Shown here piece after piece: positions 1 to 64,000 of a DNA stretch of 64,000 nucleotides (within the stretch, counting starts at the first letter, position 1; the number at the start of each line of letters is the position of its first letter). Source of the stretch: a virus. The stretch lies in the IMG/VR virus record IMGVR_UViG_3300046822_000286; one strand, 5' to 3'. The notes beneath the pieces were generated by a model that saw only the letters and a list, made by a program, of their open reading frames with translations, did no database searches and was not told where the DNA came from. The position numbers were made by a program, and so were the translations under genes.

Positions 1-375
1 GCGGATCGCCTGCTCAATCGGGACTACTTTGTATTCCTTGGAGCACTGGCGACGTGTGCGGCCCTTCTTGCCTTTCTTGGAAACAGTGAACGCCGGAATG
101 GACGCAAACCGCTGACCGGTCGAGTTCTCTCCTCTGGCAAGGTCAGTGCTTATGCAACCCTTGGTTGGGCGGAGAATTGGCAGCCTGTCACCGAAGTTGG
201 CCTCAAGCCAATTCAAGTGCTCATAGACCCAATGGGGTTCATCTTGGGTATCGGCGAAAATCGCGACCTGGGGACGGGGATACTTGTCGCCGTCGAAATG
301 GTTCAATGCGAATTTCAGATACAGTGTCGTGCTCTGCACTCCGGCCCCAAGGCTGAGAACTCTAAAGTCACGCAT
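1..375 (-). CDS. PAPS reductase-family protein, N-terminal part (gene continues past window start)
   Basis: Not in the ORF track because it is open at the window edge. Manual reverse translation from ATG 375 (GGGAGG 9 nt upstream) gives MRDFRVLSLGAGVQSTTLYLKF...IFADTQDEPHWVYEHL...RRQCSKEYKVVPIEQAIR. The SLGAGVQS PP-loop and C-x-x-EYK motif are typical of phage PAPS-reductase-like proteins. Confidence 0.6.
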   Translation of the reverse strand, partial: MRDFRVLSLGAGVQSTTLYLKFALNHFDGDKYPRPQVAIFADTQDEPHWVYEHLNWLEANFGDRLPILRPTKGCISTDLARGENSTGQRFASIPAFTVSKKGKKGRTRRQCSKEYKVVPIEQAIR

Positions 376-484
376 TCGCCCGTGCCTCCCTTCTCTGATC
401 ATCAATCAAGTCGCACGCCTTCCGCCTCAAATCCAGTCCGGTCAGTTCGGTCACCGTGCCTCCTTCTCGATAAGCGCGAGCATC

Positions 485-547
485 GGATTAAACTCATTGA
501 TTGCTTGTGTCAATATACTACTTAACGTAAGTAGTTAAACTAGACTT
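485..547 (-). promoter_or_regulatory. AT-rich intergenic control region (sigma70-like promoter, 8-bp inverted repeat, AACTAGACTT box)
   Basis: Minus strand reads TTGACA (513..508), 17 nt, TAATCC (490..485). A perfect inverted repeat ACTACTTA-ACG-TAAGTAGT lies at 517..535. The 10-mer AACTAGACTT at 538..547 recurs on the opposite strand at 7261..7270. Confidence 0.4.
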
Positions 548-619
548 TATGCTTGACAATAATATGGATTTCGGGACGTGTATCCACACTTAGTCCACCG
601 GTAGAAGGTACAAATAACG

Positions 620-1255
620 TCATGCGCTCCGTTTCTTGGCTTTCTTGGGTTTCGGTTGCGGTCCGGCCTGCAGTTTCTCGACGATCTCCCGTTGGAATGC
701 CGGTAGCCCATACGTCCCGTCGACCATCGCTTGGCCAATCTTCGCCAGTACGTAGGCGTCGGCCATGTTGTTGTCAGTGACGTCGAGACCGTAGCGCTTG
801 TAGACCTCCTTCAGGACAAGTTCCTTCTGACCGCCGGCGCCGCTGCCAGTCAGGAACTTCTTCAGGATCGTCGGTGCGACAATCGTCGGCCCGCCCAGGC
901 CTCCATTTTCTGACCAGAGCGCGTAGCGTATGATGCCGCCGATTTCCGCAAGGTCTTCGCGATGGAAACTTGCACCGTACGCGTAGCCCTCGATCACGAC
1001 AAAGTCAGCGAAGACGGTGAATAGCATGACGGAATCGCGGATGTACTGCCAGTTGCGGAACTTACTATAATTAGCCGAATCGCCCGGCTCAGGCTTTGGC
1101 GGGTGTAACCGAATGACCACGCCGTCAATTGTGCTGACGTAATCGAACTGATCGACGTACAGCATCGCCCGCTTGAGGCGGTCGGGCCCTTCGCGGCAGA
1201 CGAGCGCCAGCCCGGTTCCGGTCAGTGACAGATCGACTCCAAGAACACTAGACAT
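620..1255 (-). CDS. RuvC-like Holliday junction resolvase
   Basis: 211 aa. VLGVDLSLTGTGLA (N-terminal Asp motif), VVIEGYAYG (Glu) and DNNMADAYVLAKIG (C-terminal Asp pair) fit the RuvC/RNase H-fold signature. Overlaps the upstream gene by 8 nt. Confidence 0.8.
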   Translation of the reverse strand: MSSVLGVDLSLTGTGLALVCREGPDRLKRAMLYVDQFDYVSTIDGVVIRLHPPKPEPGDSANYSKFRNWQYIRDSVMLFTVFADFVVIEGYAYGASFHREDLAEIGGIIRYALWSENGGLGGPTIVAPTILKKFLTGSGAGGQKELVLKEVYKRYGLDVTDNNMADAYVLAKIGQAMVDGTYGLPAFQREIVEKLQAGPQPKPKKAKKRSA

Positions 1256-1715
1256 TAGATTTCCTTTCCCAGTTCCAGAGCATTCGATTTCCCTTCGCCG
1301 GGATCGGCTGCTCGAAACGCTCGACTAATTCAAGGAACCACGCATACCGTCCATCCTCGTAGTTACCGAAGATGTTTTCCCGGATGCACAAAGTCTCACG
1401 CACTTCCTGCGTCTCCTCGATGCCGACCAGGCGCACGATGCAAAGGATCGAACCGTACGGAAGTGACTGAATCGCGCCATCCACGTGCGGACCGGACCGA
1501 TCATCACGGTCTCGGCGTACGTCGAATACGTCCGCAAGTTCATCGCGGAAGGTTGGATCATGGCGGGAGGCCCCGAGCCATTTTGGCGGCAATTTAGCAG
1601 CAGCGTGGATGGCCAACTCGCCGCGGTACTTCGTGGTCCAGCATCTGGTCTCGACCTGCTTCATGCCAAGCGCGACCAGCGATGCCCACGGCTGCCAGAG
1701 CGTCAGCGCCTTCAT
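1248..1715 (-). CDS. ASCH (PUA-like) domain protein
   Basis: 155 aa. MKALTLWQPWASLVALGMKQVETRCW...ELAIHAAAK matches the ASCH-domain proteins common in phage early regions. Confidence 0.7.
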   Translation of the reverse strand: MKALTLWQPWASLVALGMKQVETRCWTTKYRGELAIHAAAKLPPKWLGASRHDPTFRDELADVFDVRRDRDDRSGPHVDGAIQSLPYGSILCIVRLVGIEETQEVRETLCIRENIFGNYEDGRYAWFLELVERFEQPIPAKGNRMLWNWERKSNV

Positions 1716-1921
1716 GTCTTCTTCCGTTTCTTCTGCGCCGGCCGTGGCCGACAGTCCGCACGCGATGTGACCAACCGGACGATCCTGAAGTAATCAGTGG
1801 CGACGATCTTCGTTTCCTCGATCGTGAGCCGCTCGTATCCCAACAGGCAGACGAATTCAGGGGGTTCCTGCGTCAGCCCAACCGGATAGGAATGCTCCGC
1901 GCAGACGCGAATGCTTTTCAT
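1712..1921 (-). CDS. hypothetical protein (69 aa)
   Basis: Overlaps both neighbours by 4 nt (translational coupling). No recognisable motif. Confidence 0.5.
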   Translation of the reverse strand: MKSIRVCAEHSYPVGLTQEPPEFVCLLGYERLTIEETKIVATDYFRIVRLVTSRADCRPRPAQKKRKKT

Positions 1922-3783
1922 ACTTTCTCCACGGTCGACACGCCATCGACCTTCTTCACGACGAACGGTTCAAGGATCGGCGACATGCCCTTCCGGTTGT
2001 CGAGGAACTGCTCCTCAGACATAAACGTCATGATCACGACCGCCTGATCCAGGCCGGCCCCGACGATCATCCGCATCACCTGACTCCGCGCTTCCGGCGT
2101 CAGCAGTTCCGCGTCATCGACGATGATAAAGTTCAGCCCGGTCAGTTTGGCCAGCGCAATCTGGAACGGGATAGCCATCCGGAAACGCTCCGACCGGGAA
2201 ATCCGGCTGATCGGCCGCCGCCCCCAGAGTATTCGCCACGGCTCGACCTGGATGGCCAGTTCGAAGCCGAGCGGCGCGAGGTTCTGATTGATCTGCGTCA
2301 CGAAGCCGCCGATCCGTTCGTCGATGAGCTTCACCTTGACGCCCTTCGGTCCAAAGAATTCGACCAGTTGCTCCAGTTGCGACACTTCCTTTTCGAGGCG
2401 TGCCCGCTTTTCGGCGACGGCCGTCACCTGCCGCGCGCGTTCCACCCAGGAGACGGAATCGGCAAGCCGTTTCTCTCCATTCAGGATCCGGTCCCGCAGG
2501 ACTTGAATCTCGCCGTCGATCGCCCGCGTGTCGGTGACGAACGCGTCTGGTAGTCCGTCGAGTTCATTGGTGACGGCGGTCAATTGCTGACGTGAATGCT
2601 CGTACAGGCGGATCGCCTCTTCCTGCTTGTTGACGGCGGCGTAGGCCTCATTGAATCCGGTCTTGTCGTCGCGCTTTCTGCCGAGATCAGCCAGTTCAGC
2701 CTCGAGTGCGGAGACGTCCGTCTTGAGTTTGGTGCGCACTCGCTGCTGGGCCTCGAGGGCCGCCTCCATATCTTTCGCTGGCGCAGGGCACACATGGTCG
2801 CCGGCAACGCATCGACCGTTGAACTTCGATAAGAGTTTGACGTTCTCGTCGCGGGAGAGAATCTGGGCACGGGCCGAGATCACCTTCTGCTCGACCGCCG
2901 TATACAGTTCGGCGTAGTGACTCGTCGCGTCGATCTCGGCCTGCAATCGCTCTTTTAATAATTCAGCCAGCCCCGGCCTCTCCATCGCGAGGAGCCTCTC
3001 GCGCTCACGCTTCAGCCGCTCACGTGTCTTCTCGGTACCCGACGACACATCTAGGCGCGCCCTCGCCGCGACCTTCGTCTCCAGTTCCTTGCGCAGCGTC
3101 TCGAGCAGCGCCCGGATCTTATCGACCGGCGGAGCCTCACCCTCCGGCGCACCCGGCGGTTTCAGATCTTTGAGTTCGCGCTTCACGACCGTCCGCCGCT
3201 CGAACGAGTACTGGTACGCGTTCTGGATAGCGGCCAACGAGTTGATCGGGCCGGTCAGCAGTTTGAACGCCTCGCTGGCATCGCCGTCGACGTTGAACAA
3301 TTCGACGACCTTCTCCGGAGTCACATCGGCCCCGATTAGCGAGATGATCATCTCCTTCTGGGTGGCCGGTTCCATGTCGAAGAACCGTCCGACGTTCAGG
3401 ATGGCCGACAGCATGTCTTTGGTGACGTTCAGTGCCCCGGAGACGGCCCGGTCCATCGCGTCGACGTTCTGCATCGCCTGATCGTCGAACGACCACGTCT
3501 GGCCCATGGCGGACTTCATCCGCGTGAACCTGCCACGGTCGGTCTCCATGGTTACCGTGAGCGCGGCGCCCTCTGGAAACAGATCGTGGATCAGTTCGTT
3601 CCTGTCGTCCGTGCGCTTGCGGTAATAGCCACAGTCGCCGGTCAGGACGAATTCGACGGCCTGGGCGATCGATGTCTTGCCGGTACCGAGGTAGCCGACG
3701 ACCATCGCGCAGGGCTGGGAGAATTCCAGTTCGGTTTGAACGTGAGAAGAGAAGTTTTGCAGTTTGAGTTTTCGAATCTTCAT
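1918..3783 (-). CDS. SMC/Rad50/SbcC-like recombination ATPase
   Basis: 621 aa. Walker A GYLGTGKTS near the N-terminus, a long coiled-coil middle, a signature-like SRSERFRMA and Walker B FIIVDDAE at the C-terminus. Confidence 0.8.
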   Translation of the reverse strand: MKIRKLKLQNFSSHVQTELEFSQPCAMVVGYLGTGKTSIAQAVEFVLTGDCGYYRKRTDDRNELIHDLFPEGAALTVTMETDRGRFTRMKSAMGQTWSFDDQAMQNVDAMDRAVSGALNVTKDMLSAILNVGRFFDMEPATQKEMIISLIGADVTPEKVVELFNVDGDASEAFKLLTGPINSLAAIQNAYQYSFERRTVVKRELKDLKPPGAPEGEAPPVDKIRALLETLRKELETKVAARARLDVSSGTEKTRERLKRERERLLAMERPGLAELLKERLQAEIDATSHYAELYTAVEQKVISARAQILSRDENVKLLSKFNGRCVAGDHVCPAPAKDMEAALEAQQRVRTKLKTDVSALEAELADLGRKRDDKTGFNEAYAAVNKQEEAIRLYEHSRQQLTAVTNELDGLPDAFVTDTRAIDGEIQVLRDRILNGEKRLADSVSWVERARQVTAVAEKRARLEKEVSQLEQLVEFFGPKGVKVKLIDERIGGFVTQINQNLAPLGFELAIQVEPWRILWGRRPISRISRSERFRMAIPFQIALAKLTGLNFIIVDDAELLTPEARSQVMRMIVGAGLDQAVVIMTFMSEEQFLDNRKGMSPILEPFVVKKVDGVSTVEKV

Positions 3784-3906
3784 TCAAATATCTACCTTAA
3801 AGTGAGACAGCGGTCGGGAGAACCACGCGCCGCTGTCGCTTAAGTTCTCCGTCTCCACGCTGAACAGCACCGCACCGGTCCATCTCGATTTGATTTCGAT
3901 CTTCAC
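3784..3906 (-). CDS. small ORF (40 aa), hypothetical
   Basis: Below the track cutoff. GTG at 3906 with GGAGGG 7 nt upstream; its TGA stop directly abuts the ATG of the ATPase gene. Translates VKIEIKSRWTGAVLFSVETENLSDSG... Confidence 0.3.
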   Translation of the reverse strand: MKIEIKSRWTGAVLFSVETENLSDSGAWFSRPLSHFKVDI

Positions 3907-3907
3907 G

Positions 3908-4162
3908 TTAGTTCCCTCCAAGTACGGCTACAAATTTCATACAACGCTCTTCGCCCTCGCCGATCAGAATCTGAAATAGGATGACCGCATCTACTGGCGG
4001 CAATGAGGTCGGCAGGTAGTATCGTCCGTTGGTCCGCTTGCACAGCGTGGCATCAACGTCACGAAACGTCTGAATGTCGTCTATCCACGGCCTCGGGTTG
4101 CCGACGATACTGAACTCGAGCTCGGTGATCAGCATTGCTCGAGGATTAATCGATTCCGTCAT
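3908..4162 (-). CDS. hypothetical protein (84 aa)
   Basis: ORF in the operon frame, overlaps the upstream nuclease gene by 17 nt. No motif recognised. Confidence 0.55.
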   Translation of the reverse strand: MTESINPRAMLITELEFSIVGNPRPWIDDIQTFRDVDATLCKRTNGRYYLPTSLPPVDAVILFQILIGEGEERCMKFVAVLGGN

Positions 4163-5276
4163 CGTCTTCCACCTCCAGAGGGTCGCCGCTTTCAGACCAG
4201 AACGTGAACTTCGTGCTACTCGTGTCGCGGGCAGTCTTCTTCGCCTCGGTCACGTAGTCCGGATAATCGCGGCCGATCCGGCGGATCTCGCTGGAGTCCA
4301 CCGCCAGCGCCCGGTTCGGATCAAACCCATGCTTATCGTTTAGTCCTTGGATCGTCCGCACCTTGTACGCCGTGCGGTTCTGCTTCTTGAATCCAAGCCT
4401 GAGATCGCTCCCGGCCTTCATCACCGGCCCCTCGGTGAGCGCGTAAGCTCGCAAACTCGCCATCATCCTCGCCGAGGCCTGGCGCATCGCGAAGACCTGC
4501 TGGGCCATCGCGGAGGCGTGCTCGGCAGATTTGATCTGGCCGATCGACTGCTCGGTCAATCCCCGTCCAACCAGCGGGCATTCGAGCCGGCAGTAGGCGC
4601 ACTTGCTGTTCACCTCCGCCGGCCATTCGTCGCGCTCGAACGCTGTCTCGAGCCGCTGCACCTGATTCCGGATGAAGGAATCCATCCGCGCAAACTGCTC
4701 ACGTTCGAACGTGCGAGACCGGAAGATTCCCCAGCGAACGAAGTCGAGCGTGAACGTGATCGATTTAAGATCCGGCATGATCTGCCAGAGCATCCAGGGA
4801 TAGACTACCGACTGGATCGTCGTCGGGTTGAATACGCCGAAGTGCGACTTGTAATCGAAGATCTCGGCGTGGCCGTCCTCGATCTCCAGCCGGTCCAGAT
4901 CGCAGGAATATCGGTGGTCCCCGTGAAAGCACGGCGTGCCGTCAGCGTTAAGCCGGATCTCGTACTCGGTCGCCACGATCTTCGACGGCTCGAACACGCG
5001 CTCACGACTCCACGGTAAGAACAGGTCGATCGCGTCCTGGTTCCACGTGACTACGCCAGAATTGGAAGCGATTCGGTCGGCAGCCTCCCAGTCCATCTCC
5101 TGCTGCGTCGCGACGAGATAGTCCACGTAGAGTTTGCCCATCTGATGAAAATCGGTACCACGCTGCGCGAACTCTGACTCGAATTCCTGAACGCCTTCAA
5201 CGTGGATCTTATGAAAGCGGTAAAGACATCGGGCGGTCTCGAGAGTGCTTTGTCGGATAACTGGCCTGATTGACAT
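4146..5276 (-). CDS. PD-(D/E)XK nuclease, Cas4/RecB-like with Cys cluster
   Basis: The track ORF starts at TTG 5312 inside a terminator hairpin, so the first ATG at 5276 (MSIRPVIRQ...) is preferred. CDLDRLEIEDGHAEIFDYKS gives the D...E-x-x-D-Y-K nuclease motif. An N-terminal Cys (ARCLYRF) plus KCAYCRLECP resembles a Cas4-type Fe-S cluster. Confidence 0.7.
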   Translation of the reverse strand: MSIRPVIRQSTLETARCLYRFHKIHVEGVQEFESEFAQRGTDFHQMGKLYVDYLVATQQEMDWEAADRIASNSGVVTWNQDAIDLFLPWSRERVFEPSKIVATEYEIRLNADGTPCFHGDHRYSCDLDRLEIEDGHAEIFDYKSHFGVFNPTTIQSVVYPWMLWQIMPDLKSITFTLDFVRWGIFRSRTFEREQFARMDSFIRNQVQRLETAFERDEWPAEVNSKCAYCRLECPLVGRGLTEQSIGQIKSAEHASAMAQQVFAMRQASARMMASLRAYALTEGPVMKAGSDLRLGFKKQNRTAYKVRTIQGLNDKHGFDPNRALAVDSSEIRRIGRDYPDYVTEAKKTARDTSSTKFTFWSESGDPLEVEDDDGID

Positions 5277-5283
5277 CGGCGGT

Positions 5284-5325
5284 AGACTAACAGGAAAAAA
5301 AATGGCGCGCAATTTAATTTTTTAA
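5284..5325 (-). promoter_or_regulatory. candidate promoter with upstream A/T box, possibly giving a leaderless nuclease mRNA
   Basis: Minus strand reads TTAAAAAATTAAATTG box (5325..5310), TTGCGC (5312..5307), 17 nt, TAGTCT (5289..5284). ATG 5276 follows the -10 element by 7 nt, with no SD. Confidence 0.35.
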
Positions 5326-5335
5326 ACTGCGCGCC
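5295..5335 (-). terminator. rho-independent terminator after the gp3-like gene
   Basis: Minus strand has GGCGCGCA (5335..5328), a 16-nt A/T loop, TGCGCGCC (5311..5304), then A followed by T8 (5302..5295). The 8-bp GC stem is perfect. Confidence 0.7.
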
Positions 5336-5343
5336 CGTGCGGT

Positions 5344-6744
5344 TTAGAACGTGAATGTTCCTAGATTCGGCTCGGCTGGCGGGGCCGGTTTCGGCTCTTC
5401 CCTTTTCTCTGGAGTGGGCTGCTGGGTCTGGACCGGAGCCGGAGTGCTCGTGGCTGGCGGCACTTCCGCTGCCTTCTTCGCTGTACCCTTACGTGACCGT
5501 GCCGGAGCCCGCTGTTCCGCCGCAGTCTCCACCTTCGCGGCAACCAATGCCTGCAGTCCGGCCTTCAGGTTGTGCGGTTGGACGACGATCTTCATATAAA
5601 ACTCCTGCGTCGCTGACGCCGAGAGCTTCAGCGACGCGACTCCGTTCCCGAAGTCGGTGATCCATTCGCGGATCGAGGCGATGTCGCCCTTGAGCGACTG
5701 ATAGAGCCGCTCCTTATGCGCCGGACTTAGCCCGAGCGAGTTGAAGGCGAGCGTAATCGCCTGATCGTCGGCATCTGGTTCCGGCTTGCTGGCTGAGGCC
5801 GTCCGGTTCTCCGGGAAGAACTCTGACGTCATCTCTGCGGCCCTCTCTGCCTCTGGGGTCTCTTCGATCCTGGCACCTTCGACATCGATAGCATCGTCCT
5901 CCGCATCCACCGCCTCGGTTAGCATCCGGCGCCCGGTCGTCAGCGACTTCTCGTACGACGCCGATCGTTCCAGAAGAGCCGGCACCAGTCGGCTGTAATC
6001 CTCTTCGCGGAACTCGATGTTCACAAAGAACGCCATGCTGCTTTTTGCCTTGCCGTCCTGAATGTACCGGGTCTTGCCTGGTCGCACCACGATCTTCAGC
6101 GGGATGCCACGTAGGCGTCCACCTGTGACGGACTGGATCTGCAGAAGCGATGAATGGATTCGCTTGATCGACTGGTAAGAGGTCGTCGAGAGCGCGGCGA
6201 TACTACCCATCACCGGTCGGTCCTTGAAGATGAAGCGCAGTTCTCCGGTCGGCTTGCACTTGCTGCTCTCGAGCTCCGGACATCCCTCGCCGCACGGCTT
6301 CCATGGAATCAGATCCACGCCGGGATACTTCAGGCGCTCTTTCTCCGGCAGGGCGGTCACGCGGCGGAACGCGTCGTCACAGCCATGGCCGGAGCATTTC
6401 TTCTCGCTCGTCGCCCACCACGCGTATTCGGTTGGGAAGATCTCTTCGATATCGTCGCTAAGGAAGATGATATCGAACTCCCGGAGCGCCACGCGTATCT
6501 GCGAGACGTTGCCCTTGCCGTCATCGACGTCGACGAGCGGCATATAGAGTTCCTGCAGTTGGGCCATGAACTTCTTGTCGTCGACCCACTCGCCCTTCGC
6601 GTTACGGCTGCGAATATGGAAGTGGTCTGACTTCTGCGGGAAGTTGCTGTCGGCGGTGGCCGGGATCCCGATCGAAACCTTATAGGCCCGGGTGATCTGG
6701 ATGATCGGCTGATTCTGTTCGTTGTGTGTGACGTTGCGTATCAT
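5344..6744 (-). CDS. phiC31 gp3-like (recombination-directionality-factor-like family) Cys-rich protein with low-complexity C-terminus
   Basis: Start moved to ATG 6744 (MIRNVTHNEQ; GGAG upstream; 4-nt overlap with the upstream ORF stop). FPQKSDHFHIRS, W-x-n-CSGHGCDD...WKPCGEGCP...CKPTGELRFIF...GSIAALSTTSYQSI...GGRLRGIPLKIVV resembles my recollection of the gp3/RDF-like family. The C-terminal ~90 aa is Pro/Ala/Lys-rich. Confidence 0.55.
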   Translation of the reverse strand: MIRNVTHNEQNQPIIQITRAYKVSIGIPATADSNFPQKSDHFHIRSRNAKGEWVDDKKFMAQLQELYMPLVDVDDGKGNVSQIRVALREFDIIFLSDDIEEIFPTEYAWWATSEKKCSGHGCDDAFRRVTALPEKERLKYPGVDLIPWKPCGEGCPELESSKCKPTGELRFIFKDRPVMGSIAALSTTSYQSIKRIHSSLLQIQSVTGGRLRGIPLKIVVRPGKTRYIQDGKAKSSMAFFVNIEFREEDYSRLVPALLERSASYEKSLTTGRRMLTEAVDAEDDAIDVEGARIEETPEAERAAEMTSEFFPENRTASASKPEPDADDQAITLAFNSLGLSPAHKERLYQSLKGDIASIREWITDFGNGVASLKLSASATQEFYMKIVVQPHNLKAGLQALVAAKVETAAEQRAPARSRKGTAKKAAEVPPATSTPAPVQTQQPTPEKREEPKPAPPAEPNLGTFTF

Positions 6745-6950
6745 TGATTCTCCCCGGTTGGCAGTTCCCGCGCAGCCTTGAATAGGCCCAGTTTCTTGGC
6801 CGTCCGTTCGAGCATAATCTGCCCGGTATTCATGACGGAGTAAACGGTGGTACCGACGGCGAGGCGCCGGGCCGGCTCCGGCTTCATCGAGCCATTGTGT
6901 TCCCGGATCCAGCGGCACGGAGTCACCGTGCGCTTGCGATTCTTTTTCAT
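6741..6950 (-). CDS. hypothetical protein (69 aa)
   Basis: Basic small ORF with ATGA overlaps at both ends. Confidence 0.5.
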   Translation of the reverse strand: MKKNRKRTVTPCRWIREHNGSMKPEPARRLAVGTTVYSVMNTGQIMLERTAKKLGLFKAARELPTGENQ

Positions 6951-7246
6951 GCGCTTTTCTTCTCGAATCTCCGAAGAGCCCGGCGGAGCGCCTTGATGCG
7001 CACTTCCGGCAGAGACTCTCCATCACGAGCACGGCGCAGAATGTAACTGTACATTTCTGGCTTTATATGGGCCGCCGCGCTCAGGTCTTGTTTTTTGATA
7101 CCCAGACGGACACGCAGCGTCTCGATCTCGATGACGACGTCCATGGGCGTTTTCTCGCGCTGCTCCTCGGTTTTGACGATGGTGCTCTCCTCAGACTGGC
7201 GCCGATTTGTGGCGGACAATTCACGCCGTTTCATATTGACTGGCAC
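6947..7246 (-). CDS. putative helix-turn-helix transcriptional regulator (first gene of early operon)
   Basis: 99 aa from GTG 7246, or 95 aa from ATG 7234. LGIKKQDLSAAAHIKPEMYSYILRR looks like an XRE-type HTH. A palindromic operator-like site lies just upstream. Confidence 0.5.
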   Translation of the reverse strand: MPVNMKRRELSATNRRQSEESTIVKTEEQREKTPMDVVIEIETLRVRLGIKKQDLSAAAHIKPEMYSYILRRARDGESLPEVRIKALRRALRRFEKKSA

Positions 7247-7256
7247 GGTACCACGG

Positions 7257-7285
7257 CTTGAAGTCTAGTTCAAGAAATTAAACTG
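7257..7285. promoter_or_regulatory. divergent-promoter/operator region: inverted repeat CTTGAA-N6-TTCAAG plus A/T box
   Basis: 7257..7274 is cttgaaGTCTAGttcaag, a pair of 6-bp perfect arms. On the minus strand TTGAAC (7274..7269), 17 nt, TACCGT sits upstream of ATG 7234. 7270..7285 (TCAAGAAATTAAACTG) is a variant of the 16-nt A/T box. Confidence 0.4.
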
Positions 7286-7296
7286 GAGAAGCGACG

Positions 7297-7458
7297 ATGA
7301 AAGCCACGATGAAAGCCTGCTGCGGAACCTGCGTTCATTTCAATCCGGAAGAGGGGCCGTGCGTGGTCGTGAGCGGACCGATCGTTCACGACGGACTGTG
7401 CGACGGCGTCCCGCCAGCTGGCTACGTGCCGAAAGATGCTCCGGCGGCATCGTGCTGA
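7297..7458 (+). CDS. 4-Cys mini-protein (53 aa), HiPIP-like Cys spacing; only plus-strand CDS in the window
   Basis: Below the track cutoff. ATG 7297 with GGAG 8 nt upstream. Translates MKATMKACCGTCVHFNPEEGPCVVVSGPIVHDGLCDGVPPAGYVPKDAPAASC. Gap-free alignment gives 12/29 identities to the Cys core of the 7620..7835 product. Confidence 0.45.
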   Translation: MKATMKACCGTCVHFNPEEGPCVVVSGPIVHDGLCDGVPPAGYVPKDAPAASC

Positions 7459-7579
7459 ATGCCCACTGGGACCAGGCAGAGGCCAGCATCAGCAGACCAT
7501 TGACGATCTGAGTCAGCCCGAAGCTCGTCCGTTCCTCGACGTGGCCGAGTCCGATCACGACGGCCAGCGAGCCGAGCAT
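7340..7579 (-). CDS. possible small membrane protein (79 aa from ATG 7579), doubtful
   Basis: Part of the 137-aa track ORF. Hydrophobic stretches (F)GFILLGMLGSLAVVIGLG and IVNGLLMLASAWSQWAF fill the gap between the two convergent Cys-protein genes. The Arg-rich tail overlaps the plus-strand CDS by 119 nt, and there is no SD. Confidence 0.25.
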   Translation of the reverse strand: MLGSLAVVIGLGHVEERTSFGLTQIVNGLLMLASAWSQWAFSTMPPEHLSARSQLAGRRRTVRRERSVRSRPRTAPLPD

Positions 7580-7619
7580 TCCCAGCAGGATGAAGCCGAA
7601 CCTCAGCCGCGGGTCGAGT

Positions 7620-7835
7620 TTAACGCGTACGTTTTTTGTAGTTTTCCGCGATGACGCCGGCCGTGGAGGTGTCTTTCTTTTCGTAGTAGTTACAGCAGCC
7701 TTCCGGGGCGATCGGGCCGGCGACTTCCGTACATAGGTTTTCTTTGGCATCAAAGTGAGTGCAGCCTTTGCAGTGGAATGGCCCCTGGTCTGGGGGTTGG
7801 TACCCAGCTGTCGCCTTAGTTGCTTTAGCGGCCAC
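7620..7835 (-). CDS. 4-Cys mini-protein (71 aa), HiPIP-like Cys spacing
   Basis: FHCKGCTHFDAKENLCTEVAGPIAPEGCCNYY has spacing C-x2-C-x9-C-x11-C followed by aromatic residues. Overlaps the upstream gene by 11 nt. Confidence 0.55.
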   Translation of the reverse strand: MAAKATKATAGYQPPDQGPFHCKGCTHFDAKENLCTEVAGPIAPEGCCNYYEKKDTSTAGVIAENYKKRTR

Positions 7836-8019
7836 GGGACCGACCGGCGGAACGCTTCGGCTTGCGCTTCGACATGCCGGCCTCGCTTAAACTGATCGCA
7901 ATTGCCTGTTTCCGGCTCGTAACCTTCGGCCCGGACTTCGATCCGGAATGAAGATCGCCGGCCTTAAACTTCTCCATCTCTTCCTTGACGCCTTCGCGGC
8001 CTTTCGGTACCGGCATCAC
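7825..8019 (-). CDS. DUF6496-like small basic protein
   Basis: 64 aa. EEMEKFKAGDLHSGSKSGPKVTSRKQAIAISLSEAG matches the KQAIAI(G/S)LSEA motif I associate with DUF6496. Confidence 0.55.
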   Translation of the reverse strand: MMPVPKGREGVKEEMEKFKAGDLHSGSKSGPKVTSRKQAIAISLSEAGMSKRKPKRSAGRSRGR

Positions 8020-8237
8020 TCACCTTCTTTCGGAATCGATGTCGGCGCCGCCGGGATGATCACCTTATTCAGGTACTGCCCGAACGACGGTGCCTCGAAC
8101 GCTGTCTTGGCCACCTCGGGTGTTACCCCGTGGTAATCCCGCTTGGCCCCGCCTCGGAACTCGACCCGCAGGACTTGCTCCAGCGGATCGTAGCCGGCCG
8201 CAACGTGGTTACCGGACGCGGACTTCAGTCGCTGCAT
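8016..8237 (-). CDS. KTSC domain protein
   Basis: Start moved to ATG 8237, or GTG 8249 with GGAGGG 5 nt upstream. HVAAGYDPLEQVLRVEFRGGAKRDYHGVTPEVAKTAFEAPSFGQYLNKVI fits the KTSC consensus. Confidence 0.65.
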   Translation of the reverse strand: MQRLKSASGNHVAAGYDPLEQVLRVEFRGGAKRDYHGVTPEVAKTAFEAPSFGQYLNKVIIPAAPTSIPKEGE

Positions 8238-8248
8238 CTGGATAGGCA

Positions 8249-8791
8249 CTATTTCCCTCCCGTGGCCATGTTGTTCATCATCCGCGTCTTCTCGGTGGAC
8301 CCGGCGGACGAACCGAAGTAATAACTGAGCACGAGCATCAGGGCCGAGTCGAGCGTGCCGAGGATCCGGCCCACGATGGCCGCCGATGTCGCATCGAGCA
8401 TGCCCATACCATGGTAGAGTATCCATCCCTCGGCGAGGATGGTCATCGCTACCACGACGCCAGCGAGAACCTTCGGCGTCTGATCATGCGTCGCGATTTC
8501 TCGAGCGCGCGCGTTGGCCCGGTCCGCCGCATCGATGCCCAACAGATCGTCGACCTGCTTGAATCCCATCTCCTGCATCTGCAGGGCGAAGTCGTTCTCC
8601 ACCTTCTTGAGGGCCGCAATCTGTTCCGGCGTGGCATTCGCGACCGCAGCATCGACCTTGTCCGGCGTGAGGTTGTCGACGCCCAGCGCGGATCCGATCG
8701 CCCGGCTGGCAATTTGTCCGAGCGGAGGCGGGAGCGGAAGAGCCGCCGACAGGAACGGCAGGGCGGTCTTGAAGATATCTTTGAATCCCAT
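8249..8791 (-). CDS. putative holin (GTA/3TM-holin-like)
   Basis: 180 aa. Soluble N-terminal part with DAADRANARAREI, then C-terminal hydrophobic helices VLAGVVVAMTILAEGWILY and ILGTLDSALMLVLSYYF. Lies two genes downstream of the endolysin. Confidence 0.55.
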   Translation of the reverse strand: MGFKDIFKTALPFLSAALPLPPPLGQIASRAIGSALGVDNLTPDKVDAAVANATPEQIAALKKVENDFALQMQEMGFKQVDDLLGIDAADRANARAREIATHDQTPKVLAGVVVAMTILAEGWILYHGMGMLDATSAAIVGRILGTLDSALMLVLSYYFGSSAGSTEKTRMMNNMATGGK

Positions 8792-9123
8792 TACTTCGTC
8801 GCTTTCAGTGCGGCCTGGATCAGTTCATCTTTGGTGTACTGGGCCGCGAGTTCGTCGACCGTTAGTGGCTGGACCGCCACCTGGACCGGCGGTCCACTGA
8901 TTAGGTCAGCGGCAATGCGCTCGGCTTCCCTTGCCGCAATCGTCTGCGCGTCTCCTGCGAGATCCGCTGCCGCCGTACGCGTGGCACCGACTGTGTGAAC
9001 GTACGTGCCGGCCGGCTGCATGTCGATCTGTCCCTGCTCGAGGATCTGCGGCCCGAACGGCGTGGGATAACTATCGCCAGCCTTCATCGGAACCGTCAAA
9101 AACACTTGAATTCCTATCGTCAT
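8791..9123 (-). CDS. hypothetical protein (110 aa) within lysis cassette
   Basis: ORF between endolysin and holin. No lipobox or clear TM segment seen. Confidence 0.55.
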   Translation of the reverse strand: MTIGIQVFLTVPMKAGDSYPTPFGPQILEQGQIDMQPAGTYVHTVGATRTAAADLAGDAQTIAAREAERIAADLISGPPVQVAVQPLTVDELAAQYTKDELIQAALKATK

Positions 9124-9129
9124 ATGTCC

Positions 9130-9705
9130 TCACTCCGCCGCAATTGATTTGAATTGATCGGCGGTCCAGACGTTGCGGCTCGGCTGGACGCCGTTTGAAT
9201 GTGGTGGATTCTCGAGGCGGATGCACTCGATGGCACAGGTCGCCCAGTCTCGAGTCTCGAAGGCTTTCGTGAATGACGGGAAGCCATGCACGACACCGGT
9301 GGCACCGACGTTGAACGCCATGTCCATGATTCCCATTTGTGCCGGCATCGGGAGTTCGCTGATCGGCCCGGTGTAGGCCTCTATCTCCAACTGAATCGCA
9401 TGCCAGCGCTCGTTAAATAACGCCACGATCTGATCGTCGCGCATCCGGCAGCGCGTGGCCTGCCGATACTCCTTCAGCGCCAGCCCCGGCTTCATATGGC
9501 GCACGGTCTCGTAGTCCGCGCCGATCTGCTCAAGCGATGCCAGGTCTCCGTCATCGAGGAACATCTGCAACCCAGCGCCGCGGTCCATGATGGATATCCG
9601 GCAGCCGACGCCGATGGTTACCAGTCCGGCGCCGTCCAGATAGAAATGGTCGGTGCATCCTTCCATCTCGACCGCGTGCTTCAGTCTTGGATCCTCGGTG
9701 TTCAT
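9130..9705 (-). CDS. endolysin, GH24 (T4/lambda-type) lysozyme
   Basis: 191 aa. VEMEGCTDHFYLDGAGLVTIGVG gives the catalytic E-x8-D-x5-T spacing of phage lysozymes. Confidence 0.8.
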   Translation of the reverse strand: MNTEDPRLKHAVEMEGCTDHFYLDGAGLVTIGVGCRISIMDRGAGLQMFLDDGDLASLEQIGADYETVRHMKPGLALKEYRQATRCRMRDDQIVALFNERWHAIQLEIEAYTGPISELPMPAQMGIMDMAFNVGATGVVHGFPSFTKAFETRDWATCAIECIRLENPPHSNGVQPSRNVWTADQFKSIAAE

Positions 9706-9896
9706 TCGTGCCGAGCGCGTTCGCGATCCTGCTTTAGTTGATCCATACCGGCCTCGTGCTCGCGCGCTGGATCCTGGTAGTGCATGCCCTGCGGGGGCGG
9801 GCCAAAATCAGGGCCGGGATGCGGATAGGTCTCATAGTGCTGCTTCTGCATCTCGTCGAAGCTCACTCCCTCGTCGGGAATATCAAACTTTGCCAT
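9702..9896 (-). CDS. hypothetical protein (64 aa)
   Basis: Acidic/Pro-rich small ORF overlapping the endolysin start by 4 nt. Confidence 0.5.
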   Translation of the reverse strand: MAKFDIPDEGVSFDEMQKQHYETYPHPGPDFGPPPQGMHYQDPAREHEAGMDQLKQDRERARHE

Positions 9897-9905
9897 GGGT
9901 ACTCC

Positions 9906-12152
9906 TTATCGTGTTCGCGTACGGACGCGAGCCGCGCCAGTGCCCGTGCTAGTGCCAACCGGCGGTGGCGGCGCACAGGCGCTGGTCGTATTCGAACCGG
10001 TGATCGTGTACGGCGCCGACAGTCCGGCCTGATCGTAGAGCGCGATGTTGAAAAAGTACGCCGTGTTACAGGTCAGACCTGAAATGTTTGTCGTGCCGAC
10101 CCCGGTGTCGGTGCTGGCAAGCGTGCCGTTCGCGATCATGTTCGCGACCGTGCTGATGTTACTCGACAAACTGTAGTAGCTCTTGTAGACCAGCGACCCC
10201 GGCGGCGTCACGTTGTCGGTCCCCTGATTCCAGGTCAACGTCACCCCGGTAGCGCTGATATTGCTGACCGTGATCGTCGATGGCGAGCCGACGACCGGCG
10301 GGACGACGTCCGCCGAGGCCTCGTAGGCTCCCATGTTCGGGTTGCTGTTACCGCTCGACAGTGGCCACGCCGAGTTCGCTCCATTGAAATTATTAAGCGC
10401 GAGACCGGCGTTCCATCCACCGCTCGTATTCGTGATCTGGAGCGCCTGAGTATTGCTACCGAGATTCGTCCAGATCGGATTGCCGTGCTTGGTATTCAGT
10501 TCCTGCCCGATTGCCTGGAAGGACGGAGCGGCCCCAGGATCACCGTTCGTTCCGTAGTTTGAAGTGACGCCGCTCACCGTCCATGACTTGGCCCACGTGT
10601 TATCGCCACCCTTGATCCACCCCATGTTGTACTGGTAGAGCATGTTGTTGAGGGTATTGATCGTGTTGGTCCCGTTGGTAATGATGTGGCCGCTCTTCGT
10701 TGTCGTGATGTTGTTGGCCGCCTGAGTGAGATTACCTGCGTTAACCCAAATGTCCCAGTTTGAAGAACTCTGAGATAGTTCAACCGAGTTATGAAAATAG
10801 AAAAGTGGGACGGGGTCTTGCCCGCCTGTCTTCCAGGCAGAATTTGCCGCTGCAGCATAGCCATTGCCGACACGGCAGGTATTCCGATAGATGTACATCG
10901 GGCCGTACGGCTTGCCTCCAGGCTCTCCCGTTGGAGCCATGCACGTCTCTCCAAAGCCGCCCGCGCCGACAGCAGAATTGAAGATATACATGATGTTGCC
11001 TTCCATTCTGTTGTTCGGACCGTATCCCTTGATCTCTATTCCGTCGTCCTTGTACCCCTCCACGTAGTTGTTGCGCATCTCCACGTTCTCTACGAAGATC
11101 GCGTCGTCTACGGTAATCGCGTCGCGAAAGCCACCGACGACATTGTTGCCATCAACAGAGATGTCGAAACTGTTGTCTATGATGGACACGCCAGCGGCCG
11201 GACTGTCGTAAATATTGCTTCCGCCGTTGCACATGTTTGTTCCGCTACACGTGCAGGCAGGCGTACTCAATGCAGCTGAAGCAGTAATGGTGTTATTGCG
11301 AAGGTAGATGTTGTTGTCGCTCGCTCCAAGACCAATGCCAGCGTCCCCATAATGCGTCGTTGGGAAGGTTCCGCCAGCGCACAGCGTTGACACTGAATCA
11401 AGCGTATTGTTCTCAATCAGCACATGGTTCGCGCTGGTACCAAGGCGAATCGCCGAGCCGTCCGAAGCCGTCAGATCAAAGCCGGTGATCCACCAGAAAT
11501 TCGCACTGACGTTGATATTCGTCGCGCCAACCCCGCTGACATGGCACGCCAGCGGGGTGCCGCAAACGAGCTTCACCCACGCGCCGGCGTTGCCGACGGA
11601 ACGGTTGATCGTAAAAGGCGAATAGTTTCCAGCAGAGACCGTAATTGTGTCGCCAGCAGTAAGCGTCGCCGCGCCGGAAGTCAGCGCCTGGAGTGAGGAA
11701 TCGTCCGTCGCTGTCCGGGCACTGCCGCCGAGAGGTGGAGTGAAGGTATTTGTGATGACGTTGGTCATGACGACCGGGTTTGTCCCGGCGACACCATCTC
11801 CGTCAATCCAGGTGATGCGCACGTCGTAGGCGGTGTTCGCCGTTAACCCGACAATGGATTCGCGCGCCTCGTGGTAGTGCTGATTCGGATTGTCGCTGGC
11901 AATGACCGCACGCTTGTCGATGAATGGAGCGTAGGCAGGAAACCATGCCCCTGCGTTGTGGAGAGTGTATTCCACGAGCGCTGCGTTGTCGTTGTTGGCG
12001 TCGCCGGAGTAAGCGCACTCCACCGAGATCGTTGTGAACGATACCCTCGGGTAACTGTTGTTGGTGCAACTTCCAGTCGTCGTACCGTTTTGGGCGAATA
12101 GAGGCGAAGCGATGAACCCGAGCGACAGGACGAGCCAGGCAATGCGCTTCAT
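9906..12152 (-). CDS. secreted right-handed beta-helix protein with FN3-like domains (putative polysaccharide depolymerase)
   Basis: 748 aa. N-terminal signal peptide MKRIAWLVLSLGFIASPLFAQ. Repeated NN(T/Y)(I/L/V) beta-helix rungs (ENNTLDS, RNNTITAS, RNNYVEGY). C-terminal FN3-like segment (ITVSNISATGVTLTWNQ...TAYFFNIALYD). Confidence 0.75.
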   Translation of the reverse strand: MKRIAWLVLSLGFIASPLFAQNGTTTGSCTNNSYPRVSFTTISVECAYSGDANNDNAALVEYTLHNAGAWFPAYAPFIDKRAVIASDNPNQHYHEARESIVGLTANTAYDVRITWIDGDGVAGTNPVVMTNVITNTFTPPLGGSARTATDDSSLQALTSGAATLTAGDTITVSAGNYSPFTINRSVGNAGAWVKLVCGTPLACHVSGVGATNINVSANFWWITGFDLTASDGSAIRLGTSANHVLIENNTLDSVSTLCAGGTFPTTHYGDAGIGLGASDNNIYLRNNTITASAALSTPACTCSGTNMCNGGSNIYDSPAAGVSIIDNSFDISVDGNNVVGGFRDAITVDDAIFVENVEMRNNYVEGYKDDGIEIKGYGPNNRMEGNIMYIFNSAVGAGGFGETCMAPTGEPGGKPYGPMYIYRNTCRVGNGYAAAANSAWKTGGQDPVPLFYFHNSVELSQSSSNWDIWVNAGNLTQAANNITTTKSGHIITNGTNTINTLNNMLYQYNMGWIKGGDNTWAKSWTVSGVTSNYGTNGDPGAAPSFQAIGQELNTKHGNPIWTNLGSNTQALQITNTSGGWNAGLALNNFNGANSAWPLSSGNSNPNMGAYEASADVVPPVVGSPSTITVSNISATGVTLTWNQGTDNVTPPGSLVYKSYYSLSSNISTVANMIANGTLASTDTGVGTTNISGLTCNTAYFFNIALYDQAGLSAPYTITGSNTTSACAPPPPVGTSTGTGAARVRTRTR

Positions 12153-12886
12153 TATTTACCAACTCCGAGCAGGCTTAGACTCCCCGGCGATGGCCCGCTG
12201 TTTGTAGACGTCGCTGGAATATGAAATCCTGTGCCAACGACGTTGCTGGCGGCAGCGGTCCAGGTGTGAGTATTGGATGTCCCACCGATAATGTAACTAC
12301 CTGCGGCATCGATCGTGCCATCGTTGTAGATCGCAATCTGCCCACCTCCACCAAGTGTCATCGCATGAGAATCGCAACCTTGTGCGACCGTGGCACCGTC
12401 TGTCGTCGATGTAATCGGTCCAACATTCAGAGTTGTCACTGTGCCGGTGATATCAGACATCGTGACCGGGTGGTCGATCTGAGCACAGGTACCGGTGCCC
12501 TTAAAGGTGACCGCTCCGATGTTAACGGTTCGTGAAGTACTCCAGGTTGCGGCCAGCGTCAACGCCGCACCTACCGACGGATTGTCAACGCAGAACCAGA
12601 TCGCCGTAAAGTTCCCCGCCGATACAATTCGGGTGCTAGGAATCTCCGTTAGCGAGACGCTGTTGTAGGTCATCGCGATCGGGTTGGTAATCGAATTGTC
12701 GGCTACGATAAAGGCGGTCATCATCGTAGCTCCGGCCGTCGTCGTGTAGGTCATCGACATGGAAACGCCCGTTGTCGGTGTACCCTTCGCACCTGCATCG
12801 TTAACCGCTACGGCTGCAAAGGACTGCTCCCACAGCCCGAGCGAAAGGATGATCAATAGTGCAGACGCTATGCGGCGCAGGCTCAT
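12152..12886 (-). CDS. secreted beta-rich protein (244 aa), unknown function
   Basis: Start moved to ATG 12886 (ATGA overlap with the upstream stop). MSLRRIASALLIILSLGLWEQSFAAVAV is a signal peptide. The Arg-rich N-terminal extension of the track ORF is rejected. Confidence 0.65.
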   Translation of the reverse strand: MSLRRIASALLIILSLGLWEQSFAAVAVNDAGAKGTPTTGVSMSMTYTTTAGATMMTAFIVADNSITNPIAMTYNSVSLTEIPSTRIVSAGNFTAIWFCVDNPSVGAALTLAATWSTSRTVNIGAVTFKGTGTCAQIDHPVTMSDITGTVTTLNVGPITSTTDGATVAQGCDSHAMTLGGGGQIAIYNDGTIDAAGSYIIGGTSNTHTWTAAASNVVGTGFHIPATSTNSGPSPGSLSLLGVGK

Positions 12887-13686
12887 TGCTGAATCCCCGC
12901 CAATACAACCTTTAGGGAAGCCGAGCCGTCGTTTTGGATGCACCAGTCTTGCGTGACGGCGGTGCCGGTGAGCGTGCGACTCCAAAAGAAGCCGCCAGCG
13001 TTGATGGCGATCGGGACACCGTTCCCGGCGGTAGTGCTGCCGACAACGGCCACGGCTCCGGTATCGCACGGGTTTGTCGTCTGCGTTCCTTCGATCAGAC
13101 TGAAATGCGCGATCGTCGTCGTGCTATCGTTGATGACCATCAATCCGCATCCGTAATTCTTTTTACCAGTGGACTTCGTGACGATCTTTACGAGAGTCGT
13201 ACTGGCCACGATAGCGTTGATCGGTGCCGCCGGAACCAGTCCGTCGCAGGGATCAGTTATTGCGGAGAGCGGAGTCCCGTTGACGTCTGTCGTCGGCTTC
13301 GGATTAACGCCATCGTACGTGATCCTGACGTTGCCGCTCCCGGTGATCGGCGTCGTGCAATTGATCCTGACGAAGTTCGCGTTCGCGTAGGTCCATGACG
13401 TCGGGCCTCCGCTTGCGGTAACGGTCTGCGCGGAGATCAGCGTCGTGATGCTGTTCACCTTGTCTGGTGATTGCTGGAGAGCGCAGGCACCCCCGGTCAC
13501 GGTCCCGCTCGTCGCCCACGTGAGTTTGTGTAGAACGACGCCGGTACTCGTCAGGTCGGTCCAGTCTGATATCGAGACGACGGCAGAGAACGGTAGCCGT
13601 GGCGTGACTTCGACGTCGGCAGCCTGGGCGATACCGCCGAGGCACAGAATCAAAAGCAGGGCGGCTATTGTATGACGTACGACCAT
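12883..13686 (-). CDS. secreted beta-rich protein (267 aa), unknown function
   Basis: Start moved to ATG 13686 (AGGAGA upstream). MVVRHTIAALLLILCLGGIAQAADV is a signal peptide. Several Cys pairs. Confidence 0.65.
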   Translation of the reverse strand: MVVRHTIAALLLILCLGGIAQAADVEVTPRLPFSAVVSISDWTDLTSTGVVLHKLTWATSGTVTGGACALQQSPDKVNSITTLISAQTVTASGGPTSWTYANANFVRINCTTPITGSGNVRITYDGVNPKPTTDVNGTPLSAITDPCDGLVPAAPINAIVASTTLVKIVTKSTGKKNYGCGLMVINDSTTTIAHFSLIEGTQTTNPCDTGAVAVVGSTTAGNGVPIAINAGGFFWSRTLTGTAVTQDWCIQNDGSASLKVVLAGIQQ

Positions 13687-13985
13687 AGAACAATCTCTCC
13701 TGGGGTTCCGTAAACGAAAATCTTGTTGGCGTCGATACCATTCATCGAGTTCGTCTCGTACGCATCGATCAGCGGGGCTGGCCCCGTTGGGCCTGGAGCG
13801 CCGGCCCACCCACTTATCCCGGTCGGCGGTGTCGCCGTCGGATCCAGCGTGGAGTCGCCAGAGAAGATCGTGTGCGTGTTCGTCGGAAATTGGTAGATGC
13901 GCAGGCCTTTGACCGCGCCCACCGTCGTCGTCAAAATAGATTTGCCCGTGGCGTCAAAGGTAATGGGCGTGCCAGGTGTCCACAT
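13665..13985 (-). CDS. hypothetical protein (106 aa)
   Basis: GGGAGG SD upstream of ATG 13985. No signal peptide. Confidence 0.6.
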   Translation of the reverse strand: MWTPGTPITFDATGKSILTTTVGAVKGLRIYQFPTNTHTIFSGDSTLDPTATPPTGISGWAGAPGPTGPAPLIDAYETNSMNGIDANKIFVYGTPGEIVLWSYVIQ

Positions 13986-14020
13986 TTACGGTCCTCCCTT
14001 GGGTCAGTCTATCGTCGGCG

Positions 14021-17000
14021 TCAATGGGTCACCGGCGCCGGCACCGGCGGTTGCCCGATAAATCCACGGATGCGGTCTGGGGTTGCTTTGAAACTATTGC
14101 GGTGGATCTGATATTCCAACGCGTCCAGTTCGTTGAGATACGCTTTCTTCTGTTCCGGATCGGTTGTCTTGTGCATCAGGCCTTCGACCACACGGATCTG
14201 GTATTGCGGCTTCTCCCGCATCCGCTGGATATCGCTCGGCTCGGATCCAGCCTGAGCCGAGAACGGGTGCGGGCCGGTCGGGTTCGGGCCCGGCTGCTCC
14301 AGCAGTGGTTCGATCATGGCGTCACGCTGGTCGAGCGAGATCTGGCCGGACTCCCACATCACGAAGGCGTCGGCAACCTTGTACATCTTCACGTCGTAGA
14401 GCGACTGATTCCAGTTCCGGTCGTTGTACCAGTCCTTCACGTCCGGACCGTTCGGATCGACCGATCGGATACCGAGTGCCCGCTTCCAGGCGAACGGCCC
14501 GTTCGAGGTCAGCCAGTTCCAGACCGGCGAGTCCGGGCTGTCCATCTGTTCGGCGCGCATCAACTGCATGTACGGTGAGATCAGTTTCTTTGCGACATAT
14601 TCTCGCTGTAGGCGCTTGCCGATATCCGTCTGGGGGTTGTCCTTGCTCGGATCGCCCCAGAGGTTCGGCTCGGATTTCGAGACGATATCCTGCCCGGTGA
14701 ACGAGTCCTTGTTCGCCTGCAGGTCGATGTACGTCTTCATCATCGGGTTGAGCAACTGGTAGAGCATGGCGGCCGGCGCCGTCGGTAGAGGACCGCCGTG
14801 CGGCTGATGCCCAAACATGTCTTCCAACTGCTGGCGCGCGGCATCCTCGAGCGTCGACTTCCCGTCGAGCACCCGGTCGAGGTTGGACTCGAGCGTGTGG
14901 AGACCGCCCCACTGCTTCACGATATCGGTCGGCGTCTCCATGGCGAGAATCACCGGTCTGCCGTTCTCGTCGTGGAATGGCGTGTTCAGGTGCATCATGT
15001 TCCGCTGCCAGTCGGCGAGCTTCTTCTCGATCTCCGGATACAGCAGGTGATTCCAGACGAAGGTGCTGATGAATAGACCGAGCACCATCTTCAGCAGAAA
15101 CTCGTCACCGGGGAAAAACTTCCCGGTGTGCGCCATACGCCGCATCCACGGCCCGATAATCTTCACGTGGAAGACCGAGAACGGGAACGTCACCGAGTAG
15201 AACAGGTCCATGCGGGGCGATACGGCACCGTAGTCGGGGTGGATGGACTCACGCGCCACCTTGCCCAACGCCAGCATCGACTTCGGATCCAGTCCGCCAA
15301 GGCTGATCCCTTTCACGACAACCGGTTGCCCGTTCGAGACGCGTTCCAAGTCGGCCATGAGTTTCGCAAACTTCGGGAACGACTGAACGATCTGGCCGGC
15401 GCGCTGCCATTCGCGGACGAGATCGCCGATCGGGTTGTCGCGCCAGTTCGGATTGCGGAATTCCCGGAAGGCCGGCGCGTTGACCGCTCGAGGCTGGCTT
15501 CCCGCGTAGAAGACGGAGTTCCATATCCTGAAGTCCTCGGCTAACTGCATCACCTGCTGGTACTGCGGCGGCGTCATCTTGCTTCTGAGCGCGTCGAGCG
15601 CCGCCGGCTGCTTCATCAGCGAGCCGAGATCCTCGGCGTAAGCGGCTATCTCGTTGCCGATCGTGATGTGCGTGTAGTACGTCAGCCCGGACGAGTTGAT
15701 CACCGTCCCCTTCCAGGCGCGGGTGGCCGCGCGGGCGAGTTCGGTGAACGGGTTCTCGAGATTGTTCTCCCGGAAGTGTTCCAGTTTGTCTGCGATCGGC
15801 GCCGGCAGCAGATAGATCTTGTTTTTGCCGCCGAGGGCGAGCGCTGGGCGCGTCAACTCTTCGCCGGTATCGGTCTCCAACTGTGGCGGCACCGGGGATG
15901 ATAGCGCCGCGTTCCGGAATGCGTTGACGTCGATGGACAGTTCGTCCATACCGGCCTTCACGGCATCCCAGATCACCTCGTCATTGATCGCACGCACCGG
16001 GTAGATCACGTTGCCTGGGTTGAACTGGAATCCCTTCAATACGATATTGTCCGGCAGTTCTCCGGTGTAGCCGGGGCCGCCGCGGCTGGCCGTCAGGATC
16101 TCGTCCTTCTGCTTCACTGTCAGCGTCGAGGTGTCGAGCACGTAAGACCGTCCGATCTTGGCCTGACCGGTCCTGTTGCCGACCAACTGTTGCCTCTGTG
16201 TATCGTCCAACCACTGGTTGAAATCGTGGCCATCGGCGGTACGGCTGATGAAATCGTCGATCATGTTATGCAGATAAACCCGCGTACCGTACTGCTCCAT
16301 CACTCGGATCCAGTCCGAATCGTGCGGCACGAGATGGCCCTTGCGGTTACGCAGGTAGAGCCGGCGCGGGTTCTGCATGCGCGTCGGCAGACCTGGTAGC
16401 CGGTCAATCGCATCACCGATGCCGCGGATGATCTGATTCGGGAAGTATTTGATCCGGCCTTCATCCGGGTCGACCTTGCCGCGTCTGGCGAGTTCGTTCC
16501 AGACGTCTTCCATCCAGCCGTGGAATCGATCGACGGCATCGCGCACGGCAGGAGTGGCAATCGAATTCAACCGGGCGATCTCTGCATCGATACGGTTCAG
16601 TTGGTCTTTGCCAGGCAGTGGGACACGGTCTTCGCCTTCACGGGCGGCCGTCTCGTACATGTCTTCCCAGAAGACGATCGAACGGAAGGCATCGTAGCCT
16701 GAGCGGTCCAGTCCCTTGACGACCTTCTCCATCTCCTTCTGCGTCTGGGCCGATGCGTCCCGCACAAGCTCCTGCGCGCGCCGCACCTCTTCGGAAAAGC
16801 CCGGCCAATCGCGGAGGTTCTCGTTGTAGCGGGCGACGGTCATGAAGCGGTAGACCTGCCCCGGGATGTCCTTGATCTCCTGCCAGACGTTACGCTGACC
16901 AGCTGGGACATCAATCAGTTTCCGCATCTCCGGATCTGGAGATGGGATCAGGTTCGGCTGAATCGATGGAGGAGGCCTCTTCTGCCAGAAGTTCACAGCG

Positions 17001-20000
17001 CCCTTCTGCCCGAGTTCCTTGCGCACGCCATCCACGATTGCCGGATCGGCCTGCAGTGCCTCCGCAGAGCGGTTCCAGTCGCCCAGTTTGGCTAGGCGTT
17101 TCGCTAGCAATACCCCGCTCCCGATCGATGGTGCCTTTGCGATTCGGTTTCCGGATACAGTGTGCAAGATCTCGAAGCCTTCGCCTTCCAGTTCAGGTGT
17201 AACGGCCAGTCCGGGCACGACCGGGTACACCTTCACCGTCTGGCCCTTTCCGTCTCTGGTAGGGATACTCAGCGTCGTTTCCCGTTGCTCTGGAGGTGCG
17301 GGCACCGGCGATGGTGAACCCATGGCGTTCGGTCCAGGCACTGGCGGCTGATCGGGCGATGGCGTTGGCTCGGTGGCCATCGCTTCATGTTCCGGCAGGA
17401 CGGGCATGCCCTTTTCCTTCATTACCGGAATCAGTTCTTTCAGTTTGGCCTTGTCCGCCTCGATCGCCTTGCGTGCTTCGTTTATAGCCTTCTCCGCCTT
17501 AGCGACCGTCTCGGCGCGGGTCTGCTCTTCCTGTCGTAGGTTCGCGATAGCGCTGCGGTGCTGTTCGATCAGGCGCGCTGTGTAGTCGGCGTTGCCGCGA
17601 CCGGCCTTAATGTCCGCCGTGTACTGTTCGATCTTCTGCTCGCGGCTGGCAATCTCATCCTGTACCTGCTTGAGCATCCGCCGGTCTTCGGCGACGACAT
17701 CGGTCTCAAGTTCGGCCAACTTCTCCGTGTTCGTCGTGATGCGCCGCGAGACCTGCCAATACTCGAGCGTCGAAGTATCGATCTGGGCCTCCGCTGAGAT
17801 GTCGGCGTAGTTGCGATGGTCCTGATCGAAGTCCATGACCTGATCGGCGTCACCGAACCAGAGGTTCTCGTTCCACTGGGCCTTGCGCGCCAGCATCGCG
17901 TACATCTTGGCGTCCGACGTTCCCTTGCCGACGTACCGATGGATACGTACCGATTCCTGCTTGTTGCCCTGGCGGACACCGCGGCCCTCGCGCTGCTCCA
18001 ATGCGGCCGGCGTCCACGGAACATCGTAGTGATGGATGTCGGTCGTGTTCGCCTGTAGGTTCATGCCCTCGCCCATCGATGACGTGGTCCCGATCAGGAA
18101 GCGCACCTTACCTTCGGCGTTCAATTGTTGCACTTTGAACTTCTTCGCCGCGCTGTTATTCGTTGCCTGATTGATGATCGCGATCTGGTCTTCCGGGATG
18201 CCGGCGGCCATGAGCGCTTCCTTGATCGACTTGTGGACATTGACCAATTCGTAGGTCTTGATCTTGCCAGGAGTCGCCTTGTCGCTGCTATCTTTCGTGT
18301 CGCTGGCTGCGGTCGACGACGCCTCGAGATCGTTAACGAGAGCCGCAGCATCGTCATCGACATCAACGCCGTGCAGTTCACCCTCGCCCTTCTTGGCGAG
18401 CCATGCCTGGATCAGTTTCTCTTCCTTGCTGCCTTCCTCCACGTGGGCGACGGCCCGGTAGATATCCATGAAGATCAATTGGGTGTTGTCACCCTGCTCG
18501 GAATCTTTGACCTGCCGGATGATCTCGTTCAGTTTCGAGCCTTCGCGCCCCAACGAGTTCGCATACTTCGTCGGGTTGTAGATGGCGAGATCGCCAGCCA
18601 GTTTACGCGCGAGTGTCAGGACCGACAGATGGTTCCATCCATGGGCCGCTGCGTCCGCGAAATGCTTCGTGACCCATTCATCCAACTCGGCTACCCGGGC
18701 GGCTTCATAGATCACCGCAGGCGACGGATTCAGCAGGTGCTCGGTGTACGCCGGCGTCGGACGATTCAGCGCAAAGGCACTGGTCGGACGCATATCGATG
18801 TAGCGGCGGAAGATCGACCGAAGATCGTTCAGGTTCTTGTAGCCAAGGAAGACCGTCCGGATCTTCGGCACTCCGGTCGTCGACGGTTCCTCGACCTGTC
18901 CGACGATGCCGAACTGCTCGACGAAGTCGCCCGCGTTGTGGATGCCGCGCTGCTTCCACTCGTCCGGCGCGATGTACTTCATCATCGAATAGATTTCGAT
19001 CGGGTTGTTCGGCGTCGGCGTCGCTGTCGCCATCCAGACGTTCTGTCCTGGACGGCCACCCTTGCGCTCGTGAATGTACCGAGTCTTGTAGCCCATGTCG
19101 GCCGCGCGATCGGAATACGATCCGGCGTGCAGCCAATCCGACATGTCCATGTACTGAACCGGAGCGTTCTTGTAGTTGTGGCCCTCGTCCACGATGATCG
19201 AATCGATTCCGGTATCTTCGAAGAAGATCGCATTCGTCTTCTTCATGTCCTGAATCTTGGCCAACTTTTCGGAGTATTTCCGGATCTGCTCCTGAATCAT
19301 GGACTCCGTCTTCTTGTCGTTCTTCTGGCTGACCGCATGGAGGCGCTCGCTCAGTTCCCGCAGGTCCTCCTGGATGTACTCCTCGGCGGAGCGTAGCGGG
19401 ATTTCCTTCATCCCTTCGTAGGTGCTCAGGACAAAGTCCGCATCGCTGGACGCTACTCGGTGCAGCGTCTTGTTGCGGTTCTTCGAGTTCATGCCACCGG
19501 TGTCGAGGATGAAGGCGTTCGGGAACATCTGCATGATCTCGTAGCCCCAGTTCTTGATCACCTTCGCCGGCACGACGTATATCGGCTTCCTGATCAGTCC
19601 ACGCTGCTTTGCCAGTTGGCCCAGCATGATCATCGCCATGGTCTTACCGCTACCGACACCCTGGCCGTTGATACCAGAGCGCATATGCAGCATTTGATTG
19701 GCGACTTCCCACTGGTGGTTACCGATCTTCAATGGCTTGCCCTTGAACGTGCCAGACATGCCGTTGACCTGAACTTCCTGAGAGGACGGAGACCGGTGCC
19801 GATAGGATCGGTACATCCGGTTGTACGTCGGTACGAGGTGCTCGGTGAGCTTAGGATTCTGCGAGAACCAGTCCTTGAAATGGTTCCCGACCTGATCGAT
19901 GATTCGCTGTTTGGCGAGATCGAAGATCTCTTTCCTCTTCGGATTGCCGCGGTAATCGGTTTCACCGGTATCAATCCACTTCGTGAGCCGCTTGTGGTTC

Positions 20001-23000
20001 AGGAACCCCTGAATATCCTCGGCCGTAAATTCGTGGTCGGCCATCTGGTTCGTTTTCGGATCGGTGATCACGTTCAGTTTGAGCCGGCCGGCTCCTCCGA
20101 TCTCCCACATGGTCCGGTTATTCTCTGGAACGTATTCCTGAATGCCGTTCATGCCGAACGATCGAAGCCACTGGATAACCGTTCCCTGGTCCATGTAGGA
20201 AGCGAACGGGTCGACCGGCAGGTTCTGGATCGTCGCCTGCTCTGGCAGCGCCGCGTGCAGCCCGCTGAGTTGATGCTTCAACTGCGATACGATCTGCGGG
20301 TCGGTGGCCTGCTGGAGCATCGCCTCGGTCTGATCGATCTTTGGCCAGATCGGGCCGTACATGTACTCATCGTCGATATTGATCGTCGGCTTGCCATCCG
20401 CGCTGAGGCTCTCGATGCTGAAGCCGGGCTTACCCACGAGGTCCTTGTCGATATCCGCCGGCTCCCCGTTGTACTTCGCTTCGATCTCCGGACGAGAGGC
20501 CGCGAATTCGCCGGTCTGCTCGTAAACAAACTTGGCGACATCAGCGAGATCTTTATCGTTGTACGCTCGGGCGACAACCGGTTGGCGGTAGATCGTGTTG
20601 CGATCAAAGATGTCGGCAAACTTTCCTTCGTCGTCCGTCAGACCGGCCAGCAGCCACCGCCGCGGATCTTCGAACGACAGCACCATCGACTCCGTTCCGC
20701 CGTTCAGGAATCTCCACAGGAACGGATCGTAGCCAGGAGGCTTACCTAACTTCTTGCCGGTCTTGTCGCCGTATTGTGAACGGTAGTTCGTGATCGCGGC
20801 CTTCAGTTGTGGCCGGATCTTATTCGCCGTCGCATCGTCGTTCTGCCGGAGCGCGCCGTACAGGCGGTCCGCCATGTCCATCATATTGACGGCTGCGAGC
20901 AATCGTCCCTGCGTTTTCTCTGGTAGCCCCTTCGGGAACGCGGGGTAAATATTCCCGTCCGAGTGGGCGAATGCCAGATCATTCGTCTTGGGCCTGACGA
21001 TCAGTGTGCCATGGCGTACACCTTCCGGCGCCTTGCCGACCGGCTTCTCGGTCTCTATCTCGGCGTTCGGCGCCGCGACCGTCTCTTCCGGCTTCCACTG
21101 GATATGATCTCCAAGGCTCGTTCCGATGAAGTCCTCGATCGGCTTTGTCGGACGGACGCCCATGCGCGTGACTTGTCGCACGCCATAGCCGGCCTCCGGC
21201 TGTCCCCACATCTGCCCCGGGTTCTCGATGTAGTATTTCGAGATGCGGGCTGGCGGCTGATCCGGCTTCGAGAACTTGTCGGTCGTTGTGGATTCGACCC
21301 AGTCCTTGTTGTAGCCGAACGGACGAGTGAACCCCATCTTAGCGAGGTCCTCGACGGTGGCAATCTTGCCTTCCTTTAGCGCCTTGAATGCTTCGATCTC
21401 TTCGGGCGTACGCTTCCGCAGCAGGATGGCGTCGACAGAACCGCCGTACTGGGTGTTCTTTTTAAACTCACCAGCTGGTGTGCGGTACGCGCCGAGGAAC
21501 TCCGCCTTCTCGTTGATCAGTTTCCTGATCTCGTCTCCGGCTTTGTCCATCGTGCCGGTCGACGTCAGGAAGAATACGAGGCCGTTCGGTTTCGCCACGT
21601 CCAATCCCTTCACAAAGAAGAAATCGTGCAGCGTGTCGATGTCCTTGTATTCCTGCGCATCCTTCGCGTAGCGGAGTTCGCCTCGGCTGGCCGAGAACGG
21701 TACGTTCGACATGACGATGTCGAACTTCTGCCGGCTATTGAAATTCTCGAACGGTTTGTTATGGACGGTCGCGTCCGGGTACAGCAACTGCGTGATCTTC
21801 GCCGCAATCGGATCGATCTCGACGGCGGTCATTCGCACGCCAGCAGGCGCGAAGCCGAGATAGTTACCGACGCCGGCCGCTGGTTCGAGCATGCTCGCGC
21901 CTTCGAGCGGATAGCCCATGGCAGCAAGTTTGTCCCACTGCCATTGAACGACTTTGTAGGAAGTGTAATGCTGGAAGAGGACGCCTTCATCGGCGGTTCC
22001 CAGCCCACCCTGGCCAGTGTACTGGCGAAGGATGTCTTGCTCTTCTGGCGTGAGCGGGTCGCCTTGGTTCTTCGCACCGGCGATCGCAATCGCCTTGGCG
22101 TTGATCTCGCGCCGCTGCTGTGGCGTCAGATCGATCGGCTCTTTCCCGACTAGGGTAAAACGTTCTCCGGTGGCTGGCCGAGGCTGCTGTTGTTGAGGTC
22201 TTCTCGGAGCTCCTGGCTTGGAAGGCCTCCCTGGAGATACTCCTTCGCCAGATCCGACACCAGGTTCTCCCGGCCCACCTTCTCCACGTGGTCCTTCGGC
22301 AGGCGGTCCACCTCCTGCTCCGCCAGTCGGTTCGCCCGCTGGACCCTCTCCATTTCCGACTCCGGTTGTTGGCTTAGCATTGACATCGGATTCTCCTCGC
22401 GGCGCTGGTACCGGCGGCGGTCCGCGATCGGGCGGTCCGGCGGTCGGCTCCTGTGCCGGTTTCTCTGGTGGCGGCGGAGCGGATACCGGCTTCTTCCCGG
22501 TCGCGGCCGCCACGTCGTCGATTAAAGCATATGCTGTCGGCAGGTAAGGTGCCACCCAGTCGCCAGCCGCACTCATGGCGTGCGACCACGCTGGCCAGTC
22601 GGGCGATGTCTGATAGAGGTAGGCGCCGAGCTTTAGGAGTTTGGCCCGGGTACCGGGGTCGAGTTGGGTGATGTCGGCATCACTTCGCTCAGGTCCGGCG
22701 CCGCCGGCCACTTCGGGTTGCGCACCTGGACCGCCGCTCGGTAGACCTTCGCCGCGTCCACGCCCTCCGACTGCGCCTTCTCCAGCAACATCCTCAGCAC
22801 CGGCTTGCTCATCTCCTCCGGTTGCAACGCTGGAGCTAATCTTGCCAAATATGTTTTCTCCTGCCCACTGAGGCCGGAGGTTGGTGAGGTCGTCATAGAG
22901 TCCACTATATGCCTCGCCGCCGTTGTGTTCCAGTACGGCCTGCAGTTCGGCCTGCACGTGCGCCGAGTCCAGTAGCGTGAGGTCGATGTTTCTGGAGAGC

Positions 23001-26000
23001 TCGCCTGCGAACTTTTCATCGTGATCACGCACGGCCTGATGGCTCAGTTCATGGACGAGCGTCGAGACAATGCGAGCCGCTACCATGGCCGGCCCTTCCG
23101 TGGGGGCGATGTGCCGGAACTGGATGGCGGAGAGGACCTCGTCCATGATCGTGTACGGGTTCACGAGGATCAGGTTGTGATCCCAATCCAGCATCTTGCC
23201 GTGGATATTGATACCGAGATATTTGGTGCCGAGGCCGATGCCGATAGCGGCTGGATCGAGTTCGCCGTCCATTCGCCCCCGGTTGATCGCGCCAAGCAGC
23301 GTGTCCATGGACGACATGATCTGGTCCGATAGCCGCTGGACGTACGGGCGCTTCGACAGCGCTTCGACCTGGTCCGGCGGAAGATTGCCAGAGGTGTCAA
23401 CGATCGGGAGCGAATTCGGTCCAGGGATGACAGGGGCATTCAGTATCCGGTCGACGTAGGCGGCTTTCTCGCCCTCGAGCGCGCGGAGGACGAAGTTATC
23501 ACTCAGCCATTCCCGTATCTTTTCCGTCAGGTCGTGATCGCGGATGCGTTCACGGTCCGGCGCGAATGGATATCCAGCCTCCTCGGGGCCGGCCTTCGGA
23601 TGGATGTTGACGACGAGCGGGCCTGGCAGCATGGTTCCGGAGAGATGCTTCGGCACGCTGATGCTGTTGTTGAACTGGTACAGACCGTTATTCAAGATGG
23701 AATAGGTAACCGCTCCGTAGTCGCCAACCTTCTCCTTCCCGTCGCCCAGATGAATATCGGCAGACGATCCAGGCGTCTCGACCTGTGCCAGTTTCTGCAG
23801 CCGCACGGAACTCGGTTCGATGAACAGTCCGTTAAGTTTGAAACTGACCCGGTACGGCAGTAGCGATGTCGACTTCATCATGTCGCCCGCGAACCGGCCC
23901 ATGTAGAACTGCCCCATGGTGACGTCCGGGCTGAGTTTGATCCGGATATTGGTCCCAGTGATTTCCTCGTCAGCAGGATGCGTCTCGACGTCCAGGCCTA
24001 GTTCTGGATCGACCCAATCTGCCCCCTTACCGTAGAGTGTCGTGACGAAGCGCTTGCCGGTCTTCGGATCTTCGGCGACCGTATGGATATCGATCTCGTC
24101 GGCGTTGGCAAAAATGGCCACCTTGGCGATCCCGAACCCGCCGGAGGAACCCTCGGCCTTCTTGCTGCCGCCGATGTCCATCAGTTCTTTCTGCGCGACT
24201 TCCGGCGTCATACCGGAGCCGTTGTCGGCCATGTAGATGGTCCGCCTGTTAGTATCGACCTCGATCGTTACGCCGCGCGATTCCGGATTGTCCAGTCCGC
24301 GCAGGGAGTCGAGGGCGTTCTGCAGCATCTCGCGCACGGCGACGACGCCGAGATCGCCGTTATAGAGATTGCCGCCGAGCGTCTTCACGATGCGCGGATC
24401 CAGACCGGCAGCGGCCTTGCCCTCTCCGGTCTTCATCTCGCTGATCATATTCTGCCGATCGGCGAGCCACTGCTTCACGCGGGCAACTTCATTAGGCTTC
24501 GGTGGTTTCAGACGTTCGCGGATGGAGTTTGCCCGATCGTACGCGTCCTTCGCGGCGGCGAGAAGTTCGTCGTCGGATCCGAGATTCAGTTCGCGCGGTC
24601 CAGTGTGGCCGGTTCCAAAGCGCGCCTTGTCGAGGATGTCCTTGATGCGCTCAACGACTTCGTCTTTTGGATAGAGGCCGCGCACCAGTTCGTCGTATTG
24701 CCGGGCGAGATCTTCTTCGGTCCCGGCCTCAGCATCTTCCGGGTATAAGACGTTCTCCACCTCGGACTGTGACATCTCGGAATCGATACGATCAATCAAG
24801 TCGTCAAGTTCGCCCTCGAGTTTATCGATGCCGCCAGTCTTGCCAGACTCATATCGTTGATCGATTTCGTCGGCAAGGTTCTCGGCCCGGTCGACCATCC
24901 GCTGGAGTTCGTCGGGCATGGCGTGACCCTTGAGCGCGAGGTTACTCGAACGCTTCATCTCGCTGACGAAGTCGCTAATCTTCTTCGGATTGATCGCGCT
25001 CTCCGGCCCCAGCGCGAGATCCTTCATCAAATCGTCGATCGCGCCGGTCTTCGGCGTCTCGCTGAGCGCCTCCTTCACGATCTCCGCGTCGCTCTTCGCC
25101 TTGCCTGTCGGCTTCGGTTTCGGCGCAGGCTTTGGTGCCGGGGCCGGCTTCGGACCTGGCACAGGAGCCGGACCGGCAGCAGGAGGTGCGGCTGGCGGTA
25201 GACCGCCCGCCATCGTCTCGTACTCCTTCTGCATCTGGTCGGCGACACCCTGCGCCGACGCCTGATCGGTAAACGGAGTACGGGGAAGCGGCGCGCCATT
25301 CGGGCGCACGACTTCAAACTTGCCGTCTGGTGTTTGGCGGACCGAATAGCTACCGCGCGGCGCCGCGACCGGCGGTCCAGCGACGGGCGGGAGGGGCTTC
25401 GGCGCTTCCGGCGCCGAGACCGGCTTCGTCTCCGGCATCTTTCCGCCCATCGACTGGAACTGATCGTCGGTCAACTCCGGATAACCGAACGCCTTCATCG
25501 TCTTGAGATAGTTCGGATGCCGCTCGTGGACGGTACCGTCCGCAGTGACAACCTTGCCCTGATAGGTTCCGGCCACGTCCTTGCCGGCAATCACGAACTG
25601 CTTCTTCGGCTTGAGCGCAGGCGGCTGTGGCGCTTCTGCCGGTGGAGGCGGAACAGCGCCGGCTGGCACGTTCGCCTGACGCTCATGGGCGTGCCGGATC
25701 AGTTGGATGCTGGCCTGACCGTTCGGTGGCTTCTTGTCGTCGAGCACCCAGCCGTCTTTGTCTTTGTACAAATACTCGCGGCCACCCGTATCGGCGTACG
25801 CGCGGAGGAGTTTCGACGGGTCGATCCGGTAGTCCTCCGGCATCCCACCCTCAAGCCACGCGTGGATCCACTGGAAGACGCGGGAGTGGCTCAGGATGCC
25901 GACGCTCTCCGTCGGATTCTTCTCGAACTCGTCCATGATCCGCTGGACCGTTGGGCCGAGTTGATCTTCCCACTGATGGAAGCTCTGTCCGTCCCTGGTG

Positions 26001-28492
26001 GAGATCGGACCGCGCCCGCTCGGTGCCGCATCCGGCATATCCTGCGCCAGCGCGTTGATCTTCGGCAGGACATCCTTCATCGGCTGTCCCTCGAGGCCTC
26101 CAAGCGCCCACGCCTGTAATCCGCGCTCTGGCACGACCTGGATGTCCGGGTGAGCGCCTTGGACCACCTGCGCAGTTTCTACCGCCCTTTGCGCGTCGCT
26201 CGTGTAGATCTTCTTCGGCAGGTCGGTCGCCGCGGCGAGTTTGGCCGCGTCCTTCTTGCCCTCTTCGCTCAGGCCGACGCTCGAGGAGCCGTGGTTGACG
26301 TCGCCATCCGGCGTCTCCATGCCCTTCGGCAGGTTCTTGTTCTCGGGGATCGCGTCCGGATGGATCTCCTGACGGTTCGGTCCCTGCACTGTCTCGACGT
26401 CGGCGGCGGGGATGACGGTGCTGGTCTTACCACCAGAGATTGTTGCGGCAGCTGGAGGCTCGCCCGGCTTCGGAGCTCCGGGCGGGAACGGTACTTCTTC
26501 GCCCGGACCCGGGAGTGGCGGCTGCGCACCCGCTTCCGCTGGCGCTCCTGGCTTTGCCGTGAATCCAGGGCCTTCGACGGTTCCCGGCTCCTCGAACGGC
26601 GCCGGCCCTCCGGTCTCACCTGCTGGACGGCCAGGTCCACCGGCTGGCGCTTCGACCTGCGCTTGCCCGGGGACGGCGAGCGGCTCCTTCGATGCACCCT
26701 TGACTCTCGCGGCCTTGTCCTTGATCGACTTCCGGGAGACGTTCTCGACGCCACCCTGCTCGGCGACCGCCTGATCGACGAGGTCGCCAGCCATCTTCTT
26801 CGCGCTCTCCGGATCGAACGTGTCCGGGCGCCGGCCGTACAGAACTTCGGATACCTCAGCCTTGAGATCGTTAATTGCCTTGATCTTTGCCGCCGTACCG
26901 ATGCCGCCTGCCGTCTCTGCGATCGTATGGAAGATTGCGGCCGCTCCCATGGTCGTGGCGATGTGCTCAAGACGCGTCTCGTGGAATCCGACCTGCGGAT
27001 TCTTCTCCCCTGTGTCTTCTTTCGGTTCGACCGCTCCGACGATAAACGCCGTACCGAGCGTGTTCTCGAGCCGCGACAGGATATTCGCCGCAATCCCGGT
27101 CTCAGCGGTTCCATACAGCGGAGCTAGCAGCCGGGAGATCCTTGCCCACGGTGCGCTCGCACCGATCAGGCTGGATACGACATTTGTCGCCGCCTGCCAC
27201 TTATCCGCCGGCGCCGCCATGCCCAACTGTTCCAGTTTCTCTTCGGTGCCCGGGATGACCTTGAAATTCTTGTCGAGGATTGGGATGTGGATCGTGCCGG
27301 TCGCGGCCTGCGCCACGCCAAGGGTGGCGCCGGATAGCATGCTCTCCCCGCCGCGCACCGTGCGCCGGTACAGATCCTGCGCGAGGGCCGTCCACGGCTT
27401 CGGCTCCTCCGGCTTCATTCCGCCGGTTGATGCAATCGCGCCGCGCTCAAGGCCGGCAACCCGCGCCTGCAGTGCCTCCGGCGTCTCGTTCTCCGACGTG
27501 TCGCGGAATGGCGACACCTGCCGGTTCCTGTCGTGATCCTCGTCGATCGGCAACCCGAGGCGCTGCGCCTGACTTTCGTGGAGGTTCTGCGCGAACGCTT
27601 CGGCGTCTGGGACGTTCGTGAATTTGCCGAGGTGCTCTCCGGTTTTGTGGTACCGGTCGATCGCTTCCTTATCGCTAAGCAGTTTGCCGTCAACGACCGT
27701 CGGAACGACGACCTCTTTGCCGCCCTCGTCGAACGACATCGAACGCGTGGTCGAGATCGAGCCGTCCGGATTCTTCAAGATCGGACGGTTGTACAGATTC
27801 TTGATCGTCCCCGGCTCAGCCTGACCGGTCGGCGTCAGCGATTCGCCGCGCTGGAGTTTCAGCAGATCGGTCTGCGTTAGTTCAGGATAGCCAGAATCGT
27901 GATAGATGCGCAGGTTGTTCGGATTCTGTGTCGTCTGGGAACCGTCGCTCATGACTAGCGCATTACCGTGAGTGCCGGCAATCGAAAGCGGCTTTGGCGG
28001 AGCGGCCGGGGCCGGGAGCCGAAGTTCCGGATTCGTTAGGTCGGTCGGGGTGGCCGGCGTGTTCGGTGTGACCGTCTGCCGGTTCGTGCCGGTGACCGGA
28101 GGAGCAGGAACGGGGACCAGCGGGGTCGCCTTCGCCAGGTTTGGTGCCTGCAGTTCCTTGCCGAGTTGCAGGGCAGCGGCCGGCGCGCCCTTGATGATGT
28201 CCCATGTGGAAGGCTCTTTCGGAGTCAGCGGCGTCGGTCGGACCTTCGGAGCCTCGGTGTCCCAGTAGGCATCCCACAACCGGCTCTTGGATTCAGACGG
28301 CAACTGCAGGCCGCGTACGTACTGCTCGAGTTCGGCGTGGCCTAGCGTCTGATCGAACTTCGACCGGATGTCGGCGGCCTGATCCGGCGGTAAGGCCTTG
28401 ATGATCGAATCGATTTGCTGTGACCGACCGAGCGGCGCGGCTGGCGTGGTTGGCGCCTGTACCGGCGGCGGAGTCGTCAGTGTTTCAGCCAT
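14021..28492 (-). CDS. giant multi-domain (polyvalent) virion/ejection protein, 4,823 aa, with DarB-like methyltransferase-helicase core
   Basis: 14,472-nt ORF without a stop. GGAG lies 6 nt upstream of ATG 28492. Motifs were verified against the DNA: MLQNALDS/DNGSGM/GGFGIAK (GHKL), HELSH, EPAAGVGN + NVPF (MTase), GSGKT + DEGH + QREGRGVRQGN (helicase). Pro/Ala/Gly-rich linkers separate the modules. Confidence 0.9.
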   Translation of the reverse strand: MAETLTTPPPVQAPTTPAAPLGRSQQIDSIIKALPPDQAADIRSKFDQTLGHAELEQYVRGLQLPSESKSRLWDAYWDTEAPKVRPTPLTPKEPSTWDIIKGAPAAALQLGKELQAPNLAKATPLVPVPAPPVTGTNRQTVTPNTPATPTDLTNPELRLPAPAAPPKPLSIAGTHGNALVMSDGSQTTQNPNNLRIYHDSGYPELTQTDLLKLQRGESLTPTGQAEPGTIKNLYNRPILKNPDGSISTTRSMSFDEGGKEVVVPTVVDGKLLSDKEAIDRYHKTGEHLGKFTNVPDAEAFAQNLHESQAQRLGLPIDEDHDRNRQVSPFRDTSENETPEALQARVAGLERGAIASTGGMKPEEPKPWTALAQDLYRRTVRGGESMLSGATLGVAQAATGTIHIPILDKNFKVIPGTEEKLEQLGMAAPADKWQAATNVVSSLIGASAPWARISRLLAPLYGTAETGIAANILSRLENTLGTAFIVGAVEPKEDTGEKNPQVGFHETRLEHIATTMGAAAIFHTIAETAGGIGTAAKIKAINDLKAEVSEVLYGRRPDTFDPESAKKMAGDLVDQAVAEQGGVENVSRKSIKDKAARVKGASKEPLAVPGQAQVEAPAGGPGRPAGETGGPAPFEEPGTVEGPGFTAKPGAPAEAGAQPPLPGPGEEVPFPPGAPKPGEPPAAATISGGKTSTVIPAADVETVQGPNRQEIHPDAIPENKNLPKGMETPDGDVNHGSSSVGLSEEGKKDAAKLAAATDLPKKIYTSDAQRAVETAQVVQGAHPDIQVVPERGLQAWALGGLEGQPMKDVLPKINALAQDMPDAAPSGRGPISTRDGQSFHQWEDQLGPTVQRIMDEFEKNPTESVGILSHSRVFQWIHAWLEGGMPEDYRIDPSKLLRAYADTGGREYLYKDKDGWVLDDKKPPNGQASIQLIRHAHERQANVPAGAVPPPPAEAPQPPALKPKKQFVIAGKDVAGTYQGKVVTADGTVHERHPNYLKTMKAFGYPELTDDQFQSMGGKMPETKPVSAPEAPKPLPPVAGPPVAAPRGSYSVRQTPDGKFEVVRPNGAPLPRTPFTDQASAQGVADQMQKEYETMAGGLPPAAPPAAGPAPVPGPKPAPAPKPAPKPKPTGKAKSDAEIVKEALSETPKTGAIDDLMKDLALGPESAINPKKISDFVSEMKRSSNLALKGHAMPDELQRMVDRAENLADEIDQRYESGKTGGIDKLEGELDDLIDRIDSEMSQSEVENVLYPEDAEAGTEEDLARQYDELVRGLYPKDEVVERIKDILDKARFGTGHTGPRELNLGSDDELLAAAKDAYDRANSIRERLKPPKPNEVARVKQWLADRQNMISEMKTGEGKAAAGLDPRIVKTLGGNLYNGDLGVVAVREMLQNALDSLRGLDNPESRGVTIEVDTNRRTIYMADNGSGMTPEVAQKELMDIGGSKKAEGSSGGFGIAKVAIFANADEIDIHTVAEDPKTGKRFVTTLYGKGADWVDPELGLDVETHPADEEITGTNIRIKLSPDVTMGQFYMGRFAGDMMKSTSLLPYRVSFKLNGLFIEPSSVRLQKLAQVETPGSSADIHLGDGKEKVGDYGAVTYSILNNGLYQFNNSISVPKHLSGTMLPGPLVVNIHPKAGPEEAGYPFAPDRERIRDHDLTEKIREWLSDNFVLRALEGEKAAYVDRILNAPVIPGPNSLPIVDTSGNLPPDQVEALSKRPYVQRLSDQIMSSMDTLLGAINRGRMDGELDPAAIGIGLGTKYLGINIHGKMLDWDHNLILVNPYTIMDEVLSAIQFRHIAPTEGPAMVAARIVSTLVHELSHQAVRDHDEKFAGELSRNIDLTLLDSAHVQAELQAVLEHNGGEAYSGLYDDLTNLRPQWAGENIFGKISSSVATGGDEQAGAEDVAGEGAVGGRGRGEGLPSGGPGAQPEVAGGAGPERSDADITQLDPGTRAKLLKLGAYLYQTSPDWPAWSHAMSAAGDWVAPYLPTAYALIDDVAAATGKKPVSAPPPPEKPAQEPTAGPPDRGPPPVPAPRGESDVNAKPTTGVGNGEGPAGEPTGGAGGGPPAEGPRGEGGPGEPGVGSGEGVSPGRPSKPGAPRRPQQQQPRPATGERFTLVGKEPIDLTPQQRREINAKAIAIAGAKNQGDPLTPEEQDILRQYTGQGGLGTADEGVLFQHYTSYKVVQWQWDKLAAMGYPLEGASMLEPAAGVGNYLGFAPAGVRMTAVEIDPIAAKITQLLYPDATVHNKPFENFNSRQKFDIVMSNVPFSASRGELRYAKDAQEYKDIDTLHDFFFVKGLDVAKPNGLVFFLTSTGTMDKAGDEIRKLINEKAEFLGAYRTPAGEFKKNTQYGGSVDAILLRKRTPEEIEAFKALKEGKIATVEDLAKMGFTRPFGYNKDWVESTTTDKFSKPDQPPARISKYYIENPGQMWGQPEAGYGVRQVTRMGVRPTKPIEDFIGTSLGDHIQWKPEETVAAPNAEIETEKPVGKAPEGVRHGTLIVRPKTNDLAFAHSDGNIYPAFPKGLPEKTQGRLLAAVNMMDMADRLYGALRQNDDATANKIRPQLKAAITNYRSQYGDKTGKKLGKPPGYDPFLWRFLNGGTESMVLSFEDPRRWLLAGLTDDEGKFADIFDRNTIYRQPVVARAYNDKDLADVAKFVYEQTGEFAASRPEIEAKYNGEPADIDKDLVGKPGFSIESLSADGKPTINIDDEYMYGPIWPKIDQTEAMLQQATDPQIVSQLKHQLSGLHAALPEQATIQNLPVDPFASYMDQGTVIQWLRSFGMNGIQEYVPENNRTMWEIGGAGRLKLNVITDPKTNQMADHEFTAEDIQGFLNHKRLTKWIDTGETDYRGNPKRKEIFDLAKQRIIDQVGNHFKDWFSQNPKLTEHLVPTYNRMYRSYRHRSPSSQEVQVNGMSGTFKGKPLKIGNHQWEVANQMLHMRSGINGQGVGSGKTMAMIMLGQLAKQRGLIRKPIYVVPAKVIKNWGYEIMQMFPNAFILDTGGMNSKNRNKTLHRVASSDADFVLSTYEGMKEIPLRSAEEYIQEDLRELSERLHAVSQKNDKKTESMIQEQIRKYSEKLAKIQDMKKTNAIFFEDTGIDSIIVDEGHNYKNAPVQYMDMSDWLHAGSYSDRAADMGYKTRYIHERKGGRPGQNVWMATATPTPNNPIEIYSMMKYIAPDEWKQRGIHNAGDFVEQFGIVGQVEEPSTTGVPKIRTVFLGYKNLNDLRSIFRRYIDMRPTSAFALNRPTPAYTEHLLNPSPAVIYEAARVAELDEWVTKHFADAAAHGWNHLSVLTLARKLAGDLAIYNPTKYANSLGREGSKLNEIIRQVKDSEQGDNTQLIFMDIYRAVAHVEEGSKEEKLIQAWLAKKGEGELHGVDVDDDAAALVNDLEASSTAASDTKDSSDKATPGKIKTYELVNVHKSIKEALMAAGIPEDQIAIINQATNNSAAKKFKVQQLNAEGKVRFLIGTTSSMGEGMNLQANTTDIHHYDVPWTPAALEQREGRGVRQGNKQESVRIHRYVGKGTSDAKMYAMLARKAQWNENLWFGDADQVMDFDQDHRNYADISAEAQIDTSTLEYWQVSRRITTNTEKLAELETDVVAEDRRMLKQVQDEIASREQKIEQYTADIKAGRGNADYTARLIEQHRSAIANLRQEEQTRAETVAKAEKAINEARKAIEADKAKLKELIPVMKEKGMPVLPEHEAMATEPTPSPDQPPVPGPNAMGSPSPVPAPPEQRETTLSIPTRDGKGQTVKVYPVVPGLAVTPELEGEGFEILHTVSGNRIAKAPSIGSGVLLAKRLAKLGDWNRSAEALQADPAIVDGVRKELGQKGAVNFWQKRPPPSIQPNLIPSPDPEMRKLIDVPAGQRNVWQEIKDIPGQVYRFMTVARYNENLRDWPGFSEEVRRAQELVRDASAQTQKEMEKVVKGLDRSGYDAFRSIVFWEDMYETAAREGEDRVPLPGKDQLNRIDAEIARLNSIATPAVRDAVDRFHGWMEDVWNELARRGKVDPDEGRIKYFPNQIIRGIGDAIDRLPGLPTRMQNPRRLYLRNRKGHLVPHDSDWIRVMEQYGTRVYLHNMIDDFISRTADGHDFNQWLDDTQRQQLVGNRTGQAKIGRSYVLDTSTLTVKQKDEILTASRGGPGYTGELPDNIVLKGFQFNPGNVIYPVRAINDEVIWDAVKAGMDELSIDVNAFRNAALSSPVPPQLETDTGEELTRPALALGGKNKIYLLPAPIADKLEHFRENNLENPFTELARAATRAWKGTVINSSGLTYYTHITIGNEIAAYAEDLGSLMKQPAALDALRSKMTPPQYQQVMQLAEDFRIWNSVFYAGSQPRAVNAPAFREFRNPNWRDNPIGDLVREWQRAGQIVQSFPKFAKLMADLERVSNGQPVVVKGISLGGLDPKSMLALGKVARESIHPDYGAVSPRMDLFYSVTFPFSVFHVKIIGPWMRRMAHTGKFFPGDEFLLKMVLGLFISTFVWNHLLYPEIEKKLADWQRNMMHLNTPFHDENGRPVILAMETPTDIVKQWGGLHTLESNLDRVLDGKSTLEDAARQQLEDMFGHQPHGGPLPTAPAAMLYQLLNPMMKTYIDLQANKDSFTGQDIVSKSEPNLWGDPSKDNPQTDIGKRLQREYVAKKLISPYMQLMRAEQMDSPDSPVWNWLTSNGPFAWKRALGIRSVDPNGPDVKDWYNDRNWNQSLYDVKMYKVADAFVMWESGQISLDQRDAMIEPLLEQPGPNPTGPHPFSAQAGSEPSDIQRMREKPQYQIRVVEGLMHKTTDPEQKKAYLNELDALEYQIHRNSFKATPDRIRGFIGQPPVPAPVTH
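15035..15202 (-). other. two hydrophobic helices in the C-terminal region of the giant ORF (aa 4431-4486)
   Basis: FYSVTFPFSVFHVKIIGPWM and LLKMVLGLFISTFVWNHLLYP. These are possible membrane-insertion segments, as in podovirus ejection proteins. Confidence 0.35.
17888..19720 (-). other. domain of giant ORF (aa ~2925-3535): SF2 helicase (SNF2/DEAD-like)
   Basis: Walker A GQGVGSGKT (19640..19654), DEGH box IIVDEGHNYKN, ATATP, C-terminal lobe GEGMNLQ and QREGRGVRQGN. Confidence 0.8.
21398..22045 (-). other. domain of giant ORF (aa ~2150-2365): N6-adenine DNA methyltransferase
   Basis: Motif I MLEPAAGVGNY, AVEIDP, and motif IV FDIVMSNVPF (NVPF at 21695..21706). Confidence 0.75.
22883..23275 (-). 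other. domain of giant ORF (aa ~1740-1870): zincin-like metallopeptidase (HExxH)
   Basis: TLVHELSHQAVRDHDEKFAGEL. HELSH is encoded at 23039..23053 (checked on the DNA). Confidence 0.5.
23918..24379 (-). other. domain of giant ORF (aa ~1372-1525): GHKL (MORC/Hsp90/MutL-type) ATPase
   Basis: N-box REMLQNALDS, G1 box MADNGSGM and G2 box SSGGFGIAKVA, in canonical order and spacing. Confidence 0.65.
25838..26311 (-). other. domain of giant ORF (aa ~728-885): histidine-phosphatase (phosphoglycerate-mutase-like) fold, divergent
   Basis: DVNHGSSSVGLSEEGKKDAAKLA...IYTSDAQRAVETAQVV...DGQSF...GILSHSRVFQ parallels RHG...SSP-x-RA-x-QTA...GES...VSHG, but RHG is NHG here. Confidence 0.45.
27563..27811 (-). 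other. domain of giant ORF (aa ~228-310): conserved NRP-x3-NPDGS-x-ST...VPTV...HLG module of unknown function
   Basis: TIKNLYNRPILKNPDGSISTTRSMSFDEGGKEVVVPTVVDGKLLSDKEAIDRYHKTGEHLGKF. I recall similar modules in large phage/plasmid polyvalent proteins but cannot name the family with confidence. Confidence 0.3.
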
Positions 28493-28501
28493 GGCGCTCC
28501 G

Positions 28502-30427
28502 TTATCTGGCCGGCGGTTTTGGTGGTGCGTTGAAGTCGGGGCGTGTCTGGTTCCCGACGTACTTTTTCAGTTCGGCCTTGTCCTCATCCGGCAAGTTCTT
28601 CTGATATTGCAGGATGTCTTCAAGTACGTTCATCGGCACCCGGTTCGGATTCTGGCGGTTCTCCTCGATCAGTTTGTAGACATCCGGAACCTGTACCGGT
28701 TCGCCGGGCTGCATGAAGGCCGGATTGTTGTACCGCGAATCAGTTTTCGCGATTCCAGGCGTGTTGACCATCGGGCGCACCGTCTTCTCCGGCGGGGTCC
28801 ACGCCGCTGGCTTGACCTTGGCACCGGTCGATTGCAACTTGCCGGTGGCCCGGTTGTAGGCCATGACCTCTTCTTCCTGAGTCGCCGGATTCATACCAGG
28901 GAACACGCTGATGCCGGCCTGCTGCGGATGGAATCCGGTATAGAGGCTCGCCATCGAGCGGGCCTTGTCCGCCTGCCACTTCAGTGCGGCTTTAGGATCA
29001 GTTGGCTTCGGGGTAGCCTTGTCGTAACTATCGGCCCAGTCCGCCAACTGCCGGTTCTCCGGAGTGAGCTTCGCCCGGTCCGCCGCCTGAATGTTAGCGG
29101 CGTGTGCCGACAGGACGTTCTGGGCGTCCGTGACGGCGTGGAACTGCTGCTGTACTTTCGGATCGGTTGAGGTCGCGTACTTCTCCGGATTGGAAACCAT
29201 GTCCGGGTTCGCGGCCACCGCGCGTGAGGCCTCGTTGACGTCGTGCGTCTCAGATTCTTCGGGAGACATCTTGCCCTCCCGGTCCATCTTGAGCGTGGCC
29301 TTGTAGCCGTTCAGCCAGTTACGTTCCGACGGCGTGATCACGGCGTCCGGCTTCGAATTGATCCGGATGGCCTTGTCGCGCTGGTGCTGCGCCTTGTCGT
29401 AGTTTGGTCTGGCATCTTCGAATGCCGTGCTGCGCCACTGATCCAGCGTTCCCTTTTCGCCCTGTTGGCCGCTGCCGGGAACGAGGCCTTCGCGCTCGTA
29501 CGACCGGATTCCTTCCGACACGTGCTTGTATTCGCCAGCCAGCGGCGAGGAGAGCATATCGGCCTCGGTCTCGATGGCGTTGCCGGGGTTCGCGTTGTTG
29601 TACGACTCGATGTGTTGATCCAGCGCGTTTAGCGCCGTGTGCGCATGCGAATAAGCATACCGATGAGCCATGGCTGCCTCGGCCGTCGGGGAGTGCGCGA
29701 ACTGCGGCTTGGTTGCCTGACCAGTCTTCGGATCCACAAATCCGTACTGCGGATCTTTGTACCAGTTCTCTTTGCCGAATACCTGCGCCTCGTACGGAGT
29801 CGGCAGGTTCGTGTCGACTCCGAAGCCGACAGCGGGCGCTGCCGCCGGGGCCGGCGTGCCGTTCGGACCGAGCACATGTCCGGGCGCTGGCACAGGACCT
29901 AGGCCAGGACCTTGCGGAAGACCGGGGCCACCCGCAAACGCTGGAGACTCTGCGGACGGCGCCGGAGCCGCCATGCCGGCAGACGGCGATGGCGTCATCG
30001 ATGCACCTGGGGCGCCGAATGTGAAACTGTCCGGACTGTTCGGGGACAACGACGGAGGGGCCGGCGGAGCCGTCGGACCGACCCCTGGAGTGCCGGGCGC
30101 GACCTGCTGGGATTGTGCCGTCTTCTTGCCGGCGAACATGCTCTTGAAGAAGTCCATGATGCCGCCAGAGCCGGCATCGGTAGGGGAGCCGGTAGCCGTC
30201 TTTGGAGGCTTCGGCAGTTTGCCGAGCGCGTCGTGGAGTTGGCTAAGGTACTGCTCCTGAAGGGCGGGATTGTCTTTGAACCGATCGGCACCCTCGGACA
30301 GCGCCTTGATATCCTCGAGGTTCTGCTGATGCGCCTGAATGGCTTTCTGTGCCGTGAGCAAGCGCCCCTGCAAGAATCCCTTGCTGAACTCCGATGCGAT
30401 ACTTCCGAGTGCGTCAATCGCTGGCAT
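28502..30427 (-). CDS. internal virion/ejection protein candidate (641 aa), Pro/Ala-rich
   Basis: Large ORF immediately upstream of the giant gene. Has a low-complexity PGxGP/APAP segment. The function is inferred from position only. Confidence 0.7.
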   Translation of the reverse strand: MPAIDALGSIASEFSKGFLQGRLLTAQKAIQAHQQNLEDIKALSEGADRFKDNPALQEQYLSQLHDALGKLPKPPKTATGSPTDAGSGGIMDFFKSMFAGKKTAQSQQVAPGTPGVGPTAPPAPPSLSPNSPDSFTFGAPGASMTPSPSAGMAAPAPSAESPAFAGGPGLPQGPGLGPVPAPGHVLGPNGTPAPAAAPAVGFGVDTNLPTPYEAQVFGKENWYKDPQYGFVDPKTGQATKPQFAHSPTAEAAMAHRYAYSHAHTALNALDQHIESYNNANPGNAIETEADMLSSPLAGEYKHVSEGIRSYEREGLVPGSGQQGEKGTLDQWRSTAFEDARPNYDKAQHQRDKAIRINSKPDAVITPSERNWLNGYKATLKMDREGKMSPEESETHDVNEASRAVAANPDMVSNPEKYATSTDPKVQQQFHAVTDAQNVLSAHAANIQAADRAKLTPENRQLADWADSYDKATPKPTDPKAALKWQADKARSMASLYTGFHPQQAGISVFPGMNPATQEEEVMAYNRATGKLQSTGAKVKPAAWTPPEKTVRPMVNTPGIAKTDSRYNNPAFMQPGEPVQVPDVYKLIEENRQNPNRVPMNVLEDILQYQKNLPDEDKAELKKYVGNQTRPDFNAPPKPPAR

Positions 30428-30433
30428 ATGTTC

Positions 30434-30997
30434 CTATCCCGTCGCCTGGTATGGCGGGGTCCACGCCGGAGGCTTCGCGCCGCCGCCCATGCCCCCCAAT
30501 CCGAAGAATGTCCCGAGGCCTCCGGCGATCCCGCCAAGACCAGAACCCCACGCCGCAGCCTGCGATGCCGCCAGTTGGGCCAGCGAATCTCCTGCGTGCG
30601 ATACGCCGCCTACCGCGCTTTCTCCCGCCGAGGTCTCACCCATCGCGATCCCGGTCAGCGATTGCAGCGCGTTATTGATCTGGCTCTTATACACGTCAGA
30701 AACCGACTGCGCTTTCTGCTCGGCCAGTTGACGGCTTCCCGCCATAAATGCGCCGCCGGCCGGGGCCGTTTCCGCGAGTTGTTTCTGGGCGTTGCCGAAC
30801 TGCGTCTTCGTGAACGCGATCTGGGGTGCCGCTGCGGCGTATGCCTGCGGCCCGCCCTTGATGATGTTCGAGTAGTAGTCGGAGACCTGGTTGCGCGCCG
30901 GCCCGGCCTCGCCGATCAGCGAGGTCGCGAGGTTAGAGTAGCGTGTTGCCGCCTCGGACTGTAGTTGTTGGGACTGGTGCGCCGCTGACTTACCCAC
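30434..30997 (-). CDS. internal virion protein candidate (187 aa) with Gly-rich hydrophobic C-terminus
   Basis: Ala/Gln-rich helical N-terminus, then WGSGLGGIAGGLGTFFGLGGMGGG. Functional call is positional (gp14-like slot). Confidence 0.65.
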   Translation of the reverse strand: MGKSAAHQSQQLQSEAATRYSNLATSLIGEAGPARNQVSDYYSNIIKGGPQAYAAAAPQIAFTKTQFGNAQKQLAETAPAGGAFMAGSRQLAEQKAQSVSDVYKSQINNALQSLTGIAMGETSAGESAVGGVSHAGDSLAQLAASQAAAWGSGLGGIAGGLGTFFGLGGMGGGAKPPAWTPPYQATG

Positions 30998-31006
30998 GGT
31001 CTCCTT

Positions 31007-31558
31007 TTAATCCGGGCTGGAGTTGAACTCTTCCCGGGTCATGTACGCAATCCGTCCGTCCGTGATCGCGCCGCGGCGGCTCGTGAAGCCGGGCAGTGTC
31101 GCGAGATATCGAAAGCCGACACCCTGTGAATAGCGAATCGCGGCCTTGTTCGAGGCTGGCGTCATCGCATACACGATGTTCATTCCAAGGATGTTGAACC
31201 AGTGGCCGAGCACGATCCGGCCAAACATGCGGGTCTTTACCGGATCTCGATAGTCCTTGAAGAAGGCGACGCCCGCGCATCCCTTCTGGATGAAGTCGCC
31301 GTGCTCGATCTGGGTGATCCAGGCGAGGCCAGCGAATTGACCAGTACCTGCATCGAGAAAGATGCTGAGCAATGCCGGGCCGTTAACGAACTCGACGAAG
31401 TCCTCCTCGGTCATCTTCGATTCCGGAACAAGGTCGACGAGGATCCCGTCCTGCTCAAGCCGGAGGTAAAGCCTGTGGAGGATATCGTCCGGAAGATTGC
31501 CGCGCTCGAGGGAGTACGGCAGGACTATCGGGTGGAAATCGGTTTCGATCGCGTTCAT
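31007..31558 (-). CDS. GNAT-fold acetyltransferase-like protein in ejection module
   Basis: 183 aa. VAFFKDYRDPVKTRMFGRIVL...TPASNKAAIRYSQGVGFRYLATLPGF resembles GNAT motifs A and B. Confidence 0.5.
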   Translation of the reverse strand: MNAIETDFHPIVLPYSLERGNLPDDILHRLYLRLEQDGILVDLVPESKMTEEDFVEFVNGPALLSIFLDAGTGQFAGLAWITQIEHGDFIQKGCAGVAFFKDYRDPVKTRMFGRIVLGHWFNILGMNIVYAMTPASNKAAIRYSQGVGFRYLATLPGFTSRRGAITDGRIAYMTREEFNSSPD

Positions 31559-31872
31559 GACTCTATTCTATTCACGAGGGGAAGAGGCTCCATGGGGGGA
31601 AGAGGCTCCCTGCTCTTGACATCCTCGCCCAACCGGACGATCTCCGACTGGATGAACCTGAGTCCGGCCTTGAGGTCACCCATGTTATCGTGGCAAGCCT
31701 TCATCGTTTCCTCGTCGCCCATGTAGTCGGCGAGCCGGAACTTAGCCATGACTCGGTTGATCTGGCGCGTGTACTCGGTCTGCGATTCAAGGCACCATTC
31801 CAACTGAATCTTGGAATCGCCGGGCTGCTCGAGGACCGCCGCCCGGATTGCTTTCTTCTGATCTTCGTTCAT
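31555..31872 (-). CDS. hypothetical protein (105 aa)
   Basis: ORF overlapping the downstream start by 4 nt. No motif recognised. Confidence 0.6.
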   Translation of the reverse strand: MNEDQKKAIRAAVLEQPGDSKIQLEWCLESQTEYTRQINRVMAKFRLADYMGDEETMKACHDNMGDLKAGLRFIQSEIVRLGEDVKSREPLPPMEPLPLVNRIES

Positions 31873-31879
31873 TGCACTC

Positions 31880-33571
31880 CTATGGTTCCGTCGCGATCAC
31901 CTGAGCGGCTCCTGTAGGCCAGCGTACCTTAAGTTCCATCTTGCCGCCGCCGTTCAGATGGAAATATAGCCGCCCATGCGATACCGGCGCATTCGCCGGG
32001 TCCGCAATACCAACGCCCTCAAGATACTGATAGATGGCTAACCATGACCCAAATACGCTTCCGTTCTGGCCAGCATCAAAGTTGACCGTGTTGAGACCGA
32101 ATCCCGCATTTCCTACCCCGACAATAGCAACGGTATCCGTGCTGGTGGAGTTCACAGCAGAATAGTTCTGGGCATACGGGATGGAAACGAGGTGAGTCGC
32201 TGGGACAAGGTGATTGATGCGTAGACCGCCACCGAGAGTCTCGCCAATGATGGTACCAATAGCGTCCGGGTCCACGGTAATAAAATCGCTCGCCGGAATC
32301 CCGATGAGTCTTCTGGATACACCCGTGCTGTTCAATTCACGAATGAAACCGAGATTCCCTAGATTCAGGATGCCGCTGGTACTAAAGGTATTCAGGCCCA
32401 GCGTTTGGGTTTCGCTTCGATAGACGAAGAACCCAGTAAATCCAGTCGTTGATAGAGTGCCTCCGTTCGCAGAGAAGTTCCAGTTGTTGAACATGAAGTC
32501 GGCGCAGGTCGCATCTGCGTTGAGGGCTGTGCCGTTCCCGATGTACCAGTAGTTGTCGATGCTGGCACCGTTGATGCCACGGAGGAATAGACCGCCGCCT
32601 TCGTTGAGAGTGGGGCCGTAGGCGTTGCGGATCGTCAACAACTGGATTGCGTCGCCACCGCTGAGGTTGCAGCGGAAGCAGTAGTGTGTCGCATCTTCGA
32701 CCTGCTCCCGTCCGACATTGTCGAAGCGAACCATCACTCGGGCACCGACTGCAGCACCGGTCCCATTCGATATGTAGTGGAAGCCATCGAAGCCTTTCAC
32801 CCATGCCTGATAGCCATCGAACAACATGTGCTGGATGAAGATATTGTCCTGGCAGGTAATGACGTGATTTTGGTTCGCGATAAGATTGCAGTTGCGGAAG
32901 TGAAAGTGGTCCGCGTCAATCGTGCTGTTCGGGTTCTTGCCAATGTAGATTGGATTGTCCGCTGCAATCGAGATGCGATTGAAGTCCGTGGCCTCGTGCC
33001 CATTAGTTTGAATGCCGATGCTGGAATTTGTGGCATCAGACCAGTATTGCGTTCCACCATGGACAACGCTTCCACCGACCACGATGTCCTCAACGTAGAA
33101 TTCGGCAGTCTGTACCGTGTTTAACGCCACCTTCACATAGGTAGAGTCATTGGAGAAAAAGCCAATACCGCTAATGCCGCCTGTGAATATTTCCTGACCG
33201 GAGTCAAACGCGAGGCATGTTCCATTGGCCGTCGGGGCGAATAGCAATTGTGTCGCTACGGGGCCAGCTCCTTTCAGGAAGACTCGATTGTTGGCAACGG
33301 TGACCTGACTTGTGGTCTTGTAGGTTCCAGGCGGGAACCAGATCAGGGAGTTGGCACCGGCGGCATTGATACACGCCTGGATGGCGGCAGTATCATCGTT
33401 GATGCCGTCTCCAATAGCGCCAAAGTCCTTGACGCTGTACATGCCGGCAAAGGTGTGCAGCCCGATCCGATGAAGAGTCTGCGTCGAACTATCCGGCAGC
33501 ACGACAGCGTCTGTGCCGAAACCGAGTTGCAGATCCTCTTCATGGATCTGGCCGAATATGATGTTTTCCAT
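31880..33571 (-). CDS. tailspike 1, pectate-lyase-3-type beta-helix depolymerase
   Basis: 563 aa. VKDFGAIGDGINDDTAAIQACINA hallmark. The N-terminal ~45 aa (MENIIFGQIHEEDL...STQTLHRIGLHTF) are shared with the two other tailspikes. Confidence 0.8.
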   Translation of the reverse strand: MENIIFGQIHEEDLQLGFGTDAVVLPDSSTQTLHRIGLHTFAGMYSVKDFGAIGDGINDDTAAIQACINAAGANSLIWFPPGTYKTTSQVTVANNRVFLKGAGPVATQLLFAPTANGTCLAFDSGQEIFTGGISGIGFFSNDSTYVKVALNTVQTAEFYVEDIVVGGSVVHGGTQYWSDATNSSIGIQTNGHEATDFNRISIAADNPIYIGKNPNSTIDADHFHFRNCNLIANQNHVITCQDNIFIQHMLFDGYQAWVKGFDGFHYISNGTGAAVGARVMVRFDNVGREQVEDATHYCFRCNLSGGDAIQLLTIRNAYGPTLNEGGGLFLRGINGASIDNYWYIGNGTALNADATCADFMFNNWNFSANGGTLSTTGFTGFFVYRSETQTLGLNTFSTSGILNLGNLGFIRELNSTGVSRRLIGIPASDFITVDPDAIGTIIGETLGGGLRINHLVPATHLVSIPYAQNYSAVNSTSTDTVAIVGVGNAGFGLNTVNFDAGQNGSVFGSWLAIYQYLEGVGIADPANAPVSHGRLYFHLNGGGKMELKVRWPTGAAQVIATEP

Positions 33572-33598
33572 AAGCCTTTAGTTCACCATACGAGTCAA

Positions 33599-34753
33599 TT
33601 ACGTCACCGAGGTGATCTGGCCGTCCGCGTTGACGACGACCGTGTGTGTTCCAAACGTATAGGTTCCCGGAGCGCCAACTCCAGCCGTCGGCACGACAAG
33701 GCTCGCTCGCGCTGTCGCTGCGGTCGTACCGCCCGTTCCACCATTCCCGAGCGGTAGCACGCCAGATACGTCGGCGGCGAGGGCGACTGCGGACCATGTC
33801 GGGGCTCCTGCGGCGTTACCATGCAGGACGGTCGTGGTGGTTCCCAGCGACGCCAGGACATCAAGTCTGCCAGTATTGGAACCGCCGCCAGAGGCGCCGA
33901 TCACCAGCGCGTTCGCTGTCAGCGCCGCCGACGTTTTGTAGGCCAGATCGCACGTTTCATCCGGGAAGTTATAGCCGCGGTTCCCGGTATTCCCGTGCTG
34001 GAGGGTGCCGCGGAACAGCGTTCCGGACTTGAAGCGGAGGAATTGATTCGCGATCACGTCGCGGATCGCCGTGGCATCGCCGCCGGTATTGATCCGGAAC
34101 GCCTCGGTGTTGTTCGTGTGGATGACGAGGTCGCGATACGTGCCGGCGCCGGTGATATCCGATTTGATCAGGTTGCCGCCGGTGCCCGGGAGAAGCCGGA
34201 TCGCTTCGGAATTGATTCCGACACGCACGACCAACAGGTCACCGGCGTTCGCGCTCGAGCCGACGATCAGCGCGTTCGACGTTACCGCAGCGTCCGTCGT
34301 CCCGGTCCCCACAATGATGTACGTGTTGTCGTCGCGGATCCTCGCCGATCCGAGCGTCGTCACCGTGTCCCAGCGAACCAATTGCAGACTGGACGATGCT
34401 GTGCCCACCGTCGGGCCGCTGCCCCCGCTGCCGCCAGACGTCCCCGGATTATCCGCCGGAGTCCCGGTCGGGCCGGGGTTCACCGAAGTCGTCTTGGCTA
34501 CGTAGGTCGCGTCGCCATATTCCTTGGTGATCAGATCCTTCGCTGCCGTAGGATCGGCCGCGTTGATGGCCTTGTGGCCACCGAGATCCAGATCGGAGGT
34601 AATGATCGGGACACCGAGGCTACCCTTCAGGTTGGCTAACTGCTCCCACGTGTAACGGAGCGCGCGGTTAACCTCGTTCCATTTCTCCGGATCGGAAGCT
34701 CGCTCGTTGATCTGGATGTATTTGGTGGTGCCCTGTACGTCCTGCTGGGCCAT
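33599..34753 (-). CDS. tail fibre protein
   Basis: Start moved to ATG 34753 (MAQQDVQGTTKY; TGATG overlap with the upstream stop). DLGGHKAINAADPTAAKDLITKEYGD and the C-terminal GVLPLGNGGTGGTTAATARASL are typical fibre motifs. Confidence 0.7.
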   Translation of the reverse strand: MAQQDVQGTTKYIQINERASDPEKWNEVNRALRYTWEQLANLKGSLGVPIITSDLDLGGHKAINAADPTAAKDLITKEYGDATYVAKTTSVNPGPTGTPADNPGTSGGSGGSGPTVGTASSSLQLVRWDTVTTLGSARIRDDNTYIIVGTGTTDAAVTSNALIVGSSANAGDLLVVRVGINSEAIRLLPGTGGNLIKSDITGAGTYRDLVIHTNNTEAFRINTGGDATAIRDVIANQFLRFKSGTLFRGTLQHGNTGNRGYNFPDETCDLAYKTSAALTANALVIGASGGGSNTGRLDVLASLGTTTTVLHGNAAGAPTWSAVALAADVSGVLPLGNGGTGGTTAATARASLVVPTAGVGAPGTYTFGTHTVVVNADGQITSVT

Positions 34754-37700
34754 CAGGCCGTCCTTTGAAGTTGCGCGCGATGATAGCCGCGCGGCTCCGC
34801 CAGCGGACGCCACTCGACATCCGACTGATCCAGGAAGATCTTGCAGCCGGTCGTCGTCGTGAACACGAATCGGAAGAGCATGCCCTTCAGCGCCGCTGGC
34901 ATTTTGAGTTGAATCTTGGCCCACCCGGAGCCGCTTGTGAGTTCAAACGTCCGGCTGTGCCGTAGAGCCTGGTCCACGTAGACATCCATGGTGACGATCG
35001 CTGGCGTGTTGCCGGCCACCCAGACGCGCCGGATGTACTTCCATCGGGTGTAGCCGAAATCCAACTCATACGTGTCGTAGCGGGTGGTCTGCAGCGGATC
35101 CCGCAGAAATTCGAATTGATGCTTGTAGTACCGGAAGCCGGCCGCGCTGGTGATGTTCAGCCGGACGAGCTTCGCCAGTAGATCGGCGGCGAGCGAGAAC
35201 GGGACAATCTGCCGCGTCGCCGCCTGTACCGTCAGTGTCTGGGCCGTTATGATCTGGTTGTTAGTCGGATCGTTCGTCTGGACGAGGATGGTGGCCGGCG
35301 TGTCGATCGTGTCGATCTCGAGTTGCATCTGCCGGAGCCGCTTATCCCCCGGATAACCGAGATCGTCCCAGTCCGTCACGAGTTTCGTCAGTGGCGAGAC
35401 GAGCGGAATATAGAAGAACGTGATCTTGTAAAACTTGACGAGAGCACCGGCGTTCTGACTGTTGAGCAATACCCTGACATTTCGAGCGAAGGTCTCATCG
35501 TCGAAGTTGAACGACATAATGTTCCGTCCAGCGCTACTCAACTGCCTGGTCTGGAAGAAGCCCTGCCCGTTGTCCCCCTGGACCTGGAACGTCATCGCCG
35601 CGCCCTGCGTGTCGCCGTCGATTTGGACTGCCACGAGTTGCTTGGTCTCCGTCGCGTTCCCGAAGTCGACGTACGAGGTACCCAACCGGAGCGCGATGTT
35701 GACGCCCTGGTCCTGATTGCTGGTGTAGCGCTGGTACACGAGGCCATCGCTCGCTCCGGAATAGAACTGGCTGACATCGTCCAACCGGAGGTAGGACGTC
35801 GAGGGACGGTCGGTCGGCTCCCATCGTTCGGTATCGAGATCGAGCGTGATTTCCAGACGGGTACCGTTGATATCGGTGTAGTTGAACCACACCTTGGCGT
35901 CGAAGAACTCCATCGTCTCGGTCGCCGCCTTCGTCTGATCGATCGGCGCCATAGAGCCATCCTCGCTGCCAAACCCGTGGAAGAGTCCATCGATCTGCAT
36001 CGAGACCTTTGTGGCGTATCCGCTGGCCGGCAGGGCATAGATGCCACCGTATGCCCGGTAGAAGATTCGGCCACGCCCGCGGCAGATGGCCTCGCCGAAC
36101 AGCCCTTCTTCGCTGCCTGTCGGAATTTGATCGAACGACTGCGCCGTTGAGCCGATGATCCGGTTCACGGTTTTGCGTGTGAACGCGAACAGTTGATCGT
36201 CGAGGCCGTACGGTTTGACCACCGGATCGCCGCCGGTCGACGCGACGATGAAGTTCGTATCCGCAAACGTCTCGATCGCAAACCGGTTCGAGTACCAGAT
36301 CCGATCGGTGTGCTGCGTATCGTCGGTCCAGACGCGGCCGGCATGGACTTCGCAGGTTGTCGGGTTGAACGCGTTGGCGCTAAGCCGCACCTCGGTGATA
36401 TGAACCGCTCCCGACAGTGCGGAGCCGAACGTCAGCCGAATGTAGAATGCCGACAGGCCGTTCGCCGTGTTCGTCGCCCAATTCTGCGGCAATTCGAACT
36501 GAATCGTTCCGGGCTGCGCTAGCGTCTTTCCGCTGACCGCCGTGCCATCGATCTGATTGATCACCGCGCGCCAGACCGCGCCGTCCCAATATTGCACGGT
36601 GAGCACGGAGGCGTTCGTGTTGACGTTCCCGTCCATCGCGATGAGGATCTGCCGGAACTGCTGATCGGCCCCGATGACGAGCCAGTTGTTGTTCAGCGTG
36701 CCGAGCGACGAAAGATCGGCGTAAGTTCCACCGTTATCATCGCTGACGTTCGCGGTGTAATCGGTGAACGCGCCGCCGTTGTTGACTGTCTTTCCGCATG
36801 ACGTGCAGGTCTGGCTTGGCGTCTGCAGCAAGTTCGCCAGTTCGATCTGCGTGAAGTCGGCCACGTCGCCAAGATCCTGATCCGGGACGCCGTCGGTGAT
36901 GGTCGTCGTACCGGTCCACGCGGTAACCGCCTGGCGTATCGACAACAGGTAGGCCGTGTTCGCGCCGCCGAACCGGTAGAGTTGAATGTGCGTTGCCTGC
37001 GTATCACGCGGATTGCGCACCGTCACGGTCGCCTTCGTCGCCTGGATCGTCGTGCCGGTCGTGTTCGCCGCCGGCACCATGTCTGGCGAGAACGGACTGG
37101 TCGTGCCCGTGTTCTCGTTCTCGTAACGGTAGATCCACAGGTAGTCCGTGCCGTCGAGCCGACCCGTCGTGGACCCCTGCATGATCAATCCGTCGACTCC
37201 GACGTTGACTCCGCTACCGGCGCCGGCCGTGACCTGTATCCGTACCGCAGCGACGTTGCCCCAGTTGTTGACGTGGGTGCCGACGCGAGTGAATTCGTTC
37301 TTCTTGACGAAGAGTTGCAGCCACTGATTCGCCCCGGTCGCAAGTTCGTCGGGTGGAATCTGCTGGAACCTTGGGTCCTGATTGTCGACGCCGGACAGTC
37401 GTACTGGCACGTTCGAGGCGAGGTCCTGCGTGGCCGTCGACGCCGTAGATGTGCTGGTGGCAGCCGGAGCGAGGATGTTCGCCGTGAAGGCCTTCCAGTA
37501 GAAATTCTGGGTGAAGTCGTTCGTGGCCGGGTCGACGTCGAACATCACCCGGACCTCGATGATGTACTGCGGCTTGTCGACGCGAACGTAGAGAACGATC
37601 CAATCGTTGTCATCCGAGTCGCCAGCGATCGCAAACTGGTTCAGGTTGATCGGCGCGAACGGCGTGACGCTGGCCGCGCTGGCCGTGATCGTTCCGGTCG

Positions 37701-38298
37701 CTCCGGCGGCAATCGCAATGTTGCCGGCGAACGATCCTTGTGCCGGGTTTGTCGATGATGTCGTGACCGTGGCCGTCGCGGCGGTCCACGCGTTCTGGAT
37801 CGCGAGGTTGGTGGCGTACTCAAACAGATCGATCGTCTTCGTTGTGGCGGCAGCCGCTACCGCCGAAGCCGCAGCCATCGGACCGGCAATGCCGAAGCCG
37901 GTCGTGAGCGCGCCGTTGTCCTTATACCTGGCGTTCGAATCGAACACGATCTCCTGCGGCAGGATCGATTCGTCGGGGCCGCCCTCGCGGAATGTCAACT
38001 GATTACCGGATAGTCCGGTCGCGATCTGCGTCCACTCCCGGTAGAGCGAGGTGCCGGCTCCCTGGTATCGATAAGCGGCCCCGGAGCCTGTGATGATGCG
38101 GCCCTGCGAGTGGACCGGTCCACCGAGGTTGATCACGTTCACCCTTGCGCTACCGCCGCGGGACTGGATCGATCCGGTCTTATTCGAGGTGAGGTTCAGG
38201 GACGATGTCAGGTAGCCTTCCGGCAACACGTCGCCGGGGCGGGAGATCATCAGCCCACGGTTCTCGAGATTAATCGTCAGTGATTGAACGTCAGCCAT
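34753..38298 (-). CDS. large tail structural protein (1,181 aa; nozzle/hub candidate)
   Basis: Long beta-rich ORF in the tail module. Function is inferred from size and position only. Confidence 0.8.
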   Translation of the reverse strand: MADVQSLTINLENRGLMISRPGDVLPEGYLTSSLNLTSNKTGSIQSRGGSARVNVINLGGPVHSQGRIITGSGAAYRYQGAGTSLYREWTQIATGLSGNQLTFREGGPDESILPQEIVFDSNARYKDNGALTTGFGIAGPMAAASAVAAAATTKTIDLFEYATNLAIQNAWTAATATVTTSSTNPAQGSFAGNIAIAAGATGTITASAASVTPFAPINLNQFAIAGDSDDNDWIVLYVRVDKPQYIIEVRVMFDVDPATNDFTQNFYWKAFTANILAPAATSTSTASTATQDLASNVPVRLSGVDNQDPRFQQIPPDELATGANQWLQLFVKKNEFTRVGTHVNNWGNVAAVRIQVTAGAGSGVNVGVDGLIMQGSTTGRLDGTDYLWIYRYENENTGTTSPFSPDMVPAANTTGTTIQATKATVTVRNPRDTQATHIQLYRFGGANTAYLLSIRQAVTAWTGTTTITDGVPDQDLGDVADFTQIELANLLQTPSQTCTSCGKTVNNGGAFTDYTANVSDDNGGTYADLSSLGTLNNNWLVIGADQQFRQILIAMDGNVNTNASVLTVQYWDGAVWRAVINQIDGTAVSGKTLAQPGTIQFELPQNWATNTANGLSAFYIRLTFGSALSGAVHITEVRLSANAFNPTTCEVHAGRVWTDDTQHTDRIWYSNRFAIETFADTNFIVASTGGDPVVKPYGLDDQLFAFTRKTVNRIIGSTAQSFDQIPTGSEEGLFGEAICRGRGRIFYRAYGGIYALPASGYATKVSMQIDGLFHGFGSEDGSMAPIDQTKAATETMEFFDAKVWFNYTDINGTRLEITLDLDTERWEPTDRPSTSYLRLDDVSQFYSGASDGLVYQRYTSNQDQGVNIALRLGTSYVDFGNATETKQLVAVQIDGDTQGAAMTFQVQGDNGQGFFQTRQLSSAGRNIMSFNFDDETFARNVRVLLNSQNAGALVKFYKITFFYIPLVSPLTKLVTDWDDLGYPGDKRLRQMQLEIDTIDTPATILVQTNDPTNNQIITAQTLTVQAATRQIVPFSLAADLLAKLVRLNITSAAGFRYYKHQFEFLRDPLQTTRYDTYELDFGYTRWKYIRRVWVAGNTPAIVTMDVYVDQALRHSRTFELTSGSGWAKIQLKMPAALKGMLFRFVFTTTTGCKIFLDQSDVEWRPLAEPRGYHRAQLQRTA

Positions 38299-38313
38299 TG
38301 TTTTTAGTGCTCA

Positions 38314-40008
38314 TTAATGCTGCCAGATGTCGAGGCGTAAATTACCAATAGCTAGATCAATGTCGCCTCCAGTGCCGTTTCTCAGCACGACCGTTACGAC
38401 ACCTGGAGAACTGACATATCCAGTGAGTTGCATCCCCTGTAAATCAAGGTCGAATGATGGAGTAACAGTATCTCCAAGCACGACATTGGGGACGTTAAAC
38501 GTGGCCGTGATTTGAGATCCATTCACAACATTAGCCGGATTCCATGAAGCTATGTATGCTATCGTATTCGACCATTCACCAGTGAGGCCGAGGCCGATAC
38601 CAAACTTAGCGCCATTGAACAGTGTGAGAGGAAAATTGCCCGCTGCTCCACCACCGAGGCTTGCATAGTGCGTGCCACCGAGATAGAAGTCAACTGCACC
38701 CATCAAACCGGGACTTCCTGGCTGCAGAATCGTTCTCGCTACGGCATCCTGCCCCGATTGAATAGCCCCGGAAGGAAAGATCTTAGCGAATTCAGTCGAT
38801 GCGATATCATCTGTAACCTTGAAAACAGCAGCGCCTGCCTGTGCGGCCGACGCTCGTACTCGAAGCAGCGTTGGAGCATTCAGCCGGTTGTTGACATCTA
38901 CAGAATCTCCGTAAAAACGATTCTCGTAACTAAAGGTATCAGGTCCAGGAGTAAAACGAATGAGAGGTGATCTAACCGTCAAATCCGGCTGGTTATCTGT
39001 AATCGTTCCAATGTAGATCAACTGCCCGGTAAGGTACGCATTCAAGCCAAGGACCCCGATGACGATATCCTTAAATTGCCCGCCAATCAGAGCAATGCCT
39101 CGACCCTGATTGAAATTGAACTTGTTGGTTGAATTGATCCCAATGAATTGAGAATAGCCAATACCGTTCAACAGCACGTCTTCAGTCGCGTTGGACTCAA
39201 AGTCCATGCTGATGACGCTCAGGTTAAATGTCTGCTGGTAGATTTCCAGTCCACGGTTGTTAGATTCAGAGAACCCGCGCAACGTCATGAAATCCGTGAA
39301 CCCCATTTTAATTCCAGAACCAGATACGCTTTCCACAATTAGATAGGCTTCAGATCCAGTAGCCGCGTGGTTAACATCCAATCCAGCAAAATCTATACCA
39401 ACCGCTGGCTGGACCGTGTAGTTATTACCTGGACAATCGTTGTTTGAGACCCGCACATCATATTGATTGCCGACAGCGAACTTGACGAGCATGCCGGTCG
39501 ATGCGACGTTCTGGATACGCAAGTTCAGAAACTTCGAGTGGTGCTGCGAGGTGATCTGCAGTCCGTTCTGGACGTTCGCGTTACCGCGAATGGTCAGGTT
39601 CGAGATCTCGTTGTTGAAGTAGAGAACGCTTGAAGTGCCGTCGTCCCCTACCACGTAAGTCGTGACGCCGCCGACGTACTGCAGGATAGCCGTTGGATCT
39701 GCGGCGAGAATTTTGACATTGCTGCGTGTCAATGTCCAAGGCTGCGAGATTCTGTATGTCGAGTTTCCAGGAAAGTACAGTGTCCCGCCTGGGCTAACGG
39801 CGTTGTAGGCGGCGATGATTGCCGCATAGTCGTCAGTGATGCCGTCCCCCATGGCACCAAACTCTTTGACGTTTAAGATGCCAGTGAACGTATGCATCCC
39901 GATCTTGTGGAGGGTCTGCGTCGAGCCGTCCGGCAACCCGACGGCAACCGCGCCGTCTCCTATCGCTAGGTCCTCTTCGAAGATGGGTCCGAATACGATG
40001 TTTTCCAT
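38314..40008 (-). CDS. tailspike 2, pectate-lyase-3-type beta-helix depolymerase
   Basis: 564 aa. VKEFGAMGDGITDDYAAIIAAYNA, with the shared N-terminal anchor MENIVFGPIFEEDL...STQTLHKIGMHTF. The body is visibly more A/T-rich than its surroundings. Confidence 0.8.
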   Translation of the reverse strand: MENIVFGPIFEEDLAIGDGAVAVGLPDGSTQTLHKIGMHTFTGILNVKEFGAMGDGITDDYAAIIAAYNAVSPGGTLYFPGNSTYRISQPWTLTRSNVKILAADPTAILQYVGGVTTYVVGDDGTSSVLYFNNEISNLTIRGNANVQNGLQITSQHHSKFLNLRIQNVASTGMLVKFAVGNQYDVRVSNNDCPGNNYTVQPAVGIDFAGLDVNHAATGSEAYLIVESVSGSGIKMGFTDFMTLRGFSESNNRGLEIYQQTFNLSVISMDFESNATEDVLLNGIGYSQFIGINSTNKFNFNQGRGIALIGGQFKDIVIGVLGLNAYLTGQLIYIGTITDNQPDLTVRSPLIRFTPGPDTFSYENRFYGDSVDVNNRLNAPTLLRVRASAAQAGAAVFKVTDDIASTEFAKIFPSGAIQSGQDAVARTILQPGSPGLMGAVDFYLGGTHYASLGGGAAGNFPLTLFNGAKFGIGLGLTGEWSNTIAYIASWNPANVVNGSQITATFNVPNVVLGDTVTPSFDLDLQGMQLTGYVSSPGVVTVVLRNGTGGDIDLAIGNLRLDIWQH

Positions 40009-40011
40009 GCT

Positions 40012-41727
40012 CTACGAAATCCTCAGTGCCAGTATTTCCGCCTCGCGGATCACAATCGATCCGGCGGACGGACCAACGTCGACCGATGCGAACAGGGTGA
40101 TCGCGTCGGTCGTGTTGAGCGTGCCGTAAGGGACTGTCGGTAGTTCGATGACCATCGCATCCGCTGTCTTCGTCGTCACGATATCGAGCGCCAGAAACGT
40201 CGTACCGTTGGTGAGGTCCGATGCAGTGTTGTTCGTCCGGCGCAGTTTTACCGTTACGGTTTGATGACCGGCGAACGTCGCTCCTACATACTCGACAACG
40301 ACACGACTGAAGAGTAGGTAGGTCCCGATTTTGCTCAGTACGATGCTCGGACTGGTCGTTCCGAATGCCACGGCCGCCGGAGTCGTCGTGATCGTGTAGG
40401 CCGTACCGGATCCATGCGCCGACGTAGTCGCGCCGATCTGGCCACCGTTGATCCGGTACTGGGCGATGTTGCCGGTACCATCGACGAGATCAAGGACGGG
40501 TTTGGAATAGCCAACGCCGGTCTCGTCGAATCCCATTGCGGTCCGCAGCGCGCCAACAACCGACAGGGAAGCGCCAGCATTAATGTTCCAGAAGTTCGCT
40601 TCCTCGTCTCCGCTGCAGGAAGAATCGAGATTGAGCGCGACGCCAAGCCCATCGTAAAAATTTATCTCCAGCAGGTAGTTTCGCGCCGTCCGCATGAAGA
40701 TGAAGTTGCGGGTGCTGTCGCTGGTGCAGTTACTGATCAGCACGGAGAACATCTGCTGCGTCGGGTTCAGATGGAACACGTAGTTGCCGCCGCCAGCGCC
40801 GGCTCCCTGTTCGGCCCGAACGTTATGGAAGGCGATGTTGTATGCCGGGGTCGAGCCGTTATAGCCGGTCCACTGGATCCCGTGAGACCCGCCAACCCAT
40901 GCCTGGTATCCGTCCCATGTGCAGTTCGTCAGCCAGACGCCACTATCCACCAACCAGCATGGTTGGGACGCGTCCGCAATGAAGTAGATATTCGAGAAAT
41001 GAAAGTGGTCGGCGGCCACGACGGAGGTATTCGGATCCGTCTTGATATGGCACGGGAGATCGCAGTTGAACGTCAGTCGATCACCGATAAACGCCTGCCG
41101 ACCGTTGATTTCAAGGCCGACCGACGATTTGGTTCCATCGCTCCAATTCGAGATCGCGATGTTGCTGACTTCCATCTCTTCTGAGTCGATGATCTGGAAG
41201 GCCGTCTTCACCTGGGAATTTCCTGTCGCATCCATGGTGAATCCGGACAGTTTGATCTGGGCGATCGCAACCGCAGTGAGCGCCTGGCATTTGATAGCCG
41301 ATGCGGTAGTGGACGGGCTGTACTGCAGGACCGTTGCGTTCTGCCCCTGTCCGAGTATCTGACATCCTCCGCTCGTGATTAGTATCCCAGGATTGGCGAG
41401 CAGTTGGATCGAACCCATCGGCAGTAGAAGTGCGATCTGCTTGCTGAGTGTGATCGTCGCAGCGGCCGATTGCGCGCCGGTCAGGCCGCGGCAGTCGATC
41501 ACGCCGCCCGCTGCTGGGAGGGCCGCTACGGCCGTGTTAATTTTCGCCCCGATATCGGAGCCTGTAAAATCAGACGCGTTGACGTACGCGGTTCCGAGGA
41601 AACTCTGGATGCCGATCTTTGTGAGCGTCTGCTGGGAATTGTCCGGCAGCGTGATGTCGGCCACCGTGCCGTTACCGACCTGTAGATCTTCCAGAAAGAT
41701 CGGACCGAAGACGATCGTGTCAGCCAT
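40012..41727 (-). CDS. tailspike 3 (beta-helix-like), same N-terminal anchor
   Basis: 571 aa. MADTIVFGPIFLEDLQVGNG...SQQTLTKIGIQSF aligns with the anchors of tailspikes 1 and 2, but the body is different. Confidence 0.7.
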   Translation of the reverse strand: MADTIVFGPIFLEDLQVGNGTVADITLPDNSQQTLTKIGIQSFLGTAYVNASDFTGSDIGAKINTAVAALPAAGGVIDCRGLTGAQSAAATITLSKQIALLLPMGSIQLLANPGILITSGGCQILGQGQNATVLQYSPSTTASAIKCQALTAVAIAQIKLSGFTMDATGNSQVKTAFQIIDSEEMEVSNIAISNWSDGTKSSVGLEINGRQAFIGDRLTFNCDLPCHIKTDPNTSVVAADHFHFSNIYFIADASQPCWLVDSGVWLTNCTWDGYQAWVGGSHGIQWTGYNGSTPAYNIAFHNVRAEQGAGAGGGNYVFHLNPTQQMFSVLISNCTSDSTRNFIFMRTARNYLLEINFYDGLGVALNLDSSCSGDEEANFWNINAGASLSVVGALRTAMGFDETGVGYSKPVLDLVDGTGNIAQYRINGGQIGATTSAHGSGTAYTITTTPAAVAFGTTSPSIVLSKIGTYLLFSRVVVEYVGATFAGHQTVTVKLRRTNNTASDLTNGTTFLALDIVTTKTADAMVIELPTVPYGTLNTTDAITLFASVDVGPSAGSIVIREAEILALRIS

Positions 41728-42799
41728 TCGTCGCTCCCTGCGGCTGGGCCACTGGAAGATTCGCGGCAGTCATCAGCCGCAGGAACAGTTTCACGCCCTG
41801 CTCGTAACGCATCTCGCAATACTTGGCGCGGTCCAGATCCTGCCCCTCGCCTTCCTTGCGGAGCATCTTGGCGAGCACGCCGATCTTGATGTACAGCACG
41901 CAGAAGTCGGGCACGCGGAGCAGGTCAGTTGTCCCGCTGACGTTGTCCATCAGTCGTGTCGCGAGCACCTCGAAGTTCGTATTCCCGCTGAGCAACTGGC
42001 GGATCGTGCCGGCATACGGATCACCGTGCGGCAGAATCCCGTTCCGCGCGCGCTGTCCGAAGAAGTACCGCGGCACGCCAAGCAGCCCGGTCGGGGTGTA
42101 CGGGGTTCCACCGATCGAGCACGCTGTGTTCGTCACCGTGAAACTCGCGTTCAGATTCAGCAGGACCTGCGTCCCCGATAGGAACGTCGCGATCGTCGTC
42201 ATCAGCGGCCCTTTGGCCGGACCGGCGCCAGCAATCGCCACGAGGGTCCCAACATCGCCAACCGTGAATGCCGCCGTCGCCGAGGTCAGCGTTGCCTGCG
42301 TCGCCACGATCCCGGCATCGGAGACCTGACGTCCGCCCGAAGACATGAACCGGACCGTTCCCAGCAGCCCGACGGGAAAGTATCCGCTGCCGACCATGCC
42401 GGACGTCGGTGCCCGGTCCATCTCGAACTGCTTCGTCGGCAGCATGTCCTGGTGATACTTCCGGGGGACTCCGGATAGCGTGCGCCAGTTCGGATTCTCG
42501 CGGTCCAGATTGACCTTTGTCGTGCGGTAGGTCGGATTGTTGTTGAACGCAATCCGATCGATCTGCATCGTGTACGGCATTTCGCTGTACTGACGGGTGC
42601 CCGCGACCGCCTGCACGGCTCCGATCAGTTTCATGATCTGAGACCTGAGCACGAAATCCTTGGAGATGACGTTGATATACTCGATGATTTCAGTGATGGA
42701 CCAGAACCCGGTCGACCAGTCGTAGCCGCCAGACACACTCCCGTTCTCCTGAACGAGGACTGACAACTGCGAGATCAGTGTCGCTACCGTCGTGCTCAT
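41720..42799 (-). CDS. virion structural protein (359 aa)
   Basis: ORF directly abutting the upstream stop. Position is between the head and tailspike genes. No motif recognised. Confidence 0.7.
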   Translation of the reverse strand: MSTTVATLISQLSVLVQENGSVSGGYDWSTGFWSITEIIEYINVISKDFVLRSQIMKLIGAVQAVAGTRQYSEMPYTMQIDRIAFNNNPTYRTTKVNLDRENPNWRTLSGVPRKYHQDMLPTKQFEMDRAPTSGMVGSGYFPVGLLGTVRFMSSGGRQVSDAGIVATQATLTSATAAFTVGDVGTLVAIAGAGPAKGPLMTTIATFLSGTQVLLNLNASFTVTNTACSIGGTPYTPTGLLGVPRYFFGQRARNGILPHGDPYAGTIRQLLSGNTNFEVLATRLMDNVSGTTDLLRVPDFCVLYIKIGVLAKMLRKEGEGQDLDRAKYCEMRYEQGVKLFLRLMTAANLPVAQPQGATNG

Positions 42800-43459
42800 C
42801 TAACTCCGATCGATGGTGGAATAGCCTTCGCCGGTATCCGCGTTCGGATCCCGCGAGAAACTGGTGAACTGCTGCGAGAACGTGCGCTGTGCCTGGTGAC
42901 CAGACTTTTCGAGGAACAGGTCGTAATTCGGCATCGCTTGTACGAACTCAGCGCCGCCTTCCTTGAACCGGCCAAAGTGGAACGTGTACTCGGTCAGCCC
43001 GTCGATGTACTCCTGCGCCAGATCGATCACGCTCGCTTCGGTCAACTGCGGCGGATCGTCAAGTGTTACTAAAGTAACGTTCGTGCCTGCCGCAGTCGGA
43101 TGTCGATCGATGGCCCAGCGATCTAATCCTGCCGGCCCCCACTTCGTCAGTAGCCCCGCCAGCCCGTCCCACTTCGGATTCTCCCGATCGAAGTTTTCAA
43201 TCGAGGATTTCCGGATCCGCTTGTTAGCGTACGAGACGTGGATGATCGCGATGGCGCCCTGCGGGACCGACTGGAGTTTCGCGCCGATCAGAGCGTACGT
43301 CCGCTCGCTGGTCATCTGTCCGGCAATCAGCGTGTACTCGAGGAACGCATCGTTGAGATGGACCAGCAACTCGGCCCGGCTGACCCATATGGGATTCGTG
43401 CGCGACTCCTCGAGGCGGTCCAGCACCTGATCCAGAATCTGTCCGGCCGTCGTGCTCAT
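42800..43459 (-). CDS. virion structural protein (219 aa; adaptor candidate)
   Basis: Start moved to ATG 43459 (MSTTAGQILDQVLDRLEE; ATGA overlap with the upstream stop). Confidence 0.65.
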   Translation of the reverse strand: MSTTAGQILDQVLDRLEESRTNPIWVSRAELLVHLNDAFLEYTLIAGQMTSERTYALIGAKLQSVPQGAIAIIHVSYANKRIRKSSIENFDRENPKWDGLAGLLTKWGPAGLDRWAIDRHPTAAGTNVTLVTLDDPPQLTEASVIDLAQEYIDGLTEYTFHFGRFKEGGAEFVQAMPNYDLFLEKSGHQAQRTFSQQFTSFSRDPNADTGEGYSTIDRS

Positions 43460-44616
43460 ACGAAGTTGCTCTCGTAATCGTTCTGGAAGTAATCCGGGCC
43501 GGGGCCACCATACCTCCACTTCCGGTACTGATAAACCAGTTGCATGATGGCCGTCGAATCGTCCTCGTTCTTCATGTAGCCGATGTCCCGTTCGGCCTCG
43601 GCCACCAGCGAATCGGCAAGCCGCGGGTCGTAATAGATCCCGCCGTCAATCACCTTGTGTCCGGGCCAACGCGCGGCCTCGGCCTTGGCGAGCTTCACGA
43701 CCACGTCGGACCGGATCCCGTTCGGCAGGATGTCGTTCTCCGAGATCAGCGGCGTGGTGGCCTTGATGTAGAAAAACGGGTATGCCGCCACCGAGGTCGG
43801 GCGCGGCCACATTTCCCAGAGTGGAGCTCCAGCTGGATCGGTCGTATGGAATGCCAGTTTGTACGGCATCTGGCTGATGGCGCGGCGGGGGTCGTCGGCG
43901 TCCAACTGCACCTTGGCGGCATTGACGATGAACTGGTACTGCCGGTCCGGGTTCACCATCGTCAGGACCTCTTTGACATCCTGTCCGAGACTGGCGTAGA
44001 CCATCGTGATCTCGTAACTTTGGGTCGCCAGGCTCAGGTACGGCCAGCCTTGGTTGATCAGCATGCGGGTCGCGCTCGTGAATCCGACCGCTGTGACGAA
44101 TGGCGAATTGGAGTTGATCCGGAACTGCCGGCCCGCCATGGATCCGCTGGTGATCGTGACGCCAGAAGTATGGGTCTTGGTGCAAGCCGCCTGGAACGTG
44201 GCGGCCGCAGCGTTGACGGACATGACGAAGACGGCTTCCTCGCCAGCGTTTCCGCCATCGATCGTGACCCAGATCCCTGGCACGATTCCGGTCAGCGCCG
44301 TCGGCTGGAAGTCGATAATGCCGGCCTCGATCGTTGCCGTGAGCAGCGTCGTATTGACCACGTCGTTGAATGGCCAGACGGTTCCCACTCCGGTCACGAC
44401 GTTCGAATTCTGGGTGACCGTGACGGTCCCTGTCGCGTATTGGGCGGGGACGCTGAGGATCCCATAAACGACCAATCCGCTCCAGTTACGGCGCCCCATC
44501 AGCATGCGGATGCTGTCGTTTATGTCCTGCTCGCAGAGCGTCTTATCGTAGCTCGGAAACTTCTTCAGGACGGCATCGACCATACCCCTGAAGTTCTGTT
44601 GTTGTGGAGTCGGCAT
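43456..44616 (-). CDS. virion structural protein (386 aa; adaptor/neck candidate)
   Basis: QYATGTVTVTQNSNVVTGVGTVWP is a motif I associate with phage neck/adaptor-like proteins, but this is an uncertain recollection. Confidence 0.65.
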   Translation of the reverse strand: MPTPQQQNFRGMVDAVLKKFPSYDKTLCEQDINDSIRMLMGRRNWSGLVVYGILSVPAQYATGTVTVTQNSNVVTGVGTVWPFNDVVNTTLLTATIEAGIIDFQPTALTGIVPGIWVTIDGGNAGEEAVFVMSVNAAAATFQAACTKTHTSGVTITSGSMAGRQFRINSNSPFVTAVGFTSATRMLINQGWPYLSLATQSYEITMVYASLGQDVKEVLTMVNPDRQYQFIVNAAKVQLDADDPRRAISQMPYKLAFHTTDPAGAPLWEMWPRPTSVAAYPFFYIKATTPLISENDILPNGIRSDVVVKLAKAEAARWPGHKVIDGGIYYDPRLADSLVAEAERDIGYMKNEDDSTAIMQLVYQYRKWRYGGPGPDYFQNDYESNFV

Positions 44617-44651
44617 CTCACGATGATTCTAAGATGCCTGTAAAGAGCGGC

Positions 44652-45302
44652 TTAAAGGAATGCGATGACGGTAGTGGGTTTCGGAGGGCCTGCTTGCGGC
44701 TCGTGTTCGAACTTCCTCGTCCCGTATCCTTGCGCGCGCATCGCCGCAAGGATGGCTTTGACTGAGATCTTTTTGTTGAAAGGCACTTCGACTTCGAACG
44801 GGATAGACTTGGCGGCAAAGCCACCGAAGGCCTCCCGGACGGCAACATACGCAGTCTGCCCATCGAAGCGTAGACCGCCGAACCGATAAAGATATTCGTC
44901 GCCCCCGCCGAACGCCCGAAGTACCTTGATGTAGAATTTGTACTGCTCGCCTTCCAGCAGTTGTGTCTCCGTCAGACCTCGGATGGGAGAGAATCGCTCG
45001 TTTCCGTAGTTGCAGAGTTGCCCGGTTCCGATTTCGCGGACAACGTGATACCCGTACTCTTCTTTTGGAGGCTCGACATACCATGCGATTAGCCAATCGC
45101 AGACTCTGCCGCTCTCCCCCATAACGAGGTCGCCAGGCTTCGGCTTGTCCCATGGCGCGAAATGGACATAGAACCCACCGTTGCGGTCTCGGAAGGCCTC
45201 AGACCCGCTCCTGTAGCCATCGGAGTTCGTCGCCCGGCATAGGACGGATGCCGATGATAATCCACGGACGACGTGCATCAGGATGCGCTCTTTGTCAGTC
45301 AT
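44652..45302 (-). CDS. hypothetical protein (216 aa), last gene of accessory operon
   Basis: Start moved to ATG 45302 (MTDKERILMH), overlapping the upstream stop by 8 nt. Confidence 0.55.
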   Translation of the reverse strand: MTDKERILMHVVRGLSSASVLCRATNSDGYRSGSEAFRDRNGGFYVHFAPWDKPKPGDLVMGESGRVCDWLIAWYVEPPKEEYGYHVVREIGTGQLCNYGNERFSPIRGLTETQLLEGEQYKFYIKVLRAFGGGDEYLYRFGGLRFDGQTAYVAVREAFGGFAAKSIPFEVEVPFNKKISVKAILAAMRAQGYGTRKFEHEPQAGPPKPTTVIAFL

Positions 45303-45996
45303 AGTGTTTAATTTGGATACACGGGCGGCCCGGCCAGCACCAAACGGTAAATCCAGCAGCACGCGCGGATCGGCAGAAATTGACGTCCATCGAGCGACTG
45401 GTTTCATCGTAGTTGAAGAGCCAGCGGAGAGGCTCAGCCTTCTTCAACTCCTTAAAAACGTCGACCTGGATCAGCATGCAGCCGGCCGCAATCGCTGCGC
45501 ATTCAAACGCTTCGGTCTTCGGATGATCCTTCCACGATACCTCCTCGACATCATAGCCGGCGTAGATACTGAGGGCCGCAGAGTCGTCGCCTTCGGTTAT
45601 CGCCCGCCAGACCAGCGGATCTCCGTTATCACGGTGGGTGAGACCTCCGACGATCGGTTTGTCGACCTCGAGGAGCCGCTGAAGAATATCCGGCGGCACG
45701 AGCATGTCGTCGTCCATGAACAGGACGTGAGTTGCGCCTTCCCCCATGGCCTCGCAAATTGCCCGATCGCGCCCCATGCGAATGTTCTCCCGCGGTCCGA
45801 TCGTGTACGGGCGGGCCTTGTACAATGGCGCCTGGATACGAGCCATTGCCATGATGTCCAGCGGCGGGCCGTTCTCTTTCGGCGGAAGGAGTGTCAGGCC
45901 GACCGTCGTCGCCTCCATCCAGAATCGGATTCGGTTGTGGTAGACGATTGGCGGTAGCCCGTGGTAGACCGGCTCGGCAACAAGGACTCTATACAT
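45295..45996 (-). CDS. GT-A fold (GT2-like) glycosyltransferase
   Basis: Start at ATG 45996 (GGAGGA 7 nt upstream). THVLFMDDDMLVP is a DxD motif, and AAGCMLIQVDVFKEL is typical of GT2. Confidence 0.6.
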   Translation of the reverse strand: MYRVLVAEPVYHGLPPIVYHNRIRFWMEATTVGLTLLPPKENGPPLDIMAMARIQAPLYKARPYTIGPRENIRMGRDRAICEAMGEGATHVLFMDDDMLVPPDILQRLLEVDKPIVGGLTHRDNGDPLVWRAITEGDDSAALSIYAGYDVEEVSWKDHPKTEAFECAAIAAGCMLIQVDVFKELKKAEPLRWLFNYDETSRSMDVNFCRSARAAGFTVWCWPGRPCIQIKHYD

Positions 45997-46315
45997 CAGC
46001 GGATCCTCCATGTTTTTCACAGGTCTTGCCGAGGAGGCATTCGCAGGTCCTGAATGTTTCAAGAGTCTCTAGGCTGTTCTTGAACTGAGTACCTATTTTC
46101 TTGAGAAGATCACGGTCTACGTCTGGCTCAAAGATGACATTGATTGAGAAATACGTGCCGTCAGAACGCAGCGCGCATATCTGAAAAGAGCGCTTGAACG
46201 TCGGAGGATAGTAAGTTCCGTCCTCCATGGTATGGCCATATTCGTCGACGCCAGGTCCTAACAGTTTCAGCCAATGCCAACCCGGCTGTTTGATTAAGTC
46301 ATCAATCTTATCCAC
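45989..46315 (-). CDS. hypothetical protein (108 aa)
   Basis: ORF coupled to both neighbours (8-nt overlaps). Confidence 0.55.
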   Translation of the reverse strand: MDKIDDLIKQPGWHWLKLLGPGVDEYGHTMEDGTYYPPTFKRSFQICALRSDGTYFSINVIFEPDVDRDLLKKIGTQFKNSLETLETFRTCECLLGKTCEKHGGSADV

Positions 46316-47357
46316 GGATCACCTCCGCAACTCGCTCGACTTCCGCGTCCGTCATCGCGCTCGAGAGCGGCAGGCAGAGGCCCATGCCGCTCAAGAATCT
46401 GGCGCTCCCGCAGTGCTCGCCCTCCGGCGGGATCGGGAAAAACGGACGCCACTCGATATTCTCCTGCTCGCAGTCCTGAATGATCCGCTGCCGTGCTGGA
46501 ACGCCACCCTTAACGACACCCGCAAATACCCAAGGCGCTGGCATCTCGTCACTGGCGATGCCAGGCAGGTTCCACTCCTCCACACGGCTTGCAGCCTCGT
46601 AATACTGCATGATCTCGTACCGGCGGGCCAGCATCTCGCTAAACCGGGAGAGTTGCGCGCAGAGCACCGCCGCCTGCAGGTCGGTCATCCGCCCGTTGAT
46701 CCCAGTCCGGAGCGGCACGTAACTCTTGTCGGCGATCCCATGGTTGATGATCAGCCGGCATTCCTTGTACAACTCCTCGTCGTCGGTCAGGATCGCGCCG
46801 CCCTCGCCTGCCGTCACGATCTTGTTTGCGTAGAAGGATAAGGTCGAGATCCGCGCCCGTTTGTCGCCGCCTGCCCAGACGTCGCCAACATGGCCACCGA
46901 ACGACTCACTGGCGTCCTCGATGAACGTCCTCGTCGCGTGCGGTAGCGACTCCGGCAGGTGAACGGATCCGTAGCATGGCGCAGATATAACGGTGTCCCA
47001 TGTCACGCCACGATAATCGTGGTTGAGCGGCTGCCACGTCAGCATGTCAGCATCGAGGCATTGCAGTCTCGCACCCGCCAGCCGGACAGCATTATGGACG
47101 GCTGCGAACGTTAGCGCAGGAGTCGCAATGGTGCGGACCGGGCCACCGCCGCTTGTCGCCATCAGCGCGACAACGAGGGCCGTCGTGCCGGACGAACAGC
47201 AGAGCGCGTACCGGCGACCGGTTATTTTACAGAGCAACACCTGCGCCCGCTCCACGAACTGTCCCTGCGAGATCCAACTGTCCGCCATTGCAATCCGCAG
47301 ATTATCCATTTCCTCGAGCCGGAGGTCCGGGCTGGCGATCGGTATTCGCGTCTTCAT
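46308..47357 (-). CDS. DegT/DnrJ/EryC1/StrS-family PLP-dependent sugar aminotransferase
   Basis: Start moved to ATG 47357 (MKTRIPIASPDL; ATGA overlap). CCSSGTTALVVAL and the SFYANKIVTAGEGGAI Lys motif are present. Confidence 0.85.
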   Translation of the reverse strand: MKTRIPIASPDLRLEEMDNLRIAMADSWISQGQFVERAQVLLCKITGRRYALCCSSGTTALVVALMATSGGGPVRTIATPALTFAAVHNAVRLAGARLQCLDADMLTWQPLNHDYRGVTWDTVISAPCYGSVHLPESLPHATRTFIEDASESFGGHVGDVWAGGDKRARISTLSFYANKIVTAGEGGAILTDDEELYKECRLIINHGIADKSYVPLRTGINGRMTDLQAAVLCAQLSRFSEMLARRYEIMQYYEAASRVEEWNLPGIASDEMPAPWVFAGVVKGGVPARQRIIQDCEQENIEWRPFFPIPPEGEHCGSARFLSGMGLCLPLSSAMTDAEVERVAEVIRG

Positions 47358-48382
47358 CGCTTCTCCAATCTGTACATCCACCGGTCCCGGAGGGCGGACC
47401 AGGAATGCCGGACTTCCGCAATCTGGCGATTTTCCGTCGAGTAGCGCTCCATATCGGTCCCTCCGGCCCAGCGGATCTGCTCGGCCAGATGGTATGTATC
47501 GACGTGGCTGGCCAGACAGTGAGGGTTGATCATGCCGGCCGGCTCCTGCTTTCTGACCCCGGTCAGCATTTTGTGTCCCGCCGGCCAGTATTCGTTCATC
47601 GGCTCGGCGTCGGTCGTCAGGACGGGCATCCCGGAAGCCATCGCCTCGAGCGTCACGAGCGCGTGGCCGTCGTACTTCGACGGGTAGATCAGCACGTCGC
47701 CTTGAGTATAGAGATCCTCGCGGTTCATGAACCCGCCGATGTTGAACGTAACGTACGGCGAACGGATCTCGCCAAACCACGGCTGATCGACCTGCGAATT
47801 AATCCGCAATGTCGCGTCCCATGTTCCAGGATCGGCCTTCAGAAAGGCCTCGACAGTCTCACGCGTGCCCTTACGTCCGTTCATGCCTCCAGACCCGGCG
47901 TTGTGAATGAATTGGCGCGCCGGCCCGGACCGTTGCCGAAACTTGAACAGATTGGTGTCGACCGGATACGGCAGGAAGACCTTGTTGTCGAACGGAACCT
48001 CCTGATACGCCTTGAAGCTCGGGCAGATGTAGAGGTCGACGCTCTGATAGGCCGGCAGGTGCGGGTTGAACGACTCCCACATCACGATCAGGATCGTGCG
48101 CATCCCGAGTTCTTTCGCGTAGCGGAACGTGTGATCCCCGAAGCCGGTCTCGATCGAGATCACGGTATCGATGCCGTCGGTCGATTGCCAGGCGGAGAGA
48201 TCATCTTTCTGAACCTCCCACTGGTGCAGGTAGAACTCCTCGCCGTTGGCCCACTCGAGGTGCATCGGCCACCCGATGTCGGGGATGACCAACTGCCGAG
48301 TGATTCCGAGATGTTCCCGCAGGTCGTGGCACATCGTGCCGAGGCCGCGCTGCGATAGATACGAAATGATTCCAGTGGTCAT
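47354..48382 (-). CDS. GT-B glycosyltransferase (GT4/GT1-like)
   Basis: 342 aa. IYPSKYDGHALVTLEAMASGMPVLTTD is the E-x7-E region of retaining GT4 enzymes. Confidence 0.8.
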   Translation of the reverse strand: MTTGIISYLSQRGLGTMCHDLREHLGITRQLVIPDIGWPMHLEWANGEEFYLHQWEVQKDDLSAWQSTDGIDTVISIETGFGDHTFRYAKELGMRTILIVMWESFNPHLPAYQSVDLYICPSFKAYQEVPFDNKVFLPYPVDTNLFKFRQRSGPARQFIHNAGSGGMNGRKGTRETVEAFLKADPGTWDATLRINSQVDQPWFGEIRSPYVTFNIGGFMNREDLYTQGDVLIYPSKYDGHALVTLEAMASGMPVLTTDAEPMNEYWPAGHKMLTGVRKQEPAGMINPHCLASHVDTYHLAEQIRWAGGTDMERYSTENRQIAEVRHSWSALRDRWMYRLEKR

Positions 48383-48720
48383 TAACCCTCCAGGTCTAAT
48401 AGTTCACCGTCTGTCATCCGAGTCCAGTGCTTCGGCTTGTGAGGATCGCGGCGATGGTCAAGATGGATCGTGGTGTGCCCGTAAGGCTCAGAACAGAAAT
48501 ACTTCTCTTCCTGGCTAGGACTCTGAGCGTAGAAAGGACACATGGTCTCGGTGCGCTTAACGAGAGCGATACCGTGCATGTCGATCTCACCGATCTCACC
48601 GATCTCACCGATCTTACCGATCTCATGGATCGCGTGCTGGTATCCCGCATCGAGCAGTTTCCCCTTAATCTCATCGTATGCCCACGGCGAGACCTCCAGC
48701 AGCGCGTACGTGTGGGTCAT
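48382..48720 (-). CDS. hypothetical protein (112 aa) carrying an in-frame (GEI)n repeat
   Basis: IHEIGKIGEIGEIGEIDMHG is encoded by the 9-bp tandem repeat at 48583..48625. Confidence 0.6.
   Translation of the reverse strand: MTHTYALLEVSPWAYDEIKGKLLDAGYQHAIHEIGKIGEIGEIGEIDMHGIALVKRTETMCPFYAQSPSQEEKYFCSEPYGHTTIHLDHRRDPHKPKHWTRMTDGELLDLEG
48583..48625. repeat. 9-bp tandem repeat GATCTCACC x ~4.7 (in frame; each unit contains GATC)
   Basis: The sequence reads gatctcacc gatctcacc gatctcacc gatcttacc gatctca directly. Confidence 0.95.
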
Positions 48721-48944
48721 ACGCGCTCAGGCCACGACCACTGTGACGGGCCCGTGCCGTATTCTGCCCAGTCTTGATGTTGGCCAAGAGGACCGAAAAC
48801 AAAAATCTGGCACCGATTTTCCGCGCTCGGATCCACTGCTCGAATAATCGCGGGTGAGATCTGCGGCGGATACTTGCCATCCGCGCTGCCGGGATGATGG
48901 TAGATCACGATTCTTCCGACGCTTGGTTTCTGCTCCATATCCAC
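48717..48944 (-). CDS. hypothetical small phage protein (75 aa)
   Basis: AAGGAG SD upstream of ATG 48944. VGRIVIYHHPG...PAIIRAV...IFVFG resembles a common SH3-like small phage protein. Confidence 0.6.
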   Translation of the reverse strand: MDMEQKPSVGRIVIYHHPGSADGKYPPQISPAIIRAVDPSAENRCQIFVFGPLGQHQDWAEYGTGPSQWSWPERV

Positions 48945-48946
48945 TC

Positions 48947-48984
48947 CTTAAAAAGGCGGCTCGAACTGACTAAGAACGAGCCGC
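48947..48984 (-). terminator. intrinsic terminator/attenuator inside the accessory operon
   Basis: Minus strand has GCGGCTCG, a 13-nt loop, CGAGCCGC, then C TTTTT, followed immediately by AAGGAG and ATG 48944. Confidence 0.5.
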
Positions 48985-49020
48985 TGAACGAGTTGTGCTA
49001 CACATGCGCAGAGCACCGTT

Positions 49021-50073
49021 CTACGCTACGGATTCGCCCGAAGGCGGATGTCGTGGGAATTCCCTAACTCTGAGATCCTCTGGCCATTCGGACATGTCGC
49101 CGCCCTTCGGATCTCGGATATCTTCAAACCCTTCGTCGATGCAGGTGACATGATCACGGAATCTTCCTTTTGTCGATTCGCGGCAGGCGTATGGCTTCGC
49201 GCCAACCTGCTTCACAAAACATGCGACTCCGGCGGTCTTGCACTGCCTGACGACGAAGCGCGCCCAGTTGATATTGAACGGTCTGGCGTGAGGGCCGGAT
49301 TCTCCTCCAACCACGATCCAGTCCAGCCGGTTATCCGTCTTATCTGAAACTGCGCAGCCGGTGTTACTCGAATACCACTCGCCTTCCAGCGCATCGAGCG
49401 AGTGCCCTATCACTGACAGATTCGTCAGATCGACCAGTTCGAGTGCTGGCTCGTAACTGACCCACCGAACTGCGGCTGGAGTGTCCAGCAGGGCCTGTAC
49501 CCGCCTATTCGCCTGCACCTGATCTTCAACAGAGACCCCTAGCCATACATTCGGTAGTGGCCACGGAAACGGTCCGACATTAGCCGGATCGATGCCGGAC
49601 AGCACGACATGCTCCGCCGGGTGCCCCTTGTATTGAGCGCGTAGCATGCGCATGGACCGTTCCACCGGACTCAGCGCTTCGACCGAATTCGAATAAATCC
49701 GCATCGTCTCCGAACGCTTCGTCAGAATCTGGTACGTGTGGTGAGGTGTCTGCGCCATGATCGCGAACGCCTGATCGATCTGGTCGAATTCAACATCTTT
49801 ATGAAAGAGATCCGACATCGAGTTGACGAACCAACGTTTCGGTGCTTTAACCGTGAGCGGTTCCCTTAGTTTATCCTTGATGAATCGAACAGTTCCGTTC
49901 CATCGCGGACCCTCCGGCCCCATCTCGGTCAGGCCTTCATAGGCGCCGCCAGCGTAATTGAACCGGTGCGCCTGCTGCATCGCATAGCAATGCTGACACC
50001 CGGGCGAAATCATCGTACAGCCGCGGAGGAAGTTCCAGACACGATCGGCCCATTCGATATCGGTTTCGGCCAT
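49021..50073 (-). CDS. phage Gp37/Gp68 family protein (DUF5131)
   Basis: 350 aa. TDIEWADRVWNFLRGCTMISPGCQHCYA is the characteristic N-terminus of this family. Confidence 0.8.
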   Translation of the reverse strand: MAETDIEWADRVWNFLRGCTMISPGCQHCYAMQQAHRFNYAGGAYEGLTEMGPEGPRWNGTVRFIKDKLREPLTVKAPKRWFVNSMSDLFHKDVEFDQIDQAFAIMAQTPHHTYQILTKRSETMRIYSNSVEALSPVERSMRMLRAQYKGHPAEHVVLSGIDPANVGPFPWPLPNVWLGVSVEDQVQANRRVQALLDTPAAVRWVSYEPALELVDLTNLSVIGHSLDALEGEWYSSNTGCAVSDKTDNRLDWIVVGGESGPHARPFNINWARFVVRQCKTAGVACFVKQVGAKPYACRESTKGRFRDHVTCIDEGFEDIRDPKGGDMSEWPEDLRVREFPRHPPSGESVA

Positions 50074-50615
50074 TAGAGTTCCAACTCCGGCGTTTGCGGC
50101 TCCGGGAGATACGCTTCTGGATCACTGCCAAATTCACTGCGGCAGTCGCTACTGCAAAAAAAGAATACCGTCCCTGCGTGTTCAGCCTTGTACGCCGACT
50201 CCGCTCCGACTTCGCTGCCGCATACCGGATCGATCGGCAGTGCCTCCGCCTTCTGCGCAATTGCCGGGCGGTCAGGCATCTTGAGCACGATTACCGGACG
50301 CTTATAGATCTCGTCGATGGCACGGCGCGCCGCCGCCTCGTCGCACGGCGTCATCCGGAAGATCGCACCCGGACCGAGCAGTGTGGACCGTGCTGGCGAT
50401 TCATCGCGCTTCACCGTCGCGCCGGCCTGAGTCCAGCCATGGTCTGTATATTCCGGCTCGGCCAGCACCCATTCACGCTCCGGCAGTGATGGCGTATCGA
50501 CACGGAACATGCAGGCATTGCCGAAATATTCGGTTGTGACGTAGCCGGCGGCTCGAGAATGTCCGTAGACTTCAACGAGCGCCCAGCCTTTAAAGGTCGC
50601 CTGTGACTCTTCCAT
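50073..50615 (-). CDS. phage small-protein domain fused to a C-terminal YHS/TRASH-type metal-binding domain
   Basis: 180 aa. The C-terminus IDPVCGSEVGAESAYKAEHAGTVFFFCSSDCRSEFGSDPEAY fits the YHS pattern. Confidence 0.6.
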   Translation of the reverse strand: MEESQATFKGWALVEVYGHSRAAGYVTTEYFGNACMFRVDTPSLPEREWVLAEPEYTDHGWTQAGATVKRDESPARSTLLGPGAIFRMTPCDEAAARRAIDEIYKRPVIVLKMPDRPAIAQKAEALPIDPVCGSEVGAESAYKAEHAGTVFFFCSSDCRSEFGSDPEAYLPEPQTPELEL

Positions 50616-51072
50616 GCTCTTCCCTCCATTTGAGAACTTTACGGAACGCGCGCCGGCTAGGATCAGGATCGAATTCCTCGTCCATGAGCGTTCTGACGAT
50701 CGGTGAACTAGGTTCGACTTTGCAGACGATGCTGCGCTTGCGGAATCGGATCGCCTGGTCCGTGGCGAAGCGCGTCATGAATTTACCAACCCCGCGTCCG
50801 CGAAAATCGGGATGGACGATCACGAGGAGGGAAACCTCCGGAGAATCCGCGTCGGCCGCCACTAGGCTGGCGTATGCGATCGGCTGTTTCTCAGCCCCGA
50901 CGAGCGCCCACCATTCCGTCACAATCACTGATCCGATAAACGCACTGAAATCGGCCCCGGCGACCGTCGCTAAGAAATCCGCCCGGTTATCGACCGTCTT
51001 GGTCGCCTCGGTTTCGATCACCTGGATCACGCGATCTTCGATCATCATCGAGCCGAGTTCGCGCCCGATCAT
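50590..51072 (-). CDS. GNAT family N-acetyltransferase
   Basis: 160 aa. LLVIVHPDFRGRGVGKFMTRFATDQA is the canonical motif A (R-G-x-G-x-G). Confidence 0.75.
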   Translation of the reverse strand: MIGRELGSMMIEDRVIQVIETEATKTVDNRADFLATVAGADFSAFIGSVIVTEWWALVGAEKQPIAYASLVAADADSPEVSLLVIVHPDFRGRGVGKFMTRFATDQAIRFRKRSIVCKVEPSSPIVRTLMDEEFDPDPSRRAFRKVLKWREEHGRVTGDL

Positions 51073-51641
51073 GGCCGCTCCGCAATCACGACAATATTGA
51101 CGTGCAGGTAGAACGTTTCGACGACCTGCATGCCCATCGCTGCCAGCGCGAGTCCGAGCTTATCTTTCGAAAAGAGTTGATAGTGCCGGTCGAGCGCTGT
51201 CGTGCATTCTCCGTAAATCACGCGATTCGCCGTATCTTCATCGATGTCGCCATCGGACAGCGCCCGATAGATCGCATCGAGCGACGGAACCTGAATCCGG
51301 ATCCGGCCACCGGGCCGCAGGCATTTGGCCCACTGTCCCAGCACGATCTTCCACTCTGTCGGATTGTTCTGGGTGCAGGGAATGTGCTCAAGGATGTCCT
51401 CGGCGAGGATCTCGTCAACCAGCGTGTCGAGCGACCACGGGCCGAGCGCCACCACGTCCACGTGGGTATCCGCAGCGTGATGCGGATCCATATCGACGTT
51501 GATCCAGCGCATTTCTGGCGTGCTCTTGAGGTACTTAGTCCCGCAACCAATGTTCAGTCCAGTCTTCACGGTTGCACCATCCTCGATGTTGTGTTCGCCT
51601 GATCGTTCATAAGTTCTCCAGTTTCCATCCGACACGCACAA
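51069..51641 (-). CDS. class I SAM-dependent methyltransferase
   Basis: GLNIGCGTKYL (motif I), ILEHIP and LRPGGRIRIQVP are present. The start is uncertain: ATG 51641 overlaps the upstream gene by 35 nt, and GTG 51569 is an alternative. Confidence 0.7.
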   Translation of the reverse strand: MCVSDGNWRTYERSGEHNIEDGATVKTGLNIGCGTKYLKSTPEMRWINVDMDPHHAADTHVDVVALGPWSLDTLVDEILAEDILEHIPCTQNNPTEWKIVLGQWAKCLRPGGRIRIQVPSLDAIYRALSDGDIDEDTANRVIYGECTTALDRHYQLFSKDKLGLALAAMGMQVVETFYLHVNIVVIAERP

Positions 51642-53004
51642 AGTCTTCCTCGAGGTAGATGATGTAGCTACCGGGCCGCACTACCCGCCCGAGTTCCTTC
51701 TGGACCTGATTGAAAATGGCCGCGAAACTCGACAGGCACGTCACGGCAATCACAAGATCGAACGACGCGTCCTCGAACGGAAGCGCCGTCGCACTGGCTA
51801 CCCTGAAGTCGAGATCTGGCAGCGATTCGCGGGCCTTATCGATTAGCGCCGGCATGAAGTCGACGCCGATATAACTTTTCGCCAACTGCGCGACGGACTG
51901 ACTCATCCGCCCCCAACCGCAGCCGACATCGAGCACGTCCTTGCCGACCGCATACCGCTTCAGCACCTGCATATGCTGGGCCGTGAATTCGTTGATCCGG
52001 GCTTGCGGGGTCTGCAGGAACGTCGAGCGCGTCGTGCCGTAGGCGGCGATCCGCTCAGTCCAGAATTCCGATGTCGATCTATACTCGAGATCGTCGGCGC
52101 CGGTCAGCAGTACTGTCGGTTCGTTGTCCCGCTTGTATCCGACCGGGTCGCGGATCGGCTTGTAGCCCGGCAACGGCTCTAGACCGCCGTGCTCCTGAAC
52201 ATATTTCCGCACGCCTTCGATGCCGCCGACCGACTCCCACCACGCGTTGCCCTGGTTGCGCACCTCGGCGATCTCGGCGTCGTATTCCGGGTAGTCGTTC
52301 GAGAGAACCTGGTCCTCCTTCAGGTTCAGCAGTTGGACCGGTACCTTGGAGTACATCGCGAACCGCCAGTTTGAGTACGCACTGGCTTCCTGAATGTACG
52401 CGCCCCATCCGGAGATCAGACACGGGTCGTCCGGCCCGGCGCCGGGAGCGCGCGGGAACTTCTCGAATAACAGTCCGCGCTCGCGGATCATGTCCATATT
52501 GATCAGAACGCCGGTGCCGAGGCAGGCAGGATTTATATAAAGACGCCCGTCCTGGAACGGAAAGTTTGGCATGTTGCCGTACCAGTCCGCAGCGGTTAGC
52601 CCCGGAGGCCGCAGGCACGTGCCGCTAACGGCACCTAGCCTTGGCCGCTTGAATTTAGCATTCTCCGTGAGCACGCCGTGCAAGTCAGCAAGCCAGTTGT
52701 CCGGCAGTACGGTGTCGTTGTCGACCTTCGCGACAAACGGCCAAGCAGAATTCATTCGGAAAAACCAGTTCATCGCTGGAGCAAGACCGACATTACGTTC
52801 CGAAAAAAAGACGTTGAAGTTCGCCGTGTTCCGATGCTGGCGCTGTCGTTGGCCGGATAGCCACTCCGCTGTCCCATCGGTAGAACCGTTATCCCAGACG
52901 TAGAGTTCGATCGGTAACCCCGGGCTCAGGCAGATCGACTCCAAAGCCTGCTTGGTGTATCCCAGACGGTTGTACGTGACGAGGAGAACCGGGATCGGCC
53001 TCAT
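51607..53004 (-). CDS. bifunctional GT2 glycosyltransferase / SAM methyltransferase fusion
   Basis: Start moved to ATG 53004 (ATGA overlap). N-terminus PVLLVTYNRLGYTKQALESI...LYVWDNGSTDGTAEWL is GT2-like. C-terminus DVLDVGCGWGRMS...IGVDF...VIAVTCL is a methyltransferase. Confidence 0.75.
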   Translation of the reverse strand: MRPIPVLLVTYNRLGYTKQALESICLSPGLPIELYVWDNGSTDGTAEWLSGQRQRQHRNTANFNVFFSERNVGLAPAMNWFFRMNSAWPFVAKVDNDTVLPDNWLADLHGVLTENAKFKRPRLGAVSGTCLRPPGLTAADWYGNMPNFPFQDGRLYINPACLGTGVLINMDMIRERGLLFEKFPRAPGAGPDDPCLISGWGAYIQEASAYSNWRFAMYSKVPVQLLNLKEDQVLSNDYPEYDAEIAEVRNQGNAWWESVGGIEGVRKYVQEHGGLEPLPGYKPIRDPVGYKRDNEPTVLLTGADDLEYRSTSEFWTERIAAYGTTRSTFLQTPQARINEFTAQHMQVLKRYAVGKDVLDVGCGWGRMSQSVAQLAKSYIGVDFMPALIDKARESLPDLDFRVASATALPFEDASFDLVIAVTCLSSFAAIFNQVQKELGRVVRPGSYIIYLEEDFVRVGWKLENL

Positions 53005-53234
53005 TTCTCCACCTTCTTTGCCGGGATCGCGCTCAGGTCCTTCGGCGATTCCTGCTCTACCTTCTCCGGCACTACACGCTCCAGTTCGAAGATGACGCCA
53101 CCCTTGGAACTCTGCCGCATCGTGACCTTGCCCTTGGTCTTCATGATCTCGATAATGTGGCGGTCGTCCTCGTTCTCCTTCTCCGGTTCCAACTCGTAGG
53201 TAACCGTCCCGTTGATGACCATCGTGTGCTTCAT
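53001..53234 (-). CDS. hypothetical protein (77 aa)
   Basis: Charged small ORF with 4-nt overlaps at both ends. Confidence 0.5.
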   Translation of the reverse strand: MKHTMVINGTVTYELEPEKENEDDRHIIEIMKTKGKVTMRQSSKGGVIFELERVVPEKVEQESPKDLSAIPAKKVEK

Positions 53235-53713
53235 GCTTCACTCCGCTCGGCCAGCGCCAGCCGCCCGAGACCTCCAGTTACCGCTCGCTGGTAGAGCGTT
53301 GTCGGTTTACCTTGGGCGTCCGCGACCTGCATATACGGCATGAAGACTTCATCCGCCTTCGCCATACCGGTCTCCACGAGCGCCAACTGCGCTTGAATCC
53401 ATCGGTAGATCTGCCGCCACGCCGTCCGTTTCGCCTGCTCCAGATCGCGCTGCGGTGTACGTCCGCGTCCATCGCCGCGGATAATCCGATAGATCGGATC
53501 GACGCGCGCCGGCAGTTCGAACGGAATTTCTTCGTTGTTGACCTTCAACACGAAATGCAGGGCGACCGCTTCCCCGTGTTCGTACGTATTCATAATTCGC
53601 GTGGCGCCCATCCGGACGAGGTAGGCCTGGATCTCGGAAATCGTCCGGACAGGATCGATATTAGTCGTGCCCATGTACAGGTCTCGTCGCTTCATATCTT
53701 GACCCCGATCCAC
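53231..53713 (-). CDS. hypothetical conserved phage protein (160 aa)
   Basis: ORF in the operon frame. No enzymatic motif recognised. Confidence 0.55.
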   Translation of the reverse strand: MDRGQDMKRRDLYMGTTNIDPVRTISEIQAYLVRMGATRIMNTYEHGEAVALHFVLKVNNEEIPFELPARVDPIYRIIRGDGRGRTPQRDLEQAKRTAWRQIYRWIQAQLALVETGMAKADEVFMPYMQVADAQGKPTTLYQRAVTGGLGRLALAERSEA

Positions 53714-54285
53714 ATCCCGTTCCGGTTCTCCATCGTGAAATGGACGTACGGTGACAGCAGTTCCTGCGACGTCTCGATGGCGGCCTTGACCCCGACCTCG
53801 CAGAGGCTATCGTGGATCATGACGCACCCGCCGGACTTCACGTGTGGGACATACCGTTCCAAATCTTCCTTTGCGCCTTGATAAGAATGGTCACCGTCGA
53901 TGAACAGCAGTTCGATTTCGTCAGGCAGTATCGGCGAGACGTCCGGGTCGTCCGAACGCATCTCGAGCAATTCGACCCTATTGTCCAATCCGAGTTCTTC
54001 AAGGTTGTGCGCGAAATGCGCAAGGAATCCTGGAGCACCGCCATGGGCCGCAATGAACGGATCGATGCAGTAGAGCTTCCCGAAGCCGATCTCTTCCATC
54101 GCCTTCGCAATCCACATGGCTGATCCGCCGCGGCGCGATCCGATTTCTATCGCATTCTCCGGCCGCACAAGGTGCGTCATCGCGTAAAGGATCAGATAGT
54201 GCGACTTGTCGGTCCAGACGCCATCGTTCGCATCCTCGGTATACCGCAGCATCTGCACTGGAAATTCGAATCGTTTCATAGCCAC
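53692..54285 (-). CDS. class I SAM-dependent methyltransferase (Methyltransf_24/CmcI-like)
   Basis: AIEIGSRRGGSAMWIAKAM...LYCIDPF...LLFIDGDHSYQGAKEDL...GGCVMIHD. Confidence 0.7.
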   Translation of the reverse strand: MAMKRFEFPVQMLRYTEDANDGVWTDKSHYLILYAMTHLVRPENAIEIGSRRGGSAMWIAKAMEEIGFGKLYCIDPFIAAHGGAPGFLAHFAHNLEELGLDNRVELLEMRSDDPDVSPILPDEIELLFIDGDHSYQGAKEDLERYVPHVKSGGCVMIHDSLCEVGVKAAIETSQELLSPYVHFTMENRNGMWIGVKI

Positions 54286-55274
54286 CCCATCTTTCGCTTG
54301 ATCTCTGCGGCCTGATAGTCAGCCGCCGCTAGCCCATACTCCTGCCTGACTTTATGTATCGCGTACTCTCGGATCGTCGCGTAATCCCTGGGCGCGTTCA
54401 GTATCCAATGGACGGCATCCTCGATCTGTTTCGGATTGTAGATGTCGCTAATCTGTAGGTTGCCGAAGAGTTCTCGCTGTATCTCGAGTTCCCCATTCCC
54501 GATACATGGGATTCCTAGCGCCGCGAATGCGATCTGGTCGCGGCCGGCAGCCGCCGCTGGCATCGGGTGGACCGCAAGATACGCCCCGGAGACTTCCCGC
54601 AGCCAATCCGACCAACTATCGTGCGGAATCTCCTTGTCGATCTTGACACCGAGTACCTCCGGTAGTTCCTTATTGCGATCCATGTAGCCCGTCGATCGGT
54701 TCTGATGCCAGAGCGGATGGCCGAGATCTTTCACCGCAAGCAGACCGGCAAGCCCATTTGCCCGGTCGTCGTAGCTCGATCCGAAGAGGATCGGCCGATC
54801 TGCCTTCCGGTCCGGATCCATGGTATATCTCCAGATCGGCGATAGATCGAGGCATGTCCTCCAGCGATAAGACTTGCTGGCCAGTCGCCCCCAGTAGTGG
54901 GTATCGCGGGTATTGTGCGTCAGGAAGAGATCGACCTTGCCGAGCAGTTCGATAAAGCTCTTCATTTCCTCCCACGAGCGCGTCAGCGGCCATCCCGTCT
55001 CGGCCTCCTGAAAGAGCACCACTTTCTTGCCGAGACCCGCCAGCGTATGCAGCGCGTCCATCCAGCGCGGCTCAAAGTCGGCGCGCACCTTCCACATCGT
55101 GGCGAACACGGCATCGCACTCGTCAGCGTACTTCGCGATCTCCAGCGGGGAATAGTGACAGATCGCGCCGAACGCCCGGGCGGCGATCTGATCGTTGCAG
55201 TTTGGCGCACACATCTGATCGATACTGGCGTTCGTCAACCGGACACTTGTCGCTACCCACCTCATAACATCCAC
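54276..55274 (-). CDS. putative glycosyltransferase-like protein (GT-B-like C-terminus), uncertain
   Basis: 332 aa; an alternative start at ATG 55265 gives an ATGA overlap. DQIAFAALGIPCIGNGELEIQRELFG resembles the GT-B donor-binding region. Confidence 0.4.
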   Translation of the reverse strand: MDVMRWVATSVRLTNASIDQMCAPNCNDQIAARAFGAICHYSPLEIAKYADECDAVFATMWKVRADFEPRWMDALHTLAGLGKKVVLFQEAETGWPLTRSWEEMKSFIELLGKVDLFLTHNTRDTHYWGRLASKSYRWRTCLDLSPIWRYTMDPDRKADRPILFGSSYDDRANGLAGLLAVKDLGHPLWHQNRSTGYMDRNKELPEVLGVKIDKEIPHDSWSDWLREVSGAYLAVHPMPAAAAGRDQIAFAALGIPCIGNGELEIQRELFGNLQISDIYNPKQIEDAVHWILNAPRDYATIREYAIHKVRQEYGLAAADYQAAEIKRKMGWL

Positions 55275-55693
55275 TCCGCATCGTCATCTTCGGCCACAGC
55301 CAGCAGTAATCCGCGCATCTGCTCGATCGACAGATTCTCCACGCCATCCCTCGCGATGTCCGTGATGAACGTTTTATGCTCGGGCGTCAGGGCAATCAGA
55401 AAGATCCGGAAGACGCCGAGCGGTTCGAACATTTGCTGCAGCATGAGCGCCACGGCCTGCCGGTGCGTCTCGTTGAGGAAGTCGTACGGTTTAGGTTCGC
55501 CGTGAAGGCGGTCCAGCGCCGGGCGGATACCCTCCTCGCCATTCTTGAGTCCAAGTTCGGTCAGCAGCAGGGCGGCCATCATTGTGCCGGAGATGATCTG
55601 TTCAGGCGCGGCTCCGAACTTCTGCGCGTGGCCGTGAAACACGTCCATCGCCCGCTCCATCGCCCGACCGATCTGCTGCTCGGTGAAGATCAT
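55262..55693 (-). CDS. hypothetical protein (143 aa)
   Basis: Helical ORF coupled to its neighbours. Confidence 0.55.
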   Translation of the reverse strand: MIFTEQQIGRAMERAMDVFHGHAQKFGAAPEQIISGTMMAALLLTELGLKNGEEGIRPALDRLHGEPKPYDFLNETHRQAVALMLQQMFEPLGVFRIFLIALTPEHKTFITDIARDGVENLSIEQMRGLLLAVAEDDDAEWML

Positions 55694-55989
55694 GCCCTTT
55701 TCTTAGGAGGGCGACCTTGCCCGGTACGCGTGGCCGCGCTGTAGATCGCTAGCATCTCCTCGAGCGTGACTTCGTCGGCGATGGTGGGGTGATCTGGGTT
55801 GGCGGCGGCGCGCTGTTCGACATCGCGAATGATCTGCGCAATCCTCTCGAACCGGCGCTCTCGAGACTCAGACTTACCTGTCAGAGATTCAACCTCGCGC
55901 CGAAGTTTCTTAATCGTGTCGACGTGCGTCTCCCGCGTCCCCGGATGCCGGACATTGCAGTACTGGCCCTGTAGAAATCCTGTTCTCAT
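55690..55989 (-). CDS. hypothetical protein (99 aa)
   Basis: Charged coiled-coil-like ORF with 4-nt overlaps. Confidence 0.5.
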   Translation of the reverse strand: MRTGFLQGQYCNVRHPGTRETHVDTIKKLRREVESLTGKSESRERRFERIAQIIRDVEQRAAANPDHPTIADEVTLEEMLAIYSAATRTGQGRPPKKRA

Positions 55990-56216
55990 TCCAATACCCT
56001 CACTCCGCTGAGATCTATTTTTGGCGTCATCTTCGGACGGATGATCGTCGGCCCGATATGCATAAATCGTGGATTACGCGCCAGACCGGAGAACTTGTTC
56101 AAGAGCCGCGTGTAGTCGTCTCCTGATACCAATATCTCTTCCGGCCACCCCTGCTTGGATAGCCATTCATGGAGGGCGACCAATGTCGGCAGCGGCTCAC
56201 TCGGTTTGATTACCAT
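55986..56216 (-). CDS. hypothetical protein (76 aa)
   Basis: ORF in the operon frame, overlapping the upstream stop by 7 nt. Confidence 0.5.
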   Translation of the reverse strand: MVIKPSEPLPTLVALHEWLSKQGWPEEILVSGDDYTRLLNKFSGLARNPRFMHIGPTIIRPKMTPKIDLSGVRVLE

Positions 56217-57133
56217 TGCAGCCTCCTTTCGATTTCGTGTGATATCGCCTGGATCCGGCGATCGTACGTGTGTTGCGCATGGACCAACCGGTACCCGTTC
56301 AGCGCGATCGACCGGCGCACGGCCTCCATCGGCAGGAAGCGTCTGATCAACTCGTGCATCTCGTCAAAATCGTGGTACCAGACGAGGTTCCATTCGTTCC
56401 GGAAGACCTTCTCGATTCCCGGCACGTAGGCCGTCAGGAAGAATGCCCCGCAGGCGAGCGCGAGGTATACCCGGTCGGACCAGTAGCCCGGCACGTCGTT
56501 GACGAAGTTGTCGCCGATCACGATCTTTGAGAAATAGCAGGCCTGGGCGAACTGATTTCCCCAGACCTGCTTTGCCGGCTCTCCCCACTTTTGAAAGTCG
56601 TACTGGCTCAACTCAGCCATCAACCGATGCCGGCGGTCCGTATAGTTCGATCCGATAAAGACGACCTCTAGCCCATTTGCCGATCCGAGATAGATATTGG
56701 ATTCTCGCGGTACGTCATGGAGTTGCGGCACACAGCCCTGATGCAATTCGATGCGCGCGATGTTGTGGCTGGCGTAGAAGCCCTCCTCGTCCGTGCCGTC
56801 AGTCTGGAAGCACAGATCCGATACTTGAGCCAGCGGCTTGTACCATGCCCAGTTCTCAGGATGGCGCATCCAGTCGAACGTCCACCAGATGATCCGCACG
56901 TTCGTCCGGCGCCTGACGAGTTCCAGATCGGACGGCGCGATCTCCGGGGCTTTCGAGATCAGTAGGATTTGAACGCGGTTAGTTTCGATGATCTGGATTA
57001 GCCGCTCGGGATCGAACCATTTTGCCCTGGAAATCCGGAGGCAGTTGTGCCCGTTCCGGTCGAGCGCTGCGGCAATCCAGTTCTCGCAATAGCCGTAGTG
57101 CGCGAATTCGCCGTAGTAGAGGAAAATCGCCAT
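56210..57133 (-). CDS. CgeB-like glycosyltransferase (Glyco_trans_1_2 type), first gene of accessory operon
   Basis: The track start at 57196 is TTG, which lies inside the promoter -35. First ATG is 57133 (MAIFLYYGEF; GGAG upstream). LACGAFFLTAYVPGIEKVFRNEWNLVWYHDFDEMHELIRRFL...HTYDRRIQ. Confidence 0.7.
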   Translation of the reverse strand: MAIFLYYGEFAHYGYCENWIAAALDRNGHNCLRISRAKWFDPERLIQIIETNRVQILLISKAPEIAPSDLELVRRRTNVRIIWWTFDWMRHPENWAWYKPLAQVSDLCFQTDGTDEEGFYASHNIARIELHQGCVPQLHDVPRESNIYLGSANGLEVVFIGSNYTDRRHRLMAELSQYDFQKWGEPAKQVWGNQFAQACYFSKIVIGDNFVNDVPGYWSDRVYLALACGAFFLTAYVPGIEKVFRNEWNLVWYHDFDEMHELIRRFLPMEAVRRSIALNGYRLVHAQHTYDRRIQAISHEIERRLQW

Positions 57134-57167
57134 TAGAGTGACTGCCAACTCCGCGTCATGCCGTCCC

Positions 57168-57209
57168 GTTTTACGTGAACCGGACGAGCATGTCAATTTA
57201 ATTTTTTAA
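57168..57209 (-). promoter_or_regulatory. sigma70-like promoter with UP-like A/T box driving the accessory operon
   Basis: Minus strand reads TTAAAAAATTAAATTG box (57209..57194), TTGACA (57196..57191), 17 nt, TAAAAC (57173..57168). Confidence 0.55.
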
Positions 57210-57225
57210 GGTGAGTATTGACGGA

Positions 57226-57267
57226 CGAAGAAAACCTCACGGCGGCGTATACCGTCACCGTGAGGTT
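57226..57267 (-). terminator. rho-independent terminator closing the head-gene transcription unit
   Basis: Minus strand has AACCTCACGG (57267..57258), a 15-nt loop, CCGTGAGGTT (57242..57233), running into TTTTCTTC. Confidence 0.6.
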
Positions 57268-57290
57268 CGATGGTTATCGAACGATCCGTC

Positions 57291-57536
57291 TTACGAGTTG
57301 TCCGCGGCGATCTGGATGATCCCCGTCAGCGATCCTCCGCTGACGAGTGTTACCGTCTTGCCCGAAACCGTTAATCCGAAGCTCGCATTCGTTGTCGGAG
57401 TGAAATCCGCGGCAATGATCGCCGCGAACTGGCTCACGAACGTATCGTTGTTGTTCCACGTGATGTTGCAGATCTCCGTGGCGGTCCGGCCCCAATAGTC
57501 CGTATACCGTGTTGCATTCTCTACTGCTGCTGGCAT
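57291..57536 (-). CDS. small head-associated protein (81 aa; decoration/cement candidate)
   Basis: Second ORF after the capsid gene. The function is inferred from position only. Confidence 0.55.
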   Translation of the reverse strand: MPAAVENATRYTDYWGRTATEICNITWNNNDTFVSQFAAIIAADFTPTTNASFGLTVSGKTVTLVSGGSLTGIIQIAADNS

Positions 57537-57596
57537 GAATTGTTCTCCTTTCCTTTGAGAGTTAGAGGCGACCGGCCCGAAGGCCGGCCGTGGACT

Positions 57597-58154
57597 CTAC
57601 CAATCCATGTTCATCAACAGCGCCGGCGCGAGACCGGCGACCGACGCGCCCATGACACGGGCCGCCGGGATGTTCGTGAGGTTCGAACCATCCGCGATGA
57701 CGGCGAACTGGTTGTCCGTCGTCGACCCGATCAGGACGTTGCTGGTTGCCGTGATGCCGGTTGACACCACCTGCGCCACGCCACCGATCTGGATCCACCC
57801 GAAGTACGCCGCGGTCGGCAGCGTCAACGTGAACGGACCGAGAACGCCCATGACCTGCAGTCCCAGCGTGGCGCCGGAACCGTCGTAGTCCGCACCGACC
57901 GTCAAGGCCGGGACGGCCGTCGACGTACCGCCAGGCGTGAAGGCCAAGGCGTACAGCGGCGCTCCGATCACGGGAACGACGGTGACGTCGATCTTCACAT
58001 AACGAAGAACAACGTTGCCCCATCGCGTCTTTCCGCCGATCGGGTTCTGCGCCACCGTGTCGAACTGGTTGAACCACCCGTTCGGCGAGATCTGCGGCTG
58101 CGCGATCTGGATGAACCCGTAGCCTGTGCCAGGATTCAAAACTTGTGCTACCAT
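57597..58154 (-). CDS. head-associated protein (185 aa; decoration/cement candidate)
   Basis: Beta-rich ORF 11 nt downstream of the capsid gene. Confidence 0.65.
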   Translation of the reverse strand: MVAQVLNPGTGYGFIQIAQPQISPNGWFNQFDTVAQNPIGGKTRWGNVVLRYVKIDVTVVPVIGAPLYALAFTPGGTSTAVPALTVGADYDGSGATLGLQVMGVLGPFTLTLPTAAYFGWIQIGGVAQVVSTGITATSNVLIGSTTDNQFAVIADGSNLTNIPAARVMGASVAGLAPALLMNMDW

Positions 58155-58165
58155 GTCTCTCCTCC

Positions 58166-59152
58166 TTAGCTCAGCGTTGGGATGTTGGTCAGCCGGAAGT
58201 TGTATCGAGGATTCGACACAATCATATTGCCAGCCCAGAGATACTGACCACTTCGGTCATCCGAATTGTAGATTTCCTTGAACCCCGTGAAGCCGAACTG
58301 GTACCGCTTCAGCGTGCTCGAGTAGAACGCCAGGTTCTCCGACTTCGAGTTGATTCCGTACATGGAACCGGTCGGTGCGTACTGATCCACGACCACCTGC
58401 GCGCCGACGAACTGGAACGAGCGGAACCCGGACTTGGCAACGTCCGAACTCTCCTCGTTGAAGCGCTGCATTGGCTGCAGTTTGTTGAAGAACCAGTTCC
58501 AGGAGTTCTGATCGGAAACGAGCAGGTCCACGTGCTCGCGACCGAACCAGGCTGACCCCATCGCGATTTCCACGGCCTTGAGCGTGAAGCCCGAGGACAA
58601 GGATGCGACGTAGCCGTTGACTCCCTGCGAGTTCGTGCCGTTCGACACGCCAACGTCCGTGCGCGTGATGCCGCCGACCGACGTAAACGTGTTCCCGTTA
58701 TCGAACCACTGATTGAATCCATCGATCGACAGCGTCGAACTGCCGGTGCCGAGTCCGTCGAGGTACAGGTCGGTCGCGATCAACTTGGCCATCTTGCCGG
58801 CCGCGTTCGCGATCTTCGAGCCAACGAACGGAACTGCCTGTTGTGCGCCACGGGCGAGAACATCATCCGTGCCATACAGCGAAATGTTCACGTAGTAGAA
58901 CTTCGGATTGACCTCGAAGGCCGTATCCGTCGGAACATATGCTGTATCGAAGCTCTGCCCGCGTCCAAACGGTCCGCCGTTCAGTTCGGCATAGCCGATG
59001 TTCTGGCGAATTTTCACGCCACCATCGAACTGCTGCGCGTTCTGCGTCCGGATCCGGATGAAGACAGGAGAGCTCTTGTAGATAACGTCTGCGACCGTGG
59101 GAATGATCTTATCGTGAACTTTGCCGTTCAGGTCTCCCCACGTCAATGCCAT
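58166..59152 (-). CDS. major capsid protein (HK97-fold type)
   Basis: 328 aa, directly after the scaffold gene. The pattern ...FEVNPKFYYVNISLYGTDDVLARG...AGKMAKLIATDLYLDGLGTG resembles podovirus (epsilon15/BPP-1-like) capsid proteins as I recall them. Confidence 0.7.
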   Translation of the reverse strand: MALTWGDLNGKVHDKIIPTVADVIYKSSPVFIRIRTQNAQQFDGGVKIRQNIGYAELNGGPFGRGQSFDTAYVPTDTAFEVNPKFYYVNISLYGTDDVLARGAQQAVPFVGSKIANAAGKMAKLIATDLYLDGLGTGSSTLSIDGFNQWFDNGNTFTSVGGITRTDVGVSNGTNSQGVNGYVASLSSGFTLKAVEIAMGSAWFGREHVDLLVSDQNSWNWFFNKLQPMQRFNEESSDVAKSGFRSFQFVGAQVVVDQYAPTGSMYGINSKSENLAFYSSTLKRYQFGFTGFKEIYNSDDRSGQYLWAGNMIVSNPRYNFRLTNIPTLS

Positions 59153-59338
59153 TGAATTTCTCCTTAACTAGAAAATGGTTTTCGGTCTGACGCGCTCAGC
59201 GCGTCGCTACTGCAACAAACCATCTCCGGACAGGTCATTCGACGGCTCGTACCTTCCGCGGCTGGCCGGCTGCGGCTACGGCTGAAGCTAAGTCGGATTC
59301 TGTGGGATCTGGGCGGGCCGTCGTGGCCCTCGTAAAAT
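59153..59338 (-). promoter_or_regulatory. structured 186-nt scaffold-capsid intergenic region (GC hairpins)
   Basis: GACGCGC-TCA-GCGCGTC at 59189..59205 and GGGCC-GTCGT-GGCCC at 59315..59329. Neither hairpin is followed by a U-tract. Confidence 0.35.
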
Positions 59339-60226
59339 CTAGCCCTTGCCTTCCTTGACAAGTTCGTCGGCGGCCATGCGGATCGCTTCTTCCAGGTTGC
59401 GTGGCACGCCTTCGGTTCCTTTACCGTCGCGCAGCAGTTGCTCTTGTTGCATGCGAATCTGCAGCGGTCCCCGTTCTGGGGCGCCGGCGCCTGGACCGAC
59501 AGGTCCTCCGCCGGGGACTTCGGACTGTGTCTTGTACTTCTCGACCGCCGCACGGGCGACTTCCTCGTCGTGCTTCGTGGCGATCTCGGTACCGTATTTC
59601 ATGTTGTAGGCCTCTTCGAGGCCGATCGAGCGCTTCAACTTCGCACTCTGTTCGTTGGCGTACGTGATGAGTGCTTCGTTATCCGCCTTACCAAGGCGGG
59701 TGCCGAACGTCTGCTGGTGCTTCCAGGACAGTTCGTTCAGTTCAAGGACCTGCGCGCCGATGTAGCCAGCCCACTGGGCACCGGTCTTCTCGAGGTCCTG
59801 CGCCGTGACGACGCCCTTGATCTTCTCGTCGATACCGGTCTGTAGTGCGGTGATCGTGGCGTTGAGGCGGTTGATCTCTTTTGTGATCGCGTCGTTGCCT
59901 TCAAGACCGGTGCCGCCACGGGCAGCGGTCAATTCGGCGATCCGCGCCTCTCTCTCGGCAACCATGTCGTTCGCCCGCTTGATCTCATCTTTCCACAGCC
60001 CGATATTCGTCTCCGACTGCCGGTAGAAGTCGCGGTTCTTCGTCTCCATGGCCTCGCGATCGAGTTTCAGTTGATTCGCCTGCCGCGTGTAGTCCTCGCG
60101 CGCCATCCAGTTGTTCTGGAAATCCGCCGGCGCATTGTCCATCGTCTCGATGAGGCGCTGCTTGTAGTCGTTCGTCATCGTGGCGTCAGCCTCGATGATT
60201 GCTTTCAATTTCGGATTGATCGGCAT
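59339..60226 (-). CDS. scaffolding protein
   Basis: 295 aa, highly charged coiled-coil (…REARIAELTAARGG…). AAGGAG SD. Sits between the portal-side genes and the capsid gene. Confidence 0.65.
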   Translation of the reverse strand: MPINPKLKAIIEADATMTNDYKQRLIETMDNAPADFQNNWMAREDYTRQANQLKLDREAMETKNRDFYRQSETNIGLWKDEIKRANDMVAEREARIAELTAARGGTGLEGNDAITKEINRLNATITALQTGIDEKIKGVVTAQDLEKTGAQWAGYIGAQVLELNELSWKHQQTFGTRLGKADNEALITYANEQSAKLKRSIGLEEAYNMKYGTEIATKHDEEVARAAVEKYKTQSEVPGGGPVGPGAGAPERGPLQIRMQQEQLLRDGKGTEGVPRNLEEAIRMAADELVKEGKG

Positions 60227-60300
60227 CTTGTTCTCCTTGCTTCCGGGCCCTTCGCGGCCCCAGTGGGGCTAAGCGCTACGGGCTAGCGGCTACGCTTGGT

Positions 60301-60343
60301 TTAAGAAATTAAATTGACCGATCGGGATAAAATGAGATAGGCT
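60301..60343 (+). promoter_or_regulatory. plus-strand promoter candidate with A/T box
   Basis: TTAAGAAATTAAATTG (60301..60316), TTGACC (60314..60319), 18 nt, TAGGCT (60338..60343). Confidence 0.35.
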
Positions 60344-60347
60344 GAAA

Positions 60348-60426
60348 GTGTCTAGTCCTTCAACCGCTCTCCCCGAGCGGTACTCCAACTAAAACGGCTG
60401 GCCCGGCAAGGCTGGCCGTTTTTTTT
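60348..60426 (+). ncRNA. candidate ~80-nt plus-strand sRNA (two hairpins plus U8), antisense orientation to the structural operon
   Basis: Hairpin ACCGCTC-TCCCC-GAGCGGT (60363..60381), then ACGGCUGGCC-CGGCAA-GGCUGGCCGU (60394..60419), then T8. The promoter candidate lies just upstream. Confidence 0.3.
60394..60426 (+). terminator. intrinsic terminator, stronger on the plus strand (A4-hairpin-T8; possibly bidirectional)
   Basis: A 10-bp stem that includes two G-U pairs on the plus-strand RNA; these become A-C mismatches on the minus-strand RNA. T8 follows on the plus strand but only T4 on the minus strand. Confidence 0.55.
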
Positions 60427-61061
60427 CAGAAGGAGACAGGAATCTTCGAGAGCATCGCGTCCGTTGGCGCCGGTTGTGGCGGCGGACTGATTGCCTCGGT
60501 ATCTCCCTGTACAACCTTCGGAACCTCATCGCGCATCCTCGCGATAAAACCCTGGATGTACGGCATCAACGTCGGATCGTCTTTACCGATCGACGGGAGC
60601 TTCACTTCGAGTTGCATAGCGGTGTCCATGGCCCCCATCTGACTGGTAAGGGCAGGAGGGGCAGGCTGGGCGGCCGGAGTGGAAGCCGCCCCCTGCGGGG
60701 CCGCGGCTTGGGCTGGAGGACCCGGGGCGCCGCTGGCACCTGGCGCTGGACCACCGGAGCCGGCTCCCATTTGCGCAATCGCGTTCGGGAGACCGGCCAT
60801 ATGTGCTTTCAACTCGACGTTCAACCGATCGACGTCCGGTCCCAGACTCGGCACCTGTCGGGCGATCTGGGATAAGAGGGGCTGGACGTCCAGAACCTTC
60901 GGCGTGATATCGGGACCGGTCGGCATTTGACCGCCGGCCAACTGGGCCATCAGGGCACCCAGATCCGGACCTCCGTTGCTGGAAACCGATGACGTCGGCC
61001 GCATTTGAGCGGAGACGTCAGGGGGCGGCGGAGGACCGACGCCGATATCTGGCATCGCCAT
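60426..61061 (-). CDS. hypothetical Pro/Ala/Gly-rich protein (211 aa)
   Basis: ORF between the portal and scaffold genes with a low-complexity middle. Confidence 0.65.
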   Translation of the reverse strand: MAMPDIGVGPPPPPDVSAQMRPTSSVSSNGGPDLGALMAQLAGGQMPTGPDITPKVLDVQPLLSQIARQVPSLGPDVDRLNVELKAHMAGLPNAIAQMGAGSGGPAPGASGAPGPPAQAAAPQGAASTPAAQPAPPALTSQMGAMDTAMQLEVKLPSIGKDDPTLMPYIQGFIARMRDEVPKVVQGDTEAISPPPQPAPTDAMLSKIPVSF

Positions 61062-61064
61062 CGA

Positions 61065-61253
61065 TTAGTCCTGGCCTTCGGCCTTACCGGTCGAACCCAG
61101 ACTGTTCTTGTTCGTCGTGCCGCCGGCCACGCCCTGATCCATCGGGGCGTATGTTCCGCCGGAACTGATGAAAACGTCCTTCACCGGCGATCCGTTGGAT
61201 CCTTCATCGTGACCGGGAAATCCGCCTGTGTCTTTTGCCAGTGCCATGATCAT
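61065..61253 (-). CDS. hypothetical Gly-rich protein (62 aa)
   Basis: Small ORF in the operon frame. Confidence 0.5.
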   Translation of the reverse strand: MIMALAKDTGGFPGHDEGSNGSPVKDVFISSGGTYAPMDQGVAGGTTNKNSLGSTGKAEGQD

Positions 61254-61289
61254 TCTCCTTAAAATGAAATCTGCTTCAGTGAACCAGAA

Positions 61290-61421
61290 CTACCGGCCGC
61301 CGGAGCGGTCCGATTTCTTTTCCGCCTTGCGGGCGTTCTTGTCGCTTTTCTTCCCGTCAAATTTCACCTTGATCTTGACGGATTTCGCGTCCTTCATCGG
61401 CGGCATATCAATTTTGGCCAT
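61290..61421 (-). CDS. small basic ORF (43 aa)
   Basis: Below the track cutoff. ATG 61421 with GGAG 6 nt upstream. Translates MAKIDMPPMKDAKSVKIKVKFDGKKSDKNARKAEKKSDRSGGR. Confidence 0.4.
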   Translation of the reverse strand: MAKIDMPPMKDAKSVKIKVKFDGKKSDKNARKAEKKSDRSGGR

Positions 61422-61429
61422 CGTGACTC

Positions 61430-61651
61430 CTATCGCCCGGACCGACCGCTGGAGCGACCGCTGGAGCGACCGGGCTTCTTGCCGGTCATTCGCTGCAGGG
61501 TTCCGGACAGTCGACTGAGCGCTCGCTTGTGGCGTTTGGGATCCGCATGGACTTCATCGGCGCGCATTAACGTGTTGACGTCATCACGCGTCTGATACTC
61601 GTCGTGGTCTGGGTCCATCATCGGACTGGCTACCTCTTTCGACTTTGCCAT
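61430..61651 (-). CDS. hypothetical protein (73 aa) with SSGR repeat tail
   Basis: The C-terminus GRSSGRSSGRSGR is encoded by the 12-bp tandem repeat CGACCGCTGGAG, ~2.6 copies, at 61444..61474. Confidence 0.55.
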   Translation of the reverse strand: MAKSKEVASPMMDPDHDEYQTRDDVNTLMRADEVHADPKRHKRALSRLSGTLQRMTGKKPGRSSGRSSGRSGR

Positions 61652-61670
61652 GCGTATCTCCTATCAGCCA

Positions 61671-61895
61671 CTAGACTATCCTGTGCGTCAAGCGTTTGAA
61701 GATCGGACCTTCGTAATCGATCGCCTTTTGGAGTTGCTCAGCCGGCTCGAGGCCGAGTTCCTGGCAACGCTCGATGATCATCCGCAGTGAGGCGGGGTGA
61801 CCACCGGTGGCGCGGACGGCCTGCTGGATCGATTCCTCGTCGTGGAGCACGTGATTGAGCGTCACGAGGTTGAGGTCTTTCAAGTTGAGGGCCAT
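61671..61895 (-). CDS. hypothetical protein (74 aa)
   Basis: ORF directly abutting the upstream stop. Confidence 0.55.
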   Translation of the reverse strand: MALNLKDLNLVTLNHVLHDEESIQQAVRATGGHPASLRMIIERCQELGLEPAEQLQKAIDYEGPIFKRLTHRIV

Positions 61896-62246
61896 CTATG
61901 CCGCCTTATCGTATTTACCGATTTGATCGATCAGGACGTGCATGCGGGTCAGACCTTTCAGGCACTCCTGGATCTTGATGTTGAGGTGAGTACTGTCCGT
62001 AATCTCGACCTGTCCGGGTTGGGGATCGACGTCGAACGATGCCCCACGCTGGAATTCTCCCTCTTTACCAGGGACCGATACGTACAGATTGTGCTGCGCT
62101 TTCCCGGCAGCATCCACCATGATGCCGATCCATTGCCCGATGAGGCTGTCGCCGATACGCGGGAAATTCTCCCGCGTAATGTCGACGTGCTCTTTAAACC
62201 CAGTCCAGTAGATCTTGTAACCACGGTAGGTCTCGTGTATCTCCAT
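61896..62246 (-). CDS. hypothetical protein (116 aa)
   Basis: ORF 1 nt downstream of the portal stop. Confidence 0.6.
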   Translation of the reverse strand: MEIHETYRGYKIYWTGFKEHVDITRENFPRIGDSLIGQWIGIMVDAAGKAQHNLYVSVPGKEGEFQRGASFDVDPQPGQVEITDSTHLNIKIQECLKGLTRMHVLIDQIGKYDKAA

Positions 62247-62247
62247 A

Positions 62248-64000
62248 TTATGACGGTCCTATGAGATTCTGTAACGGGTTGTCACCGCCCACGCCCCTAT
62301 GCGCCGGCATCGCTCCTGGAGGTGCCGCTCCGGCCTGCGCGGCAGCAGCATCCTTGGCCATCTGCGCGTGCTCTTTCTCGAGATTCCGCTCGACCTGTTC
62401 GTAAATCTGAGAGAGATCCAGTTTCTGGAATAACGTCTCCCGGTCCATGTCTCCCTGCCGGCGGAGCGCCATGGCGAGCATCTGATCGTCGTTCTTGTTC
62501 AAGTTTAACAGCGAACTGTCCATGATCTCGAATGGGAAGCTCGCCGCGTGGTCGGACGGATTCCGTCCAACCGGGATCATCGTCGCCTTCGACGAATCCC
62601 AGACGTCCTGATAGGTGACACCGTGACGGCCGAACAGCCACATGCGGCGCCCGAGCGGATAGAACTGGATAATGTTCGGCGTCATCTGTTCGCCGAGATC
62701 GCGGATAGCCAACGTGATGTAGCGACCGCGCAGCCGCATGATCGTCTGCTGGCTTTCCTTCAGTCCCTGCAGGGTATCGCCAGCCGGCGTCACTTTCTTG
62801 CGCGCAAGGCCACCAAGGTCCAGCAGGCCGGAATCGTCGTCTTGCTCGTTCTGCGTGTACATCAGGGTATTCTGCACGTAGCTTGGCACGATCGGCGGGT
62901 TGCCGTATTCCGGCGGGCTTGCCGCCATCGGGTTGTAACCGATCTTCGCGTTCGGCATGCTCGGATCCAACTGGTTCTTAACCGCGTCCGAGAATGCGTT
63001 GTCCGGGAAGAGCAAGGGCGGATTCACCGCCTTTTTGATCATGTCGAGAACGCCAGCCAGAATCGTGTTCACGATGTCCTGGAGTGGGATCTTGGTCCGA
63101 AGCTCGGATAGCCCGTAGAACTGCCACGGGACTGGCTTCAGGCGGATCGGGATAAACGGGAAGCGGCCGTGCCAGAAGTAATTCGGGCCGTCGTACATGA
63201 CCGTCAGGTCCGCGCCGCCGGTAATGATCAGGCGCCCGCGCGGATAGAGCGGCCCGTTCGGCTTGACCTCGTAGTACCAGTTCGAACCGGGCGTGCCCAT
63301 CTTAACGATGTTGCCAGACGTGTTAATCGAGTAATCGCGAACCCAGAATTCCCGGTACCAGGACTGCGCCAGAGCGCTCTCTCCGAATTCCCGCGGCTGA
63401 CCGATCCAGCGCTGAGCCTGCGGGCTGAGCATCTCGAACTGCGACATTCCCATGTTGGCGCGCGGACGCTGCAGGGGCTTCGCGTAACGGGTCAGATTGA
63501 GATCTGGCGTAACGAGGCTGCCGGGCCCAGGGAAGTTCCGGCGAAACCAGGCGACCGGGCGTATGGCTTCGTAGATACAGCCCTCCCAGTCCTGGAAATT
63601 GTGCGCCGGCCCGATCGGTTTCAGGTCGTACGGGCTGAGCGGAAAGACCTGGAAATCGCCTTTGCCGTTCGCGGCCAGACGGTTCCAGACGATCCGCAGG
63701 AACCCGGTCGTCAGGTAGGCGTAGATCACGGCCATGGCCAGCTGGAAGTCGACGTCGTTTTTTTTCCACCAGTATTTGATCGTCTTCGTGAGGAGTTTGG
63801 CCTGATCGTCGAACGTATCGTCGTTGGCCTTGACCTCGTAATCCGGGCTGATGTCAGTCAGAATCGCGACCGTCGCCTCCATCGATCGGAGCAACCGGTT
63901 GTTGACCGGAGACGCCTTGTAGCTCGGACGGCGCGTCGGCCACTGGTCTCCCATGAGGTAGAGGATGTCCCGCGGCAGATCCTGCAGTTCCCGGCTGTCC
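62248..64000 (-). CDS. portal protein (probably 5'-truncated by the window edge)
   Basis: More than 580 aa. The frame stays open upstream of the track's ATG 63954 to the window end (…DSRELQDLPRDILYL-MGDQW…). Its size and position upstream of scaffold and capsid suggest a portal, but no specific motif was verified. Confidence 0.6.
   Translation of the reverse strand, partial: DSRELQDLPRDILYLMGDQWPTRRPSYKASPVNNRLLRSMEATVAILTDISPDYEVKANDDTFDDQAKLLTKTIKYWWKKNDVDFQLAMAVIYAYLTTGFLRIVWNRLAANGKGDFQVFPLSPYDLKPIGPAHNFQDWEGCIYEAIRPVAWFRRNFPGPGSLVTPDLNLTRYAKPLQRPRANMGMSQFEMLSPQAQRWIGQPREFGESALAQSWYREFWVRDYSINTSGNIVKMGTPGSNWYYEVKPNGPLYPRGRLIITGGADLTVMYDGPNYFWHGRFPFIPIRLKPVPWQFYGLSELRTKIPLQDIVNTILAGVLDMIKKAVNPPLLFPDNAFSDAVKNQLDPSMPNAKIGYNPMAASPPEYGNPPIVPSYVQNTLMYTQNEQDDDSGLLDLGGLARKKVTPAGDTLQGLKESQQTIMRLRGRYITLAIRDLGEQMTPNIIQFYPLGRRMWLFGRHGVTYQDVWDSSKATMIPVGRNPSDHAASFPFEIMDSSLLNLNKNDDQMLAMALRRQGDMDRETLFQKLDLSQIYEQVERNLEKEHAQMAKDAAAAQAGAAPPGAMPAHRGVGGDNPLQNLIGPS

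Follow-up and report, generated by a model that had tools for sequence, protein, structure and literature searches.

What do the sugar-modifying genes between the head and tail genes of this phage build, and on what is the product placed? Within the window, the whole 64,000-nucleotide stretch of DNA analysed here, the island occupies 44652-57196 on the minus strand and comprises 12.5 kb with 20 mostly overlapping genes (Table 1). One border is formed by the portal, the MCP (phrog_9953) and a pair of small genes of the head region, the other by structural and tailspike genes. Pfam, predicted folds and synteny confirmed the sugar-tailoring block that a sequence-only reading had described at this place, with a recount giving 20 genes instead of the 21 claimed. 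The inventory comprises five glycosyltransferases (three identified by Pfam, two by predicted fold), three to four SAM methyltransferase domains, one GNAT and one DegT aminotransferase; all of these calls were supported, two of the glycosyltransferases through their AF2 folds. About nine of the 20 genes could be given no function. The Logan assemblies SRR26074820 and SRR26076559 carry identical sequence, a JGI 107-kb contig encodes the same proteins, and synteny is kept in two IMG/VR contigs and an NCBI/Logan pair. Because it recurs in independent assemblies, the island is genuine and not an assembly chimera. The analysis covers about 76 kb of the genome; some contigs with this phage or its relatives reach 101-110 kb.

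Table 1. Features of the island and its borders, in window coordinates.
Feature	Position	Strand	Evidence or remark
First structural gene downstream of island	43456..44616	-	1-3 kb after MCP in island-less relatives
216-aa ORF	44652..45302	-	Missing from L008 and L012
Minimal GT-A glycosyltransferase, invariant DDD	45295..45996	-	AF2 pLDDT 87.7; Pfam below threshold
108-aa ORF	45989..46315	-	Conserved in L008
DegT-family PLP sugar aminotransferase (DegT_DnrJ_EryC1), core	46308..47357	-	PF01041 184 bits
GT4 (GT-B) glycosyltransferase, core	47354..48382	-	PF13692 42 bits; PF00534 36 bits
Two small ORFs: 75 aa (phrog_2293), 112 aa with GEIGEIGEIGEI repeat	48382..48944	-	
Internal terminator-like hairpin (GCGGCTCG/CGAGCCGC) and U tract	48950..48984	-	Sole real intergenic gap of island
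YHS-domain protein; DUF5131 radical-SAM-superfamily protein	50073..50615; 49021..50073	-	PF04945 43 bits; PF07505 256 bits
GNAT acetyltransferase	50590..51072	-	PF00583 27.7 bits
SAM methyltransferase, Methyltransf_23	51069..51641	-	27.8 bits, at threshold
GT2 fused to class-I SAM methyltransferase, core	51607..53004	-	PF00535 55.6 bits; PF08241 69.2 bits
Two ORFs: 154 aa (phrog_17260), 77 aa	53001..53695	-	
Methyltransf_24 / CmcI-TylF-like SAM methyltransferase	53692..54279	-	PF13578 80.8 bits; PF04989 29.7 bits
GT-B-fold glycosyltransferase, core	54276..55265	-	AF2 model pLDDT 88
Three small ORFs (76, 99, 143 aa)	55262..56216	-	Variable between relatives
CgeB-like GT-B glycosyltransferase, core	56210..57133	-	PF13524 Glyco_trans_1_2, 83.7 bits
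Sigma-70-like promoter: A/T box, TTGACA, 17 nt, TAAAAC	57168..57209	-	Unique in window
Intrinsic-terminator hairpin and U tract	57226..57268	-	Closes high-copy head genes (MCP, 185-aa, 81-aa proteins)
Candidate acceptors: MCP 58166-59152, 185-aa 57597-58154, 81-aa 57291-57536	57291..59152	-	Upstream of terminator

The proposed terminator and promoter boundary ahead of the island was found in place and is conserved in relatives. The terminator hairpin has an MFE of -24.9 kcal/mol (z -4.7), and the equivalent site in L008 and L012 also has a hairpin followed by a U tract, though the stem sequences differ. TTGACA-17-TAAAAC with an A/T box occurs once in the window, with 0.02 matches expected by chance; its elements AAATTAAATTGAC and CGTAAAAC recur unchanged in L008, where the spacer has diverged, and L012 conserves the promoter in part. 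In line with the translational coupling also proposed, overlaps of 1-35 nt link nearly all neighbouring genes (8 nt at the last-gene junction, with the ATG of the last gene at 45302); one 76-nt gap contains a hairpin and U tract (-20.6 kcal/mol, z -3.2), to which a GC hairpin followed by a T run corresponds in L008. The 3' border has no terminator, only 35 nt before the tail genes, into which transcription reads through. Such an arrangement, in which a terminator closes the high-copy head genes and a conserved host-type promoter comes next, would set lower expression of the enzymes and of the downstream tail genes.

Two of the glycosyltransferases belong to phage-associated families. Among the contexts inspected for the 71 homologues of the CgeB-like enzyme, all were phage-like save that of the most distant one, located in a bacterial Wzy/heptosyltransferase locus (Wzy_C). 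The gene adjoining it in L014, L019, L020 and L079, initially read as a possible GT-B, has no Pfam match; its AF2 model, however, bears out the fold, with Foldseek TM values of about 0.7 to GT4 enzymes (HepE, GlgM, MshA, BshA), and its family was found on phage-like contigs only, among the contexts inspected. The methyltransferase half of the GT2 fusion belongs to Methyltransf_11/25, and the two halves are separate genes in the same four lineages. The GT4 is conserved in L008, L012, L014, L019 and L079. For the smallest enzyme, called a GT-A with a DxD motif in the first reading, the predicted fold supports a GT-A with an invariant DDD. Its Foldseek matches include Mnn9, and among the closest solved folds are two collagen-glycosylating enzymes (LH3, COLGALT1) and two virus-encoded proteins (STIV A197, Mimivirus R699), all at high rmsd and within a generic fold class.

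The remaining genes are less evenly shared. The Methyltransf_24 protein, probably a sugar O-methyltransferase, has homologues in L019 and L079, the Methyltransf_23 protein is conserved in L008, L012 and L014, and the GNAT, which we propose to be an amino-sugar N-acyltransferase, in L008, L012 and L079. To our knowledge, the GDP-perosamine N-acetyltransferases described so far adopt a left-handed beta-helix and do not belong to the GNATs. The YHS/DUF5131 pair is retained in L008 and replaced in L012 by a second CgeB-like glycosyltransferase and an Fcl-like SDR; this variable slot probably lies outside the sugar pathway. Pfam and PHROG searches with the 76-, 99- and 143-aa proteins gave no match, and of the three the 143-aa protein alone has a homologue (in L012). 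The 75-aa protein shares 79% identity with its L008 counterpart.

Which sugar would these enzymes handle? Contrary to the earlier view, in which no 4,6-dehydratase was recognised and the pathway would draw on host keto-sugar pools, a GDP-mannose 4,6-dehydratase (GMD) homologue lies about 0.5 kb outside the window and adjoins the portal gene, on sequence assigned to the same phage by a 100% identical overlap with the window. It matches PDB 1rpn at E 2e-90 and scores 314 bits against the TIGR01472 cut-off of 415. GMD co-occurs with DegT in the cassettes of L014, L020 and L079, cassette relatives hold GMD or Fcl-like genes within their islands, and L012 encodes an Fcl-like GDP-sugar enzyme. DegT, which contains a SFYANK stretch that we take to be the PLP-lysine motif of the family, appears closest to GDP-perosamine synthase (PDB 3bn1/3dr4, E 1.6e-35 vs 1e-22 for the next family); its score falls under every NCBIfam equivalog cut-off, with the LegC family as best match there, placing GDP-sugar aminotransferases as its closest relatives in both collections. 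Given GMD in the genome and a DegT nearest to GDP-perosamine synthase, we predict that the sugar derives from GDP-mannose and is an N-acylated, O-methylated 4-amino-6-deoxyhexose, an assignment that depends on equivalog scores below threshold for both enzymes. GMD would supply GDP-4-keto-6-deoxymannose, DegT would aminate C4 to a perosamine-type 4-amino-4,6-dideoxyhexose, and GNAT would then N-acylate it. The island is hence not self-contained, as had been claimed: GMD lies outside it, a 3' terminator is absent, a terminator-like hairpin lies within, about nine genes are unassigned and the YHS/DUF5131 slot is replaceable.

Comparison with relatives points to how the island arose. Where MCP is 26-65% identical, the next structural gene follows within 1-3 kb, in agreement with the proposed insertion of a module at this place. 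In distant relatives this junction is empty or holds just a minimal GT-A, sometimes accompanied by one methyltransferase; several keep the minimal GT-A alone, and it is the sole glycosyltransferase there in L022, L023, L024, L025, L029, L040 and L055. The island is therefore a small glycosyltransferase slot of ancestral origin, enlarged specifically in this clade. On this comparative evidence, the minimal GT-A is the enzyme that the phage family ancestrally carried at its head-tail junction, and gene content shows a junction that originally held no or one glycosyltransferase, sometimes with one methyltransferase, and that expanded to 10-12.5 kb in the window's clade via an acquired cassette. 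The core of that cassette (two GT-B, GT2, methyltransferase, GT4 and DegT, usually with GMD) recurs in four or more phage lineages whose structural genes are unrelated. Judged by this distribution, the region is a real glycan-building module moved horizontally between phages, shown to circulate among unrelated ones too. In four of five lineages it lies within or next to genes for the virion or for packaging: it follows head genes in the window's clade, the capsid gene in L019 and tail-fibre genes in L014, and it precedes the large terminase in L079; its position beside recombination genes in L020 counts against a virion glycan.

The best-supported target, which we favour tentatively and at somewhat short of even confidence, is nevertheless the virion, as a methylated amino-sugar coat. 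Alternatively, the island could be a set of independent accessory genes accreted at a recombination hot spot, with several targets and only part of them making a glycan; GNAT may then modify a protein, and DUF5131/YHS may act elsewhere. The nine genes of unassigned function, the gain or loss of YHS/DUF5131, Methyltransf_24 and several small ORFs between close relatives, the dividing internal hairpin and a GC3 of 0.70, lower than the 0.77 of the structural genes on either side (p = 0.004), fit this picture. We nonetheless consider it distinctly improbable, as the genes overlap tightly and six to seven core enzymes remain linked, in much the same order, in lineages sharing no detectable structural genes, the signature of one functional unit. 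Attachment of the glycans to modified genome bases for restriction evasion, in T-even or C5-MT/5mYOX/GT style, deserves very little credence. We know of no DNA-glycosylation system approaching five glycosyltransferases with an amino-sugar pathway and several O-methyltransferases. The methyltransferases of the island belong to the class-I type that acts on small molecules and not to the DNA methyltransferases; the window ORFs scanned gave no match to a cytosine C5-methyltransferase, a TET/JBP dioxygenase or a dCMP/dUMP hydroxymethylase, and no such enzyme is among the precomputed Pfam matches in the 7 kb beyond. In its favour are the heavy anti-restriction investment (a 4823-aa DarB-like protein with an Eco57I-type methylase domain) and the precedent that phage glycosyltransferases of LPS-like ancestry glycosylate DNA from clusters that can adjoin structural genes (10.1101/2023.12.21.572611).

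A more serious contender, if still an unlikely one, is the envelope of the infected cell, in which soluble glycosyltransferases and methyltransferases would modify lipid-linked O-antigen, EPS or capsule intermediates, as earlier proposed for 24 'LPS' genes of cyanophage P-SSM2 (PMC1079782). Superinfection would thereby be blocked, or progeny kept off debris bearing the depolymerase-tailspike receptor. The phage encodes at least two pectate-lyase-fold tailspikes, and its receptor is therefore a surface polysaccharide. Perosamine-type sugars are typical O-antigen components, such glycosyltransferase families derive from LPS/O-antigen loci, the most distant CgeB-like homologue lies in a Wzy_C/heptosyltransferase locus, and the host-type promoter gives the island a moron-like character. 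Yet transmembrane-type hydrophobic segments are absent from all island proteins, and the island therefore lacks a flippase, a polymerase, a ligase and a polyprenyl-phosphate priming transferase; a host-glycan target stays compatible with this, since soluble glycosyltransferases can use lipid-linked intermediates at the inner membrane face and host export. No integrase was found in the window, and a search of 185,579 species genomes returned only two matches, both short MAG contigs and neither a chromosomal prophage, which argues against lysogenic conversion. The island's place in the late, read-through structural region also weighs against the envelope, as does the single glycosyltransferase that the wider family retains in the tight space separating its head genes from the structural gene that follows.

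In the virion reading, five soluble glycosyltransferases (minimal GT-A, two phage-associated GT-B, GT4 and GT2) would build an oligosaccharide in the cytoplasm, its sugars O-methylated by the three to four methyltransferase domains, one of them fused to GT2. The least certain step is the acceptor, which may be one or more abundant virion surface proteins, that is MCP, the 185-aa or 81-aa protein, or the tailspikes. The trio of MCP (E 2.5e-29 to its phrog, with distant Mx8/Mx9 MCP matches), 185-aa and 81-aa proteins is conserved across the phage family; a PDB search found no relative of the 185-aa protein, and the N-x-S/T sequons of the 81-aa protein are not conserved among relatives. Among the acceptor features examined (sequons, MCP C-termini and MCP loops), none correlates with island presence. 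Glycosylation of these proteins would yield a particle with a virus-specified glycan coat. On this uncultivated phage from metagenome assemblies, such a coat would resemble the virion glycans of mycobacteriophages (summarised in PMC12619734) and the autonomous glycosylation of chloroviruses and mimiviruses, with further precedents in PMC10117803 and PMC5408694.

All genes of the window lie on the minus strand, and the island between its head and tail genes was confirmed in nearly every detail (the island itself, gene types and boundary signals) described by the sequence-only reading (see table). We counted 20 genes rather than the 21 coupled genes proposed there; nearly every neighbouring pair overlaps by 1-35 nt, with an 8-nt overlap at the last junction (ATG at 45302), and the sole gap, of 76 nt, contains a strong hairpin with a U tract. 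Pfam searches confirmed the assignments of glycosyltransferases (GTs), methyltransferases (MTs), GNAT and DegT, recovering a Methyltransf_24/CmcI-TylF-like MT, a GT2 fused to Methyltransf_11/25, a Methyltransf_23, the GNAT, a GT4 and the DegT-type aminotransferase, along with a YHS-domain protein and a DUF5131 protein, a family placed within a radical-SAM superfamily resource (PMC9477430). GC3 is lower in the island than in the flanking structural genes (0.70 versus 0.77, Mann-Whitney p = 0.004), which is compatible with later acquisition, and megablast of the island returned no close relative among isolated phages. Upstream, a probable scaffold gene lies between the genes for the portal and the major capsid protein (MCP); in tblastn, the MCP is 23-27% identical to those of Mx8, Mx9, BUCT555 and Mwe-JY13, with nothing closer. 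A 112-aa island ORF at 48382-48720 (minus strand) contains a perfect tandem peptide repeat, GEIGEIGEIGEI, and has no homologue in L008 or L012, two island-bearing relatives of the same clade. At the left edge, the incomplete ORF 1-375 (minus strand), considered as a PAPS-reductase-type PP-loop protein, had no Pfam match and was dropped.

Features of the phage locus and placement of the related cassette in four other phage lineages
Feature	Position	Strand	Remarks
GDP-mannose 4,6-dehydratase (GMD) homologue, 331 aa	L016:5587-6582 (window-equivalent 64480-65475)		between terminase-side genes and portal
Portal	62248-63954	minus	phrog_156
MCP	58166-59152	minus	phrog_9953, E 2.5e-29
Two small conserved genes after MCP	57597-58154 and 57291-57536	minus	
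Boundary hairpin	57226-57268		followed by U tract
Island	44652-57196	minus	after small head genes
Predicted GT-B fold protein, 329 aa	54276-55265	minus	
Internal hairpin	48950-48984		followed by U tract
Predicted GT-A fold protein, 233 aa	45295-45996	minus	
Structural genes	from 44616 downward	minus	include phrog_399 proteins and pectate-lyase-fold tailspikes
Cassette in L019			after capsid gene
Cassette in L014			after tail-fibre genes
Cassette in L079			before large terminase
Cassette in L020			after RuvC/RecA/SbcCD-like genes

The CgeB-like GT was recognized by PF13524 (Glyco_trans_1_2), which scores 83.7 bits over residues 191-318 (gathering cut-off 25), and one of its homologues is named 'spore maturation protein CgeB' at JGI. 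Two further enzymes emerged from structure prediction. The 329-aa protein, previously flagged as a possible GT-B, matched no Pfam, PHROG or NCBIfam model; its confident AlphaFold2 model (pLDDT 88.1, pTM 0.89) has two Rossmann-like domains in a GT-B arrangement and aligned in Foldseek to the GT4 enzymes GlgM, HepE and BshA (E about 2e-9, TM 0.69-0.73), bearing out its prediction as a GT-B fold glycosyltransferase. Likewise, the 233-aa protein, a sub-threshold Pfam match (23.7 versus 27 bits), carries D95-D96-D97 invariant across eight sequences (D95 and D97 across 23) and gave a confident model (pLDDT 87.7) with Foldseek matches to LH3 (E 1e-10) and to minimal phage GT-A models (TM 0.72), in line with its earlier designation as a GT-A DxD enzyme. 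Its nearest solved folds include the collagen-glycosylating LH3 and COLGALT1 as well as the virus-encoded STIV A197 and Mimivirus R699, in alignments of high rmsd to a generic fold. With these two proteins, the island codes for five glycosyltransferases. The two GT-B families are new and appear to be phage-associated. Scanning for loci with one sequence at a time, either the GT-B gene (54276-55274) or the structural gene downstream of the island (43456-44616), gave no match. A priming GT-A common to several lineages was discarded as an idea, as a profile comparison of the GT2b family with the ~220-aa GT2 genes of the cassette carriers L019 and L014 revealed only generic similarity near the DxD motif.

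The proposed boundary, a terminator closing the capsid unit and a separate promoter opening the island, has both of its elements conserved in relatives. The hairpin (-24.9 kcal/mol, z -4.7) has counterparts with U tracts at the same site in L008 and L012, the two same-clade members available for this comparison, with different stem sequences (-20.9 and -24.4 kcal/mol), suggesting a terminator conserved in structure, not sequence. Directly past it, the promoter AAATTAAATTGAC...CGTAAAAC is identical in L008 apart from the 17-nt spacer and is partly kept in L012; the full pattern occurs once in the window, where chance would give 0.02 matches. A simple promoter scan missed this element because its -10 box ends in C, and its support is the conservation in relatives. 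The gap between the last island gene and the first tail-side gene spans only 35 nt and contains no hairpin, so island transcripts probably run on into the tail genes. The terminator would end transcription of the very highly expressed head genes, and the host-type promoter would restart the enzymes and tail genes at a lower level. As a candidate moron, the island combines a conserved upstream terminator and promoter with a hairpin-free 3' gap and an internal hairpin; lacking a 3' terminator hairpin and with the GMD gene outside it, it is less self-contained than had been claimed. A second exact copy of the 13-mer AAATTAAATTGAC (A/T box plus -35) lies on the opposite strand at 60306-60318 (plus), between gene 60426-61061 and the scaffold gene, and could be an antisense or divergent promoter.

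The possibility that the island is an assembly chimera is contradicted by its recurrence across independent assemblies: two Logan assemblies, made from different runs (SRR26074820 and SRR26076559), contain exactly its sequence, and the same proteins are found on a 107,420-bp JGI contig. Syntenic islands, with proteins 33-79% identical, occur on two IMG/VR contigs (MCP 86% identical), and another is found in an NCBI/Logan contig pair (MCP about 80% identical). Scanning an MCP alignment against IMG/VR, JGI metagenomes and GTDB genomes yielded more than 60 further relatives with MCPs of 26-88% identity. Where downstream sequence suffices, they show the order MCP, homologue of the 185-aa small head-region protein (at many loci), protein of ~80-130 aa and homologue of 43456-44616; the large island is absent from all of those with enough downstream sequence. 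The resulting MCP-to-structural-gene spacing of 1-3 kb in relatives lacking the island, a comparison the sequence-only reading had called for, bears out an insertion. Several relatives carry a mini-version at this junction, either the minimal GT-A alone (L023, L055) or the GT-A with one methyltransferase (L022, L029, L040), and in L024 and L025 the GT-A lies just past the next structural gene. By this distribution, the GT-A is the old resident of the slot, and the 10-12.5-kb island is its clade-specific expansion.

The 185-aa protein had no PHROG or PDB match, even with a 10-sequence profile, and its 'decoration' role is a guess from position. At L030:1177-3407, a related locus, three paralogues of this protein stand in tandem with two of the small (about 82-aa) protein, which suggests that these genes code for a variable head surface component. 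In island-bearing phages, the MCP has three extra residues (NGT) in a loop and a C-terminus that is slightly longer; as correlates of the island, both were set aside as uninformative, and the C-termini show no split by GT status across 27 relatives. The N-x-S/T sequons of the 81-aa head-region protein (four sites; 4.9 per 100 aa versus about 1.6 expected) were also set aside, since L008 keeps only two and homologues in GT-bearing relatives lack them. At L012:7623-8569, in the relative from GCA_040384245.1, the MCP gene is in two pieces (aa 1-172 and about 173-328) separated by an insert of roughly 950 bp with an HNH endonuclease ORF, probably a self-splicing intron or similar mobile element.

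The sequence-only reading recognized no 4,6-dehydratase because the gene lies 0.5 kb past the end of the window. Contig SRR26076559_72864 matches the window with 100% identity over 13.6 kb, and on it, at locus L016, which reaches past the window end, a full-length GMD homologue is encoded (PDB 1rpn, E 2e-90). It scores 314 bits with TIGR01472, under the equivalog cut-off of 415, and 95 bits with the next family, dTDP-glucose dehydratase. This GMD would supply the island pathway although it is physically separate from the island. The proposed dependence on host NDP-keto-sugar pools thereby loses its support; with its own GMD, the phage has a more autonomous pathway than had been thought. The best PDB matches of the island DegT are GDP-perosamine synthetases (E 1.6e-35 versus 1e-22 for the next family, WbpE); its best NCBIfam models are the LegC family and PseC, with all equivalog cut-offs missed. 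LegC enzymes act on GDP-linked sugars. The DegT sequence contains the stretch SFYANK, which we take to be the PLP-lysine motif, and three other lineages have this DegT family together with GMD in their cassettes. The sole acyltransferase is the GNAT (PF00583/PF13508); no hexapeptide-repeat acyltransferase was matched in any ORF scanned. PerB/WbdR and known PerNAc acetyltransferases, in contrast, are hexapeptide-repeat enzymes, a fold other than GNAT. Judged by homology, GMD would convert GDP-mannose into GDP-4-keto-6-deoxymannose, from which the DegT would make a GDP-perosamine-type sugar; the GNAT would add an N-acyl group, and the CmcI/TylF-like and other MTs would O-methylate. A route from GDP-mannose to N-acyl-perosamine, along which no equivalog threshold is reached, is the most economical pathway we infer.

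To follow the core of the island beyond its clade, we examined genomic contexts for representatives of 71 CgeB-like GT homologues, down to 38% identity. Four further phage lineages (L014, L019, L020, L079), in which nothing detectably similar to the portal, MCP or tail proteins of this phage was seen, all carry the novel GT-B, CgeB-like GT, GT2, class-I MT, GT4 and DegT side by side, joined in most of the four by GMD and in some by MT24 and GNAT. At 40% identity across half its length, the most distant of the homologues is also the sole bacterial case, from a locus that has heptosyltransferases and Wzy_C. The window clade has GT2 and MT in one fused gene, where other lineages have two separate neighbouring genes; the GT2-Methyltransf_11 fusion arose within this clade. 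YHS and DUF5131 proteins are present in the window and L008, but in L012 an Fcl-like GDP-sugar reductase and another CgeB-like GT take their place; we accordingly regard the YHS-DUF5131 pair as cargo of a variable slot. Among 50,697 GenBank phage records, megablast of the island and tblastn of the CgeB-like GT and GT2-MT fusion found no comparable cassette, the tblastn searches yielding weak partial matches only. Phage- and virus-encoded glycosylation is already known; our search of literature and records found no earlier description of this cassette, its two GT families, the predicted GDP-perosamine branch or their spread across unrelated uncultivated phages. At L079:7929-8513, a sigma-70-family factor gene lies ~0.5 kb upstream of the cassette with one 163-aa ORF between them, a hint that at this locus the phage controls transcription of its glycan genes.

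As to what the glycan is attached to, the earlier interpretation survives in part: virion glycosylation remains the leading hypothesis, but without the reliance on host sugar pools and the self-containment attached to it. We consider it quite possible that the target is one or more virion surface proteins. Of the five lineages, four have the cassette within or next to genes for the virion or for packaging, and in the wider family a lone GT-A is wedged between the head genes and the next structural gene; sequons, MCP loops and MCP C-termini yielded no acceptor signature. Remodelling of the host envelope, an idea put forward for cyanophage P-SSM2 (PMC1079782), would make a host glycan the target. 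Since lipid-linked intermediates are also accessible to soluble GTs, this stays a serious rival, if an unlikely one in our estimate. The island proteins, however, show no membrane-spanning segment: in Kyte-Doolittle 19-residue windows they peak at 1.92, and each has only one or two windows that reach 1.6 or more. The island also lacks a flippase, a polymerase, a ligase and a polyprenyl-phosphate priming transferase, and gtrABC/Oac/Wzy/Iap-type integral-membrane components had no Pfam match in it. No integrase was found in the window ORFs scanned, and no prophage copy among 185,579 species genomes, where only two short MAG contigs matched.

Hypermodification of the phage DNA is a very improbable target. 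Glycan-bearing hypermodification clusters need a C5-methyltransferase with a 5mYOX/TET enzyme, or a dNMP hydroxymethylase, beside the GTs (10.1101/2023.12.21.572611), and the window ORFs contain no Pfam match to a C5-methyltransferase, TET/JBP dioxygenase or nucleotide hydroxymethylase; none of the DNA-hypermodification enzymes is among the Pfam matches recorded for 7 kb beyond it. Mixed or unrelated functions of the island genes are improbable in our view. Taken together, the absence of membrane parts, of DNA-hypermodification enzymes and of signs of lysogeny, the position, the structural neighbours and the analogies favour virion glycosylation. More tentatively, and with some doubt, we propose that these phages carry a horizontally exchanged cassette (GMD, Per-like DegT, two GT-B families of phage contigs with one distant bacterial homologue, GT2, GT4, MTs and GNAT) that autonomously builds a methylated virion glycan containing N-acyl-perosamine, with the family-specific minimal GT-A of the head-tail junction priming the protein.

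Both MAG contigs matching among the GTDB species genomes (L010, L011) were binned as Acidobacteriota, one as Terracidiphilus, weak evidence from which the host is tentatively placed in the Acidobacteriota and is probably Gram-negative. The virion-gene block contains one 4,823-aa ORF (14021-28492, minus strand) with histidine-phosphatase, HATPase_c, Eco57I-type N6-adenine methylase and SNF2 helicase domains, resembling DarB-like polyvalent anti-restriction proteins injected with the DNA. Three tailspike-like proteins (31880-33571, 38314-40008 and 40012-41727, minus strand) share an N-terminal anchor of roughly 45-90 aa, and two of them have a pectate-lyase/rhamnogalacturonase-like fold; such a set implies that the phage uses several polysaccharides as receptors or has several depolymerase specificities. 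Judging from coordinate offsets, two Logan contigs that are independent of each other (64,673 and 75,633 bp) seem to end at window position ~451, beside an AT-rich, promoter-like intergenic stretch (451-620), and this may be a genome end or terminal repeat; contigs of 101-110 kb also exist for this phage and its relatives, and an exact search of IMG/VR with the 50 nt of the window start gave no match.

By predicted gene functions, a complete logic of dehydratase, aminotransferase, acyltransferase, methyltransferases and five GTs is present in a tailed phage of 76-107 kb, and its core moves between phage lineages with unrelated structural genes, offering a defined gene set for metagenome surveys. 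If the virion is the target, the glycans could influence how stable the particle is, how it sticks to organic matter in soil or peat, and how host defences or the depolymerases of the phage itself recognize it. With the host envelope as the target, the island would be a superinfection-exclusion system of unusual size, in a phage that appears to be virulent. An autonomous virion glycan, if real, would be a bacteriophage counterpart of giant-virus glycosylation and would add a new and widespread layer to the diversity of virion surfaces.

Compared with known systems, the island departs from gtrABC/Oac conversion modules, which are built around membrane proteins and temperate phages; neither membrane proteins nor signs of a temperate phage were found here. 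The bacterial GDP-perosamine/N-acetylperosamine O-antigen pathway (GMD, Per, PerB/WbdR), as in Caulobacter, E. coli O157 and Vibrio cholerae O1, is closer in its chemistry: the phage has a GMD homologue, and the closest solved relative of its aminotransferase is the Caulobacter perosamine synthetase. The island differs in scoring under the equivalog cut-offs, in having a GNAT in place of the hexapeptide-repeat acyltransferase, and in lacking Wzx/Wzy/ABC exporter, ligase and priming transferase. To our knowledge, bacteriophage virion glycosylation has been demonstrated only in a few mycobacteriophages, where the glycans shield particles from antibodies; phages of the Che8, Corndog and Myrna type have two to four GTs each. 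Virion glycosylation in these three phages (Freeman et al. 2023) is cited in PMC12619734 and PMC11256854. The likeness lies in phage-encoded GTs in a tailed phage and, here as a proposal, a glycan on capsid or tail subunits. In contrast, the island phage combines five GTs and a GMD of its own with an amino-sugar branch and several methyltransferases, and tblastn of the CgeB-like GT and GT2-MT fusion matched no mycobacteriophage among the phage records searched. The function of the 'LPS' gene clusters of P-SSM2 is unproven (PMC1079782).

Beyond the phages, the chlorovirus PBCV-1 encodes a GT-A plus methyltransferase multidomain protein (A064R), the GMD A118R and the GMER A295L, and bears methylated deoxy-sugars on its major capsid protein (PMC5408694). 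It shares with our phage a virus-encoded GMD, a GT-methyltransferase fusion (with GT2 and Methyltransf_11 as the fused domains in the island) and soluble cytoplasmic GTs without signal or membrane segments; it differs in its scattered genes, N-linkage at non-canonical sites and absence of an amino-sugar branch. Autonomous glycan synthesis, combining a virus-encoded sugar-nucleotide pathway with GTs, is otherwise a hallmark of giant eukaryotic viruses. The Mimivirus fibril cluster comprises the 4,6-dehydratase R141, the PLP aminotransferase L136, the N-acetyltransferase/GT L142, the GTs L137-L140 and the methyltransferase R132, and its product on the virion surface is 2-O-methyl-N-acetyl-viosamine, a methylated N-acetyl-4-amino-4,6-dideoxyhexose (PMC10117803). 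The resemblance is one of enzyme logic: a dehydratase, a C4 aminotransferase and an N-acetyltransferase in sequence, plus an O-methyltransferase and several GTs. Whereas Mimivirus is a giant eukaryotic virus that makes viosamine from UDP-glucose, the genes here belong to a bacteriophage of roughly 76-107 kb whose dehydratase is, by homology, of the GDP-mannose type, so a manno-configured, perosamine-like sugar is predicted.
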